Assembly: GCA_963719205.1 (NCBI GenBank)
Contig: CAVRAW010000005.1
Coordinates: 280,958-344,957, forward strand
Length of the DNA: 64,000 nt
DNA from: Pirellulales bacterium
Lineage (GTDB): Bacteria; Planctomycetota; Planctomycetia; Pirellulales; JADZDJ01
Direction of reading: 5' to 3'
Shown one piece after another: positions 1 to 64,000 of the stretch. Made by a program: the position numbers and the translations under genes. Numbering within the stretch: position 1 is the first letter of the stretch; each line of letters starts with the position of its first letter. The notes under the pieces were generated by a model. That model was not told the origin of the DNA, did no database searches, and worked only from the letters and a program-made list of their open reading frames with translations.

Positions 1-906
1 TCCAACGAACGCTGTCGGCTGCCGAACGATGCGATGCGAAAACCACCGGCGATCATCTCGCGTAGCAAATCCGCCTCCGAGCTCTCATCCCCTTCGTGCG
101 CGAACGTCACGATGTCGCCATCGATTTTTAGTTCCTGCACGTCCCCCCGCGCCGTCAGCCACAAACCCAATCCGTCCGCCCCGCCCAACACGCCGCACCT
201 GCACCCAGCTTTGATGCGGCAACTGCGCCTTGCGCTGAATCTCCGCCACCGTCCCCACCGCCACCATCCGCCCCTGCTCGATAATCCCCACCTCATCGCA
301 CATCTCCGCCAATTCCGTCAAAATGTGCGAACTGACCAAAATCGTTTTCCCCTCGGCTGCCAGCCGCCGAAACATCTCGCGCAGCTCAATCCGCGCCCGT
401 GGATCCAACCCCGCCGCCGGTTCGTCCAGCACCAGCACCGCCGGATCATGAATCATCGCCCGCCCCAAACACAGTCGCTGCTTCATCCCCTTCGATAGCC
501 CGCTGACCGCTTTCTCCGCCAAATCCTCCAGCCCTGTGAAATCCATCACGCGACTGATCGCCCGCCGCCGCTCGCTGCCGCGCAACTGGTAAGCACGCGC
601 AAAAAAATCCAGATACTCCGTCACATTCACATTCGGATACGTGCCGTAATAGTCCGGCATGAATCCCAATCGCCGCCGCACACGATCCGGATCATCCAGC
701 ACCGAAAACCCGTCCACAAACGCATCGCCCGTCTGCGGACAATCCAGCGTCGCCAAAATCCGCATCGTCGTCGTCTTGCCCGCTCCGTTGGGACCGATGT
801 ATCCAAACACCGTCCCGCGCGCAACCTCGAACGAAACATCGTCCACCGCCTTGGTGCTCCCAAAGTAGCGCCGCAGTCCACGCAATTCGATCATCGGAGA
901 ATTCAT
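1..906 (-). CDS. ABC transporter ATP-binding protein; runs off the left window edge; frame broken near 205
   Basis: ATG at 906. Walker A GPNGAGKTT, signature LSKGMKQRL, Walker B VLVLDEP. The ORF-track stop at 85 follows an RG-rich nonsense-looking tail. Shifting frame near 205 gives a typical C-terminal domain (VLGGADGLGLWLTARGDVQELKIDGDIVTFAHEGDESSEADLLREMIAGGFRIASF) that continues past position 1. Confidence 0.85.
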
Positions 907-987
907 AATGGTTAGCGTCGGCCGCCAGGCCGAACTACTATCGCGCACCTTCCATCCGCTTGCGGCGTAGCACATTGCTCCGAAGGG

Positions 988-3310
988 TCACCACTTCCCC
1001 ACCACCAAATGAAAACTCGTTTCTTCTCGCGCCCCCGGCGTTCCCAACTCCACTCCCGGCGATGTTTCCATCACCGCCACATACGAGCGCCGCAGCAGCT
1101 TGTTGTCCTTAAGTTGCTCGGCCGTCTCGCGAAACGTTCGTTCCAGCACGCTCGTGTTTTGCGATGCGTCCGGCAGCGCGGTCCCGCCGGATTGCCTTGG
1201 GTATGCCGGGCCGTAACGGTACGGGTATTGATAGCGGTAGCGCCCCCCCAAACCGAAAAAGCTGCGGTCGCCCGAACTGTAGGCCATACCCGGCGGCACT
1301 TCCGGTTGACTGGCCGTTAGCAATGCGCTGATCGGTCCGAACGCTTCATGCTGCGATGCCGCACGCGTTAGCGCAATCGATGCGTCCGGCGCCAAGTCGG
1401 CTCCCACAAAGCAACCCCCATTTTCGTCAACCAGCACTAATTGCTTAATTCGCGCGCCAAGTTGATTGACAATCTGCGGCGACTGCCCGGCTTCGACTGC
1501 TTTAACTTCCAGCATCGCTTTCGTCTTGCCGATTCGCGACGTGACAAATTGCGTTGGCGTACGCGCCTGCAACCACCCGTCGGCTAATCGCTGCTCCAAC
1601 GGCGACGCCTGGTCCGAAGCATTGGACCGCCGCCACTCAACGATTCGCAACGAACGCTTCTCCGCGCTACTTTCCGGCTGCGATTCCAACGGCAGTACGG
1701 CAGTGCCTTCAGAAAATCTCAATCCATCCCCCGGCGCCAAACCCGCGTAGTACGAAAGCCGCGCCCAGCAGGCGGCCTCACCGCTGCGCTGATCGATCGT
1801 AGTCACGCTGCGCGCCCGCACTCGCACTCCCAATCCATCGGCCAACAAAGCAACGGCGATCAGCGCGACTGTCACTACCAGCGCGCCGGCCGGCACCGTG
1901 ATCACCATCAAATTCAATTTGCCCCATCGCCTGAGCACGAAGTAATTCACCGGCCCGATGACGACCATAAACAGCGTGATGAACACCTGAAATTGCGAGA
2001 CCGGCGCCAGCCCCACGCCCGGAATCAAAAAATTCCAAAAGTCCGAATTCTCGCGCCAGCGACAAGCCCCAGCGCTGATGCCACTGCCAACGCTCCGGCC
2101 CCAACGTGTTCAACAGCCAGGTCCAATGGAATCCGCTCCCATCAAAGGTATTGTCTCCGCGGATGGCAACCACCATCCCCATTCCAAGTGGCCGCGTGAC
2201 GAACGGCGCGTCCGCCACATCCGCCGCTTCTCGCGGCGCCGATTCCGGAGGCGTCTCGTCCAATTCCTCCTTGCGCAGCGACTTCACGGGCAGATTCCAA
2301 CCGCGCTTCGACGGATCGCGCTCCTCCTCGACAGCCGTTCCATCGCTTTCAGCCATCCCAATCGTCTGCTCCAGTTGCGAAATTCTGTCCCAATCTTTTC
2401 CGGCCCCGTACACGACCAAATTCCCGCCGTTGCGCACCCAATCGCGGATCGCATTCCACTGGCCGGGATACTGCGTCGCCAAGTCTCGCAATCTCCCTCG
2501 CGAGCACAACACCAGGTCCACGCCGCTGTAATCGATCCACTGCGTCGGCAACTCGTCGATGCTGATGGCATCCTTCTGAGCAAACCCCTGGCTCGCCGCC
2601 GAAGACTGCAGCGCGGTTTTGGAATCGCCTTTGACAAACAATTGCTCCGGCGCACTGTCGCCGATCTGAATTTGCACCTGCGACTTCCGATTGTCATCGC
2701 CCAACGCCAGCACGACCGGCAGCGATCGATCGCCAATCTCCGTCCCGCTCCAGCTCGTCCAACCCGCTTTAGGACCGATCGAAAGTTGGTCCACGTATTC
2801 CTTGTCCTCAAACACATCCAGCTCGAACGATCCCCACGCCCCTTCCTGCGGCACAGAAATTGTCATCTGCGCCGCGCTGCTGCCGGCCGGAATCTCCAAA
2901 ATCTGGCTCACCTCCACGCTCGCTTTCTGCGTGTAGCCCATGCGCGGACGAAAACGAATTGTGAGCACGCGGTCGGCAATCACTGGTCCGGCGATGGATC
3001 GCGCCGCCACCCGCACCGGCCGATAGCCGAACGAATCGACCCAGGTGGTATCGATCGTCAGTTCCAATCCGGTGGCGTTCACCTGATTGGGCCCCAGCAT
3101 GGGCAGCGTGATTGCCCCGCCCGACGCCGCCCACGCAGACTGCCCTAGAGCCAGCGAACTGAACAACACCAGCCATCCGGCGATCAAAGTGTTCGTCGAG
3201 GACGGCGGCGCCTTAGATCGCAATCGCCCCAGCAGCCGCGCTGAATAGCCACGCCACGCCAAACAGCAGCGCGTAAACAGCAAACGCGATAACAATTGCC
3301 AACAGTCCAA
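988..3310 (-). CDS. hypothetical signal-peptide/membrane protein (~770 aa), frame broken near 2050
   Basis: Same-strand ORFs 1778..3310 and 988..2028 overlap by 250 nt. They join cleanly if one base is restored near 2050 (..LSLAR|ENSDFWNFLIPGVGL..). Signal-like segment LIAGWLVLFSSLALGQSAWA; TM helices in the C-terminal half (FITLFMVVIGPVNYFVL, VITVPAGALVVTVALIAVALLA). No family recognised and the start is uncertain. Confidence 0.5.
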
Positions 3311-3425
3311 TCGAGACGCCGGCCGCCCATGCCCATCCGCGCCCCGCCGTCGAAGTTACAAACGCCACCACCGCCAGCGCCGCCATAATTCCCAGAATCA
3401 GCCGCAGCGAGAACTGCGGAATCAT
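3213..3425 (-). CDS. small hypothetical two-TM membrane protein (70 aa)
   Basis: ATG at 3425 gives MIPQFSLRLILGIMAALAVVAFV...GLLAIVIAFAVYALLFGVAWLF, with two clear hydrophobic helices. No homology recognised. Confidence 0.35.
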   Translation of the reverse strand: MIPQFSLRLILGIMAALAVVAFVTSTAGRGWAWAAGVSIGLLAIVIAFAVYALLFGVAWLFSAAAGAIAI

Positions 3426-3533
3426 CGTGCGTCGAACTTCTCCCATGCATTCGATTGTGCACTCGAGCCCGCAGCGCAAGCAAGGGCAGCCGTTTAGCCG
3501 CGACGCGCAGTCCGCGGAGCGGAGCGCGGCACT

Positions 3534-4220
3534 TCACCCGAACCGATATCGAATGATGCACCACAACGCCCGCACGCCATCGACCCACCCGATCTTTTTC
3601 CCCTCTTCGCGCGTCCGCGCTCGATATCGGATGGGCCGTTCCACAATCCGAATGCCCGGAATCTTCACCACTCGCGCCGAAAGTTCGATTTCCACCCCAA
3701 ATCGACTATCGATCAATTGCGGCGCGACCTTCTGAATGATCTCGCGGCGAAAAACCTTGTAACACGTCTCCACGTCGGTCAGTTTGACCCAATACACCCA
3801 GTTGAACACTCTCGTAATAATCCGGTTCGCCCAATACGTAGTATTCGAAATTTGCGAATCGGCCCCCTTCATGAAGCGGCTGCCGTACACCACGTCGGCC
3901 GCGCCGCTCGTGATCGGCTCCACCAGCGCCGAATAATCCCCCGGATCGTATTCCAAATCGGCATCCTGCACGATCACCAAGTCCCCCTTCACCGCCGCAA
4001 AGCCGGTCTTCAACGCATCCCCCTTGCCGCGGTTTTCCGGATGCCGCAACACGCGCACGTTCGCCTGGCACTCCAGATGCTTCAGCGACTCATAAGTGTT
4101 GTCGCTGCTGCCGTCGTCGACGATCACCAGTTCGTGCTCGATCGGCGTCTGCTGGATGACTTCCACCACCTGCCGCGCAGTCTCCGCTTCGTTATAAACG
4201 GGGATTACAATAGACAGCAT
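3534..4220 (-). CDS. family 2 glycosyltransferase (polyprenyl-phosphate sugar synthase-like)
   Basis: IVIPVYNE, VDDGSSDNT and the DxD-type QDADLEYDP motif. The length (228 aa) is typical of GT2 Dpm1/GtrB-like enzymes. Confidence 0.85.
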   Translation of the reverse strand: MLSIVIPVYNEAETARQVVEVIQQTPIEHELVIVDDGSSDNTYESLKHLECQANVRVLRHPENRGKGDALKTGFAAVKGDLVIVQDADLEYDPGDYSALVEPITSGAADVVYGSRFMKGADSQISNTTYWANRIITRVFNWVYWVKLTDVETCYKVFRREIIQKVAPQLIDSRFGVEIELSARVVKIPGIRIVERPIRYRARTREEGKKIGWVDGVRALWCIIRYRFG

Positions 4221-4483
4221 TCAGCCCGCCGTAATCATTCTCATGGGCGAAAAACGATGGACGTATACTATAATCGCCGCTCGTCCGCAGTGCAGCGTGA
4301 CCCTCCCCTTCTTTTTGCCTTTTTTTGATCGTCATCTTTTCAATAACAAAATCTTCCCTTCGGCCTTGCCGGTCGCCATCGATCGCATCCGATCACCCCG
4401 TTCATGCCAGGACCTAAAAATCCCTCCGTCCCCGCGCCAAATCGCTTCGGCCTGCTGTCGGGTGGCCCTCGTCGCCAAGTCAC

Positions 4484-6434
4484 TTGGTTCTGGGCGGCGT
4501 GGCATTGATCTTCTTCGCCATCTGCGTGGCTTACTATCCCGCTGTGCAAGGTGGCTTCATCTTAGACGATGACAAATTGGTGACCGGCAACAGCCTGGTC
4601 AAAGCACCCGATGGGCTCGTGCGATTTTGGTTTACCGCCGAAGGCGCGACTACTGGCCGATGACAAATTCCACGTTCTGGTTGGAATGGCGGCTCTGGGG
4701 AATGAATCCCACCGGTTATCACATCACCAACCTGCTCTTGCACTTCGTTTCAGCGCTCATGATATGGGCAATACTCCGAAAGCTATCCATTCCCGGTGCG
4801 TTTCTGGCGGCGCTGTTGTTCGCCGTGCATCCGGTGAACGTGGAATCAGTCGCTTGGATCGCGCAACGCAAGAATACCTTGGCGATGTTCTTCTTTCTGC
4901 TGTCGACCTGTTGGTATATCCAGGCGGATAGCTCGTTGTCGCGCACCGACGAAGTCATTCCCGTCGACAAGTCATCACCTCGTGCGACGCTTTTCGGAAG
5001 TGGCCGGTATTGGTTAAGTCTTATTGCGTTTGCCCTCGCGGCGCTCAGCAAAGGCTCAGTAGCAGTTTTGCCGCTAATACTCTGGGCAATCATTTGGTGG
5101 AAACGTGGCAGGATCGCGCCCAGCGATTTAGCACGCACCCTCCCGTTCTTTCTCATCGCGATTGTGCTGACGTTGGTGAATGTTTGGTTTCAGACTCACG
5201 GCGCCGACGTCGAATTTCGCGACGTCAATTTCGCGCAGCGATTGGCCGGCGCAGCGCCGTGGTGTGGTTTTATGCATCGAAGGCGATCCTCCCAATCCAT
5301 CTGCTTTCTGTATATCCACAGTGGGAAATTCATCCCGCTCAATGGCTTTGGTGGCTGCCTTTAGTTGCCGCCTTGGCGGCGACCATCGTGCTTTTACACC
5401 AACGCTTCAATCGATGGGGTCGGCCGCTGCTGTTTGCCTGGGGTTTCTTTTGTGTTGCTCTTCTCCCTGTGATGGGCTTCACCGACGTGGGCTTCATGCA
5501 GTATTCGCTCGTGGCCGATCATTATCAGCACATTGCCCTCATTGGAATTGTCGTGCTCGTGGCAGCAACCTGGTGTGTCTGGTACGCCCAAGCGCCAACA
5601 GCAATTCGCCCGGCGGCAACCACGATCACTATCTTCATCGTGCTTTGCCTGACGCTTCTAACCTGGAAACAATCTCGGCTCTATGCCAATCCTCGAACAT
5701 GGTACACAGCCGCTTTGAGTGAAAACCCAAACTGTTGGTTGATCCAAAATAACCTGGGCAGCGTGTTGCTGGAGGAACAACGTTTGCCTGAGGCTCTCGA
5801 GCATTTCCAACTAGCCCTGCAATTACGGCCCAACGATGCATTGACCCATAAAAATTTGGGCCTCGCCTTATCCATGCAAGGCAACTTCGAACAGGCAATC
5901 GCGCATTTCCAGCGGGCGCTTCAACTGAATCCCAAGTTCTTCAAAGCGCACGTTGATTTTGCCAATACACTGGTGCAGTTAGGCCGCCTCGCGGAAGCGA
6001 TCGATCAGTTTCAACAAGCCCTCGAGTCCAATCCCGATGCCGCTTTTGTCCACTACAATCTGGCCAACGCCCTGCGAAAAGCCGGTCGGCTCCAAGAAGC
6101 GATCTTTCACTACCAGGAGGCCCTCAAGCGAACGCCCGATTTTGCCGAAGCCCACAACAACCTCGGCTACCTGCTGGTGAATAACGGTCGGACTTTGGAG
6201 GGCATCGAACAGTTTCGGGAGGCTGTGCGATTGAAGCCCAACCACACCAATGCTTGGATCAATCTGGCGGATGCCTACGCACAGTTGCAGCGATTCCCCG
6301 AAGCCATCGATGCCGCTCAAACGGCCTTGAATCTAGCTCGATCCCAGCAGCAGACGGCGCTGGTCCAGAAAATCGAGGGCCTGTTGATCTCGTATCGGGC
6401 GAACCAATCGAATCCTCCCGGGCGCCTTGATTGA
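4484..6434 (+). pseudogene. TMTC/PMT-like GT-C membrane glycosyltransferase with C-terminal TPR array, disrupted by two frameshifts; paralog of 36650..39010
   Basis: Three frames align collinearly with the intact 818-aa paralog. Matches run GGFILDDDKLVTGNSLVKAP.. (frame from 4484), then [41 protein letters not shown] (4627..5364), then VVWFYASKAILPIHLLSVYPQW...ADHYQHIALIG plus about 9 TPRs (5010..6434). Shifts lie near 4645 and 5254. Confidence 0.75.
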
Positions 6435-6519
6435 ATCGACGTAGCCGAGGTCCAGTGGCAGAATAACTCGCATGGCTAGAGTTTTGCAGCGTTTCCGGTG
6501 TCTTCAAGAGCGCCCGGAA

Positions 6520-6987
6520 ATGCAAATGATTTCGAACATCCGCATCCGGTGCTACAGCTGCGAGTCGGACATCTTCCCGTTCCTGGAGCTGCGGCATTCG
6601 GCTTTTGCACGCCAGCGAGTCGGAGTGCGCAAATGGAGCTGTGAAGACTTCCACTCCGAGTTCGCCGGCTCCTGGTGGTGGCGTCCGGATCACATGTGGT
6701 TGGCCGAAACGCTCGACGTGGCGTCAGCAGATTCGCAGCAGCACCCGCTTGTTGGTTCGGTCACGCTTGCAATGCGCGGCCAGCCCGGCGATGCTCGACC
6801 GGTCATCCATTGGCTGATGGTGCTCCCAACCTACCGGCGTCGCGGAATCGGACGCTTGCTGATCGCTCACTTGGAGCGAGCCGCCTGGGACGCCGGCCAT
6901 CGCACAATCTGGCTGGAAACCCACGCCGACTGGGAAGCCGCCGCAAAGTTCTACGATTCGCTCGGATACCACCCCGAACATCATTGA
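6520..6987 (+). CDS. GNAT family N-acetyltransferase
   Basis: Acetyl-CoA binding motif VLPTYRRRGIGRLLI followed by WLETHADWEAAAKFYDSLGY. ATG at 6520 (MQMISN). Confidence 0.8.
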   Translation: MQMISNIRIRCYSCESDIFPFLELRHSAFARQRVGVRKWSCEDFHSEFAGSWWWRPDHMWLAETLDVASADSQQHPLVGSVTLAMRGQPGDARPVIHWLMVLPTYRRRGIGRLLIAHLERAAWDAGHRTIWLETHADWEAAAKFYDSLGYHPEHH

Positions 6988-7691
6988 ATTGCCGCGCGCC
7001 GCTCGTCGAATTCTGCCTTCTGCCTTCTGCTTTCTGCCTTTTGCACCATTCGCAACCGCCCCTCTTCCATCCGCACTTTCCCCAATCCAATCAACCGCAG
7101 TGCTTCCGGATACGCTTCGCACTCGGCCTCAAACACGCGCGCGGCCAAAGTGCCCGGCGTGTCATCATCGAGCACCGCCACCCTCCGCTGCAAGATAATT
7201 GGCCCATGATCGTACTGGTCATCCACTAAATGCACCGTGCAACCGCTGATTCGCGCCCCCGATTCTAGCACCGCTTCATGCACCCGCGCACCAAACAATC
7301 CCCGCCCGCAATACCCGGGCAACAGCGCCGGATGAATGTTCGTCACGCGGTTGCGAAAATCCGCCGGAATCAATACATGTTTGAGAAAGCCCGCCATCGC
7401 TACCAAATGCACACCCGCTTCGCGGCACCTCCCAAACACCGCCTCGCTATATTGTTCCGCGGAGACATCGTCGCTCGGCGCCTCCACAAGCGCCGCAATG
7501 CCAGCCTGCCGCGCAATTTCCAACCCCGGCGCCTTGGATGTGCTGGAAACCACCAATTCAATTCGTGCATCCAGCCGTCCCGCGCAAATGCATTGAATCA
7601 AATTCCCCAGTGTCCTCCCCTTGCCGGAAATTAAAACCGCCAATCGCAAGGGGGAAACAGCCTGTCCGAGTGTGAAGGACATGCCAGTCAT
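6981..7691 (-). CDS. purN: phosphoribosylglycinamide formyltransferase
   Basis: [27 protein letters not shown] and [17 protein letters not shown]. The start ATG overlaps the ileS stop (ATGA). The last ~20 codons are encoded by a TTCTGCC heptamer array. Confidence 0.9.
7011..7045. repeat. heptamer array TTCTGCC x4-5 at the convergent GNAT/purN 3' ends
   Basis: ttctgcc ttctgcc ttctgct ttctgcc ttttgca. It encodes the purN tail [11 protein letters not shown] on the minus strand. Confidence 0.75.
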
Positions 7692-10600
7692 TTCTTCACA
7701 ATCCGCAAATACAGTTGCGAAACGTCGTCGCCGACTTTGATTTCGCTCGCCTCGGCCCCCTCAATCGGCCCCGCTCTTAGAACAGTCGCCAGCGTTTCGC
7801 CGCGAATGTAATCGCCGAAATGGTCGATCGCGCGGCGAATCTCCGCCGACTCGCTTCCGATCCCCACCTCAATGCGGTCCGTATATTCACAATCCCGGTC
7901 TTTGCGGCAATTCTGAATCGCATGCACAATTTCCCGAGCCACTCCCTCGGTCACCAACTCCGGAGACAACTCCGTTGCCAAAACCACCACGCAGTCCTTG
8001 CCCTGCGCCGCCGCCCAGCCCGGCTTGGCCTGCAGGCGCACCTGCAAATCATTGCGGTCCAGCATTTCGCTGCTGCCGTCGTCCAACTTTAGCGAAACGC
8101 TCCCCGCTTTTTCCATTTCCGCAAGCAGCTTGCCGGCGTCCGACTTCGCCAATGCATTTTTCACCAGCGGCAACTTCTTGCCCAGCCGCGGTCCAAGCCG
8201 TTTCAAATCCGGCAGTACGGTATAAGTGATGTACTGCTCCGCCTTTTGCGTGAACTCCACATGTTTGACATTTAGCTCTTTACGCAACAGGTCGAAATGA
8301 TCCTCCAGCCATGCTTGTTGGCTTCGATCCGCCAGAATCACCTCCACCTTCCCCAGCGGCTGCCGCACCTTGAGCTTTGCCCCCATCCGTGCCGCCAGGC
8401 CCAGCGACGCAATCTCGCGCACCAGGTTCATCTGAATCGAAAGCTGCTCATCGATCGCTGCCCGATCCCCCGTGGGAAAATCGCACAGATGAACGCTTGT
8501 AGCGCTCATGGCTTCACCGCCTGCTGCTTGCTGCCTGCCGCCTGCCAGATTTTGCCACATCGCCTCCGCAATGAACGGCACAAACGGCGCAATGATTTTG
8601 CACGTCGTGATCAAACACTCGTACAGCGTCCAATAAGCGTCCAACTTGTCCGGATCGCGCTTGTCTTCCGCCCAAAACCGATCCCGGCTGCGCCGCACGT
8701 ACCAGTTCGAAAGCGCATCGACAAACTCGATGATCCGCTGCGCCGCCGCATAGTTGTCGTAAGCATCCATCCGCTCCACGACCGCCGCCGCCGTGCGATT
8801 CAATTCGCTCAAGATCCAGCGATCCAACTCCGCCCGCTCTTTGATTGGTCGAGCCGATTCGTCCCCCTGATTCTTGACTCCTGATCCCTGACTCCTGGGA
8901 TCAAATCCATCGATATTCGCGTAGATCACAAAAAAGCTGTACACATGCCACAGCCTTAACAAGAATTCCGGAATGCTGTCGCGGATCGCCCGCTCGCTAT
9001 AGCGGATCGTGGTCCACGGCGGCTGCGTGGCAAAAAAGTACCACCGCAACGCATCGGCGCCGTACTTGTCAAAAATCTCCGCAGGCTCGCGGTAATTCCG
9101 CTTGCTCTTCGCCATCTTCTGCCCGTCTTCGCCCAGCATCAGCCCCAGCACAATGCAATTGCGAAACGGCCGCGGAATCGGCTTGTCGAACACCAGCGTC
9201 GAAATCGCCAACTGGCTGTAAAACCACCCGCGCGTCTGATCGAGCGCCTCGCTAATGAAGTCGGCAGGAAACTGCTCATGAAATTTCCCGGCAGCGGCCG
9301 CGCGGCTGCCTTCCGTCGTTCCGCCTTCCGCCTTCCCCCTTCCGCCTTCCCCTTGATATCCCCACTGTGCAAACGGCATCGCCCCGCTGTCGTACCAACA
9401 GTCGATCACATCCGGCACGCGCCGCATCGTGCCGCCGCACTCGCACGAAAACAGGACAGCGTCGATATACGGCTTGTGAACTCTCAAATCGTCGATAAGC
9501 TTCGGATTTGCCTTCTTCGCCTTCTCCCACACTTCCGTTCCTGCAATTCCTGGCTTCCTAATTAATTCTTCGTAATTGCTGATTGCCGACTGCTGATTGC
9601 ACTTCTCGCATTGCCAGATGGGAAGCGGCGTGCCCCAAAATCGCTCCCGCGAAAGCGCCCAATCGACATTTGTCTCCAGAAAATTCCCGAACCGCCCTTC
9701 CTTGATATGGTCCGGCAGCCAGTTGATATGCCGATTATTCTCCAGCATCTGTTCCTTAAACTGGCTGGTTTTGATGAACCAGCTCCGTCGCGGATACTGA
9801 ATCAGCGGATCCTCCTCCGCCCGCCAGCAAAACGGATACTCGTGCCGATATTCTTCGCGATGAAACAACAACCCGCGCTGTTTCAAATCATGAATAATGT
9901 CCTTATCGCATTCCTTCACCCATCGCCCGCGGCAATACTCCGGCCCTTCATCTGTGAATTTGCCGTCCGGCGCTACGGAGCAAATCAGTTCCAAACCCGG
10001 GCCGTCTTCAAATCGACTGCGTTCATGGATCAGCACATCGAAATCGACTTCGCCAAACGCCGGCGCTTGATGCACTACCCCCGTGCCACTATCAATGGTG
10101 ACAAATCCGGCGCTGACCACGCGCCAAGCAATGTACTCCTTGCCATCGCCTTTTAATTGTCCCTGTGCGGACCCCAGCGAACGATAGTAATTGTCAAACG
10201 GCGGCACATACCGCAGCCCGATCAGTTTCTGTCCTTGAATCTTTTTCTCAACCTTGAATTCCCGCTTCACTTTCCCCGCGATCGCCTCCACTAGCGCGCT
10301 TGCAACAACTAACTTTTCCGTCGCGCCCGTCGCGTCGTTGTCGTCCACAACAACTGAATACTCCAACTCCGGATGCACCGCCGCAAACTGATTGCTCGGC
10401 AGCGTCCACGGCGTCGTCGTCCACACCAACAAACTCGCGCCGTCCAAACCCAATTCCTTTGTGCGCGCATCTGACACCAACGGAAACTTCACATACACGC
10501 TCGGGTCCGCCACCTCCCGGTAACCCAACCCCACCTCGCCGCTCGAAAGCGCCGTCCCCCCTGCGCCCACCACCAAACAATCTTGTGCCCCTGATACAAC

Positions 10601-11112
10601 AGCCCCCGATCGAACAACTGCTTCAAGCTCCACCACACGCTCTCCACGTAGCTCTGGTGGTAGGTGACGTACGCCTCGTCCAAATTCACCCAAAACCCGA
10701 TCCGCTCCGTCATCCGCCGCCACTCTTGCATGTACCGCCACACGCTCTGTTGGCACTTCTGAATAAACGGCTCCACGCCGTACTGCTCGATATCCTCCTT
10801 CGAGTGGATTCCCAGCTCTTTGCAGACCTCCACCTCGACCGGCAGACCGTGGGTGTCCCATCCCGCTTTGCGTTCGCACAACTGTCCGCGCATCGTCCGG
10901 TAACGGGGGAAAAGGTCCTTGATCGCCCGGGTCAAACAGTGCCCGGGATGGGGCATCCCGTTGGCCGTCGGCGGACCCTCGTAAAACACAAATCGCTCGG
11001 CGTTTTTCCGCCTTTCAAGCGACTTTGCATACACCTTTTGATCGCCCCAAAAACGGAGGATTCCCTCTTCGAGTTTTGGGAAGTTGACGTTGCTCTCGAC
11101 CGGCTCAAACAT
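7688..11112 (-). CDS. ileS: isoleucine--tRNA ligase, frame broken in a C6 homopolymer at 10556-10561
   Basis: N-terminal fragment 10489..11112 carries the HIGH-type motif [11 protein letters not shown]. Fragment 7688..10879 continues at ..[16 protein letters not shown].. and carries [18 protein letters not shown] and KMAKSKRN (KMSKS). The fragments join as [11 protein letters not shown]|TALSSGEV if the G/C run is 7 rather than 6. Confidence 0.95.
8864..8898. repeat. heptamer array (YTCCTGA x5) inside ileS
   Basis: cccctga ttcttga ctcctga tccctga ctcctgg. It translates on the minus strand as ..[13 protein letters not shown].. in a variable region of IleS. Confidence 0.7.
9308..9349. repeat. 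heptamer array (CGCCTTC x6) inside ileS
   Basis: gccttcc gtcgttc cgccttc cgccttc ccccttc cgccttc. It translates on the minus strand as ..[16 protein letters not shown].., inserted between PFAQWGY and [10 protein letters not shown]. Confidence 0.7.
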
Positions 11113-11487
11113 TGCAAAATCTGATTTGTCTCTTGACGAATCGGAAACCAGTGGCGAAACTCTATGAAACCAAGGTTAGGGAACAGAGAGTGAGCACTTC
11201 GCAATCGCCATGCTTTCGGGTGTCACACCCAGCTGGCTTAGGGGACTAGATCAGGCGTTCTTCGTGAGCCCGGCTATCCGTCCACGTTCGTCGAGTTATT
11301 GGACTGAGATAGAAGCGCGTCAGTGTAGCAACCACCTAGGATAGCGACTACAGGAAGACTCTACACCATCTCGTTTAACCTCATTGCCTCATCGCATTCG
11401 CGCTCCTGTCCTTTTTTACCGCCGATCCAACACTTTTAGCGATATTCAGCCGGAAATTTGTAGAAAACCAGCAGAAGTGGCATTACA

Positions 11488-14249
11488 ATGTATCCAGTCA
11501 AAAAGCAACCTAGTATTAGCATCGCTGATCAAGGCACCCTCTTGAAGTTTCTACAGGCGCACGCAACTGCATTTCTGCGGCTAATTGTATGCCTGGCGGC
11601 GCCGGCAGCATCCGTCGCCCTCTGCACTCGTTCGGCGCTGGCTGATTACGAAGTCCCCAATCCCGCTTACGATGCGCCCGCCGGTTATTACAATTCGGCC
11701 ACCGGCACGGGAACCACGCTGCGCGGCAATCTGCATACCATCATTTCCAGCGGCTTCAACACCTACAACTATGGCGATGCCCGCACCATCCTGCCGATTC
11801 TCTGGGAAGATCCCAACGACTCCTCGAGAATGATCCTGGTTTACAACAACCAGTCGATCGTCAAACCCAACCCCAGTGGGACCAACCCGGCGGGCCTCCC
11901 GGGTTGGGACGGTGGCACCACTTGGAACCGCGAACACCTCTGGCCTCAGTCGCTGTTGGGGGTCTCGGTTTCAAACTCCTACAAAGGCCCGGCCAGCGAT
12001 CTCTTTGAACTGGCCCCCTGTAACCCCTCGGTCAACAGCTCCCGCGGGAATAATGACTACGGCACGACCGACGCCAGTGGCACGTACTTCAACCACGGCA
12101 CCAATCCGCATCCCTTCTACTTTTTCCCCGGCGATGCACAAAAGGGCGATGTCGCCCGCTCCATCTTTTACATGGCCACGCGCTACTACGGTGGCACCGG
12201 CATCCAGAACTTGAGCGTCCTCGACGGGTTTCCCAACGATACCATGGTCAACACTTACTCGATCGGCGATCGCCAGTCCCTGCTGCGATGGAATTACGCC
12301 GACGGCGTCGATAATTTTGAACGTCGAAAAAACGACCTGATCTACGACGACTATCAGCACAACCGCAATCCTTACATCGACCATCCCGAGTATGTTTGGG
12401 CCATCTTCGGCGATAGCGACAACAACTCACAAATTTCCGTCGCCACGCCCGCCGCCGACGGCTCGTCTTCCACCACGGCAAATCTCGGCAACGTGATCGT
12501 CGGCACTGCCTTCGGCACCGCCAATGTTACCGTCAGCAAGTCGGGTCACACGCCAACCACCTTCGACATTACAACTTCAGGAAACGCCGTCACCACGGGC
12601 AGTGGTTTGCTTGCAGGCACCGGGCACCCGTTCAATTACGACAGTCAATCGAAGGGCATGACCGTCGGCTGGACCGGTTCAACAGCCACTGCCGGTGCGA
12701 AATCCGGGACGATCACCATCGACAACACCGACCTGACTACCGCCGGTACCGGCCAAGGCTCCGCCGACGGCAACGACACGGTGACCGTCACCGGCAACGT
12801 CTACGATCACGCCAACGCCAGCTTTACCAGTCCCAGCGATACCAATTCCACGACGGTCGATGTGGGCATCTACAAAACCGGCACGGAACGCAATCCGCCG
12901 GCTTTGACATCTACAACCTCGTCAATACCGCCAGCTTCACGGCCGGGCTCCAATATGTCAGTCAGTCCGGCAGCGGCGACACCGCCCAGTTGTCTTCCAA
13001 CGTCGCCACCGCTTTCACCAGCGTTTTGGCGGCAGGTAGCAACATCGGGCTGAATGCGAACCTCAGCACCGCATCCATCGGCAGTTTCTCCGCCGCGTAT
13101 ACGCTCACGGTCGGCGACGATGCCAGCATTACCGGCCACACCAACCAGAACGTTACGCTCAATCTTGCCGGCCGCGTGCGCAACAACGGCACTATCTACT
13201 GGACAGCCGCCGGAGATTCCGCTTGGGATCTGAGTCATACGAAAACGAATTGGACCGACTTGTCTTTGAGCGACGTTTATCTCGAGGGCGATACTGTCGT
13301 TTTCAACGACGCTCAGAACCCCTCGGGCAGCCGCTCGGTGACGTTGAACAACTCCGTCACGCCGGCTTCGGTCTCCGTGAATCACAGCACCGGCAGCGAT
13401 TACACCATCAGCGGCTCAGGCGATATCGGCGGAAGCGGAGGGCTTACCAAAGCCGGTAGCGGTAAGTTCACATTGTCTACAAACAACACCTACAGCGGCG
13501 GCACCACGGTGAACGATGGCACGCTGGTGGTCGGTCACGTAAACGCCTTGGGCACCGGCGGCCTGGCGATTAACAGCACCGCCACCACGCAGTTGCAGGC
13601 CGGCTTGAGCGGGCCGGTGCAATTGCCCACCTTGTCGATCGCCGGCGGCTCCAGTCCGACCGCCACATTGGACATCACGGACAACAACATGATCGTCCAC
13701 AACGGCGATCTGTCCGCCTTAACCGCACAGGCCAAGGCCGGGCTCAGCGGCGGTTTCGACTGGAATGGCACTGGCCTCACCAGCACCACGGCACGTGACG
13801 ATTCCAATTTCGCCACCGCCGTGGGTGTGATCCAGAACGACGATGGCGGTGGCGGCGCCTTCTACAGCAGCTGGCCCGCCGGGGCCGATTCCGGTGGCGC
13901 CGTAAGCGTCAGCCAAACCGACGTCCTGATCAAGTACACCTACTACGGCGATGCCGACTTGGACGGCGTGGTGACCTCCGGTCAGGACTACGACTTGTGG
14001 CTGTTCGGCAAGAGCGGCGGCGGTACGGGCTGGGAATTCGGCGACTTCGACTACGACGGATCGATTACCGGCGCCAACGACTACGACCTCTGGCTGTACG
14101 GCAAGTCGGTCAGCGCCGGCAACCCGTTGGGCGGTGGCGGCGGCGTGCAGCCGGTCCCCGAGCCCAGCACGTTGCTCTTGGCCGCACTGGGTCTGGCCGG
14201 AGTGGCGGCCTTTGCCCGTCGGCGGCGGGCCGAAACGGCGCCGATTTAG
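11488..14249 (+). CDS. secreted endonuclease I-family nuclease fused to autotransporter-associated beta-strand (PATR) repeats, dockerin-like repeats and a PEP-CTERM anchor; frame broken near 12897
   Basis: Signal peptide. Endonuclease I motifs WNREHLWPQS, SDLFELAPCNPSVNSSRGNNDYG and GDVARSIFYMATRY. PATR-like GSGGLTKAGSGKFTLSTNNTYSGGTTVNDGTLVV. Two DxDxDG repeats (GDADLDGVVT.., GDFDYDGSIT..). C-terminal VPEPSTLLLAALGLAGVAAFARRRR. ORFs 11488..13053 and 12990..14249 join as ..GTERN(P)|AGFDIYNLVNTASF. Confidence 0.8.
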
Positions 14250-14464
14250 TTTGTGCTGCCTGATTTCCCGCGGAATCGCCCCTCGCGCTGGATTTTTTTT
14301 GAATCCTCGGTTATAAATTAGTCGTTAGGGCAATCGGCCTCTTTCGCAGCAAAACGGTCGCTAGTGATAATTCTCACAGCCTAATAGGTGCCTGACCTCT
14401 CTTGGTCCGCGCCTGGCCGTCTGTTTCTTAACTGCGAATCTTCATTGGCACCTGGGAGTGTTGG

Positions 14465-16138
14465 ATGCTATTTCATCTGGGACGATCGTTTGTTCGTGCG
14501 AACTACATATTTATTGCTTGGCGAAGCGCGCTGGCAATCTGCGCCGGTTTGGCGTTCGCCGCCTCAGCCCAGGCCACCGATTTCGTGGGCGCCGTCCAGC
14601 CGGCCGCGCTGGCTCAGCCCATGATCAATATCGCCCTGAGCACTTCCGATAGCGGCCCGCTGCTGACTTCAACGACCATTGATTTCGATCTGGCCACCGG
14701 TCAAATCGTTGAGAAGACCATTTTCAATCTGCAAGCGTATTTAGACACCGGCGCCAGCGGCATCCTGCTAAGCACTACCACAGCCTCCGACTTCGGCGTA
14801 CCTCTGCAAACCGTCGGCGCCACCCAGGTCACCTATCAGGACGTGGGCGCGGTTGGCTCGGCGACGTTCAACGTCTCGCAGCCGATTTTTCTTCGGCTAT
14901 CGCCCACGAACCCCGCGATCGACCCGGAAAATCCCGCCAACTATTCGCAACTTCCCGGTTCGCTTCGCGCACAAGTAGGTCCCGTATTCGACGCTCAGGG
15001 AGACGATTTGCAAAGGCTCATCAACGAACTGCTCGGAGGCGACATCAATGTTGTCGGCACTCCCGCCATGGCCGGCACTCCCGCCATCCCCGGCAAAGTC
15101 GTCGTGGTTGATCTCCGTGCGACGAACACGCTGGCTAAAAACTCGCCGTCGTTGGATCCAGTGCTCAACAGCATCATCACTGGTTTATTATCCGGGGATC
15201 CGACAATTACCGCAGCGGCCGTGACCCAACTCAACCAACTGGAAGATGGTCTTACTTTGCGTTCCTATCTCTACGCACCCGGCACGCCGTTCCACAATGC
15301 GACGCCGGACACCGATCCGGGAATTCCCGCCACGAATCGCCACATCAAGTTAACTTTGGCGTCGTTCGATCGATTCACTTCCGTCAGTCCCACCGGCGCT
15401 CCCTCTCCGGACTTGTCGGCAAATCCATTCATCGGACCCAATCCAATTTCCGCGATCGACGGCTCGGTCCTTCCCGGCGACGCTCCTGGCGTGAAGATCG
15501 CTTACGGCGGCCTTGCCACGGAAGGAAGCTTTCTGCTCGACACCGGCGCCGCGGCCTCGATGATTTCCACAAATCTAGCCGCCCAATTGCACGTCCGATA
15601 CCACACCAACGCCGACGGCACCCGCTATCTCGAAACCTTCGATCCCGCCAATCCCGGATCAATCGGAACGCAGATCGCCGATCAATTCCAGCTCACCATC
15701 GGCGGCATCGGTAACGACGGCTCGCAGGCTCTGTCCGGTTTCTATCTCGACTCATTGCTGTTGTGCACGCTCGAAGGCGATGCCGGTGATGACGACGACC
15801 CCAACCACCTGCGATTTTTCCAAGCCCCCGTGTTGGTCAACGACATCACGCTGACCGACAGCTTCGGAGCAAGCTTCACTCTCGACGGTATTCTGGGTAT
15901 GAATTTTCTTACCGCCAGTTCGACCGTCAACGGCAGTGATTTTGACTTGTCGTTTGGCGAACTATTCTCCGGCCAATTCGATTGGATGACTGTCGATTTC
16001 AACAGCGACAATCCCGTCCTCGGCCTCCAGCTAAGCGTCGAGGCCGTTCCCGAGCCTTCCTCCGGTCTCTTGGCCGTCTTTGGATTCCTTGCCGGCGCAG
16101 CGATCTTGCGAAAGAAGCGAAAGGCCTTCCGCGGTTGA
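14465..16138 (+). CDS. PEP-CTERM-anchored secreted protein with two retropepsin-like aspartic protease lobes
   Basis: Signal peptide (AICAGLAFAASAQA). Two D-T-G-A motifs, YLDTGASGILL (Asp codon at 14744) and FLLDTGAAASMI (15539). ILGMNFL near the end of lobe 2. C-terminal VPEPSSGLLAVFGFLAGAAILRKKRK. Confidence 0.7.
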   Translation: MLFHLGRSFVRANYIFIAWRSALAICAGLAFAASAQATDFVGAVQPAALAQPMINIALSTSDSGPLLTSTTIDFDLATGQIVEKTIFNLQAYLDTGASGILLSTTTASDFGVPLQTVGATQVTYQDVGAVGSATFNVSQPIFLRLSPTNPAIDPENPANYSQLPGSLRAQVGPVFDAQGDDLQRLINELLGGDINVVGTPAMAGTPAIPGKVVVVDLRATNTLAKNSPSLDPVLNSIITGLLSGDPTITAAAVTQLNQLEDGLTLRSYLYAPGTPFHNATPDTDPGIPATNRHIKLTLASFDRFTSVSPTGAPSPDLSANPFIGPNPISAIDGSVLPGDAPGVKIAYGGLATEGSFLLDTGAAASMISTNLAAQLHVRYHTNADGTRYLETFDPANPGSIGTQIADQFQLTIGGIGNDGSQALSGFYLDSLLLCTLEGDAGDDDDPNHLRFFQAPVLVNDITLTDSFGASFTLDGILGMNFLTASSTVNGSDFDLSFGELFSGQFDWMTVDFNSDNPVLGLQLSVEAVPEPSSGLLAVFGFLAGAAILRKKRKAFRG

Positions 16139-16159
16139 TGCGCGGCTGCTGCGTTGCAG

Positions 16160-16993
16160 CTACACCACTCGCGGTTCGCGGCTCAGTACGCCCAGCACGA
16201 TCTTCTTCAGCTTCGGCTCCGCCAGCGCCGCGCCGCGCAAAACATCTTCGATGTCGACCGGCTTCAAGCAATCGGGAAAGCAGGTGTCGGTTACTGCCGA
16301 CAACCCCAGCACGCGCATTCCGCCGTGCACGGCCACAATACACTCCGGAACGGTCGACATCCCCACGCAATCGGCGCCGATCGTGCGCAGGAACCGATAT
16401 TCCGCCCGCGTCTCCAAGTTCGGCCCGCTGACCGCCACGAACACTCCGCGGTGCGCCGTGAAGTTCTCCATCCGCGCCACTTCCAACGCCCGCTCGATCA
16501 AATCCGGCGTATAGCACCGGCTCATGTCCGGAAACCGCGGGCCCAAGCGGTCGTCGTTCACGCCCATCAGCGGGTTGCCCCCCAGCAGATTGATGTGATC
16601 GTCGATCACCATCACGTCCCCAACCCGGTACGTCGGGTTCATGCCGCCGCAGGCGTTCGAAACGATCAGCATGTCCGCGCCCAAATACTTCATCACCCGC
16701 ACCGGAAAAGTGATCTGCTGATGCGAGTAGGCTTCGTACGAATGCACGCGGCCTTCCATCGCCACGACCGGCACACCGGCCAGCTTGCCGCACACCAAGA
16801 CGCCGGCGTGACTGGTGGCGGTGGATTTTGGAAAATGCGGAATTTCGCCGTAAGGAATCGTCGCTTCGGTTTGAATTTCGCGGGCCACGCTGCCCAAACC
16901 AGTTCCCAAAATGATTCCAGCATGCGGCTTGCCTTGCCATTTCTGGCGAATGCCTGCAATCGCTTCCTGGACCTGGTCGTAAACTCTTAACAT
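16160..16993 (-). CDS. purine nucleoside phosphorylase (PNP/MTAP family, inosine-guanosine type)
   Basis: ILGTGLG, FPKSTATSHAG, VMEGRVH.YE, SNACGG and GMSTVPE motifs over 277 aa. Confidence 0.9.
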   Translation of the reverse strand: MLRVYDQVQEAIAGIRQKWQGKPHAGIILGTGLGSVAREIQTEATIPYGEIPHFPKSTATSHAGVLVCGKLAGVPVVAMEGRVHSYEAYSHQQITFPVRVMKYLGADMLIVSNACGGMNPTYRVGDVMVIDDHINLLGGNPLMGVNDDRLGPRFPDMSRCYTPDLIERALEVARMENFTAHRGVFVAVSGPNLETRAEYRFLRTIGADCVGMSTVPECIVAVHGGMRVLGLSAVTDTCFPDCLKPVDIEDVLRGAALAEPKLKKIVLGVLSREPRVV

Positions 16994-17130
16994 GGTGAGC
17001 CTGATTGCGCTGCGCCGAAATGAAGATCAAGAATCGCCCAGAGCGATCGCCTGGCGGCGTTCAAACAGCGCTATCATCGGCGAAAAAAAGGGCGTTGTCG
17101 AGAGGCCGCCCCGCGGGAAGACAATGGCCG

Positions 17131-17571
17131 TCAGCCGCCCAGCCCGTACTGCCGCATCAAGGCCTGATATTGTGGCAACTGTCGTAGGCTCAACAGATCC
17201 GGATCAACCTCCAAATGGCCAAAGTCGTTGTAGCCCAGCTCGATGGCTCGGCCCAACCAGCGGATGGCTTCCTGCACCGCGCCCCGCATCGCCAGACTGC
17301 ACGCCAGATTGTAATGCACCACTCCGTCCTCCGGCAGCAATCCGGCCAGCTTCTGATCGATCGTCAGTGCCCGATCGTATTGGCCACGGCTCGCATACAG
17401 TTCCCCCAACAACCGCAGCAAGCGAATGTCGTTGGGCTGGCGCTCCAAGATACGCTCGTAGAAGTCAACGTCGAAACCGCGCTGATCGAGCTTGCCGATC
17501 CACGGGTCGCTGCCCGGCGACGCCCCTTGCGCGTCAGAACCTTCGACCCGGAATTCTTTGGAATTCGACAT
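17131..17571 (-). CDS. TPR repeat protein
   Basis: ATG at 17571 (MSNSKEF). TPR-like helices LLRLLGELYASRGQYDRALTIDQKL and YNLACSLAMRGAVQEAIRWLGRAIELG. Confidence 0.6.
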   Translation of the reverse strand: MSNSKEFRVEGSDAQGASPGSDPWIGKLDQRGFDVDFYERILERQPNDIRLLRLLGELYASRGQYDRALTIDQKLAGLLPEDGVVHYNLACSLAMRGAVQEAIRWLGRAIELGYNDFGHLEVDPDLLSLRQLPQYQALMRQYGLGG

Positions 17572-17656
17572 GCCAGGGCGGGCCACAACCGCGTGGCGTA
17601 AGGCGGTAAGTGTTGCGGGAAACCTCAGATGCCACAATCGCCGCGCTGGCGATTAT

Positions 17657-18121
17657 TTATTTTTCGTCTTCGAAACCCTCGTCTTCATCTGTCTCGACCT
17701 CTCCATTGCCCGACGATTCGTCGTCATCCTCAAGCTCTTCCTCAAAATCGTCGTCGAAATCATCGTCGAAGTCATCCTCATCCCATTCGTCTTCCTCAAT
17801 CACCGGTACATCTTCGATGGGACCGTCTTCGTCCAAATCGTCATCGTCGCTTTCCGAATCTTCTTTTTCCTCTTCCTTTTCTTCTTCCGCCTCGTCCTTT
17901 TCAGCGCGAATCGCTCTGCCGACATCGTACGGAAATAGGCCGAAAAACACGCGCCGCCTCAGGCCGCAAAACTCGACCTCGTCATGCGCCGCATCCAACC
18001 ACGAGGGGTAACATTTGACCGCCAGCATGCCGATCGCTCCTAAAAGCCACTCTTGGGGATGAATATCTCGGTGATCAATCAACGTGCGGCAGACGGTGCT
18101 GGCTTGGTTTTCATCGGCCAA
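17657..18121 (-). CDS. hypothetical protein with an extremely acidic C-terminal tail
   Basis: 154-aa ORF whose last ~80 residues are almost only D/E (EKDEAEEEKEEEKEDSESDDDDLDEDG...DDFDDDFDDDFEEELEDDDE). The antisense poly-Ser ORFs are shadows of it. Confidence 0.5.
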   Translation of the reverse strand: MADENQASTVCRTLIDHRDIHPQEWLLGAIGMLAVKCYPSWLDAAHDEVEFCGLRRRVFFGLFPYDVGRAIRAEKDEAEEEKEEEKEDSESDDDDLDEDGPIEDVPVIEEDEWDEDDFDDDFDDDFEEELEDDDESSGNGEVETDEDEGFEDEK

Positions 18122-18210
18122 TCGTGCCGGGCGTCATCAGCCTCGCTGCCGGAATTGCTTTGGTAGCCATCCCACTTTCGTTTGTCAACAGGGCCAAAAC
18201 ACCGCGACGT

Positions 18211-19405
18211 CTACGTGTGGTAATCCGCATTGAGCCGCACGTATTCTGCCGTAAGATCGCTCGTCCAAAATCGCACCGCCCCCTTCCCTTCGCGAAAGCT
18301 CAATACCACCTTCGTCTCGCGGCTTTCCCTGATGCTGGCCGAGACCTTCGCGGCATCGAACTCCAGCGGTGCCCCGGCCCGATAAAGCGCGAATCCATTG
18401 ATCGTCAGATCCACCCCGGCCGGATCAAACGGCACTCCGGCGTAACCGGCCGCCGACACAATGCGCCCCCAATTCGGATCCGCCCCCGCCACCGCTGTTT
18501 TCACCAGCGGACTATCCGCCACGGTCTTGGCGATCTGTCGGGCCGCCGCGATCGTCGCACATCCCTGCACGTCCAGACAAATCAAATGGGTCGCCCCTTC
18601 CCCATCTGCCGGTATCGATTTCGCCAGTTCGGCGCACACTTCGTGCAACGTTTCTTGAAATTTTTCCAGATCGGCGCCGCTTCAAATTCGCGCCCCCGGC
18701 CGCGCCGTTGGCCAATAGCAAGACTGTGTCATTGGTACTCATGTGGCCGTCGACGCTAATGCAATTGAACGTATCGTCGACCACCGCCGACAGAGCCTTC
18801 TGCAGATTCTCGGCGGCAATCGCAGCATCCGTCAGCACCAATCCCAGCATTGTGCCCATGTTTGGCGCGATCATCGCCGCCCCTTTGGCCATTCCTGTGA
18901 TTTGGATCGCCCGCCCGCCGATCTTCGCGCTCCGCCCAGCCACCTTATGGATGGTATCAGTCGTCATCATGCCGCGCGCCGCGGCTACCAGCGAATCTTC
19001 GCCGGACCCTAGTTGCGCCGCACATTCGTGAATGCCCCTCGCGATGCTCTCCATCGGCAAAAACTCGCCGATGATCCCGGTCGATAGAACCAGCGCCTGT
19101 TCCGGTTTCGCGCCGCACGTTGCCGCGGCCAACTTGGCCATCTCCGCAGCGTCGCGCAGCCCACGCTCGCCGGTGCATGCATTGGCATTTCCCGAATTGA
19201 TTGCCACCGCCTGAAATCCCTCGCCAGGCGTGAGCGCCCGGTCGTACGCCACCGGAGCGGCAAACACCAGGTTCTTCGTGTACACCCCCGCGGCCGAAGC
19301 AGGCCGTTCCGACACCACCAGCGCCACATCGTGCCGCGAAGGATTGCGCTTGATCCCCGCATACACGCCCGCCGCTCGATATCCCTGGGGCACTTTCATC
19401 GACAT
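18211..19405 (-). CDS. argJ: bifunctional glutamate N-acetyltransferase/amino-acid acetyltransferase, frame broken near 18682
   Basis: NSGNANACTG, MMTTDT and the autoprocessing-site context NMGTMLGLVLTDA. The C-terminal fragment 18211..18648 carries ADPNWGRIV. The fragments join as ..LLANGAAGGANL|SGADLEKFQETLHEV. Confidence 0.9.
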
Positions 19406-19410
19406 GAATC

Positions 19411-20472
<1,062 letters not shown>

Positions 20473-20480
20473 ATTTGTTC

Positions 20481-20511
20481 CGTCGTTTAGCCCCGGGCTC
20501 GCCCCGGGGGT
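20481..20511. repeat. GC hairpin element family A, copy 1, immediately upstream of the argC start
   Basis: CGTCGTTTAGCCCCGGGCTCGCCCCGGGGGT; 7-bp stem CCCCGGG/CCCGGGG with a 5-nt loop; 29/31 nt identical to 21272..21302. It ends 8 nt from the argC ATG on the minus strand. Confidence 0.8.
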
Positions 20512-20558
20512 AGTGATTCAATACGCCGAATAAATTGAAGCGGCTAAGTATATCCTCT

Positions 20559-20600
20559 CCCTCTCCCTAAAAGGGAGAGGGCTGAAGTGAGGGTGAGACA
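20559..20600. repeat. hairpin repeat element family D, copy 1 (CCCTCTCCC-TAAAA-GGGAGAGGG + GAGGGTGAG tail)
   Basis: Perfect 9-bp stem in the argC/coaB intergenic region. It is related to 33580..33615. Confidence 0.7.
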
Positions 20601-20643
20601 GTTGTTGGCCAAATTGGGTTCGCCCGCAGCTGCTGCGCCAAAT

Positions 20644-21274
20644 TCACTTGATCAACTGTTTCTCGATCAAGCCAAACAACTCCCAGGCCACCTGCTCCTT
20701 CGCGCCGGCGATCGTCGCAATTGCCTCGCCGGTCCGATCCAGCACCTCCACGTTGTTCTCCGCCGAGCCGATCGCCTGCGGGCCATTGAGAACCATCAGA
20801 TCGCAACTCTTCTTTTGCATCTTCGTAATGGCGCGGAATCGCTGGTCCTCTGTTTCCAGTGCAAACCCCACGACCCATTGATCCGGCCGTTTGCCCGAAG
20901 CCAGCGTGGCCACGATGTCCGGCGTTTCCACCAGATGCAGCACCAGCGGCTCCCCCGTCTTCTTGATTTTCTGCTCTTCCACTCGAACTGGGCGATAATC
21001 ACTTGGCGCCGCAATGCCGATCAGCCCGTCGCATTCCGGGAATAGCTTCTGGCAAGTGGCGAGCATTTCTTCAGTCGATACCACAGCCACGACACGACAG
21101 ACTCTCGGATACGAAACTTCCACAGGGCCTGAAACAATCGTGACTTGATGCCCCGCATCCACTGCCGCTTGCGCAATCGCCTGACCCATCCGCCCGCTGG
21201 ACGCATTGGTCAAATACGCGCACCGGATCGAGATGCTGCCGCGTGGGTCCCGATGTAATCAGAATGCGCGCCAT
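20644..21274 (-). CDS. coaB: phosphopantothenate--cysteine ligase, frame broken near 21216
   Basis: MARILITSGPTRQHLDPVR (ORF 21071..21274) continues in ORF 20644..21213 as YLTNASSGRMGQAIAQAA.. once one extra base is removed. The rest matches the CoaB domain of Dfp. Confidence 0.85.
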
Positions 21275-21302
21275 CGTTTAGCCCCGGGCTCGGCCCGGGG
21301 GT
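21272..21302. repeat. GC hairpin element family A, copy 2, spanning the coaC stop and coaB start
   Basis: CATCGTTTAGCCCCGGGCTCGGCCCGGGGGT. On the minus strand it reads ..CCCCCGGGCCGAGCCCGGGGCTAAACGATGG, supplying the last 6 sense codons and the TAA stop of coaC and the ATG of coaB. Confidence 0.8.
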
Positions 21303-21856
21303 GAAGTCGCCTGCGCCAACTCCGCCTCGATTGCCGCGCGAATCCTTTCCGGTTCCGCCATCCGCCCCACCCCCACGTCGCGGCAGCTCAGCCAGCCCTC
21401 TTCCGGATCGACGATGGCCACTCCATCGGCGCGCAATTGCTCGACGTTGCGCTGCACCGCCGGTTGCGACCACATCTCGGCGTTCATCGCCGGCGCAACG
21501 ATTACCGGCCCGCGAAACGCTAAATACAGCGTGCTTAGCAAATCGTCGGCCATGCCGGTGGCCGCTTTCGCCAAGAAGTTGGCCGTCGCCGGCGCGATGC
21601 ACAGCACATCCGCCTGCCGCGCCAGTTCGATATGTGCCCCCAGCGGAAAATTTGGATCGCCGAATATCCCGCGTGGCAGCGGCCGCCCCGTCAGCGCTTC
21701 GAAGGTCGTGGGCCCGACAAATTCCTTGGCCGCTTCCGTCAAGATCGCCGTCACCCCGGCGCCGTCTTGCACCAAGCGGCTCACCAGCGCCGCGGTCTTA
21801 TAAGCCGCGATCCCGCCCGTCACGCCGATGACTATTTCGCGGCCCTTCATGACCAT
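21278..21856 (-). CDS. coaC: phosphopantothenoylcysteine decarboxylase (flavoprotein)
   Basis: IVIGVTGGIAAYK, APATANFLAK and PAMNAEMW. The stop TAA (21278-21280) lies inside a GC hairpin element and is 3 nt from the coaB ATG. Confidence 0.88.
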   Translation of the reverse strand: MVMKGREIVIGVTGGIAAYKTAALVSRLVQDGAGVTAILTEAAKEFVGPTTFEALTGRPLPRGIFGDPNFPLGAHIELARQADVLCIAPATANFLAKAATGMADDLLSTLYLAFRGPVIVAPAMNAEMWSQPAVQRNVEQLRADGVAIVDPEEGWLSCRDVGVGRMAEPERIRAAIEAELAQATSPPGRARG

Positions 21857-21860
21857 GTGG

Positions 21861-21955
21861 AAATTAGGATTTCTGATTTAGGAATTAGGACAGAAATCTC
21901 GGATCGCCATCCTTTCAAATCCTACATCCTAAATTCTAATTCACAGATTCTTACA
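21861..21955. repeat. phased heptanucleotide array in the rpoZ/coaC intergenic region
   Basis: gatttct gatttag gaattag gacagaa ... aaatcct acatcct aaattct aattcac agattct, all with a 7-nt period. Confidence 0.65.
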
Positions 21956-22217
21956 GATCGGCCAGATCCAATTCCGGCGGTCCGCCGGTGCCCTGATCTT
22001 CTTCGCCGGTGACCCGAACCTGGGCGCTCGTATCCAAGTATATTTTATCTTCCTTGATCTCGCGGATCACGATTTCCAGGTTGTTGTCAGTTTGCAGATC
22101 GACCAGTGGCCGGCTGCCGCTATTCAGCGCCACCAGCCGCTTCTGGATCAATGTGGAAAGCTTGAATCGCCCCCCCACCTTGTTGACGATTTCCTCTTCT
22201 TTCAAATCTTCAAGCAT
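21951..22217 (-). CDS. rpoZ: DNA-directed RNA polymerase subunit omega
   Basis: 88 aa; [19 protein letters not shown] is typical of RpoZ. It sits in the conserved gmk-rpoZ-coaBC neighbourhood. Confidence 0.85.
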
Positions 22218-22815
22218 TTTGTCGTCTCTCGCTCTTCTGAAGGTTACTGTTTCCTAGAATTTGCAAAATCTCATCAACCGCCCGGTCGATGGTTTGGTTC
22301 GTTACCCGGTAGCGGTACATGCCGGCCGCCGCCACTTCCTGGCGGGCCACTTCCAACCGTCGCTCCAGCGCCTCCTCCGACTCGGTGCCCCGTTTTCGCA
22401 ACCGGCGCTCCAGTTCCTCCAGCGTCTCCGGCTGAACGAAGATTGTCACGGCATCGGGATAGCGCTCGACGACCGCCCGGGTCCCTTGCGTATCAATCTC
22501 TAAGACTACCCATTTCCCCGCCGCCAGTCGAGGGGCAACTTCCTCCGTCAGTGTTCCGTACCACGTTCCCCGGTTAAATACTTCCGCACATTCCAGAAAG
22601 TCGCCGTCCTTGCGCCGCCGTTGAAACTCTTCATCAGAAAGAAAATGGTAGTCGCGCCCGTTAAATTCACTCGGCCGCGGCTGCCGCGTCGTTGCCGACA
22701 CGCTGGGCACCAACCGATCGCACCGCGCCAACAGCTCCTTCAAAAGCGTAGTCTTCCCCGCCCCGGACGGCCCGGAAATGATAATCACACGACCCGCTGT
22801 TGCCTTCTCTGCCAT
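22210..22815 (-). CDS. gmk: guanylate kinase
   Basis: P-loop [28 protein letters not shown] and EIDTQG. Confidence 0.9.
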
Positions 22816-22835
22816 TTAATCATTCAGACTTTTAG

Positions 22836-23720
22836 TCATTCGACGTTCTGTATCATCTCCCGCAACCGCTCGATCGCACCTTTCATTTCAATCACACGCC
22901 GCGCAATCTCCACGTCCGTGCTCTTCGATCCGATGGTATTCACTTCACGCAGCATCTCCTGCGTGAGGAACTCCAGCTTCCGCCCGGCGCTGTCCTTTTC
23001 TCCCATGATTTCGTCGAACTGCTTCAAATGGCTGTCTAGCCGCACGATCTCCTCCGAGATGTCCGCCCGCTCGGCGTAAATCGCCACCTCGCGCACCAAG
23101 TCCCCCGGACTTAGCGCCACCTTATGTTCCTCCAGCGCCCTTCGCACCCGCTCTTCCAATTTGGCGCGATACGTATCCACCGCCAACGGCGCCCGCGCCG
23201 TCACTTGCTTCAGCTCCGCCGCAATCGCCCGGCAGTTAGCCGTCAAATCGGCCGTCATCGCCTTGCCCTCTTCGCGCCGCATCTTGGCCAGGTTCGCCAG
23301 CGCCTCTTTCAGCGTGCGCTCGATCACCGGCCAATCGGCTTCCGCCACGTCCGGATCCGAATGCTTCTCGTTCACCACGCCGGGCAATAGCAGCAAGTTT
23401 TCGATCAGCACCTGCGGCGGCAATTTCAGCCGGTTCTGCAAATCCTGAATCTGCTGCCGATAATTTTCCAACACCGCCGTGTTGATCAAAAAATCCTCCG
23501 GCGACGATTGCCGCTCCACTCGCAAATTCACTTGCACGGTCCCGCGCTTGATGTGCTCCCGCACCGCGGTTTCCATTTGCGATTCCAGCGCCGTATATCC
23601 CTCGCCCGAGCGCATCGAGAATTTGAAGTAACGGTTATTGATCGTGCGCACCTCCACCGCCACGGCCAATCCATTGGCTTGATGGTGCGCTTCGCCAAAA
23701 CCGGTCATGCTCAATAGCAT
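22836..23720 (-). CDS. yicC: YicC/YloC family endoribonuclease-like stress protein
   Basis: N-terminus SMTGFG, then RTINNRYF, a central coiled coil, and the C-terminal EKLEFLTQEMLREVNTIGSKS motif. Confidence 0.85.
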   Translation of the reverse strand: MLLSMTGFGEAHHQANGLAVAVEVRTINNRYFKFSMRSGEGYTALESQMETAVREHIKRGTVQVNLRVERQSSPEDFLINTAVLENYRQQIQDLQNRLKLPPQVLIENLLLLPGVVNEKHSDPDVAEADWPVIERTLKEALANLAKMRREEGKAMTADLTANCRAIAAELKQVTARAPLAVDTYRAKLEERVRRALEEHKVALSPGDLVREVAIYAERADISEEIVRLDSHLKQFDEIMGEKDSAGRKLEFLTQEMLREVNTIGSKSTDVEIARRVIEMKGAIERLREMIQNVE

Positions 23721-23752
23721 GGACGCTCCGCAGATGGACAGGATGCTAAATT

Positions 23753-24289
23753 CTATGTCGCCGAAATTGTCTGTGCCGGACCGTCATGAACCACCAGTAA
23801 ATAGACCGACGGTCTCACTAAATAGCCCGACTGTGTCAGTCTGGTCGGGCCTACTTCGACGGTTCCGTTTTGCCGCCCCCGGTCGCTGGTTGTTCCGCGC
23901 CGCCGCTCGGCGCCGCTCCGCCCTGCGGTTCCCCTTCGTTGCTTCCACTGGGAGCGCTGCTTCGGTGCGCCGCCTTCGCCGCCAGGCATTGCAGGTCCCT
24001 GCGATTGCGGCATATTTGCCGGCGCGCTGCCGCCCAGATTTGTCGCCAGCGGACTGGTCCCGCCCCCCATCAACTTCATGCTCACCACGCACAGAATGAT
24101 CCAAAACGCCGCCACGCCGATCGTGATCCGCGTGAACATATCCCCGGCTTTCGTGCCGAACGCGCTTTGGCCACCCATGCCCCCGAATGCCCCGGCCAGC
24201 CCGCCGCCACGTCCCCGCTGAATCAGCACCAGCAGAATCAGAAACAGCGCGGTCACTATCATCAAGATCGCAAGCAACGTATTAAGCAT
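23753..24289 (-). CDS. secG: preprotein translocase subunit SecG with a low-complexity tail (C-terminus uncertain)
   Basis: [62 protein letters not shown] is the SecG two-TM core, and GAGGAG lies 10 nt upstream of the ATG at 24289. A +1 frame from about 23965 reads as a more natural tail ([36 protein letters not shown]) with a stop at 23851, so another indel is possible. Confidence 0.75.
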
Positions 24290-24318
24290 GAACTCACTTC
24301 TCCTCAGCCGCGTCTGCT

Positions 24319-25074
24319 TCAACAACAGCTCGCGATGATTCCCAAAAAATCGTCCGCCACCAAACTCGCCCCGCCGACCAACGCTCCATCGATATTCGGC
24401 TGGCTCATCAACTCGCCGGAATTCGACGGCTTAACGCTGCCGCCGTACTGAATTCGCACGGCCTCCGCAACCTCTGCATTGTAGCGGTCTCCGATTAGCT
24501 TGCGAAGATCGGCATGCACTTCCTCCGCCTGCTCCGGCGTGGCGACTTTCCCCGTGCCGATCGCCCACACCGGCTCGTAAGCAATCGTCGTTTTCGCCAT
24601 GTCCTCCGGCGAGATCTCCGCAAACGACTCCTCGAACTGGCTGCGAATCACCTCCATCGTGCGCCCCGCTTCGCGCTCGTCCAAATGCTCCCCCACGCAC
24701 ACAATCGGCGACAATCGCACCGCCAGCGCCGCCTTCAATTTGCGATTCACTTCGGCGCTCGACTCATGAAAAATGTCCCGCCGCTCGCTGTGTCCCAAAA
24801 TCACATACTTGCACCCGCAATCCAACAGCATCCCCGGGCTGATCTCCCCCGTGAACGCCCCCTTCGCCTCGTGACACAGATTTTGCGCTCCCAGCGCCAC
24901 CGGCGACCCGATCCGCACCTTTTGCACCGCCTCCAAATAAACAAACGGCGGGCACAGCGCAACATCGACGTTCGGGAAATCCTTGGCTCGCTTCACCACC
25001 GCCTCCGCTAGCGCCACCGCCCCGGCCCGATCCAAATTCATCTTCCAATTCCCGGCAATAAATTTCTTACGCAT
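24319..25074 (-). CDS. tpiA: triose-phosphate isomerase
   Basis: [25 protein letters not shown] and QYGGSV. Confidence 0.92.
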
Positions 25075-25087
25075 TTCTCACGCTCGT

Positions 25088-25114
25088 CCCATAAAGCCGC
25101 GACCGTCGGTCGCG
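25088..25114. repeat. hairpin repeat element family C, intergenic copy downstream (minus strand: upstream) of tpiA
   Basis: CCCATAAAGCCGCGACCGTCGGTCGCG with stem GCGACCG/CGGTCGC. It is near-identical to 30428..30455 inside clpB. Confidence 0.75.
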
Positions 25115-25211
25115 CAAACTTGCCAAGAGAGTCACCAGAATAAGAAACTCACGCACAGGCGCAAAGGCGTAAAGAAGTCGATTTTGCCCGCTGCCCGCAG
25201 CCGGCCGCCGG

Positions 25212-26332
25212 CTACTCCGCCGCCGCCGCCTTGGCATAAGAGCCCAGAATATTCAGCCGCACCGCCCGCCGCGCCAGCGCCTCCGTCGCCCGCACCACTT
25301 TCTTGTCCTGCTGATGTCCTTCCATTTCGACGAAGAACAAATAGCCCCCCTCAGGCCGCGCAATCGGGAACGATTCAATCCAAGTCAGATTCAACTTATT
25401 GCGCTTGAATATATTCAGCGCCTCAGCCAGCGACCCCGGCTTGTGCACGACCTCGAACATCAGCGCCGTCTTGTCGCGCCCCGTGCGCGGACCCGAATGC
25501 TGCCCAATCACGGCAAACCGCGTCAGGTTCCCCTGCTGATCCTCAATGTTCTCCGCCAAAACGCTCAGCCCGTGATGCGTCGCCGCCTGCACGCTGGCGA
25601 TCGCCGCCGCCCCTGGCTTCTCCTTCGCCAACTGCGCCGCCGTCGAAGTGCTGGTCACCTCGATCGTCCGCGCCTGCGGCAAATGTCGCGTCAACCAGTT
25701 GCGACATTGCGACAATGCCTGCGGCCGACTGTAAACTTCCTGCACTTCACTCCGCTGGCACTGCCCCAACAAGCAATGATGAATCGGCAAATTCACCTCG
25801 GCACAAATCTGCACCGGCAGCCGCGTGAACATGTCCAGCGTGTCCGCAATTCGCCCATCCGTGCTATTCTCGATCGGCACCAGCCCATAGTCGCAGTGCC
25901 CGCGATTCACTTCCTCGAACACCGCCCCGATGCTCGCCACCGGCACATATTCCACCGTCTGGCCAAACCGCTGAATGGCCGCCAAATGACTATAGGTATA
26001 CGCCGGCCCGAGATGGGCGATGCGAAGCATCTTTTCCAAAGCCCGCGAGCCGCTGATGATCTCCCGAAACGCCGCCTGCAAACATTGGTTCGACAGCGGC
26101 CCATGATTGTGCCCCGTCACCCGCCCCAGCACTTCATCCTCGCGCACCGGATCGTACGCCCGCTGACCATTCTGCTCTTTTACCTTCCCAATCTGGTGCG
26201 CGAGCTTCGCCCGCTCATTCATCCGCGAAACCAACTCCCGGTCGATCTTGTCTATCTTCGGCGCAGCCCCGCCACGGTCGGAGTTCGAGCAGACGTTTTG
26301 GAGGCCGCCTTCGGCGGCTTACGTTTGGCCAT
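25212..26332 (-). CDS. pheA: bifunctional chorismate mutase/prephenate dehydratase, frame broken near 26260
   Basis: The prephenate dehydratase core carries LGPAYTYSH, ENSTDG and LTRFAVIG, followed by an ACT domain. The chorismate mutase helix 1 (..LRPKIDKIDRELVSRMNERAKLA) is complete only if the ATG at 26332 (MAKRKPPKAASK..) is joined across a missing C near 26260. Confidence 0.88.
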
Positions 26333-26793
26333 GATGCGTTAGCGAAGTGCCGAATGAGGAGATTGCCCGGCGACAGGCGTTTCCCCTGTGTACTGGAACG
26401 AATTCGATTTCTCAATGATATTTCGCAATTTCCCGCCGTTCGCGCGCATTCTCGGCGCATTAACTCGCCTTCTTAATCCCGCCGCCGGCAAAACCCCTTG
26501 CACCGCCGGCCAACCTTCCCGCCAAACCGTGCCAATCTGGCAGCCCTTATCTTCTCCTCAAAGATAGGTCCGCCCCCATTTTTGGCAGCCTCCTCGCCAC
26601 AATCCCCACCGCATCCTACACTTACGAAACGGCCACCTCGCCGGAAACCCCCGGCACGGCCTTTGCTTTCTTTCCGTAAGTCGTTCTATCCGACAGTCAT
26701 TCTCGCAGTACGTACATCAATCGCAATTCTAACCGGCAATCGTTGGCCCTTTGATGGCCGCCAACCACACGCCGAAATAACAAGGAGTTGTTC

Positions 26794-28719
26794 ATGGCCT
26801 CCGGCGAAAAAATCATCGGCATCGATCTCGGCACCACCAACTCCGTCGTTGCAGTGATGGAGGGCAAAGAAGCCAAGGTCATCCCCAATCAAGAAGGCAA
26901 CCGCCTCACGCCGAGCGTCGTGGCCTTCACCGACAAGGGCGATGTCCTGGTCGGCGAACTCGCCCGTCGTCAGGCCGTCACCAACCCCAAGAAAACCGTC
27001 TACTCGATCAAGCGCTTCATGGGTCGCCGCCACAGCGAAGTGGCCAGCGAAGAAAAGATCGTCCCCTACCAGGTCGTTGGCGGCGCCGAAGACTACGTGA
27101 AAGTCAAGGTCGGCGATAAAGAATACACGCCCCCCGAAATCTCCGCCCGCATCCTCCGCAAGCTGAAGGAAGCGGCCGAAGCCTACCTCGGCCACAAAGT
27201 AAACAAAGCCGTCATCACTGTGCCGGCCTACTTCAACGATTCCCAGCGTCAGGCCACCAAAGACGCCGGCCAAATCGCCGGCCTCGAAGTCGCCCGCATC
27301 ATCAACGAACCCACCGCGGCCGCGCTGGCCTACGGCCTCGATCGCAAAGAACACGAAAAGATCGTCGTGTTCGATCTCGGCGGCGGCACGTTCGACGTCT
27401 CCGTCCTCCAAGTGGCCGACGGTGTGTTCCAAGTCATCAGCACCAACGGCGACACGCACCTCGGCGGCGACGATTTCGACCAGGTCCTCATCAACTACGT
27501 CGCCGACGAATTCAAAAAGGAAAACGGCATCGATCTCCGCAAAGACCCCATGGCCCTGCAGCGCCTCCAGGAAGCCTGCGAAAAGGCGAAGAAAGAACTC
27601 AGCTCCGCCAGCAGCACCGACATCAACCTGCCCTTCATCACCGCCGATGCCAGCGGCCCCAAGCACCTGCAATTCAACATCACCCGCAGCAAGTTCGAAC
27701 AATTGGAAGATTCGCTCTTCGAACGTTGCCGCGGCCCGGTGCAGCAGGCTCTCAAAGACGCCAAGCTCGAACCCAAAGATATCGACGAAGTCGTCCTCGT
27801 CGGCGGCTCCACCCGCATCCCCAAGGTGCAGGAGCTCGTCCAAAAAATGTTCGGCGGCAAGGAACCGCACAAGGGCGTGAATCCCGACGAAGTGGTCGCC
27901 GTCGGCGCTGCCATCCAGGGCGGCGTCCTCGCCGGCGAAGTGCAAGATGTGCTCCTGCTCGACGTCACCCCGCTCTCGCTGGGCATCGAAACCGAAGGCG
28001 GCATCTTCACCAAGCTCGTCGAACGCAACACCACCATCCCCACCGAACGCAAGCAAGTCTTCAGCACCGCGGCCGACAACCAATCCGCCGTCACCGTGGT
28101 GGTCTACCAGGGCGAGCGCCCCATGGCCCGCGATAACCGCGAGCTCGGCCGCTTCAACCTGGAAGGCATTCCGCCGGCCCCGCGCGGCATGCCCCAAATC
28201 GAAGTCAAGTTCGACATCGACGCCAACGGCATCGTCAGCGTTACCGCCAAAGATTTGGGCACGGGCAAAGAAGCCAAGGTCCGCATCGAAAACGCCAGTT
28301 CCATCCCGAAGGACGAAATCGAAAAGATGCGCCGCGACGCCGAATCGCACGCCGAGGAAGACAAACGCAAACGTGAACTCGCCGAGTTGCACAACCAAGG
28401 CGAATCGATGGTCTTCCAATTGGAAAAGATGATCAAAGAGCAAGCCGACAAGTTGAAGGAATCCGACAAGGCCGCCTTGGAAAGCGCGATGGGCAAAGTC
28501 CGCGATAGCATCAAGGGCGATAACGCCGACACCATCAAATCCGCCATCAGCGAACTTGAACAAGCCTCGCACGCCTTCACCAAGCAGTTGTACGAAGCCG
28601 CACAAGCCGCAGCCGGCGGCGCCGCAGGCGCAGCTCCCGAAGGCGCCCCCGCCGGCGACGGCAAAAAACCCGGCGAAGAAGAAGCCATCGACGCCGAATT
28701 CGAAGTCAAGAAAGAGTAA
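26794..28719 (+). CDS. dnaK: molecular chaperone DnaK (Hsp70)
   Basis: AAGGAG lies 6 nt upstream of the ATG at 26794. [18 protein letters not shown] and [10 protein letters not shown]; 641 aa. Confidence 0.97.
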
Positions 28720-28748
28720 TCGACCCAACCGGTCGGCAACACATATTT

Positions 28749-28779
28749 AGCCCCCGGTGATAACACCGGGGGCTTTTTG
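28749..28779 (+). terminator. rho-independent terminator downstream of dnaK
   Basis: Perfect 11-bp stem AGCCCCCGGTG / CACCGGGGGCT with loop ATAA, followed by TTTTT, 30 nt after the dnaK stop. Confidence 0.8.
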
Positions 28780-28807
28780 CTTTACCTCTCACCCCTCACT
28801 CCCACCA

Positions 28808-31552
<2,745 letters not shown>

Positions 31553-31577
31553 CCTTTGGTCAGTTCATGGAGGATTC

Positions 31578-32238
31578 ATGACGGTAAAAACCCAATCGGA
31601 AGCAGCATTCGAGCAAGCTTGTCGCTCCTTCGGTATCAAGATCGAACCAATCCCACGTGCCGTCAACCAATCGCCCGACTGCAAAATCTACCTCTCGGGC
31701 AACTTGGTTTATGCTGAAGTCAAACAATTTGACCTGAACGAAGCCGAAAAACGCGCGTTAGAGGAAATGCGATCCAAGGGCTGTAGCGCATACTGGCCGA
31801 GAGAAGATTGGCGAATCCGATCGAAAATCCATGAAGCGAACTCACAATTAAAATCCCTGACCGAGAGCAAATATCCCGGGGTGGTGATCCTCTTTGTCGG
31901 TTCGTCTATTGGAAGTTTCGACTCTGAGGACATCCACGCGGCGATGTATGGAAGCGAATCCTGCAGTTTTGCGGTCCCAAGAAACGGTGCCGGGGAAACT
32001 GTGCCTCTCGGAAGCGTCGCTTGCTCCAAATGGCACATGTAGAGCTCAAAGGCATACGACAACCAGTGCCGTTGTTTCGCTTTGGCGACTAGACACATCG
32101 CAATTCCGCATGAATTTCTATCACAACACTTTCGCGAAGAACCCGGTCACACCCGACTGGTTGCGGTGTGATGGAATTCAACACTTCACATCAAAACGGC
32201 CCGACGAAAACAAGCTCCCTAATTGGGTGGCGATTTGA
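31578..32238 (+). CDS. hypothetical PD-(D/E)xK nuclease-like protein, frame probably broken near 32025
   Basis: GGAGGA lies 3 nt upstream of the ATG at 31578. SEAAFEQACRSFG..SPDCKIYLSGNLVYAEVKQ fits the E...PD...(D/E)xK restriction-endonuclease-fold pattern. The ORF stops at 32042, but the overlapping frame continues plausibly (..TSAVVSLWRLDTSQFRMNFYHNTFAKNPVTPDWL..) to 32238. GC is visibly lower than in the flanks. Confidence 0.5.
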
Positions 32239-32266
32239 TAGGACGATTATCTAAAAAAGGGAATTT

Positions 32267-33154
32267 ATGCAGGACGTAGAAAAATACGCGCCGCCGACAG
32301 AGACTCTGGGCGATCAAGTGCATGCAGTCGCACGTGCCGCACTAGGCGCAATACCGTATGCGGGAAACGCGGCTTGTGAGCTGCTCCAAAAGATCGTCGC
32401 GCCGCCGATCAAAATACGAATTAACGACTGGATGGAAAACATAGCCGACGGTCTCAAGAGACTTGAAAACGAGCAACGGTGTAAAATCGAAGACCTTGGC
32501 AAAAACGATGCGTTTACGGACACGATTATGTATGCAACGCAGGCGGCCGTGCGCACATCCAAAGACGGAAAGCGAAAGGCCCTCCAAAATGCAGTGTTAA
32601 ACTCTGCCCTGCCAAATCCACCGGACGAGACCTCGAGACAAATGTTCTTGTCATTGGTAGACACCTTCTCCGAATTGCACTTGCGTTTCCTCGCAATTTT
32701 TCAGGACCCGCCAAGCTGGCTTGCGGCAAACAACAAACCCATTCCTACTAGAGAATCAAGGACGCTGTGGGAGCTTGTGTCATACATATTTCCAGAATTG
32801 AAGGATCAGCGAGCAATAGCCGAACAAGTCTGCAAGGAATTGCATAACCGTGGATTATTGATCGCTGCGTCTTTGAACGAGGAAGTTTCTCGCTACCCTT
32901 ACTTTCCAACTAAACCAATCGAGCAGCAACCCGGATACTACTTCGCAGAAACCCCTGGAATTGGAAATGTCGTTTATTCCGGAAGTCATTCCGCTTTAAG
33001 ACCGTGGACAACCGAACTGGGGAACCAGTTTTTAGCGTTTATATCATCGCCAACCGAACAGCAGCCAGTCACCCTTGCTTCTCGCGCCGGGTGCCATACC
33101 CACGCTCTAGCGTGGGCATGTGACGTCGTCCTGGCTTCCTGCTTTCCTAATTGA
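32267..33154 (+). CDS. hypothetical protein (295 aa), no family recognised
   Basis: Clean ORF in the low-GC islet, 28 nt after the previous gene. Helical N-terminal half (..KRKALQNAVLNSALPNPPDETSRQMFLSLVDTFSELHLRFL..). The last ~12 codons are encoded by a palindromic repeat element. Confidence 0.55.
   Translation: MQDVEKYAPPTETLGDQVHAVARAALGAIPYAGNAACELLQKIVAPPIKIRINDWMENIADGLKRLENEQRCKIEDLGKNDAFTDTIMYATQAAVRTSKDGKRKALQNAVLNSALPNPPDETSRQMFLSLVDTFSELHLRFLAIFQDPPSWLAANNKPIPTRESRTLWELVSYIFPELKDQRAIAEQVCKELHNRGLLIAASLNEEVSRYPYFPTKPIEQQPGYYFAETPGIGNVVYSGSHSALRPWTTELGNQFLAFISSPTEQQPVTLASRAGCHTHALAWACDVVLASCFPN
33094..33119. repeat. palindromic repeat element family B, copy 2
   Basis: CATACCCACGC-TCTA-GCGTGGGCATG, an 11-bp stem with one mismatch, forming the 3' end of ORF 32267..33154. 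Confidence 0.75.
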
Positions 33155-33579
33155 ATCTCGGCTTCTCCGCGCCTCCATGTCTCTGCGGTTCACAATGTTT
33201 TCTGCGTCAAGCCCCGAATTGGCCACCTAGAAATTGGGCCAGCGCCTGTCCTAAACAACACCCAGACGATGCGGCCATCGATATCAGCCAAAGTAGCAGG
33301 ACCGACATAGGAAGTCGCGTCAATGGCGTGCCGACATCGGGAAACCTTTCGCCGCCTGAGGCCGGAGGCAATTCCTCCGGTACACTGAAAGTTCGCTTTC
33401 AGTGCTTTGCCGTGCCACGGGGTTATCGTGCGCGGAACAACAACTCGAGGCGGTCACCATCAGGTACTAACCCAGGGGCTCGTCCGCCAATGTGGCGCGT
33501 CGGGCAGGCAAGCAGCGTGAGCGTGGACTCCGTTCCCGTCACAAGCTTGTCGGCGACGGCTGTTGCAAGTGTAGAAACT

Positions 33580-33615
33580 CCTCTCCCTTTAAGGGAGAGG
33601 CCGGGAGAGGGTAAC
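33580..33615. repeat. hairpin repeat element family D, copy 2
   Basis: CCTCTCCCT-TTA-AGGGAGAGG (9-bp stem) followed by CCGGGAGAGGGTAAC. Confidence 0.7.
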
Positions 33616-33792
33616 GCCTCGCGCGCTATCCGTCTTCCATGCAACCTACGCCCCGTCGCATTTTGAATTCGGCCGGCCCCAACCCTACCGAATGGCCCGA
33701 CCCGCCACGGCGGACGAGCGCCAAATTTTTTTATTGCGACTTTTTGTGCTTTTCGTGGCAATCGCCGCCAATGCCCCTCCGCGCACACATCT

Positions 33793-33876
33793 AACTTGAA
33801 ACATGCAACTTGAAACCTGAAACCCCTTCCGCCTTCCTACTTCCTACATCCTAATTCCTACTTCCGACTTCCACGC
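33793..33876. repeat. phased heptanucleotide tandem array (12 units)
   Basis: aacttga aacatgc aacttga aacctga aacccct tccgcct tcctact tcctaca tcctaat tcctact tccgact tccacgc. Strict 7-nt phase over 84 nt, ending 17 nt before the ATG at 33894. Confidence 0.8.
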
Positions 33877-33893
33877 ATGACCTAAACTTGTCC

Positions 33894-34400
33894 ATGCCCC
33901 TGCACACCCTCGTACTGACCTTCCACATCACCTGCGGCGTCATCGCCCTGACGCTCGGCCTGATCGCCATGGCCGCCGAAAAATCCCGCGGCCTGCACAC
34001 CTTCGTCGGCAACGCCTACCACTGGGTCTACGTCGCCCTGGCAACTTCCGCCTGCGGCGTGGCATCCTTCGATTGGCCGCGGTTGTGGTGGTACGTCCCC
34101 ATCGCGTTGGGATCCTACTCGCTGGCGCTCATGGGCTTCCTCGCCGCCAAAATCCGCTGGAACAATTGGCTCCAGTCGCACCTCTCCGGCCAACTCGGAT
34201 CGTACATCGCCATGACCACCGCGGTGCTGGTCGTGAACTTCGGCAGCGTCTGGTGGGCCTGGATCACTCCCACGATCATCGGCTCGCCGCTAATCGCCTG
34301 GCTCAAGCGCGAAGTCCGCGCCGGCCACCGCCCCAAATACAAATCCACAATCGAGAACACGCTCGCCACGTCCTCGCGAGAATTGCAGCCCGTCAATTAG
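33894..34400 (+). CDS. hypothetical integral membrane protein (4-5 TM)
   Basis: ATG at 33894. Hydrophobic helices LVLTFHITCGVIALTLGLIAMAA, WVYVALATSACGVASF, YVPIALGSYSLALMGFLAA, LGSYIAMTTAVLVVNF and WAWITPTIIGSPLIAWL. Confidence 0.6.
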   Translation: MPLHTLVLTFHITCGVIALTLGLIAMAAEKSRGLHTFVGNAYHWVYVALATSACGVASFDWPRLWWYVPIALGSYSLALMGFLAAKIRWNNWLQSHLSGQLGSYIAMTTAVLVVNFGSVWWAWITPTIIGSPLIAWLKREVRAGHRPKYKSTIENTLATSSRELQPVN

Positions 34401-34574
34401 CCCGCCTGCCCGTCGTTCTGTCGTGGTACGAATCGCCGCCGCTCCGTGTCTCTGTGCCTCCGTGGTTAAGTGCGAGCGCAAAAAAATAGCCCCCGACGAT
34501 TTCTCGCCGAGGGCTAAACAACATCCGTGTAATTCCTCTGCCTGTCCTGAGCAGTCAGATTCAGGTAATTGCGA

Positions 34575-35714
34575 TCAGTCGCGGCCGCGCCGCCCACTGG
34601 CCAGCCGGCCGAGGCCTTTCACATCCAGCGTGCCGGTGATGGTCGTGTCCACGCTAATCGCGCTGCCGGCGGTCGGCGTGACCGACACATTCGTCAGCAC
34701 CGCATGGCCGTTGCCATTAACATCGGTATCGATCGTCCCGACCACCGTGCCGTCGATCGCCACGTCGAGCGTGCTACCTGCCGCCGCGCCGCGCACGTTC
34801 ACGATCAACTTGCTATCGACCGAGCCGTCGCTAAGCGTCCGGCTCAAGAAGATCGCCGTGCCGGTCGCGCCGCTGGCCGAGTCGCTCAGCCGCGAGCGCA
34901 AATGCAACACCGATGTCACCTCGGGGGCAAGCGCAAACGTGCCGGTGGCATCGCCAACGGCAATCGTGCTGCCTTCATTCACGGTGATCGCCGCATCCTT
35001 GAGCACGAGCGACCCGTTGCCGTTGGCATCGGTGCTGATCGTGCCGACAGTGTTGCCGTCGATCATCACAGCGATATCGGTGCTGGCGGCCGTGCCGTTG
35101 ATTGTCACCACCAAGTTCGATTCGGTGTTGCCGTCCTCGGTTTCACTCTTGAACGAAGCCGTGCCGGTCACCGCGCCGGTGGTGTCGGTCAACTGGGTCG
35201 TCAGCTTCACTTCATTTTCATCACCTTCATCATGGCCGGCGGTGCGCACTGCCAAATCGCCAGTGGCAGTGCCCACGGCCACGGTGTCGCCGGCTGCGGG
35301 AGTAACGGCCAAGCTGCCTTTGAGCGCAATTGCGCCCGATCCGCTATCGTCGGTCATGATGGTGCCGACGGCCGTGCCGTTAATATCCACTTCGTAGGGC
35401 GTGTTGGCCGCGGCGCCTTTGATGTTGGCGGTCAACACCGAGGTGGTTGTGCCGTTGTGAGTAATGCTGGTGAACGACACGTGGCCGGTCACGTTGGCAT
35501 CGTTCGGATCGCTGAGCGTGGCGCTCAAAAACGTTCCTTGAATGCTGGCCGAGCCGGCAAGGCGCGACGACGCCAGCACCGCAATATTCGACGTGTCATG
35601 ATGCGAAGCCGCGATGCTCAAACCGGCGGTCACACCAGCGGCGACCGAGCAACCCGACAACATACTGCGCGACTCAAGCTGTTCGAATGCGCGCACAGGC
35701 GAAGAACGTAACAT
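34575..35714 (-). CDS. secreted protein with three ~95-aa tandem domain repeats
   Basis: N-terminal FEQLESRSMLS motif, common at the start of planctomycetal exoproteins. Three repeats follow the pattern L..L.D....TG.A.F.S........L...I.GAAA.T..V.I.G..VGTI.TD..G.G...L.....T...G..I.V...TG. The opposite-strand ORFs look like GC shadows. Confidence 0.65.
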   Translation of the reverse strand: MLRSSPVRAFEQLESRSMLSGCSVAAGVTAGLSIAASHHDTSNIAVLASSRLAGSASIQGTFLSATLSDPNDANVTGHVSFTSITHNGTTTSVLTANIKGAAANTPYEVDINGTAVGTIMTDDSGSGAIALKGSLAVTPAAGDTVAVGTATGDLAVRTAGHDEGDENEVKLTTQLTDTTGAVTGTASFKSETEDGNTESNLVVTINGTAASTDIAVMIDGNTVGTISTDANGNGSLVLKDAAITVNEGSTIAVGDATGTFALAPEVTSVLHLRSRLSDSASGATGTAIFLSRTLSDGSVDSKLIVNVRGAAAGSTLDVAIDGTVVGTIDTDVNGNGHAVLTNVSVTPTAGSAISVDTTITGTLDVKGLGRLASGRRGRD

Positions 35715-36066
35715 GGGGATCCTCCTCTGTTCACAAAGTTCCGTTGACCGCTGGCCACTTTCTGTGGGTTCCGAGTGCTCTGTTCACCCGGCGAGTGGCG
35801 CTGGATCGGCCTTGCCTCTGGCACATTCCCTATAGCAAACCGCACGTCACTTGTGGAAGTTGCCGCGGAATTTTTTCCGAGAAAAGATTCCGTGCATGTG
35901 CAATGACCAGCGGCGTGGTCAAGATAGATAAGCCGCGAGATTTGCAGATAAAGAATATCGCAGAAAAGCTAGTTCTTCCGAGGCATGCCAACGGCATGTG
36001 GAAATGCGCCGCGAGATATTTGATCGCCCGCGCCCTGAACCGCAGCCTGCCAGGCTGAGCGCCAAA

Positions 36067-36261
36067 TTAACGCTTGCGCTCGTCCAAGCCAAGAGTGGAG
36101 ATGATCGTTTCCGCGCCAGGCGTCATGCGGCGAAGCTTATCGGCGATGTTCGCCTTTTCCGAAACGGTGGCTTTCTTCAGCTTCCGCTGAAAGACGACCA
36201 GCTTCTTGCGCCGCCGGCGGCGCCGCTTGATTTCCTGCTTCCGATCGCTGATGCCACCCAC
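36067..36261 (-). CDS. small highly basic hypothetical protein (64 aa)
   Basis: GTG at 36261 gives MGGISDRKQEIKRRRRRRKKLVVFQRKLKKATVSEKANIADKLRRMTPGAETIISTLGLDERKR. Lys/Arg-rich, like ribosome- or nucleic-acid-associated small proteins. Confidence 0.5.
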   Translation of the reverse strand: MGGISDRKQEIKRRRRRRKKLVVFQRKLKKATVSEKANIADKLRRMTPGAETIISTLGLDERKR

Positions 36262-36333
36262 GTGTAGGCTCCTGGGGTCAAAGTGATCTGCTTTTGTAAC
36301 ACGACCGCCATGAAACGTCAACGCATAACGAGG

Positions 36334-36424
36334 AATGACCGATGACCAGTTGCCAATGACCCGCGACAGATTGACCGTTGCCGCCTGTTGGTCACTGGGT
36401 TTTGTTCATTGGTCATTCTGATTA
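36334..36424. repeat. inverted pair of heptamer arrays (AATGACC-type)
   Basis: Left arm: aatgacc gatgacc agttgcc aatgacc. Right arm: ggtcact gggtttt gttcatt ggtcatt, which is the reverse complement of aatgacc aatgaac aaaaccc agtgacc. Confidence 0.65.
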
Positions 36425-36479
36425 GCCCCGAACATTTGACACTTTCCGCTGCTCAAAGCTACAGTTGCGCTATCTTGCC

Positions 36480-36516
36480 GGACGGGTGGCCGAGCGGTTT
36501 AAGGCACCGGTCTTGA
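36480..36516 (+). tRNA. truncated tRNA-Ser(UGA) 5' half (acceptor stem to anticodon), copy 1; not a functional tRNA
   Basis: GGACGGGTGGCCGAGCGGTTTAAGGCACCGGTCTTGA matches the class II tRNA-Ser 5' half (acceptor GGACGGG, D-arm GCC-GAGCGGTTTAA-GGC, anticodon stem CCGGT, loop CTTGA..). The sequence after the anticodon is unrelated: no ACCGG return strand, no T-arm, no CCCGTCC. Confidence 0.75.
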
Positions 36517-36649
36517 TGGCCGAAGCGGCCTGCCCACTGCCGTTCGGAGTCGGATGCGCGATCCGCTTCGGTGGTCGTTGGACTGCGCTAAGGCCCAAGC
36601 GAGCTACAACGCGTCAAATCGCTCGACCAACGATTTATTGGTCCTGGAA

Positions 36650-39010
36650 ATGGAAAATTCCTCTACTTCTACTACGCCACGACAGTCGGGATTTCGCGTG
36701 GTTGCCGCAGGCGCGTTGCTTGCTTTGGCAACCATCGTGGTCTATTTCCCGTCCATGCACGGCGGATTTCTGTTCGACGATGATCAGTTGCTGACGAACA
36801 ACCCACTGATCAAGGCCCCGAACGGCCTCTTTCGTTGTTGGTATACAACCCATCAGTTGGACTATCTGCCCCTTACCATTTCGACGCTGTGGCTGGAATG
36901 GCGACTATGGGGGATGGATCCCACCGGCTATCGTGTTACCAATTTGCTGTTGCATATCGCGGCATGCTTTCTGATTTGGACAGTGTTGCGACGACTATCG
37001 ATTCCCGGCGGATTCCTCGCAGCACTTCTATTTGCAGTTCACCCGGTCAATGTCGAAAGCGTTGCTTGGATTGAGCAACGCAAGAGCACGCTTTCGCTGG
37101 TGCTCTTCTTGCTGTCCATTCTATGGTACCCGATCGACGAGCCGGATCGCGAAACCAGGAAACATGCGTCGGCGTTGGGCGTCGGGCGATGGTACTGGCT
37201 TAGCCTGATGGCGTTCACCCTGGCGATGTTCAGCAAGGGCTCCGCTGCTATTTTGCCGTTCGTATTGCTTTTGATCGTGTGGTGGCGGCGCGACAGGATC
37301 ACGAAACCCGATGTGCTGCGCAGTGCCCCGTTTTTTTTGGTGGCCGCGGTCTTCACGCCGATCATCATTTGGTTTGTTGCGCACGGCGCGACGACGACGA
37401 TTCGCGAACTGACGTTTGGCCAGCGTGCGGCCTGCAGTGGAACGGTCGTGTGGTTCTACCTGTGCAAGGCATTGATTCCAATCCGCCTGTTGTTTGTCTA
37501 TCCGCAATGGCAAATTGACGCTGACAATCTGCTGTGGTGTTTGCCGTTGTTGGCGTCGTTCGTCATCACGGCGGAGTTGATCGGGCGGCAAAATCACAGG
37601 TGGATTCGGCCGATCTTGTTTGCTTGGGCGTCGTACTGTATCGGGCTCAGGCCGGTGCTGGGGTTCACCGATCCAGGCTATATGAGCGTAGCGGCGGTGG
37701 CCGACCATTACCAATACATTTCTTTAATCAGCATCACCGCACTGGCGGGCGCCGCTTGGTACAGGTGGCACCAACATGCTCGGAATATGATCCTTACGAT
37801 GACCGCCGCCACGACGGCAGTGGGCATACTTATGTTTTTGACGTGGCAACAAAGCCAGCTATATGCGGATCCGATTGTGCTGTATGAAGCCACCTTGGAG
37901 CACAATCCCGATTGTTATTTCATCCATAACAATTTGGGCGCAGAGCTCGCAAAGTCCGGCCGCTCGCAAAACGCAATCGGACATTTCCAAAAGGCGATTC
38001 GGTTAAAGCCGGATTACGCCCTGGCACACTTCAATTTGGGGGAAACGCTGCTCGCGTCAGGTCGAGCAGAAGGTGCGATCGAACATTATCGACAGGCGGT
38101 CCGCTTCCAGCCCGATTTTACCTTGGCGTATCATAATTTGGGCAATGCGTTGCGCGATACCGGCCACATCCAAGAGGCAATCGAGTCTTATGAGCGTGCG
38201 ATAGCGCTTGCACCGGCGTTCGCGACCGCTCACTTCAATCTTGGAATTGCCTTGATGCAGGAGCATCAAATCGACAAAGCGATCGAGCAATTCCGACTAG
38301 GCTTGCATTTTGATCCCGACAATGCTGCAGCGCACCACCAGCTTGGCAATGCTCTGCGTGCCGCACACCAACCGCAAGAGGCGGTTGATGAGTACCTGGC
38401 GGCACTGCGATTGAAGCCGGATGATGCCGAAGCGCAAGCAAGTCTGGAAATGCTGTTGTCCGGCCGAAGCCCTGCTGAAGAACCGCTGCATAACGTAGGC
38501 CACTTGACACCGGAGGATCGAAACGCCGTTGCCGCACAATTCAATCTGGGAATTGCCCAGCTTCACGCCGGACATCCAGAAAAGGCTCTGGAGTTCTTTG
38601 AGCGCGCTTTGTCCACGAAGTCCGATATTCCCGAGGTGCAATCGGCGATGGGCGCCGCGCTGGTCATAATGGGCCGATCCCAGCCGGCGCTGGAGCACTT
38701 GCAAATCGCATTGCGACTACGGCCCGATGACGCCGATGCTCAAAATAACCTGGCGTCCGCATTAGGCGCTCTGGGTCGCACATCGGAAGCGGTGGAACAT
38801 TGTCGAGAAGCGGTCCGCCTCCGACCAGCTTTTATCGAACCCTGGAACAATCTGGTAATTTTCTACGATCAATTACGCCAGCCTGAAAAAGCTGTCGCTG
38901 CTGCTGAGAAAGTGTTGGACCTGGCACGCTCTCAGGGAAAAACTGCTTTGGCTGAGCAAATGGAGGACTGGCTGGCTGCGCACCGCGGCGCCATCGAAAT
39001 AGCTCGTTAA
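36650..39010 (+). CDS. TMTC/PMT-like GT-C membrane glycosyltransferase with C-terminal TPR array (intact)
   Basis: ATG at 36650 (MENSSTST). Multi-TM N-terminal half with a first-loop FLFDDDQLL motif, WLEWRLWGMDPTGYR, AVHPVNVESVAWIEQRKS and ADHYQYISLIS. About 11 TPR units follow (AIGHFQKAIRLKPDYALAHFNLG etc). Confidence 0.85.
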   Translation: MENSSTSTTPRQSGFRVVAAGALLALATIVVYFPSMHGGFLFDDDQLLTNNPLIKAPNGLFRCWYTTHQLDYLPLTISTLWLEWRLWGMDPTGYRVTNLLLHIAACFLIWTVLRRLSIPGGFLAALLFAVHPVNVESVAWIEQRKSTLSLVLFLLSILWYPIDEPDRETRKHASALGVGRWYWLSLMAFTLAMFSKGSAAILPFVLLLIVWWRRDRITKPDVLRSAPFFLVAAVFTPIIIWFVAHGATTTIRELTFGQRAACSGTVVWFYLCKALIPIRLLFVYPQWQIDADNLLWCLPLLASFVITAELIGRQNHRWIRPILFAWASYCIGLRPVLGFTDPGYMSVAAVADHYQYISLISITALAGAAWYRWHQHARNMILTMTAATTAVGILMFLTWQQSQLYADPIVLYEATLEHNPDCYFIHNNLGAELAKSGRSQNAIGHFQKAIRLKPDYALAHFNLGETLLASGRAEGAIEHYRQAVRFQPDFTLAYHNLGNALRDTGHIQEAIESYERAIALAPAFATAHFNLGIALMQEHQIDKAIEQFRLGLHFDPDNAAAHHQLGNALRAAHQPQEAVDEYLAALRLKPDDAEAQASLEMLLSGRSPAEEPLHNVGHLTPEDRNAVAAQFNLGIAQLHAGHPEKALEFFERALSTKSDIPEVQSAMGAALVIMGRSQPALEHLQIALRLRPDDADAQNNLASALGALGRTSEAVEHCREAVRLRPAFIEPWNNLVIFYDQLRQPEKAVAAAEKVLDLARSQGKTALAEQMEDWLAAHRGAIEIAR

Positions 39011-39094
39011 CGCTTGCCCGACAACTTGGCCAGTCTGGTTTGAACGATACCTGCCAAATGACTCCAAACATACGAAATGCTATAACCAATTGCC

Positions 39095-39133
39095 CGGACG
39101 GGTGGCCGAGCGGTTTAAGGCACCGGTCTTGAA
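39095..39133 (+). tRNA. truncated tRNA-Ser(UGA) 5' half, copy 2; not a functional tRNA
   Basis: Same 37 nt as copy 1 plus two further loop bases (CTTGAAA), then unrelated sequence. It shares a 39-nt identical block (CCGGACGGG...GGTCTTGA) with copy 1. Confidence 0.75.
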
Positions 39134-39870
39134 ATCGATTTTGCACGATCGGTAGTGCGATCAAGAAAACGCTAATTCACTCGGCAAATCTTGGACAATT
39201 GTCGCTTCGATCGCAAGTGATGGATTGGGCAAAAACGTGGCAATAAATGGCACTTGCGGGTGTCAGTGACACCCGGTCATCGCGGGTGATCCGTCTGTTT
39301 GAATTTGCGGCGCACGGTGAGGGAGCAATCGTGTCATCAAGCAAATCCCCCTAAGTCAGTAGAGTGCAATACTGGCAGAAGCCCGGGAAATGATCCAGAT
39401 AAAAGCCACCTACACCGACGGATTACAGCGAGCTACGGCGTTTCGGCACGTTGGCTCCGTGATTTCCAGCGTCCTTCACCGGCACAAGATGGCGTGTCAG
39501 CTTCGGCCCGGGGATCACGTTTTCACGGAGAGCCCTGAGACACCTAGCATCGGGAAAATTCGCGTCGTCAAGAAAATCGAGAATGTCTTTGACTACTAGG
39601 CTGGCCGCTGGACGATTACCGTCGACCACCCGTCAGGTGAGAATATGCCAGCGGAAAAAGGCCCTGACTCGGATGATATTCACTTTCACTTTGTGTCTCA
39701 CGATCCCGAGGTAAAGCGAAAGCGTGCAAGAATTCCGTCTGTTTGGCTTTCGATTGCCAGCCACAAGCTGTGCCACGAAGCCACCATGCTGCAGACACGA
39801 TTCGGCTCGGACGACAAAATGTCTCTCCCGCGAGCGCGTGTATCATATCGAAGCGAAGCGCTGCAGCTAG

Positions 39871-41985
39871 CTATTCGGGTAACAAGCCCAGTTGAAGCCA
39901 TCCGCGGTCGACGTGCGCATGGGCGACACGAAACCGCTCTCTTCGATCGGATGCAGTCGGCAACGAGAATCGCGACCATACGAGCTCCTCAGCGAGGACC
40001 TTTCCCAGCGTGCGCTGCACGACGGTTCGCAACGCTTGTTGTCGGCCGCTTAACGGCGACTCGTATCCCTCCTCGTATGATAGCGTCTTGACCTTTAGAG
40101 CGCCTTGTCGGATTAGTGCGAGACCGCCGTCTCGTTCCTGGACGTTGTATGTCGCATCGACCATCATCGGCGGGTATTTCACGTCGCCTGATTCGAACGA
40201 TTCGATATGGAATCTGGCGCGGATCTGACCATCGACCAGTTCGGCAGTGCAGGGACGTTTTGAAAACGCAATGTTAAAATTTTGACCGGTATACTTCGGC
40301 GCGGCGACTCGCCAAGCGCTTCGTCGATCACTTGGATCAACTCATTCGCCGTCATTCGACGGCCGCTGAACGCAGTCGTTACAAGACTTTCCAGGGCGGA
40401 TGCGGCGCAGCAGACGAAGACATCCGAATGGCCGTCAAAATCCTGCGTCGGATCGTGATCTGGAATCGAATTGAAACCTACCAGAATCGCTTCCCAAGTC
40501 AGCGCGCCACCCGAGGTCTTTACACGGATCTCGGGAGTTGGCAGATTTGCATAGATGATCGGATCGCGGAACCTTGCGAAATACCACCGATTGAAAGCGT
40601 CGGCGAGTTTTTGGCCTTCCGCGTCCAACCGCGAGGTGACTGAATGGCGAGCCGCGGCTGCACTTTCAGCTTCTGCCATCGGCCGGCGAGCATATGTCCG
40701 CCGAACGGCCTCTTTACGACGGCGGCGGAGTCCGCGAGCGGCGATGTCGGTGTAGACGATGTTCGTCATGGCGCTCGCCTCAGCGGGCCGGGGAACGAGC
40801 CCACGTGCGTCAAGCGTGAACGGCTTGTCACCGGCGAGCGAAGTAGTGGCGCGACTACTCACTCGGACGCCTTCACTGTAGGCGGTGGTCGAGGCGTTGA
40901 CAGTTCCATCGAGTCGCACGGTCAGCCTTCCGACCGCGCTGGACGGAATGGCCTCCAGGCGAGATTTGCCGTGCATGCGACCGGTGCCGAAGGTGCTGGC
41001 GCCCCCGTACACGCCCTGAATCGGATACTGTTCGTCGAGCGACTTCGCCAGATGCGACGCTAACCAATCGGTTCGCAACACGACGATGAGGTTGGGGTGT
41101 GAAAACTTGCGGTAGATGGAGGCAGTTAAGGGTGTCGCCTGACCGAGTCGTTCGCGCTGATTGACGGCGTCAATGATCCTGGTTGCATCCGTTCCGGAGT
41201 CGGACGCGGAAGCGCTCAGCAATTCGGCCAGGTCGTCCCACGCCGACGCGTATTGCGCCGGGGTTTCGTGCGCCCGACGCCCGCGCACTAATGGTATCAG
41301 GGACCGGACGGCCAGAGAGGCCTCGATCAATTCGGCCGCATCCCAGACATCGGCCGCATTGTGCCAGCGCGTTTCTAAAGCGTCGAGCTCTAAAGCATCG
41401 GGGGGGCTGGCGGTCGAAGCGCACGGGCTTCCGGCCAATGCAGGTACAATCTCCACGGATCGTCGGTGCGCCGCAACTGGGGAAATCGCCGTTCTAGGGC
41501 ATCCAGGCGCTCAGTGACCCGCGCTGCGCCTGCCTGACTTCATTGTCCGAGATCGGCGCGTAGGAACGTGCCTTTTGGTGGCACAATTCGGTCCACTGGC
41601 TTTCGGGTATGGGCGTCAGCTCCTGGGCCCGCGCTTCCAGGGCGGTTGCGAGTCGCTGGAACGCTTCCCCGCGAAATTCAGACATGCTCGCCGTGCGCAA
41701 TCGTTCAGCCGCTGAGGCCAAGGGCGCGGGCTCGGCGCGGTTTCCAGCACGTAGCTCTTGCGTTGCGTCGTCCAGATCAAGTTGACGCGTCAGATTGCCC
41801 CACACCGGTAACTGCCCCGTCGTTTGTCGCAGTTGGCGGATTGTAGCCCGTGCATCGCGTGCCGACTGGGTATCGATCTGAGCGCAGGCTGGCTGTTGTA
41901 GAAATCCAAGAGTTAGCAGCGCCATCACGAAAGCAACGGAGGGATCGCGACTCAACCTTCGAGCGATGGATTGCAGCATTTTCAC
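39871..41985 (-). CDS. large hypothetical secreted protein (~700 aa), frame broken about 3 times
   Basis: Signal peptide at 41985 (VAFVMALLTLGFLQQPACAQ). ORFs 41494..41985, 40179..41456 and 39871..40182 connect through short alternative-frame stretches (..LDALERRFPQLRRTDDPW.. and ..ELVDGQIRARFHIESFESGDVKYPPMMVDATYNV..). Shifts lie near 41500, 41415 and 40250. No family recognised. Confidence 0.5.
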
Positions 41986-42006
41986 AGCAGATTGCAGTTC
42001 AGTAGG

Positions 42007-43895
42007 CTACGGTAACGGGGAAGTACTCTTGCGCACGACACCCAATTCGACCTTCCAGCCATCATCAGTCAGCGACAGGAACATTCCGGCCTCCGGCATG
42101 GCATCTCGCAAACGTTCGTATTGGGGCACCGTCGAATATGGCAGTGCCTGAGATCGTTCCGTCGTGCCGTAGAAAAGCAATCGCCAGAGATTGGTCAAAA
42201 GGTCGTTTTCGTCGGCCGTCTCAGCATCGGTCGCGGCAGATCGGTAGGAGTCCGCCAACACTTGATCGAGGTGCATGAGCCCCCGCATGCAGTTTGCGAG
42301 TTTTCCTGTCGCTTGATCCATTTGAGCAATGCGGACCAGGCAGCTGAATCGGCGAGCCTGGATCCACTGACGTTGCTCGAGATCGTCGATGTCAAAAAAT
42401 CGACGTCAGGTCCAAACAACAGCTTTCCTTGGCCGATCGCTAGCGCCTCGCACAGTGACCACTGAAGTGCTTTCCCCTTCGACAAAAAGCGATTTTCCTT
42501 TGGGAACCGTCCATAGTTCATAGTTTCCCAAACTGCCATTACTTACAGTTTTATCTCTTGCGTAGAATCGTTTCAGCGCGTTTGCGACCGTCTCTGGTTC
42601 TCTAATGCCGGCAACAAAGAGCCAACGTTCACCAGTGGCCTGGCCTGCCGATGGGTGCTCACGATTCTCAATGGGGCGGACACGAACGACGTCAGGGGTC
42701 AATTGTGCGAACACCTCGCGTCGCAGATCGACTTTGACGCCTTCGGGATCCTCGTGAATCCCATTCAGCATGTCCTCAAACATTCCCTCGCCATCTGGGC
42801 CGGGCTGGTTCATATCGTCGAAGAGATTTCCAAAGCCTTTCATTGCCGTGGGAAAATCCCATCGCCAGAACCAAACGCTCGCTACGTCGTCGCGGACCCA
42901 GTCAGGAACGATGGGAAACGCGCCGGGTTGCAGTTCCAGCAATCTCATTGCGGAACGATAAGGTCGAGGGGCGCGGAACTCGGCCCGCAAATCCCACTCG
43001 CAAGGTTTCGGCGCCTCGAATTCCAAGTGACCCGCAATGGATTGCACCGCGTCGAAGCCTAAACGACGAAATCGCGTTGTTCTGGAGTCGGCGTCCTGAT
43101 TGCGCTTTGCGGCGACGAGCTCCCACAATTCAATAGGACGAATAAAGAAGTTGACGTGCTGCTTGCTTGTGGGATTGCGGTCGGCATCGGCTAGAAAGGT
43201 CTTTCGGAACGCTTCTTGGTCCGTGAGGGAGTGGCCGGATCTGACATTCAGCAGTGCCTCGGCCGCCGCCGGAGAATTGGCGACACCGTAGTATCGGCTG
43301 CCAATGAACAGCACTCGCTGCGATTGCGAATCCTGTGTCGTCGGGAGTGCGAACACAGCCACTGCGACGTCGCCGACTTGGTGGGTCGATTTCTGATATC
43401 CCTGCCCACGGAAGTAGCGTTCTGCCGCAAGCAAGCATGGCGGGGTTTGATCGAGCGCGGTGGTGGAGGTAAACAGCCACGCTATGCCAACCGAGCGATT
43501 TTCCAGCGGAAAGATCACGAATCCGCCAGGATCACGCACCTGGAGCAGATCGCTCCAGTTCATACCGATCGCCGGGGCGGATTCAGTGGACCGGCCAGGT
43601 TGAGCCGCCCCAGCTCGCCAGCCAAGAGCGAGAAGTCAGGACCACACAGTTTTGCCCCGAAGCTCGATTTCTCGAAGAGATGACAACTAGCGCCAACGTT
43701 GGAGCAGAACGCTGCCAAGCAAGCATTTCCGGGCATGTAATCGGCTAAACCACCAGGCGATTGAGCGTGGCCAACGTGCGCAGCTAACGAAAGTGCCAGC
43801 ACGATGCACACCGCGAAGTATCGCGGAACAGTTCCACGGGCTCTGATTCGTGTCGCAAATCGTTGAATCGCCGCGGTTCTTGACATGCCACACAT
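42007..43895 (-). CDS. large hypothetical secreted protein (~630 aa), frame broken 2-3 times
   Basis: Signal peptide (YFAVCIVLALSLAAHVGHAQS). ORFs 43560..43895, 42406..43563, 42195..42539 and 42007..42321 join as ..VVTVRGA|LAIGQGKLLFGPDVDFL.. (near 42445) and ..AAWSALLKW|MDQATGKLANCM.. (near 42322). The first junction (near 43590) could instead be an ATGA-coupled gene boundary. Confidence 0.5.
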
Positions 43896-43966
43896 TATCT
43901 GCGCTCATGGACGGGTCTGCAAGCTAGGATAAACAGCTAACATGGACTAAATAGGCATACTATTCC

Positions 43967-46900
43967 ATGCATGTCCTGGAGGCGATTCAAGTCTGCAAGG
44001 AATACGGCAATGGATCGATCAAGGTCCAAGCCTTACGCCACGTAGACCTGCGTGTGGAAGCCGGCGAGTTCTTAGCGATCATGGGTCCGTCCGGGTGTGG
44101 CAAGAGCAGCTTGCTGCACATCTTGGGTGCGGTCGACTTGCCGAGCTCTGGGCGGGTATTGCTCGATCGATGCGATTTGGGACTTCTGGACGATTTGGCA
44201 CGAAGCTTAATTCGTCGTCGCCGGATCGGCTTTGTGTTTCAGAAGATGAACCTGCTGCCGACGCTTTCGGCGCTGGAGAACGTTTCGCTGCCATTGCGGA
44301 TCGATGGTGTGGGGCGGATCGCCGCGCATGATCGATCGCATGCCGTCCTGCAACAAGTCGGCATGGCGCATCGTGCGACCCATTTTCCTCATGAGCTATC
44401 GGGTGGCGAGCAACAACGCATCGCGATCGCACGCGCCCTGGTAATCCGTCCGGCTGTCGTCTTGGCCGATGAACCAAGCGGTGCGCTCGACAGTAGCAAT
44501 GGCCAGCGGGTTTTAGATCTCTTATGCGAATGTTCGGCGCGCGGACAAACCGTTGTCATGGTGACCCACGATCCCAATTTGGCACGCCGGGCTGGCCGAG
44601 TGATTCAAATGTATGACGGGCGAATCGCCAACAGTGCCAGTACGCCGGATTGCGCCGGGCGTCTTCACCGTCGCACGCCAATAGGCCGCACAATGATGAA
44701 CCTCGCGCATCTGCTTGCTCGCCAGTGGCGACAGCGTCGCATGCGAACGCTGCTTTCGATTCTTAGTGTGTCGATTGCAACAGCCGTGGTATTGGGCACG
44801 TCTCTGGCGAACACTAGCGTCCGGCTCGGAAACCGCAAACTCCTGCAAGCGGTCGAACAGCATCCCACTTTGGAAATCATTTCGGTCGTCGGCGGGCGCT
44901 TTATGGCCGCGGACGTGCCGAGATTGAACGAAATCTCCGGAGTATCGGCCTCCATTCCCATCGTTACACGCAGCACATTGATCCGGGTGCAGGGGAAGCG
45001 GCTGCAAACTGTGGTGGTCGGTGTGGCGCCGGATCATAAGGAAGTCCGGGAGGAACTGTCCCTGGCCTCCAATCGATTCCTTCAACAGTCCCGCGACGTG
45101 CTGCTATCTGCCGACGTTGCCAAACGATTCAAAATCAACGCGGGGGACCGTCTCACGATGCTCACGCTTCGCGGCCCGCGAACGGCGACGATCGTCGGGT
45201 TGGTCGATTCGGCTGGGCTTGGGAGCCTGCGCCCGGGGCAAGCGTCGTGATGCCGATTGAGACCGTTCAAGATTGGTTCGGGCTCGAAGGGCAAGTGGAT
45301 CGGCTGCGAATTCCAATCGGTCCTCATGGGCAAATCGAGGCGGCGCGATCTGCCATTGTGCAGCGCCTACCCGAAGGCTTGGTCGTACAGTCGTCAGGGC
45401 GACAATTGGAATTAGCCGAAAATGTACTACGACCCATCGATCTGGCGTTGCGCTTTGCGGGCGGCGCTGTCGATGGCGATGGCCGCATTCATCATCTTGA
45501 ATACGTTGCGGATGAATTTTGCCGAGCGTCGGCACGACATGGGAGTGGTGCGTATGCTTGGGGCCACATCGCGACAGATTGCGGGATTGCACTTGCTGGA
45601 GGGACTTTGTCTGGGCCTGTGCGGATCACTATTGGGGATTCCGCTGGGGATTTGGCTGGGGCGAGGATTGGGGCAGGTGATGGGACTAGTTTTGGACACT
45701 GAGATCGTGACACCACAGATTGCTCCGTCCGCAATCGCCATCGCATTGGCGCTAGGACCCGTAGTGGCTTGCATCGCGGCGCTCGCGCCTGCCCTGCAAG
45801 CGCGCCACGTTTCCCCGATCGAGGCTGTGGGCGACTCAGAGTTGCGACAGGCGGAACGTTTTCCGCTGTGGGCCATCGGTATGAGCCTTGTGGCGTGGTG
45901 TGTCGCGACCGTGGTGCTGCTGCTGATTGCCCACGGGCTAATGCCGCCCGACACGGCCATTCCTGCAGGATTGTTAATGCTAGTGGCGTTCATCATGTTG
46001 ATTCCGGCAGTTCTTGGGCCGATTGTGCTGCGCTTCGGTGTGGTGTCTGGCGGGATGGATGAATGTTGAAGGGAAACTGGCAGCAGAACAACTGCTGCGA
46101 CGGCCTACTCGCACTGGTTTGACCGTCGGAGTGGTCGTCGTCGCGGTCAGCACGTGCTTGGGTTTGGGCAACGCAATTGTCAACAACGTGAACGACGTGC
46201 GGGGCTGGTTTCGTCGGACGATGCAGGGTGATGTTTTGGTCACCGACCCATCCTCGGCGGATCAAGCTGTCACGGTGCCTGCTCGGAGCCAAGTGCGAGA
46301 GATGATCGCTGGGCAGGAGGGGGTCGACTACCTCGTCGAGTTACACTTTTTTCCGGTCCGGATCAACGGGTCGCCCACGATGTGCGTCGCACGTGACTTT
46401 GCTCCACAGGCGGAGCTGCCATGGTCCCTACCCTCGGCCGTTGAGGCACATACGCGCGCCGCCTTATCCAGGGGCGATGCCGTAATCAGTAGCGTGATGG
46501 CCAAAAAGCTCGGACTGTCCATCGGTGACAAGTTCCAGATGGAAGCGCGCGGTCGAATCCTGTCAGGTCAGGTGGCTGCGGTCGTGAACGATTATTGGAT
46601 GGGGGGCACAGCAATCTTTCTGGAACGCGCTGCGGCCGCGGAATTGATCGACCTGGGACCGGCCAACATCTACATCGTACAGGCCAAGCATGACGCATCT
46701 GTGCAAGCTCTGCGCAACAGCCTGTCGGGCCTGGCGGATCGAGAAGGGCTAGTCGTCCATTCCTTTACGGAGCTGCGCGTCGAGGTCGATCAATTGATCA
46801 ATGGCGTGGTGGGCGCACTGTGGAGCGTGCTGGCCGTCGGCTTTGTGATTGGGGGAGTGGCTGTGGGCAATACGCTGACCATGAGCGTGTTTGAACAGAC

Positions 46901-47207
46901 GCGTGAGATCGGTTTGCTGCGAGTTGTGGGAATGACACGACGGCAGGTACGGAAGATGGTGGCCTGTGAAGCACTATTGCTGGGAATTGTAGGTGTTTTG
47001 ATGGGTATCTTGGCCGGCGCGACGACGGCGCTGATTATCCATCTATGCAATGAGCCGTTGCTCGACCGACCGATACCGTTTGTGTTCCATACCTGGCTGC
47101 TGGCAGTTAGCGCGGGTGGTGGTTTGTTGGTCGCGATGCTGGCTGCCTGGCCGCCGGGCTACCGGGCGGCGCAATTGGATTTGCTTTCTGCAATCGCTTA
47201 CGAGTGA
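43967..47207 (+). CDS. ABC transporter: MacB/LolD-type ATPase in frame with two FtsX-family permease domains, frame broken about 3 times
   Basis: Walker A GPSGCGKSS, LSGGEQQRIAIARAL and VVLADEPSGALD. Then MNLAHLLARQWRQRRMRTLLSILSV (FtsX TM1), a periplasmic domain, and LNTLRMNFAERRHDMGVVRMLGATSRQI (FtsX core 1). A second unit follows with LRRPTRTGLTVGVVV...MSVFEQTREIGLLRVVGMTRRQV. Shifts lie near 45245, 45455 and 46040. Confidence 0.8.
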
Positions 47208-47226
47208 AAAGTGACGTGGTGAAAAG

Positions 47227-48149
47227 GTGGCTTGCTTATCGTTCGTAAAGTTTGCAGTGGCCGATGGCGTTGCCACGATTACTGTCGACCGACCCGATGT
47301 GCTCAATAAATTGAACCCGGTTGTTGTCCATCAGCTGCAGCAAGCGTTCGACCAAGCGTCTGCTGATCCAGAGGTGCGGGGAATTGTGCTGGCGGGCGAG
47401 GGAAAGGCGTTCATGGTCGGCGTCGATGTCGAATTCTTCATTCGCTGCATCGAGTCGGACGATATCGCGCGGATTGTAAAGTTCACCGAAGCAGGTCACC
47501 AACTGCTCAACGCAATTGATCGGTCGGCCAAGCCGGTGGTGGCGGCGCCAACGGCGCGGCATTGGGGGCGGGCCTTGAATTGGCCTTGGCCTGCGACTGG
47601 ATTGTGGCTTCGACGAGCGCGAGTTTCGGCTTTCCGGAGACAAGCTTGGGAATCTATCCCGCCCTGGGTGGAACACAAAGATGCCCGCGCACGATCAGCG
47701 TCGGATTGGCGAAATGGTTGATCCTTACTGGAAAGACGCTCTCAGCGGCCGATGCGGCGAAAATCGGGTTAGTCGACCGCGTCGTCGACGCCACGCAATT
47801 GGACGAAGTGGGCCGCGGGCTTGCGCTGGGTCGGTTGGCAAGCCAGAGGCCGACGACCGTACCAAACGAACTAACTGCGATCGAGCGATTCTTCAACAGA
47901 AGCCGCGCTGTCGACCTGCATGCGGGGACGGCCGATTCAGAAGGCAGTCCTGTACTTGTCCGCGCAATGCGATCGGTCGGCGCCAAGTCCCCCGTAGCTC
48001 TCGTACTAGCCGAGTGGCTGATTGAAGAGGGAAGTCGGCGGTCACTTGAAGAGGGATTGCAGATGGAGATCGACCACCTTCGGGACGTTTTCTCCACGGC
48101 CGAGGCCTATATCGGGCTGATGTCCTGCTTGCGGAGGGGGGCGTGGTAG
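47227..48149 (+). CDS. enoyl-CoA hydratase/isomerase (crotonase) family protein, frame broken near 47549
   Basis: VATITVDRPDVLNKL, LAGEGKAFMVGVD, then after the shift NGAALGAGLELALACDW and FGFPETSLGIYPALGGTQR. Confidence 0.8.
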
Positions 48150-48512
48150 TCGTCGTCAGTTGGTTGGAAAAGTCCAAGTATTCAGCCCTTCTTATCCAAC
48201 CGTCGCCGCTTGACAAGCCCATCCCAGGGTCGATAATCCGGGGAGATATTAAGGACGGTAAGTCAGGTTGCATGCGAAGGAAAGGCATCTCGCAAGGCAT
48301 TCAGTTCGGATTGGCTGGCCCTCGCGACGCGTGCAGAGAGTACGGAAATCCGTGGCCTGTGCGGCCATGATATCTCGGCAACCATCCGTCGCATTTCGTT
48401 CGATGGCCTGCTCTCACGTTGCTTGGCCGATTCGGGCCAGTCGCCGTCGACACAGGCCGAGTACCGATGCACCGTAACCTGTTCGGACAGACGGTGCCTT
48501 TTTTGTGCCTAT

Positions 48513-49634
48513 ATGCAGTTTGGATTCTGTTACATTCCGGACTACCGCGCGAGCCAGCATGGCACGTACCAATCGTGGTACGAACGACTACTGCATGAAT
48601 GGAAGACAGCCGACGATTTGGGATATGACGCTTTATGGATCGCGGAACATCGCTTCCCTGGATATGGCTTCTGCTCGACACCCGTCGTGGCCCAGGCGAT
48701 TGCCGGCCGGACGGAACGGATTCGTATTGGTACCGCAGTGGTGCTGCTGCCACAACGGCATCCCGTACTGACGGCCGAGGATTGGGCGGCCGTGGATCTA
48801 CTCTCCGGCGGCCGCCTTAATTTCGGTATTGGACGCGGCATTTTTGCCTATGACTTCGCGACCGTTGGCGTGAGATCATCGGAATCGTGCGCGCTTCGAG
48901 GAGGCCTGGGAGATCATCCGCCGACTTTGGACCGAACAGCGGGTGACGTACCAGGGCAAATTCTGGTCGTTTATCGATCATTCGCTCGAGCCGCAGCCGC
49001 TACAAAAGCCAACGCCGCCCACATTCGTGGGTTGCATCGCGACGCCGGAATCGTATCGCTGGGCCGGCGCCAACGGCATGCACCTGATTGTGGCGCCATT
49101 TCTGCTCAAATCAACCGAACAGCAGCGGGAGCTGCTCGACATTTACCGCGACTCGCTCGCTGAGGCTGGCTACGAGCCGGCCAGCTTTCAGGTCATTGCC
49201 AACTACCATTTAGCGCTCGTGTCAAGTGAGGGCGAACTGCGGGACGCGGAACAATACCTTTTTCGGTACCTGGACTTTCTTGCGGACGCCGAGTCGAAGC
49301 AGAAATCGTATTTGGACAAGCAACAATACGCAGCCTACGCACCGGCCGAAGCTCGGTCGCGGGATGTAGAAGATGTGCGTGCGCATTGCGCGGTCGTCGG
49401 AACAGCGCAACAGTGCATCGATCGAATCGCCGAATTGGCAGAAGCGTGCGGGCTTTCCGGCTGGATGTTTCACATCAATTATGGCGGCGTACCGCACGAA
49501 CGTGTCATCGAACAGATGCATTTGTTCGCCGAGGATGTGATGCCGACTTTCGCGAGTCCACACGAATTGGCTGCCTCAACGGGTGGGGCGTTAGGCAGGA
49601 CCCGGTCGACGAGCGGTTCGGTTGCGACCATTGA
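48513..49634 (+). CDS. LLM-class (luciferase-like) flavin-dependent oxidoreductase, frame broken near 48873; 3' boundary ambiguous
   Basis: MQFGFCYIP.., LGYDALWIAEHRF and LLSGGRLNFGIGRG, then after removal of one base DHRNRARFEEAWEIIRRLWTEQRVTYQGKFW..GTAQQCIDRIAELAEACG..AEDVMPTF. As given, the frame reads on into the next domain without a stop. Confidence 0.8.
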
Positions 49635-49635
49635 A

Positions 49636-50751
49636 ATGGAGCCGCTTTCAAACGGCCGGCTTGCCTCGCCATGTGACGCTTGGAGCGCGACAGCGACCAA
49701 CGGCGACGCGCTTTCGCCCACACGCCTCCGGATTTCGACCGAACTGGCGAGCGGCGCACGAGATATGACCAGTCGGGCCGTGAGCTATTGGCGAAGTTGT
49801 GTATTGTTTGCCGCGAACAAACTGGAGATTTTCAGCACGGTTGGCCACCGAACGATGACCGCGGGCGACGTTGCCGGCGAACTGCAATTGGACGTTCGTG
49901 GCACTGAAAAGTTGTTGAATGCGTGCGCGAGTCTTGGCCTGATGCAGAAGGAAGGTTCGAGATATTCACTTTCCGAAGACAGCCGACTGTATCTAGACCG
50001 CTCGTCAAGCGTGTACTTGGGAGATTGGGTGGCGCACTGGGCCGACATGCTTGCAAAGGGCAATTGGCAGAGGCTCGACGAAGCGGTCCGCAGCGGGCAA
50101 CCAGTCGCCGCGGCACAGACCTTATTCGGATTCGACGATCGCCGCGATCCGATGCACAACTGGGTTGTCGGCATGCATGAAATGGGGGTCGCAGGACATG
50201 CCGACCTGCTCGCGTCCGCAGCGTCGATCGACAACGTGAGCAGCCTCTTGGACGTGGGAGGTGGGCCTGGAACTTACAGCATTTACTTGTGCCGTCGATT
50301 TCCTGCTCTTGAAGCCACCATCGTTGACGCACCCGATGTAGCAATCGTGGCGAAGAAGTTGATCGCCCAGGCGAATTTGAACGAACGGGTTCATATTGTA
50401 AATCTTGATTTTCGTACGCAAGGGCTTGGTCGAAAGTTTGACATCGTTCTACTCTCGAACGTTTTGCACATGTGTTGCAAAGCGGACGCCCTCTTGATGC
50501 TCCGTAACGCGGCAGGGCACCTCGCCCAGCGCGGTCGATTGGTGATTCAGGAGTGGATTTTGAACGACGACGCCACTGGGCCCGAGCTTGCCGCGCTTTT
50601 CGACTTGCATATGTTGCTCAATCCTAACGCCGATGTCTATCGGTTCTCGGAGTTGATCGAAATGATCACTCAGTGTGGCTTTCGATTGGTGGAGTCGATC
50701 CCGACCGGTGGTTTGTATGACTTGATGATTGCGCAAAGACAATGCGACTGA
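49636..50751 (+). CDS. class I SAM-dependent O-methyltransferase (COMT/dimerisation-domain type); separate gene or fused to the LLM domain
   Basis: Winged-helix/dimerisation part LFAANKLEIFSTVGHRTMTAGDVAGEL..LLNACASLGLM. SAM motif I LLDVGGGPGTYS, then DIVLLSNVLH. A candidate ATG at 49636 lies 1 nt after a TGA in the +1 frame. Confidence 0.75.
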   Translation: MEPLSNGRLASPCDAWSATATNGDALSPTRLRISTELASGARDMTSRAVSYWRSCVLFAANKLEIFSTVGHRTMTAGDVAGELQLDVRGTEKLLNACASLGLMQKEGSRYSLSEDSRLYLDRSSSVYLGDWVAHWADMLAKGNWQRLDEAVRSGQPVAAAQTLFGFDDRRDPMHNWVVGMHEMGVAGHADLLASAASIDNVSSLLDVGGGPGTYSIYLCRRFPALEATIVDAPDVAIVAKKLIAQANLNERVHIVNLDFRTQGLGRKFDIVLLSNVLHMCCKADALLMLRNAAGHLAQRGRLVIQEWILNDDATGPELAALFDLHMLLNPNADVYRFSELIEMITQCGFRLVESIPTGGLYDLMIAQRQCD

Positions 50752-50767
50752 TGAAGGGGCCATCCTG

Positions 50768-52006
50768 ATGACTGCGGAGACGCAATACGAATCGCCGCAA
50801 GCCGATGTCAGTGACCCAATCGTTGTCGTGGGAGCGGGCGCCGCTGGCATGGGGGCGGCAATTGCCGCGGCCCGATCGGGTTCGAAAGTGCTTTTGGTTG
50901 ACTCCGCTGAAGGCCCTGGCGGAACTGTCACCAGCGCGCTCATCCACACACTCGGAGGAATCTATGATGATCGCCAGCAATACCTCAACGATGGAGTCGT
51001 CTGCGAACTCGCGGAGCGGCTACGCCGGGCCAGTTCATCGACACGTCCCCGCAAAATTGGACAGACCTGGTGCCTGAACGTTTGCCCCGAAGTGTACCGG
51101 ACGGTCGTCGAGAGGTGGATTGCGGAGGAAACCTTGATTCAACCGTTGTTTGGCGCCCGCGTTACGCGAGTGATAACCGATTGTGGAATGGCCGAAGAGC
51201 TAGAGTACCGCGGACTTTGGGGGACGCAGCGCGTTTTGTTGAAAGCGATCATTGACGCAACGGGCACAGCCGAGATCGTTCGGATGATTAATCCAGATCT
51301 GGTCTACGACGACGACGATCGAGCGGCCGGTGGAATGATTTTCCGGCTGCGGGACGTGAATCCCGGGGCGCTGAAGTTCCCCAACGGCGTCATTTTGATG
51401 CAACGCATGCGCACCGCGGCTGAGAATGCAGCGCTGCCGGCGCTTTGTGCACATGCCTGGCTGGATCAGGGTGTTTTCGAGGACGAAGTATTTGTAAAGC
51501 TGTTTGTACCATTAACGAATGATTGGACCCAGTCGGGGCAATGGACTCTGATTACACGGGAAGCGCAAGACGCGCAGGCCTGCATCATCGAGTATTTGGG
51601 GCGGCTTCCAGAGTTTGCACACGCGCGACTGGTTCAGACCGGCGTTTTGGGAGTTCGCGATGGCGGCCGCATCAAGGGGGAATACTATCTGACGGAAGAT
51701 GACGTGCGGTGCGGTCGTGCCTTTCCCGATCCAGCCTGTCGATGCTGCTGGCCGATCGAATATTGGCATCCGAGACGCGGCCTTGAATTGGAGTATCTGC
51801 GGCCCGGTACACGCTACGAGATTCCCTTGCGTGCGCTCAAAGTGAAGGGATTGAGAAATGTCTGGGCGGCCGGCAAATGTCTTTCGGCGGATCACCGAGC
51901 TCAAGCCTCGGCACGCGTTGTCGGGCAGTGTTGGGCGATGGGCCAGGCCGTCGCGAGGGCAGTTGTCGGTATTGGAAGCGATCGGTATGGCGCCAAATTG
52001 TTGTAG
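50768..52006 (+). CDS. FAD-dependent oxidoreductase (FAD_oxidored/GIDA-like fold)
   Basis: ATG at 50768. Dinucleotide-binding IVVVGAGAAGMGAAIAAARSGSKVLLVDSAEGPGGT and C-terminal WAAGKCLSADHRAQASARV. Confidence 0.8.
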   Translation: MTAETQYESPQADVSDPIVVVGAGAAGMGAAIAAARSGSKVLLVDSAEGPGGTVTSALIHTLGGIYDDRQQYLNDGVVCELAERLRRASSSTRPRKIGQTWCLNVCPEVYRTVVERWIAEETLIQPLFGARVTRVITDCGMAEELEYRGLWGTQRVLLKAIIDATGTAEIVRMINPDLVYDDDDRAAGGMIFRLRDVNPGALKFPNGVILMQRMRTAAENAALPALCAHAWLDQGVFEDEVFVKLFVPLTNDWTQSGQWTLITREAQDAQACIIEYLGRLPEFAHARLVQTGVLGVRDGGRIKGEYYLTEDDVRCGRAFPDPACRCCWPIEYWHPRRGLELEYLRPGTRYEIPLRALKVKGLRNVWAAGKCLSADHRAQASARVVGQCWAMGQAVARAVVGIGSDRYGAKLL

Positions 52007-52015
52007 GTGTTTGTC

Positions 52016-53473
52016 ATGTTCAATCTGTTCGAAGTATTTCGTCAGATGGCGAAGCGGCGACCTCGGCAGATCGCGTTGGTCGATTGTGATTTGCAAGAAT
52101 GCATGTCGTACGGCGAGCTGCTCGAGGAGGTCGAGCGATTTGCGCAATGTTTGCAGCGTGGCAAACTCCGCGCAGGCCAGTGCATCGGCTTGCATGTGCC
52201 CAGTGGCCGCAATTACATTTTGGCGACCTACGCCGCCTGGAAGTGCGGCGTCTGTGTCGTGCCCATCCCGATGGAATTGAGCACGCTGGAAAAGCAACTC
52301 ATTTGCGCGAGTATTGCCCAACATGGAATGCTGACTTGTGCGACTTCCACAATATTCTGGCAATCTTGGCAGCGCGGAGACGCCATACGACTGGGACCAC
52401 TTGAAATGGTTTTGCTCAAACCGGCGATTCGGCCGCCGGCAGGCCTCCAGGACATCAACGCGGCGTTCATTCGCTTCAGTTCGGGAACGACCGGTGACGC
52501 TAAGGGCGTCGTCCTTTCGCACGAAACGATTCTTGAACGAATCCACGCGGCCAACGAGGGATTGCATATTGGGCCGCGGGACCGTGTGGCCTGGCTGCTA
52601 TCGATGTCGTACCATTTCGCGGCATCCATCGTGGCTTACTTGTCGTTTGGCGCAACTGTCATCCTTCCAAAGCGAGAGCTGAATCTTGGAGGCGCCTTCA
52701 TCGATGCCGCGAGCCGATACGAGGCCACGCTGATCTACGGATCGCCGTTGCAGTACAAGCTGATGGCCATGGACCGCGGGAATCGTAGACTGGACACCGC
52801 ACGGATTGCGATTTCCACAGCTTCGTCGTTGTCGCGCGACACGGCCGAGTCGTTTTACAAGCGATTTGGCATCGCCTTGTCGCAGGTGTATGGCCTCATT
52901 GAAGTGGGGCTGCCGTGTATGAATTTGCGCTTTCCTTATGAGCACTATGATTCCGTCGGGCAGATGCTGCCGGCCTTCGAACTGCGATTGATCGACAGCG
53001 GCCACGGCGGCCACTTGAAAGAGATTCAACTGCGGGGGCGCGGATTTCTCGATGCTTACTACGACCCCTGGCAAACACGCCGTCAAATCATGCCGGACGG
53101 CTGGTTTCACACGGGGGATCTGGGCGAGGTGAACGAAGACGGGTGCCTGTTCATCCGTGGGAGATCCAAAGAGGTGATCAACGTAGGGGGCATGAAGGTT
53201 TTTCCTCGAGAAGTTGAGGCCGTGCTGCAATTACACCCGGCAATCAAAGAGGTGGCCGTCTTCGGAGTCCGCCAGATGCGAAGCCGAGAGTCGCTGTGGG
53301 CGGATGTGGTCATTCACCCCGAGGTCAAGACTCCGCCGAAGGAGAGCGAACTACGGCAATTTTGTGCCAAGCAATTGGCTCACTACAAGGTGCCGGAGCG
53401 AATCGCACTTGTGCCGCAACTGGCACGTACGGCGAGTGGCAAAGTCCTGCGTCGTGCAGTGGAATCCGCGTAA
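52016..53473 (+). CDS. AMP-dependent synthetase/ligase (fatty acyl-AMP/CoA ligase-like)
   Basis: Adenylation cores FSSGTTGDAKGV, GWFHTGDLG, GRSKEVINVGGMKV and ARTASGKVLRR. Directly abuts the previous stop (TAG 52004-52006); the alternative start is GTG at 52007. Confidence 0.88.
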   Translation: MFNLFEVFRQMAKRRPRQIALVDCDLQECMSYGELLEEVERFAQCLQRGKLRAGQCIGLHVPSGRNYILATYAAWKCGVCVVPIPMELSTLEKQLICASIAQHGMLTCATSTIFWQSWQRGDAIRLGPLEMVLLKPAIRPPAGLQDINAAFIRFSSGTTGDAKGVVLSHETILERIHAANEGLHIGPRDRVAWLLSMSYHFAASIVAYLSFGATVILPKRELNLGGAFIDAASRYEATLIYGSPLQYKLMAMDRGNRRLDTARIAISTASSLSRDTAESFYKRFGIALSQVYGLIEVGLPCMNLRFPYEHYDSVGQMLPAFELRLIDSGHGGHLKEIQLRGRGFLDAYYDPWQTRRQIMPDGWFHTGDLGEVNEDGCLFIRGRSKEVINVGGMKVFPREVEAVLQLHPAIKEVAVFGVRQMRSRESLWADVVIHPEVKTPPKESELRQFCAKQLAHYKVPERIALVPQLARTASGKVLRRAVESA

Positions 53474-53513
53474 CGAGATATCTTTCAGACCCTGCCACGT
53501 CGTGCGGATCAAT

Positions 53514-54362
53514 ATGCAACTGGGCAATTGGCAACTTGATACAGTCAGCGGGGGGACCTTTTGGCTGGACGGCGGCGTGATGTTCGGGGTCGTGCCCAAG
53601 TCGCTCTGGCAAGACATCGCAGCGCCGGACCCAATGAACCGCATCAAGTGCGCGAATAACTGCGTGTTGGCACGCGATGGTCGCCACACCGTGCTCATTG
53701 ATACTGGCTACGGTGGCAAGTTCTCGCCACTCGAGCGCAGGTTCTATGTCATGGAATCGGGTGAACCACTCTTGGCAAGCCTGGCCGCGTTGGGCGTGGC
53801 GGCGGAGGAGATCGACACGGTCGTCCTTAGCCATCTTCATTTCGACCACGTTGGCGGAGCGACTCGGCTTGATACACAGGGGCGGCGCGTCCCTGTCTTC
53901 ACTCGGGCGCGTCATTTCGTGAGCCGTTGCGAATGGGAGGACGCCACAAGCGGGAGTTCCGAACTCGCGTCCGCATATCCGCTGGATGACATTCTTCCGT
54001 TACGCGAAGCAGGTTTGATCAGGGTTGTAGAGGATGGACAAGAACTGCTGCCTGGGCTCCGCGGCCGCGTGACGGGGGGGCACACGCGTGGGCACATGTC
54101 GGTGTTTTTCGAATCCGGTGGTCAAACGACTGCCTATCTTGGAGATATTTGCCCGACGACCGCACATCTCAGGCGAATGTGGCATCTCGCGTATGACACC
54201 CACCCGTTGGATACTCGGCGGCGTAAGCCGGCACTGCTGAGCCAGGCAGCAGATGAGGGCTGCTGGGTCATCTGGAACCACGACCCGCGCGTGGCGGTCA
54301 GCCGAGTTGCCCGACATCCAAAGCGCGAATTTGTGGCGATCGATCGACGCGAGGCACTATAA
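53514..54362 (+). CDS. MBL-fold metallo-hydrolase
   Basis: ATG at 53514. Metal-binding motif LSHLHFDHVGG, with downstream GGHTRGH and WNHD. Confidence 0.85.
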   Translation: MQLGNWQLDTVSGGTFWLDGGVMFGVVPKSLWQDIAAPDPMNRIKCANNCVLARDGRHTVLIDTGYGGKFSPLERRFYVMESGEPLLASLAALGVAAEEIDTVVLSHLHFDHVGGATRLDTQGRRVPVFTRARHFVSRCEWEDATSGSSELASAYPLDDILPLREAGLIRVVEDGQELLPGLRGRVTGGHTRGHMSVFFESGGQTTAYLGDICPTTAHLRRMWHLAYDTHPLDTRRRKPALLSQAADEGCWVIWNHDPRVAVSRVARHPKREFVAIDRREAL

Positions 54363-54537
54363 GGTGCATCACTAAACCAACTAATCAGCAGTGTCTAGGT
54401 AGTTTTTGCAGTCTGTCTATTTGATCTATGTTGACTGCCTAAGGATTAGTCTTAGAATCAGGGCCGTTAGCTTTGAAGGCTTTGGGTAAGGTGGGGCTAT
54501 CAGGTAGCGTCTCTCGTCGATCGGCTGGGGGAACCGC

Positions 54538-56012
54538 ATGTCGCAACGGAAGTACACATTGCTGACTGGTGCAACGGGACTAGTAGGCGGTTATTTGCTC
54601 CGCGATTTTCTGAAGGCGGAAGTTGCGGTTGCCGTCCTGCGCGCTCGAACCACATGGCGTCCGCGGGGGGGCGGATCGACGCAGTTATGCGGCGTTGGGA
54701 GGACTTGGCCGGTTGCTTTTTGCCACGGCCTGTGGTGCTCGAAGGCGATCTTCGGGATCCTCATTTAGGGCTCAATGATCGCGACGCTGCTTGGGTCGCG
54801 GACAACTGTGATGCGGCCGTTCACAATGCAGCCAGCATGACGTTCCGCGAAGACAGCCACGGAGAGCCGTTCCGCACGAACGTCGACGGAATACGGAACT
54901 TGCTGGTAATTTGCGAACAGGCGGAGATCAGGAAATTCCATCATGTTTCGACGGCATACGTGTGCGGTCTTCGGGATAGTCTGATCTTTGAGGATGAACT
55001 GGACGTCGGCCAGCAAAACGGCAACGTTTACGAGATCAGCAAGTTGACCGCCGAGAAGATGGTGCGTGGGGCCGGATTTCTTAAGGAGTTGACAGTCTAT
55101 CGGCCCGCCAGCGTCGTTGGAGACTCGCAGACCGGTTACACCACGTCAACGCACGGCTTCTATTTGCCGCTGCAATTGGCCTATGCCATGGCCGACAAGG
55201 TTCCGACCCAGCTGATGGGCGACCGGTTCTTTCGGTTGCTTGGGCTGCAGGGAAACGAGGGCAAGAATCTGGTGCCGGTTGACTGGCTGTCAGCAGCGAT
55301 TGTGTACGTCGTGACTCACTCGGAGCACCATGGGAAGACGTATCACCTCACCAATCCATGCCCGGTGACGGTGCAGTGCATCCAGGAAGTGGTGCAAGAA
55401 GCCATTGAGAAGTATTCGTCGCGCCGCTTCGTCGGATCTCTGAGCGAGGAAGAGATTTCCCAATACGAGGAATTGTTTCGAAACTATATGGAGGTTTATC
55501 GGTCGCACTGGCGGGATGATCCGATCTTCGACCGTACAAACAGCGATGCTGCGCTCGCTCATTTGCCATGTCCACCGATTGATCATGATATGCTCCTGCG
55601 AATCGCGGGCTACCCGGTGCAGCAACGATTCATCTTGAAGCGCACGGCACCGACAGAGACTGGATTTCGGCCCCAAACTCATTTGCAGCGGTTTGCCCGC
55701 TGCGCCAGTCGGACAAATGGCAGCGCCGAGACAGAACAGAGCATCGGTATTAACATCACGGGCCGCGGTGGCGGACAGTGGCGAATCATTGTTCGCAATA
55801 ATCAGGTCGTGGGCATTGAATTGGGCCTGGGTTCCTTGGATCAGGCACAATTCTACATGAACTCAGACACATTTTTATCGCTTGTCGAAGGGCGATGTTC
55901 GGTTGACCAGTCGCTATGCGCTGGACGCATCTTCATCGAAGGCGGTAATGGTGGCATCGGCGGCCACCAGGAACACGTCAGGATTCTCGAGCACGTCGTC
56001 TCCTCTCGTTGA
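54538..56012 (+). CDS. thioester reductase-type SDR (NAD_binding_4 / fatty acyl reductase-like) fused to a C-terminal SCP2 lipid-binding domain, frame broken near 54642
   Basis: LLTGATGLVGGYLL (Rossmann), HNAASM, HHVSTAYVCG and YEISK (YxxxK). The C-terminal INITGRGGGQWRIIVRNNQVVGIELG..DTFLSLVEGRCSVDQSLCAGRIFIEGGNG is SCP2-like. ORFs 54538..54768 and 54654..56012 join at ..AVAVLRA|SNHMASAGGRIDAV. Confidence 0.8.
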
Positions 56013-56134
56013 GAAAATCGGCCGAACGGCAGAAAGCATTCTGCCGCGACACCAAGCGATGGCTGAACAACAAAGAGTTCAGACGGCTTGGATGCGCGAA
56101 TGATGAATGTGAAAGTCACGACGGTTCACAAGTT

Positions 56135-59100
56135 ATGAATAACTCCAAAGAGCGCACAAACGTTCCCGTGGCCATCATCGGCATGGCCTGCCGTTTACCT
56201 GGCGCTGACAATCTGGAGCAATACTGGGAGCTCTTGGTCGGCGGAAAGTGCGTTGTCGGCGAATTGCCGCACGAGCGTCTCGATCAGAGCATGTACTATG
56301 ATCCATGTCGTGGAAAGCGCGGCAAAACCTATTCGAAGCTTGGGGCCATCGTTTCGAGCCGCGACTTCGACCGCGGATCCTGCCCAATACCAACAGAATT
56401 AGAACGCAACGTCGACCTTGCGCATTTGCTGACGTGCCAGGTTGCAGCCGAGGCGTGCCGTCATGCCGGCCTAGATCCCTTCAATCTGCTGCTAAGGAAT
56501 ACGGGCGTCTACATCGGTCACGCACAAGGAAGCGACTTGTCCGGCGAATATATCTATGGCACTTGCATTGAAGAGGCCTGCGCAGTTTCTGCGCGAGGTT
56601 GAAGGCTTTCAGCAATTGCCGCCGGAGATGCAAGCGTCGGTTATCCGCGAGGTGGTCGAGACAGTCCGATCGGAAATGCCCAAACGAACGACAGACGCCC
56701 CGGACGTGGCGATTCACATGGCGGCGGGAACGATTTCCAAGGCCTTTGGGCTCACCGGCCCGTACATGGCGGTGAATTCAGCTTGTGCATCATCGCTGCA
56801 AACGATTCAGCTCGGTGTCCGCGCCTTGCAGATGGGGCGGATTGATATGGCCATTGTCGGTGGAGCTTCCGACCTCAAGTCGGACACGCTGGTCTTGTTC
56901 TCGCACGCCCAGTCGATGAGCGAAACCGGTTCGCGTCCTTTTGACGCCAGCGCCGACGGCCTGATTTGTTCTGAAGGCTACGTGGCTCTGGTGCTCAAGA
57001 CGTTGCCGAGGGCGCTAGCCGACGGCGACCCGATCCAGGCGGTCATTGTGGGATTAGGCGCTTCCTCGGACGGTCGAGGCAAGAGTCTGTGGGCGCCCGA
57101 AAGGAAGGGCAAATAAAGGCCATGGAGCGCGCCTACCGGAATGGAATCGACATGGCGTCGCTCCAATATATCGAGGCTCACGCGACATCGACGAGTCTCG
57201 GCGATGCCACAGAACTCAACACGTTGGTCGAAGTGTTCGGCCAGAAGTTTCCGCAGGGGAAAAGAATTCCAGTAGCCAGTGTCAAGGCGAACATCGGGCA
57301 CGCACTCGAATCGGCAGGTATCGCAGGCGTCATTAAGACCATCTTGTGCATGCAGCGTCGGACGATTGCCCCGGCAATCAATATTCAGTCACTCAACCCG
57401 AAGATCGATTGGGAAACGGCGCCAGTTTATGTCCCGCTGCAGCGCGAGAGCTGGCCGGAACAGCCCGATGGAACGCCACGTCGAGCCGCGGTAAACGCTT
57501 TTGGGATCGGCGGCTTAAATGTCCACATAGTCTTGGAAGAGTTTACCGAGGCGCGACGGTCCGAACTTTCTCAACCCTCCGCGAGAGAAGAACCTCAGTC
57601 GCTTCGCTCAGTGGGTGCCGCATCCTGGACGGCAGCCGAACATTCCGACCCCGACGCAATCGCCATTGTCGGAATGGGGTGCATATTCCCTGGCGCCTTG
57701 CATATAACGAAATTCTGGGAACTGCTTCGGTCCGGCCGCGACCCGAAGGGGCCCACGCCGCCTGGTCGATGGCGAGCCGATTTGGCGTATGAACGAGGCG
57801 CGCCAAAGCCCCACCGTACGCCGACGACGTTGGGCGGGTACATCACCGGCTTTGCTTACGATTGGAGGAAGCACAAGGTGCCGCCCAAGCAGGTCGAGCA
57901 GGCTGACCCCCTGCAATTCATGCTTCTGGAAGCGGTTGACCAGGCGCTTGCCGACGCGGGATACGACAAGCAGCCGTTTGACCGCTCGCGAGTGGGAGTG
58001 ATGGTCGGAACCCAATTTGGGAGCGATTTTGGTACGCAATTGGAGATCGGACTGAAGATCGTTCCTCTGGAAATCATGGTCCGGGAAGCCCTCGCCAAGC
58101 GGAGCGTTGTCGGCAGCGAGGCCGCGCAAATTGCTCGCAGTTCGCCGACGTCTTGGTGAAGCACTGGCCGGCCATCATCGACGAGACCGGCAGCTTTAGC
58201 ACAAGCACTCTCGCGTCGCGCATCACTAAGACCATGGATTTAATGGGAGGTGCCGCGGGGCTCGACAGTGGCTATACGTCGGCGGCCACGGCGCTGTCCG
58301 CCTGCAGGGACTTACTGCTGTCGGGTGATTGCGACATGATGATTTGCGCTGCAGGCCAACGGTGCATGACGCTGCCGCAATACGAAGGCATGGCGTTGGC
58401 AGGCATTCTTGCCACGAATGAGAGACCCGTCAGCCCATTTGATGCGAAGGCCAAAGGCGTAGTGCCCGCTGAAGGGGTCGGGGTGGTTCTCCTCAAGCGA
58501 CTTTCGGACGCCGTGCGCGACGGCAATCGCATCCACACAATCATCCGTGGAATTGGCGCCGTGCACGGCCGATCGGCCGACGAGGCGATGCGGCAGGCCA
58601 TGGAGCGCGCCCTCCAGGAGGCGTACGCAGCTCCTACCGACGTGGCCGCAATCGAACTGGACGGCACCGGTTTGCCAACGAGCGATGAGGAACAAATTCG
58701 CGCTGTGCTTTCGGTTTACGGCCAATCGCAACGGAAAGAGCCGCTCCTGTTGAGCACGATCGTGGGTCAGATTGGGCATACGATTGGCGCTTCGGCGATG
58801 GCATCGCTTATCAAGGCCAGCATGGAGGTCGAAAAAGGGGAGATGCCGGGCACCGTTGGTCTTGAATCACCGCTGGCGATCCTGCCTCAGAACTCCAGCG
58901 CGATCCGTGCCTCGACCGTTTTGCAGCCGATTCGTCACATGACCCCCGATGGACGACGATTGGTAGCCGTCAGCTCGTTCGGGAAGGGACTTGCTTATCA
59001 TATTTTGCTGGAACGCGGCGAACGTGTCCCCGTGATCGATGCCGCGATAAAATCCCCTGGGCTGCGGAAGGCCGACCCACGACGGCTCGTCACGACAGCG

Positions 59101-60584
59101 GCGCCGATTGGTGAAGAATTGGCCGCGGCCGACGCAATCCTTGGTTCGTCCAGAAGCAAATTCAGAATCTGTCGGCTGGGAGCTGCGACGCCGGACGAAT
59201 TAGACGCCAAAATCAAAGAGTCGCTAGGGGATTGCGCCGCAGTATTTGCGGCTGGCGAGTTCGCTCCGTTCGCCCCTGCCGATCCGTGCGCCTGGCCATC
59301 GTGGCCGACAGTGTGGAAATGCTGTCCCGGAAGTTGCAATCGGCCGCAAAGCAGTGGCGAAATCCAGATGCGGTGCCGGTATTGGAACAGCAGGGTTGCT
59401 TCTATCGGACGACTGGGGTGCGGCAACCGAGGGTGGCATTTCTATTCCCGGGACAAGGGTCGCACTATCACGGAATGCTTCGCGAGCTTGTTCGGGACGT
59501 GCCGGCTGCCGCTGCTGCAATGCGCGCGATGGACGCGGTGATGATGCAGCACGGCTTGCAGACGTTTGGGCAAATGGCCTGGGAGAATCCGAACGAACTG
59601 GGCAGCGACATTTGGGTGACACAGGTCGTAATGTTGCTGGCCGATTTGATTGTCCATGCGGCCATTATGGATCTGGGCGTGCGACCGGACTTGATTGCCG
59701 GCCACAGCTACGGCGAATTGGCGGCGATAACCGCTGGCACCTCATGGGACCTTGAGACAGCCATTACCGCGGCCAGAGCACGCTACGAGAGTATCGAAGC
59801 CACTCCTAGCGCCCGCGGTTTCATGCTGGCCACTGATGCCGGACCGCAACAGATCGAGCAATTGGCAGCCCTGCTGTCCAATCCAGTTTATGTTGCCAAT
59901 ATCAATGCGCCGGATCAAGCGGTCGTTGGAGGTCGCATCGAAGGTTTGAAGGAACTGGCTGGGTTACTGGAATCGCGAGGCCAAGTCGCCCAGATACTCT
60001 CGGTGCCCTGCCCCTATCACACGCCGCTGATGGAGGGAGTCGGCGCTTTGTTCAAGCGAACGCTGGATGCACTGTCGATCCACCCTCCGCGTGTGCCAAT
60101 GCTTTCGACGGTGACCAACCGCTACGTAGCCGAACCGGACGAGATTCGCTCAAACCTCGCCGCTCAACTCACAACGCCAGTGCGTTATTTAGAACTGGTA
60201 CAGCGCATTGCCGATGAACAATACACGGTGTTCGTAGAAGTCGGACCACAACAAGCGCTGACAAGGCTCAACCGTCGAATTCTGGAAGGTCGCGAAGTGG
60301 CAGGGATAATCGCTTGTGACAACCCGAAGCGAGCCGGATTGGAGCAACTACTGCAGGTGAGAGCTTTGCTTGAGTGCGTGGGAGGGCTGCCGGCGCCATC
60401 GGCGGCGCAACCGGTCCACATAACTGCAAAGCCTGCGGCAACCCCCGAAGCAATCCGATTGAAAAAGGGAAGCATTACCCACATCGATGCGACGGAGCGG
60501 CGCCGCCAAAAGATGCGACAAGCGGCGACAAAAGTGTCCTCAACCGCCGGTTCCGAAAACGGATGCAGTCACCAGCGATTATGA
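56135..60584 (+). CDS. type I PKS / PUFA-synthase-like subunit A: KS - inactive KS (CLF-like) - acyltransferase; frame broken 4 times
   Basis: KS1 carries VAIIGMACRLPGA, active-site VNSACASSL, EAHATSTSLGD and KANIGHALESAG. KS0 carries IAIVGMGCIFPGA, but LDSGYTSAATAL (Cys to Tyr) and ELDGTGLPTSD (His to Asp). AT carries FLFPGQGSHY, GHSYGE and PYHTPLM. Shifts lie at 56557-56590, and near 57098, 58142 and 59284. The stop overlaps the next ATG (ATGA at 60581-60584). Confidence 0.88.
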
Positions 60585-63500
60585 CGCAATCGCATGGCTC
60601 AAAGTCGCTTGTTGCACGTACGGATTCCCAACCGGCGGCCAGAACATCAATGCCCGCCGGCCGGCCTGCGCCGGATTCTTTGCCACCTGCGCGACTTGCG
60701 CCTCGAGATGCCGGTGGGGCTGGGCCGCCGCCGAGGTTGGCGCCGGCTCCCAAATCGTCCGCCGTGCTTGCGGCAACTGGAATACCGGAGCGGGCTGAGA
60801 ATTGGTCGGGCGCCTCGGACGCCGACGTACACGAGCCGCACCAATCGAAAGAGCAGAACACAGCCGAGTTGGAGCAGTTTTTGATTAACTTCGTGGTGGA
60901 GCAGACCGGTTATCCGCCGGAGGTCGTGGAGTTGGATGCGGATCTGGAGGCGGACTTGGGCATCGACAGCATCAAGAAGGCGCAAATGTTCGGCGAGCTG
61001 CGTGAGTACTTCGACGTCACGCCCACGGACAACCTGACGCTGGATGATTTTCCGACATTGCGGCACATCGTGAATTTCCTGGCCGCCGCCCCGCAAAAAG
61101 CTGCACCGCAAAAAACGGCCGCAACAGCAGTCGCGGCGCCTGCTCCGCAGGCTCCGCAGCCTGCTTCGCCACCCGCAGTTCATGCCGTGTACGCGCCGGT
61201 TGCTCGCCGGACTGGCGAGTCTGTCCCGGCGAGCCGGCCCACGCCAGCGGCCGCGCCGAACGTCGACACAGCCGAGTTGGAGCAGTTTTTGATCAACTTC
61301 GTGGTGGAGCAGACCGGTTATCCGCCGGAGGTCGTGGAGTTGGATGCGGATCTGGAAGCGGACTTGGGCATCGACAGCATCAAGAAGGCGCAAATGTTCG
61401 GCGAGCTGCGTGAGTACTTCGACGTCACGCCCACGGACAACCTGACGCTGGATGACTTTCCGACATTGCGGCACATCGTGAATTTCCTGGCCGCCGCCCC
61501 GCAAAAAGCTGCACCGCAAAAAACGGCCGCAACAGCAGTCGCGGCGCCTGCTCCGCAGGCTCCGCAGCCTGCTTCGCCACCCGCAGTTCATGCCGTGTCC
61601 GCGCCGGTTGCTCGCCGGACTGGCGAGTCTGTCCCGGCGAGCCGGCCCACGCCAGCGGCCGCGCCCAACGTCGACACAGCCGAGTTGGAGCAGTTTTTGA
61701 TCAACTTCGTGGTGGAGCAGACCGGTTATCCACCGGAGGTCGTGGAGTTGGATGCGGATCTGGAGGCGGACTTGGGCATCGACAGCATCAAGAAGGCGCA
61801 AATGTTCGGCGAGCTGCGTGAGTACTTCGACGTCACGCCCACGGACAACCTGACGCTGGATGACTTTCCGACATTGCGGCACATCGTGAATTTCCTGGCC
61901 GCCGCCCCGCAAAAAGGATCGGCTATGCCGGTGCCGTTGCCTGCTGAAAGGAAGGATTCAGCGGCGGGAACTGCTGTGTCATCCGCGGATAGCCTGGCCG
62001 CTCGGGCGAACATCACCGTCGGTGCCGTCGCGGCTACAGAGCCCAGGGGCCTCACAAACGTCGACGTGCTATACCTGCGAGGATCTTCCTACGAGATGGG
62101 CTACCAACAGGGTATCGAAAAAAAGGCGGAAATTCGGCGCATTCTGCGGCGACTTGTCGACCTCACGGACGGAGACTGGAGCGAACTGCCGATTCCGCCT
62201 GCCGCACTGGAGCAACCGGAGCGGTTCTTTTCCGCCGATGAGCTTGAGGAATTGCGTGGGCTGGCAGACGCCGTTGAGGTTCCACAATCCAATTTACAGG
62301 CGCTGAATCTGGCGTTTCGCGGCGACCTGTCAGGAAATTGTGCCCAGGTGGGCATTGCTCCAAACAGCCGCAGCGCGGCAAGCGTTTTGCACGGCTTCGT
62401 TGGCGACCTCTCATTGCCGCCGGCGCTCGTGGAAATGTTATGTCCGTTCATCGCAGTGCGCGAACCGGCTCATGGCTGGGCCTGTGCGACAGTGAGTTTT
62501 CCGGGAATGGCAGGCAGTCTTGTGGGCGTGAATGGCAACGGGCTAGCTGCGTCGCTTGGCGCTCTTTTGAATGGGCAGGATCGATCGAGCGGCCCCGTTC
62601 ATGTCGGTCCGAGCTTACGAGTCGAAGATGTGCTGCATCGTGACGGAACGATTACTCAGGCCAAAGCGAGTTTGCAGGCAAGTCGCTTACCACAGGGCTG
62701 GGTGGGACTTCTCAGCCGTTCGGGCGAAGGACGTATGTGCGTCGTTGAGCACGACGGATCAGAAATTGCGGCGCTGGAACGCGACGACCAACTATTTGCC
62801 ACGAATCACTGTCTTGTGCGCCGGAATGCATCCCCGGCACCAGCACGATCGACGGAGCGATTAGCCTGGTTGCAGCAGCGGCTGAGCGGACCGCGTGTTC
62901 CGAACAACGCGGCCGAATTGCTCGGGGCATTGGGAGAGTTGCCATCGCAGGCATCAATGCGAATTGTGGTCGTCGTCGACGCAGCGGGGGGCGATCTCTT
63001 GTTGCAGCATAATTCAACTCAAGAGCGGATTCACGTGGCGCACTTTTGCCCTGTCACCCCGCCGGGGACGTCGAAATCGCGCTCGCGGGCAATACCACGA
63101 TTGGCGACGTGGAAAACCCAGAGTGCGAAAGCCAAGATCTTCACTACGACGTGAATGAGGAAGGCCAGTACTTACGCTTTACGCTGCGCATGCGACCGTT
63201 CCCGTGGGAGACAAAGCCGGCCGAGTTTCCAAATTGGAAAGGGGCTGCTGCAATCCACGGCAATGGGGCAATGGCCGAGGCCCTGCAGCGCCGCTTGATT
63301 GCCGGCGGTGCAACCGTAGTTCGATTGCACGAATCGGATTCGCCAGAGGCGGCCGTGGCTGAATTCGAGCGCCTCTCACGGTTCCACGATCGCACACTTG
63401 TTCCTCACCTCCCTTCGCGACGAACAGCGGTTGGAACGTATCGATTCTGCTGATTGGAATCGACTCGTCGAGCGTCAGCTCCAGGTGCCGTATTTCCTCT

Positions 63501-64000
63501 GTCAGCGATTTTTTCAGTTGGCGGGCGACGCCCGACGGCTCGACGACTGTAGCGTGGTCGCGCTGGTCGACCTCGGCGGAGATTTCGGCTTCTCCGGGAA
63601 TGTGGCGACCCCCGAATCGGGCTTTCTGACGGGGCTGATGAAGGAACTTTACCTGGAACACTCGATCGTGCGTGGCTTCAAGCACGTCCGCTGCAAAGCG
63701 ATCGATGCGCCCCGCGGGGAAGAGCCCGACGTGCTGGCGGCCAATATCTGTCGCGAGCTCGCGGGTGGGACCAACGACTACGAGGTCGCATTCGTCGAGG
63801 GTCGGCGGTATGTGCAGGTGGCCCTGCCTGCGGCGGCAAAACTCGAGCCACACAGTGCAGTCCGGCCGGGAGGTACCTGGGTAGTGACCGGCGGCGCCCG
63901 GGGGATTACGGCCGAGTGTGCTTTTGAACTAGGCCGTCGATTCGGATTGAAGTTGCACCTGATCGGCAGGTCGCGGCTGGCCAGTATCGACCCGTCGTGG
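60581..64000 (+). CDS. type I PKS / PUFA-synthase-like subunit B: 3 tandem ACPs - C45/Ntn-hydrolase (IAT-like acyltransferase) domain - ketoreductase; partial at the right edge; frame broken twice
   Basis: Three copies of ELEQFLINFVVEQTGYPPEVVELDADLEADLGIDSIKKAQMFGELREYF (Ser in DSI). LRGSSYEMGYQQG...SGNCAQVG...FPGMAGSLVGVNGNGLAASL...FATNH is peptidase-C45/AAT-like. KR structural part HGNGAMAEALQRRLIAGGATVV and catalytic Rossmann GTWVVTGGARGITAECAF..LHLIGRS. Shifts lie near 63050 and 63385, and the ORF is open at 64000. Confidence 0.85.
60861..61915 (+). repeat. 408-bp tandem DNA repeat (~2.6 copies) encoding the ACP units plus Ala/Pro linkers
   Basis: Units begin at 60861, 61269 and 61677, an exact 408-nt period. 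Only a handful of substitutions separate the copies (e.g. gattaac/gatcaac, gatgatttt/gatgacttt, tacgcg/tccgcg). Confidence 0.9.

Follow-up and report, generated by a model that had tools for sequence, protein, structure and literature searches.

Directly in front of a small membrane-protein gene in this Pirellulales contig, twelve units of seven nucleotides follow one another in a single phase, and the sequence of the unit changes half way along. The locus raises the question of how such an array arose and whether it serves the gene that it precedes. It was addressed in the whole 64,000-nt stretch of DNA analysed here (the window) and by comparison with related loci.

The heptamer tract and the leader of the DUF2306 gene

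Read directly from the sequence, 33793-33876 (the main array) comprises 12 in-phase heptamers over 84 nt: AACTTGA, AACATGC, AACTTGA, AACCTGA, AACCCCT and TCCGCCT, followed by TCCTACT, TCCTACA, TCCTAAT, TCCTACT, TCCGACT and TCCACGC. Identity at lag 7 is 55 of 77 positions, every other lag except 14 giving 9-27, and none of 20,000 mononucleotide shuffles matched the lag-7 value. Neighbouring units are identical at 5, 5, 6, 4, 4, 5, 6, 5, 6, 6 and 3 of 7 positions, and the phase is therefore unbroken across the change of motif, where identities stay at 4-5 of 7. The twelve-unit phase and the mid-array switch that a sequence-only reading had proposed were both borne out. TRF splits the tract into two arrays, 33793-33824 (4.6 copies) and 33833-33872 (5.7 copies), and the 84 nt contain 7 G, 32 C, 23 T and 22 A. 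The features of the locus are as follows.

33793..33824, plus strand: about 4.6 copies of an AACYTGA-type heptamer, array 1 (TRF, sequence, unit table)
33821..33834, plus strand: junction units AACCCCT / TCCGCCT, where motif 1 passes into motif 2 in phase (identities 4, 4 and 5 of 7)
33833..33876, plus strand: about 5.7-6 copies of a (C)TTCCTA / TCCTACT-type heptamer, array 2, poor in G on the mRNA-sense strand (TRF, TCCT-N3 periodic pattern, composition)
33877..33893, plus strand: proximal leader ATGACCTAAACTTGTCC (three-way alignment with the relatives L165 and L163)
33894..34400, plus strand: gene for a DUF2306-family membrane protein of 168 aa, directly 3' of the main array (Pfam DUF2306 below the curated cutoff; identical database protein P0121)

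The strict phase does not point to a helical-phasing device; it is best read as that of a compound repeat that grew by amplification of a variant unit. Compound microsatellites arise when a unit mutates and is then amplified, and most descriptions of them concern eukaryotic repeats with units of 1-6 nt. The main array resembles them in that two adjoining arrays of the same period and different motif are joined by intermediate units, and differs from them in its 7-nt units.

The array stops 17 nt before the ATG of the DUF2306 gene at 33894, and this spacing, which had been noted from the sequence, holds; a database protein identical over 168/168 residues begins at that ATG. Upstream of the gene, the alignment with L165 and L163 showed that only the proximal leader is kept in relatives, and no Shine-Dalgarno-like GGAGG was found in it. 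Both array motifs, as AACTTG and CCTAA, are also present in this conserved proximal leader, CCTAAACTTG, and TCCTAA is absent as a leader motif upstream of other genes in the window. Among 2,556 windows of 100 nt, the sense RNA of 33793-33892 has the least structure (-3.2 against a mean of -29.3 kcal/mol); RNA folding gave no hairpin in the main array, leaving the region essentially unpaired. Consensus scans found neither a sigma-70-type promoter nor an intrinsic terminator at the main array or in the rpoZ/coaC spacer, the second locus at which a phased array had been reported, and the suggested enrichment of arrays at promoters accordingly found no footing at either. An Rfam search of the whole window returned no match at gathering score, and one of 33100-33950 gave none at E<=5; a search for tRNA and tmRNA was also negative.

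Heptanucleotide arrays in the window and its relatives

By TRF the window holds 10 period-7 arrays, whereas 30 dinucleotide shuffles gave 1.27 on average and 4 at most; array counting, one of the two proposed checks for a wider phenomenon, shows an excess. The other, global lag-7 autocorrelation, was not raised (0.2518 in the whole window, 0.2549 in intergenic DNA), so that the refuting condition of the sequence-only reading, taken literally, would apply. That measure is insensitive here because the arrays cover <1% of the window, and counting local arrays was taken as the proper test in its place. Period-7 arrays of at least 3.5 copies occur at 10.9 per 100 kb in the window, at 8.6 in loci with a CoaC at least 65% identical, at about 2 in more distant Planctomycetota and at 0.9 in 1.17 Mb from other phyla; the density in the window is about ten times that in unrelated bacteria. 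Only period 7 is enriched. At the same copy threshold no other period exceeds 2.1 arrays per 100 kb, and in the window period 6 reaches 1.6 and periods 8-15 are at 0, a pattern repeated in close relatives. Arrays are present in independent assemblies (JGI, NCBI and ENA contigs) and are therefore not an assembly artefact.

The ten units in the window are unrelated (TTCTGCC, GCCTGCT, CCTGACT, GCCTTCC, AATTAGG, TGCCCGC, AACCTGA, CTTCCTA, GCGTCGG and GGTCATT). The coexistence of many unrelated units with enrichment of period 7 alone points to a shared process that is indifferent to sequence. To that extent the common generating mechanism suggested by the sequence-only reading stands, slippage being the explanation given in the literature; nothing supports templated addition, which had been offered beside it.

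By approximate ORF calls, six of the ten arrays lie inside genes, and a seventh overlaps with the stop codon of pheA; the arrays had been described as intergenic, which holds for only part of them. The clear in-gene cases are three loops of IleRS, the C-terminus of a PurN-like formyltransferase and a TPR protein. All arrays listed here were called by TRF.

7011..7044, minus strand: array, sense GGCAGAA, 4.9 copies, coding for the 18-20 aa by which the PurN-like formyltransferase is extended at its C-terminus
8519..8545, minus strand: array, sense GCAGGCR, 3.9 copies, IleRS loop 3
8866..8897, minus strand: array, sense AGTCAGG, 4.6 copies, IleRS loop 2
9308..9354, minus strand: array, sense GGAAGGC, 6.7 copies, low-complexity insert in IleRS loop 1
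25185..25213, plus strand: array TGCCCGC, 4.1 copies, in the spacer between pheA and tpiA, at the stop codon of pheA
37166..37188, plus strand: array GCGTCGG, 3.4 copies, within the gene for a TPR/PMT_2 protein

The three IleRS surface loops hold hypervariable low-complexity inserts in the nearest clade only. Other heptamers occupy the same three loops in the relative L082 (CTGCCCG once and CCGCCAG twice), and GGCAGCA is found in loop 1 of L081. The array-encoded C-terminal tail of the PurN-like protein is missing from two relatives.

Arrays also occur as inverted pairs, one of them between rpoZ (21951-22217) and coaC (21278-21856), both of which were placed on the minus strand by Pfam.

21857..21950, minus strand: rpoZ-coaC spacer with an inverted pair of heptamer arrays (TRF; RNA fold; analogous hairpins in relatives)
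21917-21945, sense = minus strand: 5' arm of this pair, TAGGAT type (TRF)
21862-21890, sense = minus strand: 3' arm of this pair, TCCTAA type (TRF)
36322..36418, minus strand: second inverted pair, AATGACC/AATGAAC ... GGTCATT x4, forming a hairpin (fold -39.7 kcal/mol, z -3.95; alignment with L165 and L163)

The rpoZ-coaC spacer had been described as one phased array. Its 7-nt period is real (lag-7 identity 40/88, weaker than in the main array yet present), but it is made of two reverse-complementary arrays (TAGGA/TCCTA) rather than a single direct one, and the pair folds into a long imperfect hairpin (-26.7 kcal/mol, z -2.66) whose 3' arm stops 6 nt before the coaC ATG. Nor do the main array and this spacer use unrelated heptamers, as had been thought: units with a TCCTA core are common to both on the mRNA-sense strand, and TCCTNNNTCCTNNNTCC has 8 matches against 0.58 expected, all but one of them at these two loci. 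The pair at 36322-36418 directly precedes a conserved and promoter-like TTGACG-N17-TACAAA, an AGGAG and the GTG with which a DUF6800 gene starts, and its alignment in L165 and L163 revealed variation in copy number and sequence. Hairpins of the rpoZ-coaC type are found here and in relatives, and inverted pairs with matching units recur far more often than chance allows. The hairpins formed by facing complementary arrays, in the rpoZ-coaC spacer and 5' of the DUF6800 gene, have probably been selected for their structure, with a putative role at these sites.

Turnover of the arrays was apparent from the relatives. L165 shares 91% DNA identity with the window over 23578-31512, yet the main array is missing at the orthologous site in both L165 and L163, where unrelated sequence is found; between L165 and the window only about 20 nt before the ATG are conserved. 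At the pheA-tpiA array L165 differs by one 8-nt unit plus substitutions. With the variation of the DUF6800 array, these cases confirm the expected differences in length and sequence between relatives. The expected nearness to starts fared less clearly. Among the non-coding arrays of relatives, at least 10 stop within 20 nt of the start codon that follows, almost always with C exceeding G on the sense strand. This is suggestive, but the sample is biased, being dominated by coaC/coaB loci and dependent on rough start calls.

Near the main array, a 314-nt element is inverted relative to L165, and a small ORF of L115 has inverted heptamer arrays on its two sides, in the manner of terminal inverted repeats. 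Hints of selection were also noted in the unstructured RNA of the main array, the start-adjacent C-rich arrays, the presence of array motifs in the conserved leader and the recurrence of inverted pairs.

Origin and possible roles of the main array

The main array is probably a compound heptanucleotide SSR, (AACYTGA)~5 and then in-phase (TCCTACT)~6, that was born by slippage and is a young, non-conserved part of the non-coding leader of the DUF2306 gene. The 7-nt arrays would then be a lineage-wide population produced by a mutational process that is biased in period and independent of sequence, most likely strand slippage during replication, and they may persist wherever they are tolerated, in spacers, 5' leaders, the 3' ends of genes and protein surface loops. 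The change of motif could have begun with a variant unit at one end that was then amplified, and the main array itself would be near-neutral.

A G-poor array in this position might instead be a functional 5' leader, that is, an unstructured landing pad, or a set of repeated binding sites for a protein that recognises RNA (S1, Csp or CsrA-like), that promotes or tunes Shine-Dalgarno-independent translation of the gene; such a function has been proposed for the TAACTGA repeats of Beggiatoaceae. Such a role would suit the 17-nt distance to the ATG, the conserved proximal leader without a GGAGG-like motif and the sense RNA lowest in structure among the windows folded, as well as the TCCTA-core units 6 nt before the ATG in the coaC leader and the C-rich, start-adjacent arrays of relatives; TAACTGA repeats share both the placement and the lack of canonical ribosome-binding sites (PMC4679880). 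It is nevertheless unlikely, given that the array is absent from the same gene in L163 and in the 91%-identical L165, that TCCTAA is no general leader motif in the window, and that Shine-Dalgarno sites exist in the clade, for example the AGGAG before the DUF6800 gene. The bias towards coaC/coaB loci and the rough start calls weaken the argument from position, the consensus scan found no promoter at the main array, and the window holds no CsrA-like ORF. An extension of this idea to the arrays at large, as a fast-evolving 5' UTR toolkit, is likewise doubtful. G-poor arrays next to starts would offer unstructured RNA on which initiation could proceed independently of Shine-Dalgarno sites or a repeat-binding protein could settle. 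Inverted pairs, whose G-rich arm comes first and whose C-rich arm adjoins the start, would form long intercistronic hairpins, for example between rpoZ, coaC and coaB, that gate translation or act as RNase III processing sites; structure and polarity would be kept while the unit sequence turns over. A CsrA sponge was considered as a speculation, the antisense strand reading (AGUAGGA)n with a GGA every 7 nt, and was left as one; the window has no CsrA-like ORF.

Other readings fit the distribution of the arrays less well. A hypermutable repeat directly 5' of a membrane-protein gene, together with the differences in unit number between relatives at other arrays, could indicate a contingency (phase-variation) locus at which gain or loss of 7-nt units tunes the DUF2306 protein. 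This is quite improbable: the main array lies outside the ORF and the consensus scan showed no -35 and -10 elements around it, so that a change in length has no obvious on/off effect, and in this free-living planctomycete the arrays adjoin housekeeping genes (coaC, IleRS, purN-like, pheA) rather than genes for surface antigens. That the main array belongs to some dispersed mobile or REP/MITE-like element is very improbable, as 33780-33893 matched only itself when compared by BLAST with the window and the 165 loci, and the two motifs of the array stand in direct, not inverted, orientation. The neighbourhood does offer something to this reading, however, since a dispersed element at 33089-33195 in the same intergenic region has a core with TTCCTGS heptamer-like units, is found again in L163 and is similar to the hairpin arms seen in spacers of relatives; the inversion of the 314-nt element and the terminal-inverted-repeat-like arrays of L115 would also suit it. 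Finally, the minimum of cumulative GC skew forms a plateau at about 35-41 kb, around which gene orientation switches, and the arrays might on that basis be iteron- or DUE-like elements of a replication origin. We give this hardly any credence, as the window contains five scattered one-mismatch matches to the DnaA box with no cluster and none near 33.8 kb, neither dnaA nor dnaN is nearby, heptamer arrays occur throughout the window and within genes, the main array is missing in the syntenic L165, and the strand composition of arrays in relatives agrees with the local skew in 10 cases and disagrees in 8. The same count led us to reject a link between array strand and replication strand, which had been considered as the unpaired arrays to the left of the skew minimum are all C-rich on the plus strand.

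If the arrays are neutral, their hypervariability makes them useful markers with which to type strains of uncultured planctomycetes, and they carry a warning for annotation, as ORFs would be lengthened and spurious low-complexity peptides created. If those next to starts are functional, they would bear on translation initiation in phyla that use few Shine-Dalgarno sites. The repeated birth of heptamers in the same three surface loops of IleRS, an essential enzyme, offers a natural assay of tolerated insertions with a 21-nt period, and a second informative pattern is that inverted pairs form hairpins at matching intercistronic positions in spite of sequence turnover. More generally, the excess of heptanucleotides is a long-noted oddity of bacteria in which the preference for 7 nt is mechanistically unexplained, and this Pirellulales lineage has arrays about ten times denser than the other bacteria sampled.

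Relation to known heptanucleotide repeats

The GGGAATC repeats of Xanthomonas and the GGGGA(C/T)T repeats of Nostoc PCC 7120 are intergenic heptamers of 2-26 units (Rehm et al. 2015, PMC4692102). Their arrays vary widely in length and sequence between close species at the same sites, and some are inverted pairs able to form stem-loops (PMC4692102). Whereas those genomes have one dominant, G-quadruplex-capable unit with a G-tract, the units in the window are diverse, and the 84-nt tract has 7 G, no run of three G on either strand and, on the complement, GG only (TAGGAAG), short of the G-tract of at least 3 per unit, over four units or more, that gives G4 potential.

A closer likeness in placement is to the TAACTGA direct repeats of marine Beggiatoaceae and some Cyanobacteria and Bacteroidetes, which occur in 2-6 copies (MacGregor 2015, PMC4679880), mostly a few nucleotides 5' of starts that lack canonical ribosome-binding sites, with some inside ORFs (PMC4679880). 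The first unit type of the main array (AACTTGA / AACCTGA) resembles TAACTGA, and the array shares the position just before a start codon. A single conserved unit defines that family, however, related heptamers being rarely repeated (PMC4679880), whereas many units coexist in the window. Membership of the family was rejected: the units here are AACTTGA / AACCTGA and TCCTACT, and no TAACTGATAACTGA or TAACTGA dimer was found in the window or the 165 loci.

The TTGGTCA/GGTCATT of the array at 36322-36360 is presumably the STRR2 unit. The STRR heptamers of Calothrix PCC 7601 are cyanobacterial tandem heptanucleotides, as cited in PMC4692102. They resemble the arrays described here in being non-coding tandem heptanucleotides with several unit types per genome, and differ in that they belong to another phylum and have units other than those of the main array; there is no evidence of common descent.

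Literature searches on heptamer repeats in Planctomycetes turned up no report for Pirellulales, and the best match is with the long SSRs of Mrazek 2007, as that survey is presented in PMC4679880 and PMC4692102. There, heptanucleotide repeats are the commonest class of long SSR in most prokaryotic genomes, and slippage linked to the polymerase footprint is proposed as the cause of their excess; the favouring of 7 nt is accordingly a published hypothesis and not a demonstrated mechanism. Long SSRs in this sense are head-to-tail repeats of a 1-11-nt unit, here 7 nt, and those in the window are longer and more numerous than composition predicts (shuffle tests), are unstable in copy number and sequence between relatives, and show an excess of period 7 over neighbouring periods with varied units. 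They agree with the survey, so far as these two papers relay it, in tandem 7-nt units beyond chance, in the dominance of period 7 among 5-11-nt repeats, in the slippage proposed, and in the variety of unit sequences within one genome and their variation between related genomes. They depart from it in that about half of the arrays in the window lie within protein-coding genes, where the survey, by the account in PMC4679880, has mostly repeats in multiples of 3 nt. The main array is a member of this known class of heptanucleotide SSR, to which a Pirellulales lineage is now added.

The array upstream of the DUF2306 gene

The sequences considered first are:

33793-33876: heptamer array of 84 nt
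33894-34400, plus strand: gene for a DUF2306 membrane protein

The array comprises twelve units: AACTTGA, AACATGC, AACTTGA, AACCTGA, AACCCCT, TCCGCCT, TCCTACT, TCCTACA, TCCTAAT, TCCTACT, TCCGACT and TCCACGC. A reading of the sequence alone had described twelve 7-nt units in one phase, a motif switch without loss of phase, and an end 17 nt before a start codon, and all three points were borne out. Identity at lag 7 was 55/77, a value reached in none of 20,000 shuffles; it was 43/70 at lag 14 and 9-27 at all remaining lags. The phase persists across the motif switch, as neighbouring units share 5, 5, 6, 4, 4, 5, 6, 5, 6, 6 and 3 of 7 bases. Tandem Repeats Finder (TRF) reported the array in two parts (33793-33824, 4.6 copies; 33833-33872, 5.7 copies). 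The array stops 17 nt upstream of the ATG at 33894, which is the start of database protein P0121, identical across all 168 residues.

L165 (ERZ25039539 contig_488, 4.25 Mb), a close relative with synteny to the window, shows 91% DNA identity over window 23578-31512. In L165, and likewise in a second relative, L163, the site orthologous to the array holds unrelated sequence and no array; only ~20 nt before the ATG of the DUF2306 gene are conserved (TGACCTAAACTTG..CATG). The array is therefore young, and the gene in these relatives does not require it. The pheA-tpiA array (25185-25213) and its L165 counterpart are set apart by substitutions and a single 8-nt unit. Ahead of the DUF6800 gene, all three loci (window, L165, L163) have an array, with varying copy numbers and units. 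Comparison with relatives, proposed with the original observation, revealed absence of the main array, a one-unit difference and copy-number variation between loci.

The clpB-DUF2306 interval is a local rearrangement hot spot adjoining the array. It is replaced between close relatives: window 31512-33154 holds two ORFs without a Pfam match (31512-32042 and 32267-33154), whereas L165 7984-9090 holds an M48-like peptidase ORF. The 314 nt at 33248-33561 are non-coding by codon-position GC, form strong local hairpins (CCGGAGGCAATTCCTCCGG; CACTGAAAGTTCGCTTTCAGTG), have no Rfam match and are 84% identical to L165 9470-9780, where the segment is flipped with respect to the syntenic genes clpB and DUF2306. 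It could be an element able to invert or move, or could encode an unannotated small RNA. A composite dispersed element at 33089-33195 begins with the palindrome CCCACGC-TCTA-GCGTGGG, continues with heptamer-like TCCTGGC, TTCCTGC and TTTCCTA, then CTCCGCGCCTCC..CTCTGCGG, and supplies the final codons of ORF 32267-33154. A second copy (~83% identity) lies immediately ahead of the L163 DUF2306 gene (5386-5470), and its unit types also make the rpoZ-coaC hairpin arms in L082 and L084-L086.

Period-7 arrays in the window and its lineage

TRF found 10 period-7 arrays in the window, compared with a mean of 1.27 and a maximum of 4 in 30 dinucleotide-preserving shuffles; a weaker array at 36322-36360 is an eleventh. 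A 28-nt sliding window gave four separate high-scoring regions at lag 7 only. The sequence-only reading was to be refuted by a flat lag-7 autocorrelation or by a lack of arrays elsewhere. Global autocorrelation was indeed not raised (0.2518 over the whole window, 0.2549 in intergenic DNA), which reflects dilution and not absence of signal, because arrays occupy <1% of the window; arrays were present at other sites in the window.

Period-7 arrays of at least 3.5 copies, per 100 kb
Window: 10.9
Metagenome loci with CoaC at least 65% identical: 8.6
Loci with CoaC 45-62% identical: 1.9
Other Planctomycetota loci: 2.1
Other phyla (1.17 Mb, 71 loci): 0.9

Periods other than 7 never exceeded 2.1 arrays per 100 kb in any sampled group, and the enrichment is specific to lineage and to period 7. 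Five loci fetched via IleRS or DUF2306 homologues, a choice independent of the coaC spacer, held 10 period-7 arrays of at least 3.5 copies in ~93 kb. Arrays are present in Illumina-type JGI contigs, NCBI MAGs and ENA long-read-style contigs, and are therefore not an assembly artefact. The window has a GC content of ~58-60%; among species-representative genomes, its ClpB is matched best by Planctomycetota/Pirellulales MAGs (69-72% identity), and IleRS relatives at 71-79% identity carry Pirellulales annotation. Arrays of TTTCGRA or ATTTCGG units turn up repeatedly in several different Planctomycetota contigs (L003 746-767 and 14629-14660; L085 367-391; L105 5510-5543) and are able to self-pair, as the unit holds the palindrome TTCGAA.

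The arrays are not limited to intergenic DNA: six of the 10 found by TRF lie inside ORFs (approximate calls) and a seventh overlaps a stop codon:

7011-7044: array encoding the 18-20-residue C-terminal tail of a PurN-like formyltransferase; tail missing in two relatives
7688-~11112, minus strand: type-2 isoleucyl-tRNA synthetase (IleRS) gene (Pfam) with three arrays
25185-25213: array across the pheA stop codon
37166-37188: array within a TPR protein gene

The IleRS arrays encode low-complexity protein inserts, and alignment with 60 homologues placed hypervariable inserts at exactly the three array-bearing loops. These inserts are confined to the nearest clade (proteins P0001-P0011), more distant Pirellulales having short 'PHQG'-type loops. 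In L082 (GCA_035656635.1) the same three loops hold period-7 arrays of CTGCCCG, CCGCCAG and CCGCCAG, and L081 has a GGCAGCA array in loop 1. Unrelated heptamers born independently at the same permissive sites are as expected if the mutational process is blind to sequence and tolerance acts as the filter.

The IleRS 207-aa N-terminal ORF (10489-11112) and main ORF (7688-10879) form one gene, with a frame break at 10555-10560, where six consecutive G are present and a seventh would restore the frame. ArgJ is apparently truncated (309 aa, 395-397 in relatives), and clpB and dnaK are split in related contigs named 'contig_N'; homopolymer errors of long-read assembly are the likely cause of all these. 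A 408-nt tandem repeat (60858-61916, 2.6 copies, 98% identity; TRF) within the large ORF 60374-63154 resembles duplicated carrier-protein-type modules (LDADLEADLGIDSIK motif) and bears no relation to the heptamers.

Inverted array pairs and hairpins

The rpoZ-coaC spacer, where a second phased array had been placed, is bounded by:

21278-21856, minus strand: coaC (Pfam)
21951-22217, minus strand: rpoZ (Pfam)

The spacer does have period 7, at a lag-7 identity (40/88) weaker than that of the main array. What had been missed is that it contains two arrays forming an inverted pair: on the sense (minus) strand, UAGGAU-type units are followed by UCCUAA-type units, their reverse complements. Together they fold into one long, though imperfect, hairpin (-26.7 kcal/mol, z = -2.66), with 6 nt between the end of its 3' arm and the ATG of coaC. 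The spacers of relatives also form hairpins from short tandem units of other sequences; some relatives have no spacer, or a small hairpin only, so that the hairpin recurs without being universal.

Inverted array pairs
rpoZ-coaC spacer, L082: CAGGAAA/TTCCTGS units, -64.3 kcal/mol, z = -6.8
rpoZ-coaC spacer, L084, L085, L086: CGCAGAG/CTCTGCG-type arms
rpoZ-coaC spacer, L091, L092: GGGTTCR x3 facing CCCTGAA x5.6, the latter abutting the start codon
rpoZ-coaC spacer, L126, L127: AGTCTTG x8.6 facing GACTCGA x6.7
L090: between coaC and coaB
L115: flanking a small ORF for a putative four-helix-bundle protein
L147: inverted pair
Window 36322-36418: AATGACC facing GGTCATT, -39.7 kcal/mol, z = -3.95

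The units are so diverse that complementarity between adjacent arrays cannot be coincidence: either selection acts on the structure, or a change in one arm is copied into the other by a palindrome-templated process. The G-poor arm adjoins the start codon in all five leader-type pairs. Different arrays do use different heptamers with a shared period, as first described, yet the main array and the rpoZ-coaC spacer have a TCCTA core in common; the periodic pattern TCCTNNNTCCTNNNTCC has 8 matches where 0.58 are expected, all but one at these two loci.

The pair at 36322-36418 lies just upstream of a conserved arrangement on the minus strand (36262-36320): promoter-like TTGACG-N17-TACAAA, AGGAG and the GTG start of a 64-aa DUF6800 gene. 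This stretch is almost invariant in L165 and L163 and partly kept in L164, so Shine-Dalgarno sites and sigma-70-like promoters occur in this clade. In L115 (955-1416), inverted AATGACG and ATTCGTC arrays surround a small ORF (~1010-1362) inserted between coaC and coaB; they seem to act as terminal inverted repeats would, or as a long processing stem. The product, identified by eye, presumably resembles the four-helix-bundle protein of 23S rRNA intervening sequences.

Origin of the array and known heptamer repeats

The periodicity, enrichment, distribution and turnover observed here point to slippage and near-neutrality. The main array is probably a compound heptanucleotide simple-sequence repeat (SSR) made by period-7-biased strand slippage; a variant unit would have arisen and then been amplified, changing the motif in phase. 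The array is one among many, which probably survive wherever they are tolerated. The earlier interpretation, a common generating mechanism or a structural role, is partly supported, the observation itself being confirmed.

A functional G-poor leader or protein-binding platform is unlikely, though the best placed of the alternatives. The array has 7 G in 84 nt and its sense transcript is predicted to be essentially unpaired: the 100-nt stretch starting at 33793 has a folding energy of -3.2 kcal/mol, weaker than any of 2,556 100-nt windows from both strands (mean -29.3, sd 7.2). The array showed no match to a sigma-70-type promoter or terminator consensus, to an Rfam family or to a tRNA. At least 10 non-coding arrays in relatives end within 20 nt upstream of a start codon, and most of them have C>G on the sense strand; this is a lead only, because coaC/coaB loci dominate the sample and start calls are rough. 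Two motifs of the array, AACTTG and CCTAA, are found again within the conserved proximal leader CCTAAACTTG, perhaps because arrays are seeded from local sequence, or perhaps by chance. Phase variation is improbable. A dispersed element is more doubtful still, the 84-nt tract being single-copy in the window and the 165 fetched loci. Origin-related repeats are the least credible reading: cumulative GC skew has a broad minimum at ~35000-41000 (plus-strand skew -0.1 to -0.27 to its left, about 0 to +0.14 to its right), and the main gene orientation changes there from minus to plus. A replication origin would be expected to show this pattern, but a DnaA-box cluster, dnaA and dnaN are all missing near this minimum, and in relatives the array strand did not go with skew.

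Among long SSRs, heptanucleotide repeats are the commonest class in most prokaryotic genomes according to Mrazek et al. 2007, as cited in PMC4679880 and PMC4692102, with the proposal that ~7 nt contacts the polymerase and favours slippage. STRR heptamers are known from Calothrix (cited in PMC4692102). A full-text search found no literature on heptamer repeats in Planctomycetes, which a phylum-level survey names for other pattern types only (PMC4060949). TAACTGA repeats of Beggiatoaceae, cyanobacteria and Bacteroidetes lie mostly a few nt upstream of start codons without canonical ribosome-binding sites (PMC4679880); the window arrays do not belong to this family, as the unit differs. GGGAATC (Xanthomonas) and GGGGAYT (Nostoc) repeats are intergenic, variable between close species and sometimes in inverted pairs (PMC4692102); membership of this G-quadruplex family is ruled out, as the window arrays have no G-tracts. 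In every testable respect the arrays agree with the general heptanucleotide-SSR class, and they go beyond the routine in the high share within coding loops, the repeated appearance in the same loops of IleRS, an essential enzyme, and the inverted-pair hairpins adjoining start codons.

Follow-up and report, generated by a model that had tools for sequence, protein, structure and literature searches.

Islander lists 159 islands with a 5′ tDNA fragment among 3919 found at tRNA genes, 125 tandem arrays, and 2083 islands (about half) with an attP centred on the anticodon (PMC4383910). Integration with a 5′ fragment is a known, less common route for genomic islands, and islands of this type are easily missed, because annotation, by tool or by hand, is usually geared to a 3′ fragment that lies downstream of the tRNA. 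The classical islands with a 3′ fragment (P4-like and P22-like integrases) are their mirror image: there, too, a tyrosine integrase crosses over within the tRNA gene, the gene is regenerated, and direct partial-tRNA repeats stand at the island ends. When it is the 5′ part that is duplicated, as at the locus described here, the regenerated gene must rely on a promoter supplied by the element, and the original promoter is left to drive the displaced half and any sequence beyond it. CIMEs, a concept from the Streptococcus thermophilus ICESt literature, are att-flanked, integrase-less elements that are cis-mobilisable.

Here, we report a locus in a Pirellulales planctomycete at which two truncated, co-oriented copies of tRNA-Ser(UGA) lie within the 64-kb stretch of DNA that was analysed (the window; Table 1). 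We consider it probable (roughly 70%) that site-specific integration into the anticodon loop of the gene took place at least twice in succession and left these half-tRNAs behind as displaced 5′ fragments. As in the Islander islands with a 5′ fragment, both begin at the tRNA 5′ end, as end-fragments do, and break off in the anticodon loop. Islander looks for an empty site in a relative and a recognised crossover sublocation; at this locus a relative has the empty site and both copies break at a recognised sublocation. It also expects a tyrosine integrase gene inside the island, a co-oriented intact tDNA downstream of the 5′ fragment and a length of 2 to 200 kb; segment 1 measures 2.6 kb from repeat to repeat, and segment 2, of at least 24.9 kb, continues past the window end. 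The locus differs from those islands in that the visible 27.5 kb is free of an integrase, its first unit comprises one cargo gene only, the host is a Pirellulales planctomycete, and the window shows 5′ fragments alone, without the intact tDNA end. The integration mechanism is already established, and the locus is an additional example of it rather than a new principle.

Table 1. Features at and around the tRNA-Ser(UGA) locus (positions in the window)
Feature	Position	Strand	Evidence or remark
DUF6800 gene	36067..36321	-	Pfam PF20607, E = 3e-14
Promoter-like site of the ancestral tRNA-Ser	36436..36465	+	TTGACA, 18-nt spacer, TACAGT; consensus scan, 10/12 matches
Copy 1, tRNA-Ser(UGA) nt 1-37	36480..36516	+	Matches intact gene; repeat begins 2 nt earlier, at 36478
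Segment 1, 2577 nt	36517..39093	+	134-nt leader, one TMTC-like gene, 83-nt spacer
TMTC-like gene (P0001)	ORF 36554-39010, likely start 36650	+	Translation, Pfam
Copy 2, tRNA-Ser(UGA) nt 1-39	39096..39134	+	Ends at A38, the final anticodon-loop base
Segment 2, at least 24.9 kb	39135..64000	.	Pfam, synteny; continues past the window end

The two copies share an exact 39-nt repeat, CCGGACGGGTGGCCGAGCGGTTTAAGGCACCGGTCTTGA, found in the same orientation and perfectly identical at 36478-36516 and 39094-39132. The original prediction had described this repeat, placing its first copy correctly and its second 1 nt too far to the left (39093-39131). No further copy with up to three mismatches occurs elsewhere in the 64-kb window, and none arose in 100 shuffles (chance expectation, none). 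Positions 3 to 39 of the repeat equal nt 1 to 37 of the intact 88-nt tRNA-Ser(UGA) gene used as reference (relative 1, L011 2974-3061), in agreement with the predicted assignment to the 5′ half of that gene. When aligned to the reference, both copies are end-fragments from the tRNA 5′ end (identity from -2) and not internal pieces, and identity is lost after A36 in copy 1 (CTTGA) and after A38 in copy 2 (CTTGAAA). Both break points fall within the 7-nt anticodon loop (C32-A38), the place that had been predicted from the letters; random breakage in an 88-nt gene would put both of them there with a probability of ~0.6%.

The absence of a 3′ half beside either copy, also part of the original prediction, extends to the entire 64-kb window, in which ARAGORN found no tRNA gene and no Rfam family matched at gathering thresholds. 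Downstream of the copies, similarity to the tRNA 3′ half was at the level of shuffled sequence (copy 1, p = 0.38; copy 2, p = 0.98); a degenerate 3′ half after copy 1, suggested by ~57% similarity in MAFFT, was rejected on that local alignment against dinucleotide shuffles. The flanks of copy 1 and copy 2 are unrelated to each other on both sides.

The locus is occupied by an intact tRNA-Ser(UGA) in two assemblies of related Pirellulales. In relative 1 (OY970289.1; L011/L016), the gene is contiguous and has the same promoter, the promoter-like site being kept save for one spacer base. Synteny between the window and L011/L016 (87.6% identity) stops exactly at 36516, the CTTGA of copy 1, and relative 1 therefore represents the empty site that the original prediction had proposed to seek in related genomes. 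The window contains nothing from the 13 kb that follow the tRNA in relative 1; the genes flanking the tRNA there encode a Flp pilin, a P0063-like TMTC protein, a TPR protein and an S1-P1 nuclease. In relative 2 (L020), the gene is likewise intact, but 3.1 kb of unrelated DNA adjoins its 5′ side. This extra DNA ends, ~70 nt short of the tRNA, with the tail of an ORF (FHALRHTFVTN...TRYTHL). The tail can be aligned to the catalytic C-terminal part of tyrosine recombinases (PF00589 positions 129-169 of 172) and to the C-termini of HP1 integrase, XerA and Tn1549 Int; each match is weak taken singly (E = 0.1-1), and the tail is a putative C-terminal remnant of a tyrosine integrase.

Synteny with both relatives is lost at copy 1 or just ahead of it, so the repeats mark where a variable region starts, at the point predicted as the beginning of the accessory region. 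The conserved backbone ends, ahead of the tRNA locus, with the DUF6800 gene, which also adjoins the locus in L016 (8708-8902) and L020 (9454-9648) and anchors synteny in three of three genomes. Metagenomes scanned with the flanking 379-aa protein yielded a single distant match, of 1.3 kb. The tRNA-Ser locus itself differs among all three genomes compared.

The same configuration was found in IMG/VR proviruses, searched with a 29-nt segment of tRNA-Ser(UGA) running from the D-arm to the anticodon. Two contigs, 3300048813_000187 (L078+L093) and 2654588102_000002 (L101+L084), have a 5′ half ending in CTTGAAA, then 19.7 and 10.8 kb, respectively, and then an integrase gene (PF00589, ~1e-20) that reads towards the tRNA and is followed, after ~70 nt, by an intact tRNA-Ser(UGA). 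In a further sequence (L055), an integrase gene is followed after 84 nt by a tRNA-Ser(UGA) 5′ half, and the layout of L055 and L075 looks attP-like. These proviruses resemble the window in targeting tRNA-Ser(UGA), nine truncated halves break as copy 2 does (CTTGAAA, then T), and the order of 5′ fragment, island, integrase, ~70 nt and intact tRNA is echoed by the putative integrase remnant in relative 2. They differ in the conserved arm that follows the break (TTCGCTTGC, then GTCC..TTTTCA ~50 nt on), which is not recognisable after the window copies; homology between the arms of the window and those of the IMG/VR elements was accordingly dropped as a candidate. The acceptor stems of their tRNAs differ as well (GGAAGGG, GGAGGGA). 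The remnant in relative 2 is not close to the provirus integrases, and its own relatives in IMG/VR (L021-L034) were uninformative, being matches to integrases in general, none of them directly followed by a tRNA.

Between the repeats lies a single gene, as predicted, whose product (P0001) matches TPR families and, weakly, a PMT_2-like N-terminal membrane domain (Pfam; PMT_2 E = 6e-4). Identity reaches only 56% in its best homologue, 43-50% in seven paralogues of relative 1 among the matches listed, and ~44% in P0063, the native neighbour of the tRNA. The TMTC-like family is highly paralogous and natively follows tRNA-Ser(UGA) in relatives 1 and 2. No tRNA or fragment was found near the closest P0001 homologue (P0002, L017), no second TMTC-like gene beside a half-tRNA turned up, and Pfam and a six-frame search detected no integrase within segment 1. 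We read segment 1 as what remains of a first island after decay, or else as a cassette without an integrase. The putative tRNA promoter upstream of copy 1 now faces the TMTC-like gene.

Segment 2 opens with a 500-nt non-coding stretch, continues with hypothetical genes on the minus strand (40179-43895), and also holds MacB-type ABC transporter genes, genes for tailoring enzymes and a KS/KS/AT/3xACP cluster that is PKS- or PUFA-synthase-like (Pfam). Homologues of its first gene product, P0121, reach at most 48% identity, with none from relative 1 among 37 matches, and no tRNA or fragment lies near the closest of them (L018); the first genes of segments 1 and 2 are both without a close orthologue in relative 1. 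Pfam revealed no phage or conjugation genes in the visible 25 kb, and no PHROG matched the hypothetical ORFs of segment 2 or the L020 insertion. An integrase had been reported as not visible, and none, whole or fragmentary, was detected in the visible 36517-64000 by Pfam on long ORFs and by six-frame profile and phmmer searches of limited sensitivity. Indel-type frameshifts split the MacB, P0121 and KS genes.

In the reading that we prefer, tandem integration of elements carrying a 5′ half, these elements would be of a minority type whose attP contains the 5′ part of the tRNA and whose integrase gene lies just upstream of it. Each integration would move the 5′ half already in place leftwards, and at the right end the 5′ half of the element would join the chromosomal 3′ half to make the gene whole again. 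Copy 1, which has the native promoter, would be the original chromosomal half, displaced to an attL-like junction. Copy 2 would be the half borne by the first element, which may since have decayed to a lone TMTC-like gene without an integrase; a second insertion, starting at 39135, would later have pushed copy 2 away. An intact tRNA, probably after an integrase gene, is predicted to the right of 64000. Tandem integration, already the model of the original prediction, is partly supported and is the best explanation, elements with a 5′-half attP being a documented minority configuration that recurs at the same tRNA in IMG/VR; it is weakened by the content of segment 1, one gene of a native family. 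Further points against it are that the window yielded no integrase, that phage and conjugation genes are missing from the visible 25 kb of segment 2, whose composition departs only slightly from the backbone, that the arms after the copies are unlike those of the IMG/VR elements, and that identity of copy 1 is lost at A36, which leaves two bases of the canonical 7-nt anticodon-loop overlap mismatched.

The family to which the segment 1 gene belongs natively adjoins this tRNA, which hints at local rearrangement and not at import. Illegitimate or homologous recombination in a fast-evolving TMTC-like array, independent of any integrase and with the working tRNA-Ser(UGA) elsewhere, could for example have duplicated or translocated the 5′ half along with a TMTC-like paralogue. 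We regard this as unlikely. It would account for TMTC-like paralogues standing directly downstream of the tRNA in both relatives as well as between the halves in the window, for the lack of an integrase in the window and for the small shift in composition. However, both breaks lie within the seven nucleotides of the anticodon loop and copy 2 begins on its left at the tRNA 5′ end, a pattern expected of integrase att sites and not of random breakage; no similarity links the flanks of copy 1 to those of copy 2, which speaks against a segmental duplication; P0001 is only ~44% identical to the native neighbour; and integrase-related DNA lies at the same tRNA in relative 2.

A variant of the preferred reading, which we find improbable, takes segment 1 as a CIME-like cassette with one TMTC-like gene, movable in trans by the integrase of a neighbouring island. 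Like CIMEs and the products of accretion, segment 1 has two co-oriented att-like repeats, here identical over 39 nt and set around one complete gene, and has no integrase inside; tandem arrays at tRNA genes are documented. Unlike CIMEs, the unit comprises one gene, and neither a partner integrase nor transfer genes are seen. The cassette is further called into question by the failure to find another TMTC-like gene beside a half-tRNA, by the homologue P0002 (L017) having no tRNA or fragment nearby, by the want of a cognate integrase in the window, and by the 83-nt spacer before copy 2, which is short for integrase and accessory-protein sites. It would be a long shot that segment 1 is a single-gene TMTC-like glycosyltransferase cassette moved in trans by the island integrase, with the half-tRNA and the tRNA promoter co-opted as the promoter and 5′ leader of the gene; if so, Pirellulales could shuffle a large family of TMTC-like paralogues at the tRNA-Ser locus.

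We think it very improbable that the second half was created by a long-read metagenome assembler chaining strain versions of a hypervariable locus. The assembly does contain the indel-type frameshifts noted above, sister assemblies of the same project have split genes too, and the locus differs in all three genomes compared; but at 39 bp the repeat falls far short of what could mislead a long-read assembler, both junctions are clean and they are not alike, and the same truncated-half structure occurs in IMG/VR proviruses whose identifiers, judged by their form, are of the IMG genome-record type. That the halves are functional RNA genes (a split tRNA, a tRNA with a giant intron, tRNA-half regulatory RNAs or mRNA leaders) is scarcely credible despite the strong promoter-like site upstream of copy 1 and the undecayed 39 nt of both copies, given the ordinary contiguous gene in both close relatives, the lack of a 3′ half or a group I/II intron model in 64 kb, the unrelated sequences after the two halves and a 181-nt leader that folds no more stably than shuffles (z = -0.65). 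Trans-splicing of tRNAs is not known outside organisms with the archaeal splicing endonuclease. A split tRNA was rejected on the missing 3′ half in 64 kb, the unrelated sequences after the halves and the contiguous gene in relatives, and a group I intron in the anticodon loop on the lack of an Rfam intron at the gathering threshold (window) or at E<=10 (36300-39700) and of a 3′ exon in the window.

The tRNA-Ser(UGA) locus is a hotspot of variable DNA in this Pirellulales lineage, and the repeats fix the boundaries of at least one insertion to the base. At the original locus a truncated gene is all that can be seen, and the predicted tRNA promoter has been left facing cargo genes. If the inserted DNA extends through the PKS- or PUFA-synthase-like cluster of segment 2, a planctomycete metabolite cluster would be island-borne and potentially mobile, which would be useful for genome mining.

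Composition changes little across the junction. The predicted change in GC content was found as a marginal local fall (~0.60 to ~0.555), and the tetranucleotide distance between the left and right sides (12.4) is little above that within sides (10.1-10.5). The predicted change in frameshift density was likewise marginal, ORF size and density being equal on both sides in a crude ORF tiling. A replication origin at the junction was considered on the GC skew of the plus strand, which flips sign near 35 kb, and set aside: DnaA boxes are not enriched, and the change in GC skew begins before the tRNA and is present in the relatives, too.

The 39-mer CCGGACGGGTGGCCGAGCGGTTTAAGGCACCGGTCTTGA occurred exactly twice in the 64-kb window, both times on the plus strand (36478 to 36516, copy 1; 39094 to 39132, copy 2), with no third match in the window at up to 3 mismatches and none in 100 shuffles. 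The original prediction was right on the coordinates of copy 1 and on the sequence, and its second interval was one base off. Both copies begin at the tRNA 5' end plus 2 extra bases (CC). Aligned to the intact 88-nt tRNA-Ser(UGA) gene of locus L011, copy 1 was identical up to anticodon base A36 (CTTGA) and copy 2 up to A38 (CTTGAAA), which places both break points within the anticodon loop. Sequence 3' of the copies was no more similar to the tRNA 3' half than shuffles were (copy 1, P = 0.38; copy 2, P = 0.98), and the flanks of copy 1 and copy 2 were unrelated. The window also lacked a 3' half in a pattern search (T-arm plus 3' acceptor strand) and in short-word BLAST with the complete gene. 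A tRNA search, suggested with the prediction and applied here to the window, returned no tRNA in the 64 kb (ARAGORN); Rfam gave no match in the window at gathering thresholds and only noise around the repeats at E ≤ 10. The description of 5' halves cut in the anticodon loop and lacking a 3' half was borne out by the alignment and window searches. Judged by sequence, the copies are clean truncations, neither eroded genes nor a segmental duplication.

Genomes (one per species) were scanned with the 37-nt tRNA part of the repeat, returning 15 loci. Thirteen were alphaproteobacterial with an intact tRNA-Ser(UGA), one (L012) was an alphaproteobacterial match interrupted by a contig end, and one was L011, on the Pirellulales chromosome OY970289.1 (relative 1). 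The promoter-like sequence ahead of the L011 tRNA is that ahead of copy 1 (TTGACA, 18-nt spacer, TACAGT). L011 was extended to 22 kb (L016) via P0063, the TMTC-like neighbor of this tRNA. Relative 1 was collinear with window positions 27076 to 36516 (83 to 95% identity, and 87.6% in the final 1.9 kb), interrupted only at a low-GC stretch (31.5 to 33.3 kb), and the match broke off precisely at the CTTGA of copy 1. Downstream of the tRNA, relative 1 has genes for a Flp pilin, P0063, a TPR protein, an S1-P1 nuclease, and others, which do not occur in the window save for paralogue similarity of 64 to 71%. The search of related genomes for an empty site, also proposed beforehand, was thus successful: on this synteny, relative 1 is the empty site, with an intact tRNA and collinearity ending at copy 1.

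Relative 2 (L020, also Pirellulales) was reached via a flanking 379-aa protein. It was collinear with window positions 27311 to 36361, followed by ~3.1 kb of unrelated DNA, an intact tRNA-Ser(UGA), and genes homologous to those downstream in relative 1. Because the unrelated DNA precedes the intact tRNA, the extra DNA lies on the tRNA 5' side. The left junction of this insertion retains neither the 5' half nor the original promoter of the tRNA, the native promoter having been deleted. The insertion holds a 229-aa open reading frame (ORF) with a weak helix-turn-helix (GerE-like) match, and its end, ~70 nt ahead of the tRNA, is the tail of an ORF (FHALRHTFVTNSVLTGAGEHLLLQVCRLSSGSLLTRYTHLRADD...). 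In Pfam Phage_integrase (172 positions), this 61-residue piece aligned to positions 129 to 169 (E = 0.1); HP1 integrase, XerA, and Tn1549 Int were matched at their catalytic C-termini (E = 0.3 to 1.2). Each match is weak, all fall on the H-x-x-R...Y region, and we read the tail as a putative integrase remnant.

Locations of features bearing on the tRNA-Ser(UGA) locus
Feature	Location	Remarks
TMTC-like gene	window 36554-39010	between half-tRNAs
TMTC-like gene	window 4550-6434	
TMTC-like genes	L016 10001-14299; L020 1674-5997	
Relative 2 insertion	L020 6230-9345 (3.1 kb)	between DUF6800 gene (last conserved backbone gene) and intact tRNA-Ser(UGA)
Putative integrase C-terminal remnant	L020 6296-6469	minus strand
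IMG/VR contig 3300048813_000187	L078 then L093	19.7 kb after truncated half
IMG/VR contig 2654588102_000002	L101 then L084	10.8 kb after truncated half

In known islands, attP holds a tRNA gene fragment; upon integration, the gene is made whole again and a fragment is displaced (PMC4383910). The Islander collection has 3760 islands with a 3' fragment versus 159 with a 5' fragment, anticodon-centered attP in 2083 islands, and 125 tandem arrays (PMC4383910). IMG/VR was scanned with a 29-nt pattern spanning the D-arm to the anticodon of the half, giving 81 loci, most of them intact genes; nine were truncated halves ending in CTTGAAA before a T, and their break point is shared by copy 2. In eight of the nine (L055, L067, L074 to L078, and L098), the truncated half ran into a conserved arm (TTCGCTTGC or a sequence close to it); the continuation of L101 differed. 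Several arms carry a GTCC...TTTTCA motif ~50 nt on, the reverse complement of which resembles the anticodon loop region; arm and motif may be where the integrases of a single element family bind. On two contigs, a truncated copy was accompanied by an intact one, and each contig had the same order on the tRNA strand: truncated 5' half, intervening DNA, integrase, ~70 nt, and intact tRNA-Ser(UGA). Their integrases (376 to 390 aa; PF00589, E of ~1e-19 to 1e-21) read towards the tRNA. At L055, a 395-aa integrase and 84 nt precede the truncated half, an arrangement that looks like attP. These layouts indicate that elements integrating in the anticodon loop of this tRNA and carrying its 5' half exist.

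Segment 1 (36517 to 39093, between the copies) is one complete gene. Its product, P0001, has TPR repeats and a PMT_2-like membrane domain (weak match) and belongs to a very large TMTC-like family (thousands of matches and many paralogues per genome, with at least 7 matches in a 4.25-Mb chromosome), members of which directly follow tRNA-Ser(UGA) in both relatives. P0001 was 44% identical to the native neighbor P0063, and its best homologue anywhere reached 56%, so a mere displacement of that neighbor does not account for it. The presence of the family at this tRNA in both relatives and the window is a coincidence that weakens the island reading.

Segment 2 (39135 onward) starts with ~500 nt of noncoding DNA and a cluster of planctomycete hypothetical genes; homologues of the first, P0121, were at most 48% identical, and none of the 37 matches came from relative 1. 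MacB-type transporter genes, tailoring enzymes, and a KS/KS/AT/3×ACP cluster follow. Pfam detected nothing phage-like or conjugative in segment 2, and its hypothetical ORFs had no PHROG matches. The noted lack of an integrase in the window agreed with Pfam (all long ORFs, 39.6 to 63 kb) and with a six-frame search using a profile of three IMG/VR integrases and, separately, the L020 remnant, which gave only noise and recovered the L020 control. The claimed shift in GC content and frameshift density at the repeats fared poorly: tetranucleotide distance was 12.4 across them versus 10.1 to 10.5 within sides, a modest difference, and ORF size and density were equal on both sides, so these points carry little weight.

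Tandem integration into the tRNA gene, as originally predicted, is the simplest reading and is partly supported. The break points, the empty site, and the IMG/VR layouts speak for it; the window without an integrase and the one-gene segment 1 speak against it. Integrase-made junctions are favored over random breakage because both breaks fall in one 7-nt loop and because the left edge of copy 2 is the tRNA 5' end, exactly what an element needs to rebuild the gene. A first element would have integrated, leaving behind, as copy 1, the 5' half of the chromosomal gene and its native promoter, and the half that it supplied would have joined the regenerated gene; a second integration would then have displaced that half as copy 2. 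The working gene (5' half, then AAACCGGAGTGGGCG...GGTTCGAATCCCTCCCCGTCCG) would be expected right of 64000, with a tyrosine integrase alongside. As a variant, segment 1 could be an att-flanked cassette, lacking an integrase and still movable in trans. Integrase-independent rearrangement within the TMTC array is a possible alternative that leaves the break points unexplained. Misassembly is unlikely, given a repeat of 39 bp and long reads. The contiguous gene of both relatives contradicts a split tRNA or one with an intron, as does the window, which has no 3' half or intron model.

As tandem integrations, the configuration would belong to a known minority class and be a new example in Pirellulales, resembling Islander-type 5'-fragment islands in its displaced 5' fragment, anticodon-loop crossover, and tandem array. 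Its main use is as a precise boundary marker of a variable region that may include the PKS cluster.

In segment 2, MacB is frame-shifted (43967 to 45250 and 45422 to 46069), the P0121 family (~700 aa in homologues) is divided between 41494 to 41985 and 40179 to 41456, and KS domains spread across overlapping ORFs (57089 to 60584). Sister assemblies (L018 and L020) have split ClpB, HSP70, and EF-G genes, which makes long-read indel errors more likely than pseudogenes. A 408-nt unit present in three tandem copies (60858 to 61973; 99% and 86% identity across 300 nt) accounts for three successive PP-binding (ACP) domains in ORF 60374 to 63154; taken together with the ORFs for KS, KS, and AT (57089 to 60584), the arrangement resembles a multi-ACP module of the PUFA-synthase or PKS type.

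Left of the tRNA locus by 3 to 5 kb, positions 31500 to 33600 form a second small variable spot (GC, 0.47 to 0.52), nonsyntenic with both relatives and holding an ORF (32267 to 33154) without a Pfam match; positions 33258 to 33561 are inverted relative to L016 5966 to 6266. Plus-strand GC skew lay between −0.15 and −0.25 across most of the initial 31 kb regardless of gene strand, with weaker dips near 4 to 7 kb and 13 to 15 kb, and zero to +0.14 after ~35 kb. Both relatives change similarly at the tRNA locus, and the window has no DnaA-box cluster; the change near 35000 could mark a switch related to replication or stem from the local genes. Short pyrimidine-rich repeats of the CCTTCCGCCTTCC type lie at intergenic or ORF-poor positions (7016 to 7042, 9310 to 9350, and 33825 to 33851).

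Follow-up and report, generated by a model that had tools for sequence, protein, structure and literature searches.

From position 47227 to its end at 64000, the window (the whole 64,000-nt stretch of Pirellulales DNA that we analyzed) carries on its plus strand a single block of co-oriented, tightly packed genes. This block likely belongs to an orphan Pirellulales "secondary lipid" cluster, organized around one iterative type I FAS/PKS megasynthase, and would make up its 5' two-thirds. As judged from sequence, the cluster is apparently functional, was previously uncharacterized, and belongs to an uncultured Pirellulales planctomycete. A first-pass annotation had described a noncanonical lipid cluster around a PUFA-synthase-like iterative type I PKS/FAS, with genes for tailoring and for reductive release, and domains, motifs, and synteny agree with this description. 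Its domain calls were essentially right: Pfam recovered ECH, Bac_luciferase, Dimerisation plus Methyltransf_2, FAD_oxidored (PF12831), AMP-binding, Lactamase_B, NAD_binding_4, two KS units, Acyl_transf_1, and three PP-binding domains. The co-oriented block also stood, but the annotated count of ten genes fell to seven (eight with the transporter) once frames and fusions were corrected. Our literature search returned no product, expression, or biochemical data for any family member. As the annotation had held, the chemistry of the product is not predictable from sequence.

Frameshifts in the block

About 12 frameshifts interrupt the block in 17 kb. We compared the window with L099, a second assembly from a near-identical strain. 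Indels between the two lay within 4 nt of a GCGC motif in 18 of 21 cases (background, 12%; P = 2.5e-14), and each assembly had its own subset of them. The frameshifts in the block are sequencing artifacts at GCGC motifs. Alternatively, they could be genuine, in which case the cluster would be a nonfunctional array of decaying pseudogenes. The number of disruptions is in keeping with decay, as is the lack in L099 of everything beyond the AT, that is, the ACP-C45-KR part. Against this, the frameshift positions match the indel differences from L099, the association with GCGC is the signature of systematic error, and the essential genes IleRS and ArgJ elsewhere in the window look frameshifted as well. 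Furthermore, the stitched synthase translation is free of in-frame stops, and substitutions between the strains are chiefly synonymous (43 synonymous versus 28 nonsynonymous codons; 12, 15, and 46 changes at the three codon positions). Sequence comparison indicates that the cluster genes are under purifying selection. Decay is thus very improbable. L099 reads through four of the window frameshifts as a 1,271-aa KS-CLF-AT ORF.

Architecture of the megasynthase

The megasynthase gene (56126..64000) is incomplete, as the window stops at about residue 2,610 of roughly 3,700. In tblastn it aligned collinearly with L007, L005, and L010, orthologs that are each a single ORF. Seven frame switches (about 56579, 57096, 58136, 59285, 60440-60583, 63038, and 63369) were stitched; L099 reads through the first four. 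The architecture is KS-CLF-AT-ACP3-C45like-KR, extending to KR-KR-DH in orthologs. The KS (56165..57574; Pfam ketoacyl-synt, Ketoacyl-synt_C, and KAsynt_C_assoc) keeps its active-site Cys (ACASS) and His (EAH and NIGH) residues in a motif alignment. The second KS-like domain (57656..58863; Pfam and KS/CLF alignment) has Tyr where the active-site Cys would be, a position taken by Gln or Glu in orthologs, and Asp in place of the first His. Lacking the Cys, this domain is therefore of the chain-length-factor (CLF) type. The acyltransferase (AT; 59439..60287; Pfam Acyl_transf_1, E = 2e-33) has a GHSYG motif. Three tandem ACPs follow (60858..61916; three Pfam PP-binding stretches with the DSI serine motif), and their coding DNA contains a 408-bp repeat in 2.6 copies at 98% identity (Tandem Repeats Finder). 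The final part (63389..64000), which runs off the window, comprises the structural region that precedes the first KR, together with that KR's first Rossmann strand (TWVVTGGARGIT, at about 63873). This fragment alone had no Pfam match; it is 61 to 65% identical to residues 2491 to 2694 of L007 and 40% identical to the second KR repeat, and the putative KR within the window is identified by collinearity with orthologs. An annotated order of three ACPs, C45, and KR was accordingly borne out for the ACPs and the C45-like domain, but of the KR merely the upstream structural region and first strand lie inside the window.

The same annotation had divided the synthase into two ATGA-coupled megasynthases. 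Instead, KS-CLF-AT and ACP3-C45-KR probably form one protein. The window synthase maps collinearly to residues 10 to 2694 of a single 3,787-aa ortholog, with one frame switch at the AT/ACP junction, and the orthologs from short-read MAGs are single ORFs in all cases (L007, 3,787 aa; L005, 3,814 aa; L006, 3,670 aa; L010, 3,769 aa; L100, 3,599 aa). Less probably, translational coupling joins two separate proteins in this lineage, KS-CLF-AT and ACP3-C45-KR-KR-DH. The stop and start overlap as a perfect ATGA at 60581-60584, the junction falls in a Pro/Ala-rich linker that would tolerate division, the KS-CLF-AT ORF of the L099 allele stops six codons past 60434, and PUFA-like synthases include both split and fused arrangements (PMC3098273). 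However, a single base added anywhere within 60440-60583 gives a stop-free frame across the junction, GCGC-linked 1-nt indels occur in the window at ~1.3 per kb, and the gene's other frame switches are all such artifacts. Together with the single-ORF orthologs, this argues that the split is probably an artifact and that one megasynthase spans the junction.

Between the ACPs and the KR lies a C45-family domain (62066..63040), a penicillin-acyltransferase-like member of the Ntn-hydrolases. An extra hydrolase- or acyltransferase-type domain had been annotated in line here, and although Pfam AAT failed (E = 0.064), the assignment is backed by NCBIfam NF040521 (E = 3e-24; 85.8 bits versus a cutoff of 85) and by an hhalign comparison with standalone C45 proteins (99.8%, E = 5.5e-30). 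The homology to C45 autoproteolytic acyltransferases/hydrolases (NF040521; isopenicillin-N acyltransferase, PDB 2X1C/2X1D) spans the whole domain and includes the N-terminal GxxYExGxQQG and GxxGxxxGxN motifs. Known members, in contrast, are standalone proteins of about 350 to 460 aa, whereas this domain is embedded in a ~3,700-aa megasynthase; we found no standalone planctomycete C45 genes adjoining synthases. The window sequence has Cys in the nucleophile column (SGN-C-AQV), a residue kept in its clade but lost in most others, where Ser, Ala, Ile, or Thr stands instead. The most likely role of the C45-like domain in most family members is that of a noncatalytic structural or docking module, while the Cys-bearing version of the window's clade may still be catalytic. 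The C45 insertion and the second KR appear to be the mark of a rare planctomycete subclade.

Predicted release, tailoring, and export genes

Directly upstream of the synthase is a standalone thioester-reductase-type SDR (TR; 54514..56012; Pfam NAD_binding_4 and NCBIfam Thioester-redct) with TGxTGxxG and YxxxK motifs. An indel at 54639 shifts the frame of its N terminus, which tblastn recovered in another frame. The annotated fusion to SCP2 is upheld: the C-terminal SCP2-like lipid-binding domain (about 55730-56009) was under the Pfam threshold (E = 0.025), but an AlphaFold (AF2) model had a pLDDT of 87.4, and its best PDB matches were SCP2-fold proteins. The route of release is ambiguous, as the metallo-β-lactamase (MBL)-fold hydrolase and the C45 domain are two further possible off-loading enzymes.

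None of the tailoring enzymes reached an NCBIfam equivalog cutoff, and their substrates are therefore guesses. The first is a bifunctional fusion of ~770 aa (48423..50751), in which a luciferase-like monooxygenase (LLM) and an O-methyltransferase (OMT) occupy one frame (Pfam Bac_luciferase, Dimerisation, and Methyltransf_2). These had been annotated as separate genes; both domains are present, but they form a single fused ORF in the window and in orthologs, which are intact at 741, 792, and 770 aa. Indels at 48887 and 49070 disrupt the window copy, leaving the LLM C terminus and the OMT in an ORF at 48943-50751, and scores against NCBIfam LLM families were under cutoff. Next come two intact genes. 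The FAD-dependent oxidoreductase (50729..52006; PF12831, E = 4e-65) probably starts at the ATG at 50768, and its orthologs (41 to 75% identity) are followed by the AMP-ligase in every case. The 488-aa acyl-AMP/CoA ligase (52007..53473; Pfam AMP-binding and AMP-binding_C) is the candidate enzyme for activating the starter acid; its top NCBIfam match, the long-chain-fatty-acid-CoA ligase PRK06187, was under cutoff. Syntenic orthologs of the ligase are 43 to 65% identical, whereas the MBL-adjacent ligases of L001, L005, L007, L009, and L010 are merely 26 to 28% identical, and priming may therefore differ between subclades. The YtnP-lactonase-like MBL-fold hydrolase (53514..54362; Pfam Lactamase_B; NCBIfam YtnP lactonase, E = 2e-53, under cutoff) has orthologs at 64 to 75% identity that adjoin the TR.

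At the 5' end of the block, a crotonase (enoyl-CoA hydratase/isomerase) gene (47227..48149) is cut in two by indels at 47545/47549. Its annotated identity holds, with Pfam ECH_1/ECH_2 on both halves, but we doubt that it belongs to the cluster, because it was not found beside the related clusters in L084, L086, and L100. A sigma70-like match lies between the crotonase and LLM genes (48210-48237). The ABC transporter annotated directly upstream proved to be a MacB-type exporter (43967..47207) ending 19 nt before the crotonase gene and consisting of an ATPase, a MacB periplasmic core domain, and two FtsX permease domains (Pfam ABC_tran, MacB_PCD, and FtsX). Indel errors at 45229, 45463, 46029, and 46813 split it into four ORFs in the window; the equivalent L099 locus has a 732-aa MacB_PCD-FtsX gene. 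It is a candidate exporter for the cluster, and the neighboring exporter differs between the window (MacB-type ABC) and a relative (MMPL).

Relatives, proposed product, and known systems

The association of the tailoring genes with the cluster was confirmed in independent contigs, including one from a Bythopirellula MAG. L086 and L100-L103 preserve the order LLM-OMT, FAD oxidoreductase, AMP-ligase, MBL, (MMPL), TR, and C45-containing synthase, while L084, L087, L092, and L094 have partial versions. The broader class, for which we found 3,257 KS-CLF and 2,924 TR homologs, mostly planctomycete, is abundant in planctomycete metagenomes. Beyond 64000, the cluster is extrapolated from relatives at 57 to 73% identity. 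In 11 relatives, including the closest (L013 and L004), the same protein continues with KR-KR-DH, and genes for a PPTase and a FabL-like SDR come after it. The annotation had suggested that DH and ER might lie downstream and had named a PPTase as worth looking for there; in relatives the DH and PPTase do, while for the ER there is a candidate, the SDR, which may act in trans. This SDR is the most conserved cluster protein (83 to 94% identity), and no family fits it better than the enoyl-ACP reductase FabL (256 bits versus 189 for the next; cutoff, 328).

We propose that the ligase would activate a carboxylic acid starter, probably fatty, and that the AT would load malonyl units onto the tandem ACPs. 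The KS-CLF pair would elongate iteratively and set chain length, while the cis KR(s), the PKS-type DH, and the trans FabL-like enoyl reductase would reduce most of the beta-carbons, although hydroxyl or keto groups could persist where a step is skipped. The TR would then free the chain from its ACP in aldehyde or alcohol form, the SCP2-like domain would bind the hydrophobic product, the LLM-OMT fusion and FAD oxidoreductase would oxygenate, methylate, or desaturate it, and the transporter would move it to the envelope.

The SDR could instead be a ketoreductase, in which event the product would be far less reduced. With no true ER, it might be a largely unsaturated polyene or polyol made by enediyne-PKSE or polyene-pigment logic. 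KS, AT, ACP, KR, and DH with an adjacent PPTase resemble a PKSE-type iterative synthase, a cis ER domain is missing, both KR domains keep the catalytic Ser and Tyr, and the SDR, under the FabL cutoff, also matches FabG models. Yet FabL is clearly its best match, its conservation is exceptional within the cluster, and the SCP2-like carrier and MMPL/MacB exporters suggest an aliphatic lipid. Tandem ACPs with KS-CLF are, moreover, typical of secondary lipid synthases that make fatty-acyl products (PMC3098273). A polyene or polyol is thus unlikely, and a mostly reduced long-chain lipid is the preferred reading.

The closest described systems are the Pfa-type PUFA synthases (PfaABCD/E) and "secondary lipid synthase" types A-T (Shulse & Allen 2011, PMC3098273). 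The window family shares with them an iterative type I FAS/PKS that has several tandem ACPs on a single polypeptide, as well as KS-CLF, AT, and KR domains, a PPTase gene of its own, and a product presumed to be fatty-acyl. A genuine omega-3 or olefin-precursor PUFA synthase with shuffled domains, whose products would be cis-polyunsaturated fatty acids, could account for the tandem ACPs and the KS-CLF pair, and the KS and KR regions do weakly resemble PfaA (TIGR02813; 407 and 214 bits, far under the 1,010 cutoff). However, a PfaA-type KS-MAT before the ACPs is missing, leaving the KS-CLF pair as the sole condensing unit. FabA-type DH/isomerase and PfaD-type ER are absent from the window and, in the relatives examined, from the 10 kb around the synthase, where the DH is of the PKS type alone (PS-DH / PKS_DH_N); a PUFA synthase is therefore highly unlikely. 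The window family has in their place the embedded C45-like domain, tandem KR-KR, and conserved standalone TR-SCP2, LLM-OMT, FAD oxidoreductase, AMP-ligase, and MBL genes. Type R is a single megasynthase with a PPTase downstream, HglC and Type C/I/L proteins are KS-CLF-AT-type fusions, and the planctomycete types I (Gemmata) and J (Planctomyces limnophilus) have layouts unlike the window's, which is not among the Shulse & Allen types (PMC3098273).

The heterocyst glycolipid (Hgl) synthase (Type F; antiSMASH "hglE-KS") likewise lacks FabA-type DH/I domains. There, as proposed here, release by a thioester reductase is reductive; in Hgl it yields a long-chain alcohol or diol destined for the envelope. 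The Hgl reductase, however, shares a protein with an ACP (HglB), and the system includes a glycosyltransferase, whereas we saw none in the window cluster. Hgl also has a PfaA-like HglE that brings a second KS, lacks the C45 domain, tandem KR, LLM-OMT, and FAD oxidoreductase, and belongs to another phylum, the window lineage having no heterocysts. Both systems are PUFA-synthase-like with a KS-CLF-AT unit (HglC, PMC3098273). Zeamine/fabclavine-type PUFA-like synthases have recruited TR domains (PMC13291983, PMC5811116) but are proteobacterial NRPS/PKS-module hybrids with aminotransferase domains, whereas the window cluster has no NRPS or aminotransferase and its recruited domain is C45-like. Simpler, likewise uncharacterized planctomycete clusters (e.g., L104) share the core genes and their order (TR, KS-CLF-AT-ACPn-KR-DH, and FabL-like SDR), with 45 to 53% (KS-CLF) and 44% (TR) identity to the window's, but lack the C45-like domain and second KR. 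On this comparison, the window's family looks like a subclade with a C45-KR insertion.

Gene structure and domain content of the block

From position 47227 to the end of the window, the forward strand is tightly packed with co-oriented ORFs, many of which overlap in different frames. Pfam searches placed on this strand an ECH domain (crotonase) and a Bac_luciferase domain (LLM), each in two ORF halves, along with Dimerisation and Methyltransf_2 (OMT), FAD_oxidored (PF12831), AMP-binding, Lactamase_B, NAD_binding_4, two KS units, Acyl_transf_1, and three PP-binding domains. The synthase contains one catalytic KS and one AT, in the order KS-CLF-AT-ACP3-C45-KR. In its second KS unit the active-site Cys is replaced, by Tyr in the window and by Gln or Glu in orthologs, so that a KS-CLF heterodimer-type pair is present, as are multiple tandem ACPs in one gene product. 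The three ACPs (60858 to 61916) lie on a 408-bp tandem repeat with 98% DNA identity, which suggests concerted evolution or recent duplication. Of the KR, the window holds only the structural region upstream of it and the first Rossmann strand; content past position 64000 was deduced from relatives.

A thioester reductase (TR)-type SDR adjoins the synthase as a standalone protein with an SCP2 tail and without ACP fusion. The C-terminal 150 residues of the reductase matched Pfam SCP2 only at E = 0.01 to 0.03, and a single homolog (P0160) carries a precomputed PF02036 match. An AlphaFold (AF2) model of the tail, built on 42 homologs, reached a pLDDT of 87.4. Its Foldseek matches in the PDB were almost all of the SCP2 fold (probability, 0.97 to 1.0; TM, 0.5 to 0.63), with SCP2, SCP-2L, and the C-terminal domains of Eis and SdsA1 at the top. 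The C-terminus of the reductase is thus predicted to adopt the SCP2 alpha/beta fold. None of the tailoring enzymes attained an NCBIfam equivalog cutoff, and the roles given to them below are putative.

These results support the reading of the block, in the first-pass annotation of the sequence, as a noncanonical lipid cluster resembling polyunsaturated fatty acid (PUFA) synthases. Pfam confirmed nearly all of the domain names assigned there; C45 and SCP2 were the weakest and were supported by other methods. While its domains were right, its gene boundaries were wrong. LLM and OMT, listed as separate genes, form one bifunctional protein: the window ORF at 48943 to 50751 carries the LLM C-terminus and OMT in a single frame, and intact orthologs encode both in one ORF, which is 741, 792, or 770 amino acids (aa) long. 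Likewise, two ATGA-coupled megasynthases had been described where there is probably one gene. The two are collinear with residues 10 to 2694 of one 3,787-aa ORF in a short-read metagenome-assembled genome (MAG; L007), and four other loci (L005, L006, L010, and L100) show the same single-ORF picture. The synthase switches frame seven times in the window, once at the AT/ACP junction, and any one base inserted within 60440 to 60583 rejoins the halves in a frame without stops. We consider a real split into two synthase proteins unlikely. The locus of protein P0027 (L104), on a 6.6-Mb contig, was uninformative on this question, being a C45-less relative from another long-read assembly. With these corrections, the ten genes originally counted become seven cluster genes and an upstream transporter.

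Frameshifts at GCGC sites

A homology search returned a 99%-identical fragment, through which we reached an independent assembly of a near-identical strain (L099). Positions 1 to 15904 of L099 align with positions 44539 to 60434 of the window at 98.9% identity and with 21 indels. These fall on the window frameshift sites at 56579, 57096, 58136, and 59285, and they also match breaks in the transporter, ECH, LLM, and TR genes. In L099, KS-CLF-AT is encoded as a single 1,271-aa ORF, and each assembly bears its own subset of errors. The sequence GCGC occurred within 4 nucleotides of 18 of the 21 indels, against a background of 12% (binomial P = 2.5e-14), and was also present at the remaining frame switches of the window (63038 and 63369). 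Homopolymer errors were rejected as the cause, since few indels lay in homopolymer runs; GCGC was the associated motif.

The stitched synthase translation contained no in-frame stops. Among 73 substitutions between the window and L099 in in-frame segments, 12, 15, and 46 fell at the first, second, and third codon positions, respectively, and 43 codons changed synonymously versus 28 nonsynonymously. Taken together, the indels at GCGC, the read-through in L099, the lack of stops, and the mostly synonymous changes point to systematic basecalling error, not decay, and the cluster genes are under purifying selection. The motif is probably methylated, and the pattern suggests that GCGC-specific DNA methylation in the organism misleads long-read basecalling. 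For long-read MAGs, the lesson is that frameshifts can concentrate at one motif, marking neither decayed genes nor gene boundaries.

GCGC-linked errors, measured over 44539 to 60434, probably extend over the whole window. Elsewhere in it, the genes for IleRS and ArgJ also look frameshifted. Positions 11488 to 16138 encode two or three large secreted proteins with PEP-CTERM-like sorting signals (VPEPS, a hydrophobic stretch, then RRR) at their C-termini, one of them split by a frameshift near 13000. Paralogous membrane proteins, each with a polytopic N-terminal domain and C-terminal TPR repeats, are encoded at 5010 to 6434 and 36554 to 39010. Between about 34000 and 40000, GC skew flips from about −0.2 to about +0.1, with the cumulative minimum near 34 to 38 kb; this could mark where replication starts or ends, or simply reflect genes switching orientation, and no dnaA was seen near it.

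At window position 60434 (L099 position 15904), the two assemblies diverge abruptly inside the C-terminal linker of the AT. The L099 KS-CLF-AT ORF stops six codons past this point, and the genes beyond it are unrelated (FG-GAP-like, AI-2E transporter, STAS, and MlaE). The divergence may come from a chimeric contig or from a true deletion or rearrangement allele without ACP-C45-KR.

The cluster and its C45 domain in relatives

Loci with a C45-bearing synthase share a TR of ~500 aa, the megasynthase, a PPTase, and an SDR of ~260 aa. The shared megasynthase layout is KS-CLF-(ACP1-2)-AT-ACPn-C45-KR-KR-DH. Both KR copies contain TGGARGIT and the catalytic Ser and Tyr (YAAAS in KR1, YAAAN in KR2), and the DH of complete orthologs is of the PKS type (PS-DH/PKS_DH_N, HxxxGxxxxP). 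An ACPS-family (PPTase) gene lies directly 3′ of the synthase in relatives, a region that in the window would fall beyond 64000. No other cluster protein is as well conserved as the SDR, which among families matched the enoyl-ACP reductase FabL best, at 256 bits (next best, 189; cutoff, 328). ACP number and position differ among orthologs: the window synthase has three after AT and none between CLF and AT, and that of L007 has two before AT and two after.

One homologous TR (P0125) is 100% identical to that of the window. The simpler relative L104 has a TR, then KS-CLF-AT-ACPn-KR-DH, then an SDR, with no C45 and one KR. Homologs of KS-CLF and TR number in the thousands and are nearly all planctomycete; the broad class is therefore common in the phylum, and synthases that combine C45 with a second KR form a rare subclade. 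In a Planctomycetaceae MAG (ABC1.68; L016, 2674 to 14633), a TR precedes ACPn-KS-CLF-AT-C45-KR-DH and an SDR, with the ACPs in front, C45 directly after AT, and a single KR. This rearranged variant indicates that the C45-KR junction is the conserved unit. In a close relative, the C45-bearing MAG L004 (18452 to 20548), a protein of the animal haem peroxidase family with SdrD B-like repeats is encoded ~1.7 kb downstream of the cluster SDR gene.

Metagenomes scanned with the intact FAD oxidoreductase gave 15 loci. L086 and L100 to L103 (Bythopirellula MAG, GCA_034439695.1) keep the order LLM-OMT, FAD oxidoreductase, AMP-ligase, MBL, MMPL transporter, TR, and synthase, the last being a single 3,599-aa protein with C45 and tandem KRs. 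Partial versions of the order from LLM-OMT to synthase occur at L084, L087, L092, and L094. The crotonase was absent from all loci with conserved upstream order, and the space between the ECH and LLM genes contains a sigma70-like match, making membership of the crotonase in the cluster doubtful. Tryptophan-biosynthesis genes lie upstream of TR in L006, so that the minimal core comprises TR, synthase, PPTase, and SDR. The two best sigma70-like matches fell in the two largest gaps of the block, at 48210 to 48237 (ECH to LLM; 11/12 positions) and 54431 to 54458 (MBL to TR; 10/12). They give only a hint of internal promoters; the promoter and terminator scan found fewer matches overall than in shuffled sequence.

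The C45 region had no significant match to Pfam AAT (E = 0.064) or to penicillin acyltransferase structures (E = 0.25). It did match NCBIfam NF040521, the C45 autoproteolytic acyltransferase/hydrolase family (E = 3e-24; 85.8 bits; cutoff, 85). An AlphaFold model from a five-sequence alignment was unusable (pLDDT, 38.6), and we used profile-profile comparison instead. With hhalign, 11 in-synthase copies aligned with 11 standalone C45 proteins over 306 columns (probability, 99.8%; E = 5.5e-30). By this comparison, the embedded domain is homologous to the C45 family over its full length. The domain is rare, with only 4 matching proteins in a collection of 5.8 billion. Across 185,579 species genomes, full-length in-synthase copies turned up in only about eleven Planctomycetota MAGs (L004 to L013 and L016), 49 to 73% identical and with L013 closest; metagenome loci L001 to L003 also bear one.

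At the nucleophile column, all standalone C45 proteins have Cys. Among in-synthase copies, Cys is found in the window, L013, L004, and protein P0002, Ser in L005, L012, and L100, Ala in L003, L006, and L009 to L011, Ile in L007, and Thr in L008. Strong conservation elsewhere in the domain (e.g., ADLTDGDW and GSLVGLNGNGLAAS) despite the lost Cys suggests that C45 keeps a noncatalytic role in most in-synthase members. We see a slim chance that it is an active Ntn enzyme in the subclade that keeps the Cys (window, L013, L004, and P0002). Autoproteolysis could then cut the megasynthase between the ACPs and the KR, so that a single gene would yield two chains and an N-terminal Cys would be exposed; alternatively, an in-line acyltransferase might move the completed chain from the ACP to an acceptor. 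Both routes would be mechanisms of chain release or transfer not described for FAS, PKS, or PUFA synthases, and in the Cys-less subclades C45 would be a pseudo-enzyme kept for architecture. A second Cys, C140 (GWACATV, in the region of 62483), is nearly invariant in in-synthase copies and absent from standalone C45; its role could be structural, or it could provide a different reactive residue.

No standalone C45 gene adjoined a synthase in the gene neighborhoods that we checked, and our literature search found no description of C45 in a PKS. The embedding of C45 in a megasynthase thus appears unreported, and it offers a natural experiment, because one clade retains the nucleophile and others have lost it.

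Proposed pathway and relation to known lipid synthases

The analysis shows which domains and catalytic motifs are present, how the genes are ordered, and that they are conserved and under purifying selection; the pathway is inferred. The AMP-ligase would supply a carboxylic acid primer, the AT would load malonyl units, and KS-CLF would elongate the chain iteratively on the tandem ACPs, with reduction by KR and DH and by a trans-acting FabL-like ER. The TR-SCP2 protein might then free the chain and hold the aldehyde or alcohol, LLM-OMT and the FAD oxidoreductase could modify it, and a MacB-type exporter (MMPL in a relative) would export it.

Planctomycetes have many orphan PKS-like clusters and unusual envelope lipids. 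We found no paper that assigns a product to a type I or PUFA-like synthase from a planctomycete, and the present architecture was not described in the literature that we searched (C45 in PKS, planctomycete hglE-KS, and planctomycete long-chain lipids). The analysis defines a conserved cluster type: a single KS-CLF-AT-ACPn-C45-KR-KR-DH synthase with TR-SCP2, PPTase, and FabL-like SDR, together with LLM-OMT, FAD oxidoreductase, AMP-ligase, MBL hydrolase, and an exporter. The cluster is a clearly delimited orphan whose synthase has an unusual domain built in. It bears on no long-standing question, and it is a concrete target for heterologous expression and lipidomics.

The cluster and Pfa synthases have tandem ACPs and a KS-CLF pair in common. 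In contrast, the cluster lacks the PfaA-type KS-MAT-ACPn-KR protein, in which KS and MAT precede the tandem ACPs. No FabA-like DH/isomerase (PfaC DH2) was found in the window or in the flanks of relatives. A PfaD-type (TIM-barrel, NMO-like) ER was absent from the called genes within ~10 kb of the synthase in L001, L002, L100, and L104 and from the scanned ORFs of L007; the sole ER candidate near the synthase in relatives is the FabL-like SDR. Judged from sequence, three defining Pfa features (PfaA-type KS-MAT, FabA-like DH/isomerase, and PfaD ER) appear to be missing.

When set against the published classification of secondary lipid synthases, the cluster matched none of types A to T (PMC3098273). 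Type R of Shulse and Allen, a single megasynthase of KS-MAT-CLF-ACP(3-6)-KR followed by a PPTase gene (PMC3098273), was nearest in spirit. Compared by description, the two have in common a single megasynthase and, as seen in relatives, a downstream PPTase, but the cluster has the order KS-CLF-AT and adds C45, a second KR, DH, TR, and tailoring genes. A link to type R through standalone C45 proteins of Elusimicrobia, Chloroflexi, and Acidobacteria, the phyla in which type R occurs, was rejected, as KS, AT, or KR lay nearby at 0 of ~65 loci.

Hgl (hglE-KS) systems have a separate PfaA-like HglE (KS-MAT-ACPn-KR) and a glycosyltransferase, whereas neither a second KS-MAT protein nor a glycosyltransferase was found in the window block or in the clusters of relatives. 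The cluster does match Hgl in its KS-CLF-AT unit and in the adjacent TR, the candidate release enzyme; recruitment of a thioester reductase is common to Hgl and zeamine synthases (PMC13291983). Overall, the cluster appears to operate as PUFA- and Hgl-type secondary lipid synthases do.

What the first reader, a model, noticed from the sequence alone, without database searches (positions are those of the whole stretch)
62058..63045. In-line peptidase-C45 / isopenicillin-N-acyltransferase-like Ntn-hydrolase domain between the ACPs and the KR of a PKS
After the third ACP the polypeptide reads VDVLYLRGSSYEMGYQQGIEKKAEIRRIL ... ALNLAFRGDLSGNCAQVGI ... SFPGMAGSLVGVNGNGLAASL ... LFATNHCL.

This matches what I recall of the C45/AAT family (PF03417): an N-terminal G-x-x-YE-x-G-x-x-x-G motif, a Gly-Cys nucleophile site (Cys codon at 62339-62341), a G-x-N-x-x-G-L motif and a late (T/A)NH motif. 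Members of this family transfer acyl groups from thioesters to amines or water.

An embedded copy next to carrier proteins could act as an off-loading or transacylating domain in place of a thioesterase. I am not aware of this domain being a standard PKS/PUFA-synthase module.
Basis: partly seen in the sequence, partly recalled or inferred. Interest (0 to 1): 0.8.

Follow-up and report, generated by a model that had tools for sequence, protein, structure and literature searches.

The report
Eroded C45 acyltransferase-like domain inside PKS

Summary
The segment 62060-63043 is a real C45/isopenicillin-N-acyltransferase-type Ntn-hydrolase-fold domain.

- **Family match.** NCBIfam NF040521 scores 86.4 bits against a cutoff of 85. 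A profile of ten in-line copies hits the acyltransferase structure 2X1C at E=3.6e-15. The AlphaFold2 model's best structural match is 2X1C, and its strand begins exactly at Cys104.
- **In-line position.** It shares one ORF with three tandem ACPs. The link to the KR is broken in the window by a one-base deletion near 63040. Five orthologous genes from other assemblies are uninterrupted (3,667 aa in a Pirellulales genome).
- **Not unique.** At least 86 database clusters longer than 1,000 aa carry the domain internally. One is Planctopirus limnophila WP_013109934.1, where Pfam AAT scores 50 bits. I found no paper that describes it.
- **Catalytic signature.** About three quarters of in-line copies keep Gly-Cys, Asn-x-Asp, Arg, Asn and Asn-His. 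The window's lineage does not. The window reads Asn-Cys rather than Gly-Cys, the Asn is Val, and orthologues carry Ser or Ala in place of Cys.
- **Still under constraint.** The domain is as conserved as the KR and DH domains.

Most likely it is a non-catalytic scaffold or ACP-docking module. Release would then fall to the neighbouring reductase or condensation-like enzymes. Residual activity in the window's own copy, which keeps Cys and Asp, is not excluded.

The parts
62060..63043 (+). C45/IAT-like Ntn-hydrolase-fold domain ('X'), residues 563-890 of ORF 60374-63154
   Evidence: NF040521 86.4 bits, E=2.2e-24. Profile against 2x1c E=3.6e-15. AF2 model pLDDT 74, pTM 0.80, first strand residues 13-18 and last strand 333-338 of the query that starts at 62030. 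Foldseek top hit 2x1c_A.
62060..62338 (+). Segment equivalent to the alpha subunit (propeptide): one strand, then helices. It carries the YEMGYQQG motif at 62090-62113.
   Evidence: Model helices 20-103. It aligns with IAT residues 6-102. G18, G24 and G28 are invariant among in-line copies.
62339..62341 (+). Cys codon at the family's nucleophile column. It is preceded by Asn (62336-62338), not Gly.
   Evidence: hhalign puts this column on the nucleophile Cys of free-standing C45 proteins. Strand E104-109 starts here. Orthologues have Ala or Ser at this position.
62390..62407 (+). H-G-F-V-G-D, the counterpart of H-x-x-N-x-D in canonical in-line copies and of Q-G-Q-N-W-D in IAT. Asp is kept, Asn is replaced by Val, and there is no Arg.
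   Evidence: Column tabulation and alignment.
62459..62461 (+). Arg144, conserved in 77 of 86 long in-line proteins and kept here
62531..62533 (+). Asn168 of the G-x-N-x-x-G motif, conserved in 81 of 86 and kept here
62801..62812 (+). T-N-H-C motif, identical to IAT 'TNHC'. Asn259 and His260 are conserved in 73 and 71 of 86.
63037..63046 (+). Frame break at the end of the domain. 'cacgtggcgcac' reads HVAH, where orthologues read HVGALLP. A one-base deletion in a G run explains it.
   Evidence: Sequence, three-frame translation, orthologue sequences.
60878..61897 (+). Three tandem ACP domains (about 60878-61081, 61286-61489 and 61694-61897)
   Evidence: Pfam PP-binding, 3 stretches, E=1.4e-31. 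408-bp tandem repeat at 60858-61916, 98% identical.
56009..60584 (+). KS, KS/CLF-like and AT domains of the same megasynthase, spread over several reading frames
   Evidence: Pfam. Collinear with residues 11-1574 of the intact L002 ORF, with frame changes near 56570, 57105, 58110, 59250 and 60540.
63046..64000 (+). KR: structural subdomain at 63046-63400 in a second frame, catalytic subdomain from about 63401 in the first frame (GTWVVTGGARGIT). It runs off the window end.
   Evidence: Three-frame translation. tblastn against the L002 protein reaches residue 2570.
54654..56012 (+). Stand-alone NAD_binding_4 (thioester/fatty-acyl reductase-like) gene directly upstream; candidate chain-release enzyme
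   Evidence: Pfam PF07993, E=3.4e-32. Syntenic in L001, L002 and L082.
52007..54362 (+). AMP-binding enzyme (52007-53473) and metallo-beta-lactamase-fold protein (within 53214-54362) of the same cluster
   Evidence: Pfam. The same order is seen in L001.

Best explanation
**What it is (shown).** The segment is a peptidase-C45 / acyl-CoA:isopenicillin-N acyltransferase-type Ntn-hydrolase-fold domain. It is translationally fused between the tandem ACPs and the first KR of an iterative, PUFA-synthase-like type I PKS: KS-KS/CLF-AT-ACP3-C45-KR(-KR-DH). The organism is probably a Pirellulales planctomycete. The domain belongs to a large, uncharacterised family of such in-line domains.

**How the family probably works (inferred).** About three quarters of in-line copies keep the full signature: Gly-Cys, Asn-x-Asp, Arg, Asn and Asn-His. 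By analogy with IAT and acid ceramidase, these copies would self-cleave before the Cys. The new N-terminal Cys would then take an acyl group from the neighbouring ACP thioester, or cut an amide on it.

**How this copy probably works (inferred).** The window belongs to a separate in-line lineage in which that signature has decayed while the rest of the domain stays under purifying selection. Here it most likely no longer acts as an Ntn hydrolase or acyltransferase. It would survive as a structural, dimerisation or ACP-docking module. Chain release would be done by the adjacent stand-alone thioester reductase and/or, if this cluster has it as the orthologous loci do, the condensation-like acyltransferase.

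**Confidence split.** About 0.95 for identity and in-line position. About 0.5 for the non-catalytic reading.
For: **Identity**
- NF040521 scores 86.4 bits against a cutoff of 85.
- A profile of ten in-line domains hits 2x1c at E=3.6e-15 over chain residues 6-334.
- hhalign against free-standing proteins gives probability 100% and E=1.8e-38. Nine of nine scanned free-standing relatives pass the PF03417 threshold.
- The AF2 model has pTM 0.80, and Cys104 is the first residue of a strand.
- Foldseek ranks IAT first, then acid ceramidase, NAAA and bile-salt hydrolases.

**In-line position**
- The ACPs and the domain share one ORF in the window.
- Five orthologous genes of 2,768-3,814 aa are complete and uninterrupted.
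- Of the top 149 of 342 relatives, 86 are longer than 1,000 aa with an internal match.
- P. limnophila WP_013109934.1 reads KS-KS-AT-ACP4-AAT(50.2 bits)-KR-DH-DH.

**Erosion of the signature**
- Long in-line proteins keep Gly(-1) in 71 of 86, Cys in 65, Asn in 72, Asp in 73, Arg in 77 and Asn in 81.
- The window's lineage reads as follows (preceding residue-nucleophile position | Asn position.Asp position): NC|V.D (window), NA|V.E (L002), GS|V.E (L082), SA|A.E (L083), NS|A.E (P0123), N-A (L001).
- In related Cys-Ntn enzymes the free N-terminal Cys and the Asp/Arg pair are needed for cleavage and catalysis (PMC5915598; PMC2692852).

**Retention**
- Domain identity among L002, L082, L083 and P0123 is 57-62%. 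The KR domains are at 60-66% and the DH at 59-60% (among L002, L082 and L083). The X-KR linker is at 41-44%.

**Alternative release enzymes**
- In the orthologous loci of this lineage (L001, L002, L082) an NAD_binding_4 reductase lies upstream, and a PPTase, an SDR and a condensation-like protein lie downstream. The window itself shows only the upstream reductase, because it ends inside the KR.
- The canonical-signature loci examined lack the reductase, the PPTase and the condensation-like gene.
Against: - The window's own copy, its closest relative L003 and P0001 still have Cys at the nucleophile column. The window also keeps the Asp. Arg144, Asn168, Trp224, Ser229 and Thr-Asn-His-Cys are retained, so a modified catalytic mechanism is possible.
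- The residue before the nucleophile is not Gly in every Cys-Ntn hydrolase, so Asn-Cys does not by itself exclude cleavage.
- Strong conservation of the domain is also what an active enzyme would show.
- The clade assignment rests on a rough neighbour-joining tree that produced numerical warnings.
- No biochemical data exist for any in-line member.
- The model's MSA consisted mostly of free-standing C45 proteins, and pLDDT is only 74.
Confidence: 0.5

Rival explanations
1. The domain is an active Cys-dependent transacylase or hydrolase. It takes the finished chain from the adjacent ACP thioester onto Cys104, after self-cleavage at Asn-Cys, and passes it to water or to an amine or hydroxyl acceptor. 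It would replace a thioesterase.
For: - No TE domain is present in the synthase or its orthologues.
- The domain sits immediately after the ACPs.
- IAT forms acyl-enzyme intermediates from acyl-CoA thioesters (PMC2692852).
- The window keeps Cys104, Asp126, Arg144, Asn168 and Thr-Asn-His.
- Most in-line relatives keep the complete signature, so this is the likely ancestral role.
Against: - Orthologues in the same lineage with the same architecture have Ala or Ser instead of Cys, Glu instead of Asp, and no Asn or Arg.
- The lineage's clusters carry a stand-alone reductase, and the orthologous loci also a condensation-like enzyme, that can release the chain.
- Activity would also need self-cleavage of the megasynthase, for which there is no evidence.
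Confidence: 0.2
2. The domain is an on-line amidase that edits an ACP-tethered intermediate, for example by removing an N-acyl protecting group. The stand-alone C45 enzymes AzsT and Tri14 do this on carrier-protein-bound succinyl-hydrazinoacetate.
For: - AzsT, a C45 peptidase, hydrolyses a succinyl amide on a carrier-protein-bound substrate (PMC10445470).
- An AMP-binding loading enzyme lies in the cluster.
- The domain is adjacent to the ACPs.
Against: - The same erosion of the catalytic signature applies.
- No aminotransferase, amino-acid-loading or succinyl/acetyl-transferase gene was seen in the flanks examined.
Confidence: 0.07
3. The domain is a decaying relic with no remaining role, kept only because deleting it would disturb the megasynthase.
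For: The catalytic positions vary freely within the lineage.
Against: - The domain is 57-62% identical among orthologues, like the KR and DH domains, and more conserved than the X-KR linker.
- Long blocks such as LPPALVEML, VREPAxGWACATV and GSLVGxNGxGLAAS are nearly invariant in the lineage.
- No orthologue has deleted it.
Confidence: 0.1
4. The whole gene is a pseudogene in this organism, and the frame breaks are real, so the domain is not expressed in-line.
For: About seven frame changes lie within 8 kb of the gene, and a stop at 63152-63154 follows the domain.
Against: - Each frame segment keeps 45-65% identity to the intact L002 protein, with no in-frame stops inside a segment.
- The two other broken relatives (L001, L003) carry long-read-style contig names and appear to be broken at other positions.
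- All assemblies with short-read-style contig names are intact.
- The break at 63040 is a one-base loss in a G run.
Confidence: 0.08

Closest known systems
Acyl-CoA:isopenicillin N acyltransferase (IAT, penDE; PDB 2X1C/2X1D/2X1E; MEROPS C45; Pfam PF03417; NCBIfam NF040521)
   Same: - Same fold and family: best sequence-profile hit and best structural hit.
- Same N-terminal G-x-x-[YF]-E-x-G-x-x-x-G, G-x-N-x-x-G and T-N-H-C motifs.
- A helical segment of about 90 residues precedes a Cys that starts a beta strand.
   Different: - IAT is a free-standing 357-aa proenzyme that must self-cleave at Gly102-Cys103 (PMC2692852).
- Here the domain is embedded in a synthase of more than 3,400 aa.
- The site reads Asn-Cys, the Asn of Asn-x-Asp is Val, and the nucleophile is not conserved among orthologues.
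- Sequence identity is about 17%.
In-line C45 domains of planctomycete type I PKSs, e.g. Planctopirus limnophila WP_013109934.1 (UniProt D5SX03) and Bremerella WP_224438666.1. These are database entries with no publication found.
   Same: - Same position between the ACPs and the KR in KS-KS-AT-ACPn-C45-KR-DH synthases.
- Homologous domain, about 26-30% identical.
   Different: - Those copies keep Gly-Cys, Asn-x-Asp, Arg, Asn and Asn-His, and pass the Pfam threshold (50.2 bits).
- The five examined have one KR.
- In the three metagenomic loci whose flanks were examined, no adjacent reductase, PPTase or condensation-like genes were seen.
- The window's lineage has two KRs where the gene is complete (L002, L082, L088), several ACPs and an eroded signature.
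AzsT / Tri14: stand-alone C45 peptidases of azaserine and triacsin biosynthesis
   Same: C45-family enzymes that act on carrier-protein-tethered substrates (PMC10445470).
   Different: They are separate proteins. They work as amidases that remove a succinyl group in NRPS-type pathways. They are not fused to a synthase.
Free-standing planctomycete 'C45 family autoproteolytic acyltransferase/hydrolase' proteins (about 400 aa, e.g. Gimesia, Isosphaeraceae)
   Same: Closest free-standing relatives, 25-33% identical, sharing the YEMGYQQG motif.
   Different: They have N-terminal hydrophobic leaders, His-Cys or Gly-Cys with H-G-R-x-x-D, and no PKS context. Some are fused to an alpha/beta-hydrolase domain.
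In-line off-loading acyltransferases of PUFA synthases (e.g. the AGPAT domain of myxobacterial Pfa3). This comparison is from my own knowledge.
   Same: The concept of a chain-transfer domain fused into a PUFA-synthase-like megasynthase.
   Different: Unrelated fold and chemistry, and a different position in the synthase.

Membership tests
Peptidase C45 / IAT-like Ntn hydrolases (NCBIfam NF040521, Pfam PF03417) | Score above the curated cut-off of the family HMM | tested here: met
   - NF040521 gives 86.4 bits against a cutoff of 85, E=2.2e-24, profile positions 1-281 of 313. The margin is narrow.
- Pfam PF03417 is NOT met by the window copy (13.3 bits against 23.2).
- PF03417 is met by in-line homologues: L089 29.5, P0135 41.9, P0146 50.2.
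Peptidase C45 / IAT-like Ntn hydrolases | Alpha-beta-beta-alpha Ntn fold with the nucleophile as the first residue of a central beta strand | tested here: met
   - AF2 model: pTM 0.80, pLDDT 74, strand 104-109 starts at Cys104.
- Foldseek: 2x1c_A E=1.6e-15, TM 0.69, followed by acid ceramidase, NAAA and BSH.
- This is a model, not a structure.
Peptidase C45 / IAT-like Ntn hydrolases | Conserved Cys nucleophile at a Gly-Cys self-processing site | tested here: inconclusive
   - The window has Cys at the right column, preceded by Asn.
- Orthologues of the same lineage have Ala (L001, L002, L083) or Ser (L082, P0123).
- 65 of 86 long in-line proteins have Cys and 71 of 86 have Gly(-1).
Peptidase C45 / IAT-like Ntn hydrolases | Asp with its Asn or Arg partner on the neighbouring strand (N-x-D in IAT, R-x-x-D in BSH and acid ceramidase) | tested here: not met
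   - The window reads F-V-G-D: Asp is present, with neither Asn at -2 nor Arg at -3.
- Lineage relatives have Glu.
- Canonical in-line copies have Asn in 72 of 86 and Asp in 73 of 86.
Peptidase C45 / IAT-like Ntn hydrolases | Autoproteolytic processing into alpha and beta chains | not testable with these tools
   Needs protein expression and mass spectrometry.
Peptidase C45 / IAT-like Ntn hydrolases | Acyl-transfer or amidohydrolase activity through an acyl-Cys intermediate | not testable with these tools
   Needs enzymology.
PUFA-synthase-like iterative type I PKS ('secondary lipid synthase') | KS plus a second KS/CLF-like domain, AT, tandem ACPs, KR and DH on one polypeptide | tested here: met
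   - Pfam on the window fragments.
- Pfam on intact orthologues L002, L082, L088, L087, L089, L092 and P0146.
- Tandem ACP repeat.
- No ER or TE domain was found.
Thioesterase (alpha/beta-hydrolase) release domain | Alpha/beta-hydrolase fold with GxSxG | tested here: not met
   There are no such Pfam hits, and the fold search returns only Ntn hydrolases.
   The model and HMMs assign the Ntn fold. The KR structural subdomain begins only after 63046.

The most novel reading that the evidence does not exclude
In-line C45 domains are a new kind of PKS module. They would cut the megasynthase in two by autoproteolysis before the Cys. The two halves would stay together through the alpha/beta heterodimer. 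The new N-terminal Cys would then act as a covalent acyl acceptor that unloads the adjacent ACPs onto water or an amine or hydroxyl acceptor. The window's copy, which still has Cys104 and Asp126, would retain this activity through an Asn-Cys cleavage site.
Probability: 0.15. Interest if true: 0.85.

Novelty: new variant of a known kind. Interest (0 to 1): 0.55.

Why it matters
**Why the architecture is unusual**
- Ntn hydrolases are active only after they cut their own chain. A C45 domain fused into the middle of a polyketide/PUFA-type megasynthase therefore implies one of two things. Either the synthase splits itself into two chains and uses an unusual Cys-based release or editing step, or an enzyme fold has been recycled as a scaffold.
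- In five literature searches I found neither described for PKSs.

**Scale and testability**
- The family is large: at least 86 sequence clusters at 50% identity.
- From the sources I could trace, it is concentrated in Planctomycetota.
- It occurs in cultured strains. One is Planctopirus limnophila, for which the title and abstract of PMC11958385 report genetic tools for the phylum. The question is therefore directly testable.

**What the window adds**
- It is a natural comparison case: a lineage in which the nucleophile and its partners have drifted while the domain is kept.
- This bears on how catalytic domains turn into structural ones inside assembly lines.
- For this particular locus the practical message is more modest. 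The domain should not be annotated as the chain-release enzyme.

Tried and rejected
Translating 62058-63045 as given produces stops. The correct frame starts at 62060.
- **Single-sequence searches are too weak alone.** Pfam gave 13.3 bits and phmmer against PDB gave E=0.27. Profiles and NCBIfam were needed.
- **The search for homologous proteins.** With the window domain and then with the ten-sequence in-line profile it returned only two fragments. The word index probably missed the relatives. The exhaustive representative search and contig scans found them.
- **The search for related loci.** A trimmed three-sequence alignment worked.
- **Structure prediction.** The MSA was rebuilt from the window, P0001, P0002 and 27 free-standing C45 proteins.
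- **Literature.** Five searches found no description of an in-line C45 domain in a PKS: 'peptidase C45' with PKS; Planctomycetes with PUFA synthase; C45/Ntn/ACP; 'aminopenicillanic acid acyl' with PKS; and Planctopirus with PKS. Full-text term searches in three papers found none either: Shulse & Allen 2011, a 2026 PUFA-hybrid survey and a 2025 planctomycete metabolism review. The IAT structure paper (PMID 20223213) is not held.
- **Rejected readings.** Degenerate DH or pseudo-KR was rejected because the fold is Ntn. A separate ORF for the domain was rejected because it shares an ORF with the ACPs here and with the whole synthase in orthologues.
- **HMMER register around the nucleophile.** HMMER placed IAT Cys103 five columns away from the window Cys, with low posterior confidence. 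I rejected this register in favour of the hhalign column and the model.
Full report
**1. What is in the sequence**

ORF 60374-63154 (+) encodes three almost identical ACPs. Pfam PP-binding finds 3 stretches at E=1.4e-31. They sit on a 408-bp tandem repeat at 60858-61916 that is 98% identical.

Three details need correcting:
- The start coordinate 62058 is out of frame; the domain begins at 62060.
- The nucleophile site reads Gly-Asn-Cys, so the residue before Cys is Asn, not Gly.
- After ...ERIHVAHF the ORF drifts out of frame and stops at 63154.

The KR structural subdomain continues in another frame at 63046-63400. The catalytic KR (GTWVVTGGARGIT) returns to the first frame and runs off the window end.

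**2. Is it really in-line?**

The whole synthase in the window is broken into frame segments. Changes lie near 56570, 57105, 58110, 59250, 60540, 63040 and 63400. The segments are nevertheless collinear with, and 45-65% identical to, a single 3,667-aa ORF in a Pirellulales MAG (L002, JBBDNV010000185). That contig's name has the length/coverage style of a short-read assembler.

L002 reads KS-KS/CLF-ACP-AT-ACP-ACP-X-KR-KR-DH without interruption. Four metagenomic orthologues have equally complete, uninterrupted genes of 3,814, 3,767, 2,768 and 2,896 aa (L082, L083, L087, L089). Six more show continuous reading frames that run to a contig end. Domain orders were checked for five of these.

Two other relatives with long-read-style contig names (L001, L003) are also fragmented, apparently at other positions. 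At 63037-63046 the window reads 'cacgtggcgcac' (HVAH), where orthologues read HVGALLP. One missing G restores the frame.

I conclude the frame breaks are indel errors and the ACP-X-KR fusion is real. A true pseudogene is a minor alternative.

**3. Is it a C45/IAT-type domain?**

Single-sequence tests are weak. Pfam PF03417 gives 13.3 bits against GA 23.2. phmmer against PDB gives 2x1c at E=0.27. Stronger tests agree with each other:
- NCBIfam NF040521 'C45 family autoproteolytic acyltransferase/hydrolase' scores 86.4 bits against a cutoff of 85, E=2.2e-24.
- A profile of ten in-line copies hits the isopenicillin-N acyltransferase structures 2x1c and 2x1d at E=3.6e-15 over almost the full chain. 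The next hits are other Cys-Ntn hydrolases.
- hhalign against seven free-standing relatives, six of which I had scanned and found above the Pfam AAT threshold, gives 100% probability and E=1.8e-38.
- An AlphaFold2 model has pLDDT 74 and pTM 0.80. It shows a helical N-terminal part and a beta strand that begins exactly at Cys104.
- Foldseek ranks the IAT precursor first (E=1.6e-15, TM 0.69), then acid ceramidase, NAAA and bile-salt hydrolases.

The DH and pseudo-KR alternatives are excluded.

**4. How common is the architecture?**

An exhaustive HMMER search of 1.84 billion representatives found 342 relatives at E≤1e-3 and 134 at E≤1e-10. Of the best 149, 86 are longer than 1,000 aa and 49 longer than 2,000 aa, with the match internal.

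Named examples:

| Protein | Organism | Length | Note |
|---|---|---|---|
| WP_013109934.1 / D5SX03 | Planctopirus limnophila | 3,527 aa | KS-KS-AT-ACP4-AAT-KR-DH-DH; Pfam AAT 50.2 bits at residues 2113-2343 |
| WP_224438666.1 | Bremerella | 3,558 aa | type I polyketide synthase |
| HET6422737.1 (partial) | Planctomycetaceae bacterium | 2,245 aa | named by NCBI after the C45 family |

The architecture is therefore already visible to annotation pipelines. Five literature searches, plus full-text term searches in three relevant papers, found no description of it.

**5. Catalytic signature**

I aligned all hits to the in-line profile and tabulated the key columns for proteins longer than 1,000 aa:

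| Column | Conserved in (of 86) |
|---|---|
| Gly(-1) | 71 |
| Cys | 65 |
| Asn of N-x-D | 72 |
| Asp | 73 |
| Arg144 | 77 |
| Asn168 | 81 |
| Trp224 | 73 |
| Ser229 | 68 |
| Asn259 | 73 |
| His260 | 71 |

This is the pattern expected of active Cys-Ntn enzymes. IAT needs Gly102-Cys103 self-processing (PMC2692852). In acid ceramidase the free N-terminal Cys, the Asp and the Arg are needed (PMC5915598).

The window's lineage is different (preceding residue-nucleophile position | Asn position.Asp position):
- window: NC|V.D
- L002: NA|V.E
- L082: GS|V.E
- L083: SA|A.E
- P0123: NS|A.E
- L001: N-A
- L003 and P0001: N-C

A rough neighbour-joining tree places the window in a clade of in-line domains where all four positions vary. 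This clade is apart from the large canonical Gly-Cys / Asn-x-Asp clade. A third group has Gly-Gly with the other residues intact. The tree is indicative only.

**6. Is the domain still under selection?**

Among L002, L082, L083 and P0123 the domain is 57-62% identical. The KR domains are at 60-66% and the DH at 59-60% (among L002, L082 and L083). The X-KR linker is at 41-44%. Blocks such as LPPALVEML, VREPAxGWACATV and GSLVGxNGxGLAAS are almost invariant. The domain is therefore kept for some function that does not need the nucleophile.

**7. Genomic context**

In the orthologous loci of this lineage (L001, L002, L082) the synthase is preceded by a stand-alone NAD_binding_4 thioester-reductase-like gene. 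In the window and L001, AMP-binding and metallo-beta-lactamase-fold genes lie further upstream. In the orthologous loci a PPTase, an SDR and a condensation-like protein follow the synthase. The window ends inside the KR, so its downstream genes are not visible.

The canonical-signature loci examined (L087, L089, L092) have a downstream SDR. Two of them have upstream LolA-like and/or FtsX/MacB genes. None has the reductase, PPTase or condensation-like genes.

The window also has a MacB-type ABC transporter at 43967-47207. Together these suggest an exported lipid product. In the window's lineage, release enzymes exist outside the C45 domain.

**8. Interpretation**

*Shown:* the domain's identity, its fold class, its in-line position, its wide occurrence and the erosion of the signature in this lineage.

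*Inferred:*
- Canonical in-line copies are self-cleaving acyl-ACP-directed acyltransferases or hydrolases. Alternatively they are amidases like AzsT, which acts on carrier-protein-bound substrates (PMC10445470).
- The window's copy is most likely a non-catalytic scaffold or ACP-docking module (about 0.5).
- Smaller weights go to an on-line amidase, a functionless relic and a true pseudogene.

**9. Verdict**

The feature is a new variant of a known enzyme family in an unusual, uncharacterised context. That context is already detectable in public databases. The window's representative is probably catalytically eroded.

Interest is moderate (0.55). The family-level question of whether a PKS cuts itself with an embedded Ntn domain is the interesting part. 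It is testable in Planctopirus limnophila.

Noticed in passing
window 60858-61916: The three ACPs sit on a 408-bp tandem repeat with 98% identical copies. This suggests recent duplication or gene conversion. In an error-prone assembly the true ACP number could differ from three. The long antisense ORF 60647-61912 (421 aa) is probably just a by-product of this GC-rich repeat.
   Followed up: partly
window 56000-64000 (also 48943-50751 and 54654-56012): The PKS gene has about seven frame changes in 8 kb. The upstream reductase lacks the start of its NAD_binding_4 domain. ORF 48943-50751 joins the C-terminal half of a luciferase-like monooxygenase to an O-methyltransferase. The window seems to carry many indel errors, so ORF calls elsewhere in it should be treated with care.
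   Followed up: partly
L002 residues 995-1061 versus window 58153-59541: The intact orthologues L002 and L082 have an extra ACP between the second KS and the AT. I saw no PP-binding hit at the corresponding place in the window.
   Followed up: no
P0150, P0154, P0198, P0214, P0129, P0156, P0194: A separate group of in-line domains has Gly-Gly instead of Gly-Cys but keeps Asn-x-Asp, Arg (6 of 7), Asn and Asn-His. This is a second, independent loss of the nucleophile with the rest of the site intact.
   Followed up: no
cluster of P0150: The 2,703-aa protein also occurs in other assemblies as two proteins of 925 and 1,778 aa, which sum to exactly 2,703. This is a split or frameshifted form of the same synthase. 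The split is not at the C45 domain.
   Followed up: no
L015 177-2384; also L022, L024, L027, L038, L053, L056, L059, L060: About 740-aa free-standing planctomycete proteins carry the C45 domain at their N-terminus. In L015, the one scanned, it is followed by a C-terminal alpha/beta-hydrolase domain (Peptidase_S9/DLH-like).
   Followed up: partly
L005 10001-10745 (Planctomycetaceae MAG ABC1.68): A 45%-identical match to the N-terminal part of the domain, split over three short ORFs in different frames. It may be another broken in-line or stand-alone copy.
   Followed up: no
window 43967-47207; L087 459-3015; L089 450-1211: MacB-type ABC transporter genes lie near the synthase in the window. LolA-like and FtsX/MacB genes lie near it in canonical-clade loci. 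This hints that the product is a lipid exported to the outer membrane.
   Followed up: partly
window 62483-62485 (Cys152 in GWACATV): A Cys invariant in the window's lineage but absent from the canonical in-line copies lies on a strand of the central sheet.
   Followed up: no
P0288 in the cluster of P0213: A 487-aa fragment of the Bremerella-type synthase is deposited as 'mas, partial [Symbiodinium sp. CCMP2456]'. It is probably bacterial contamination in a dinoflagellate assembly.
   Followed up: no
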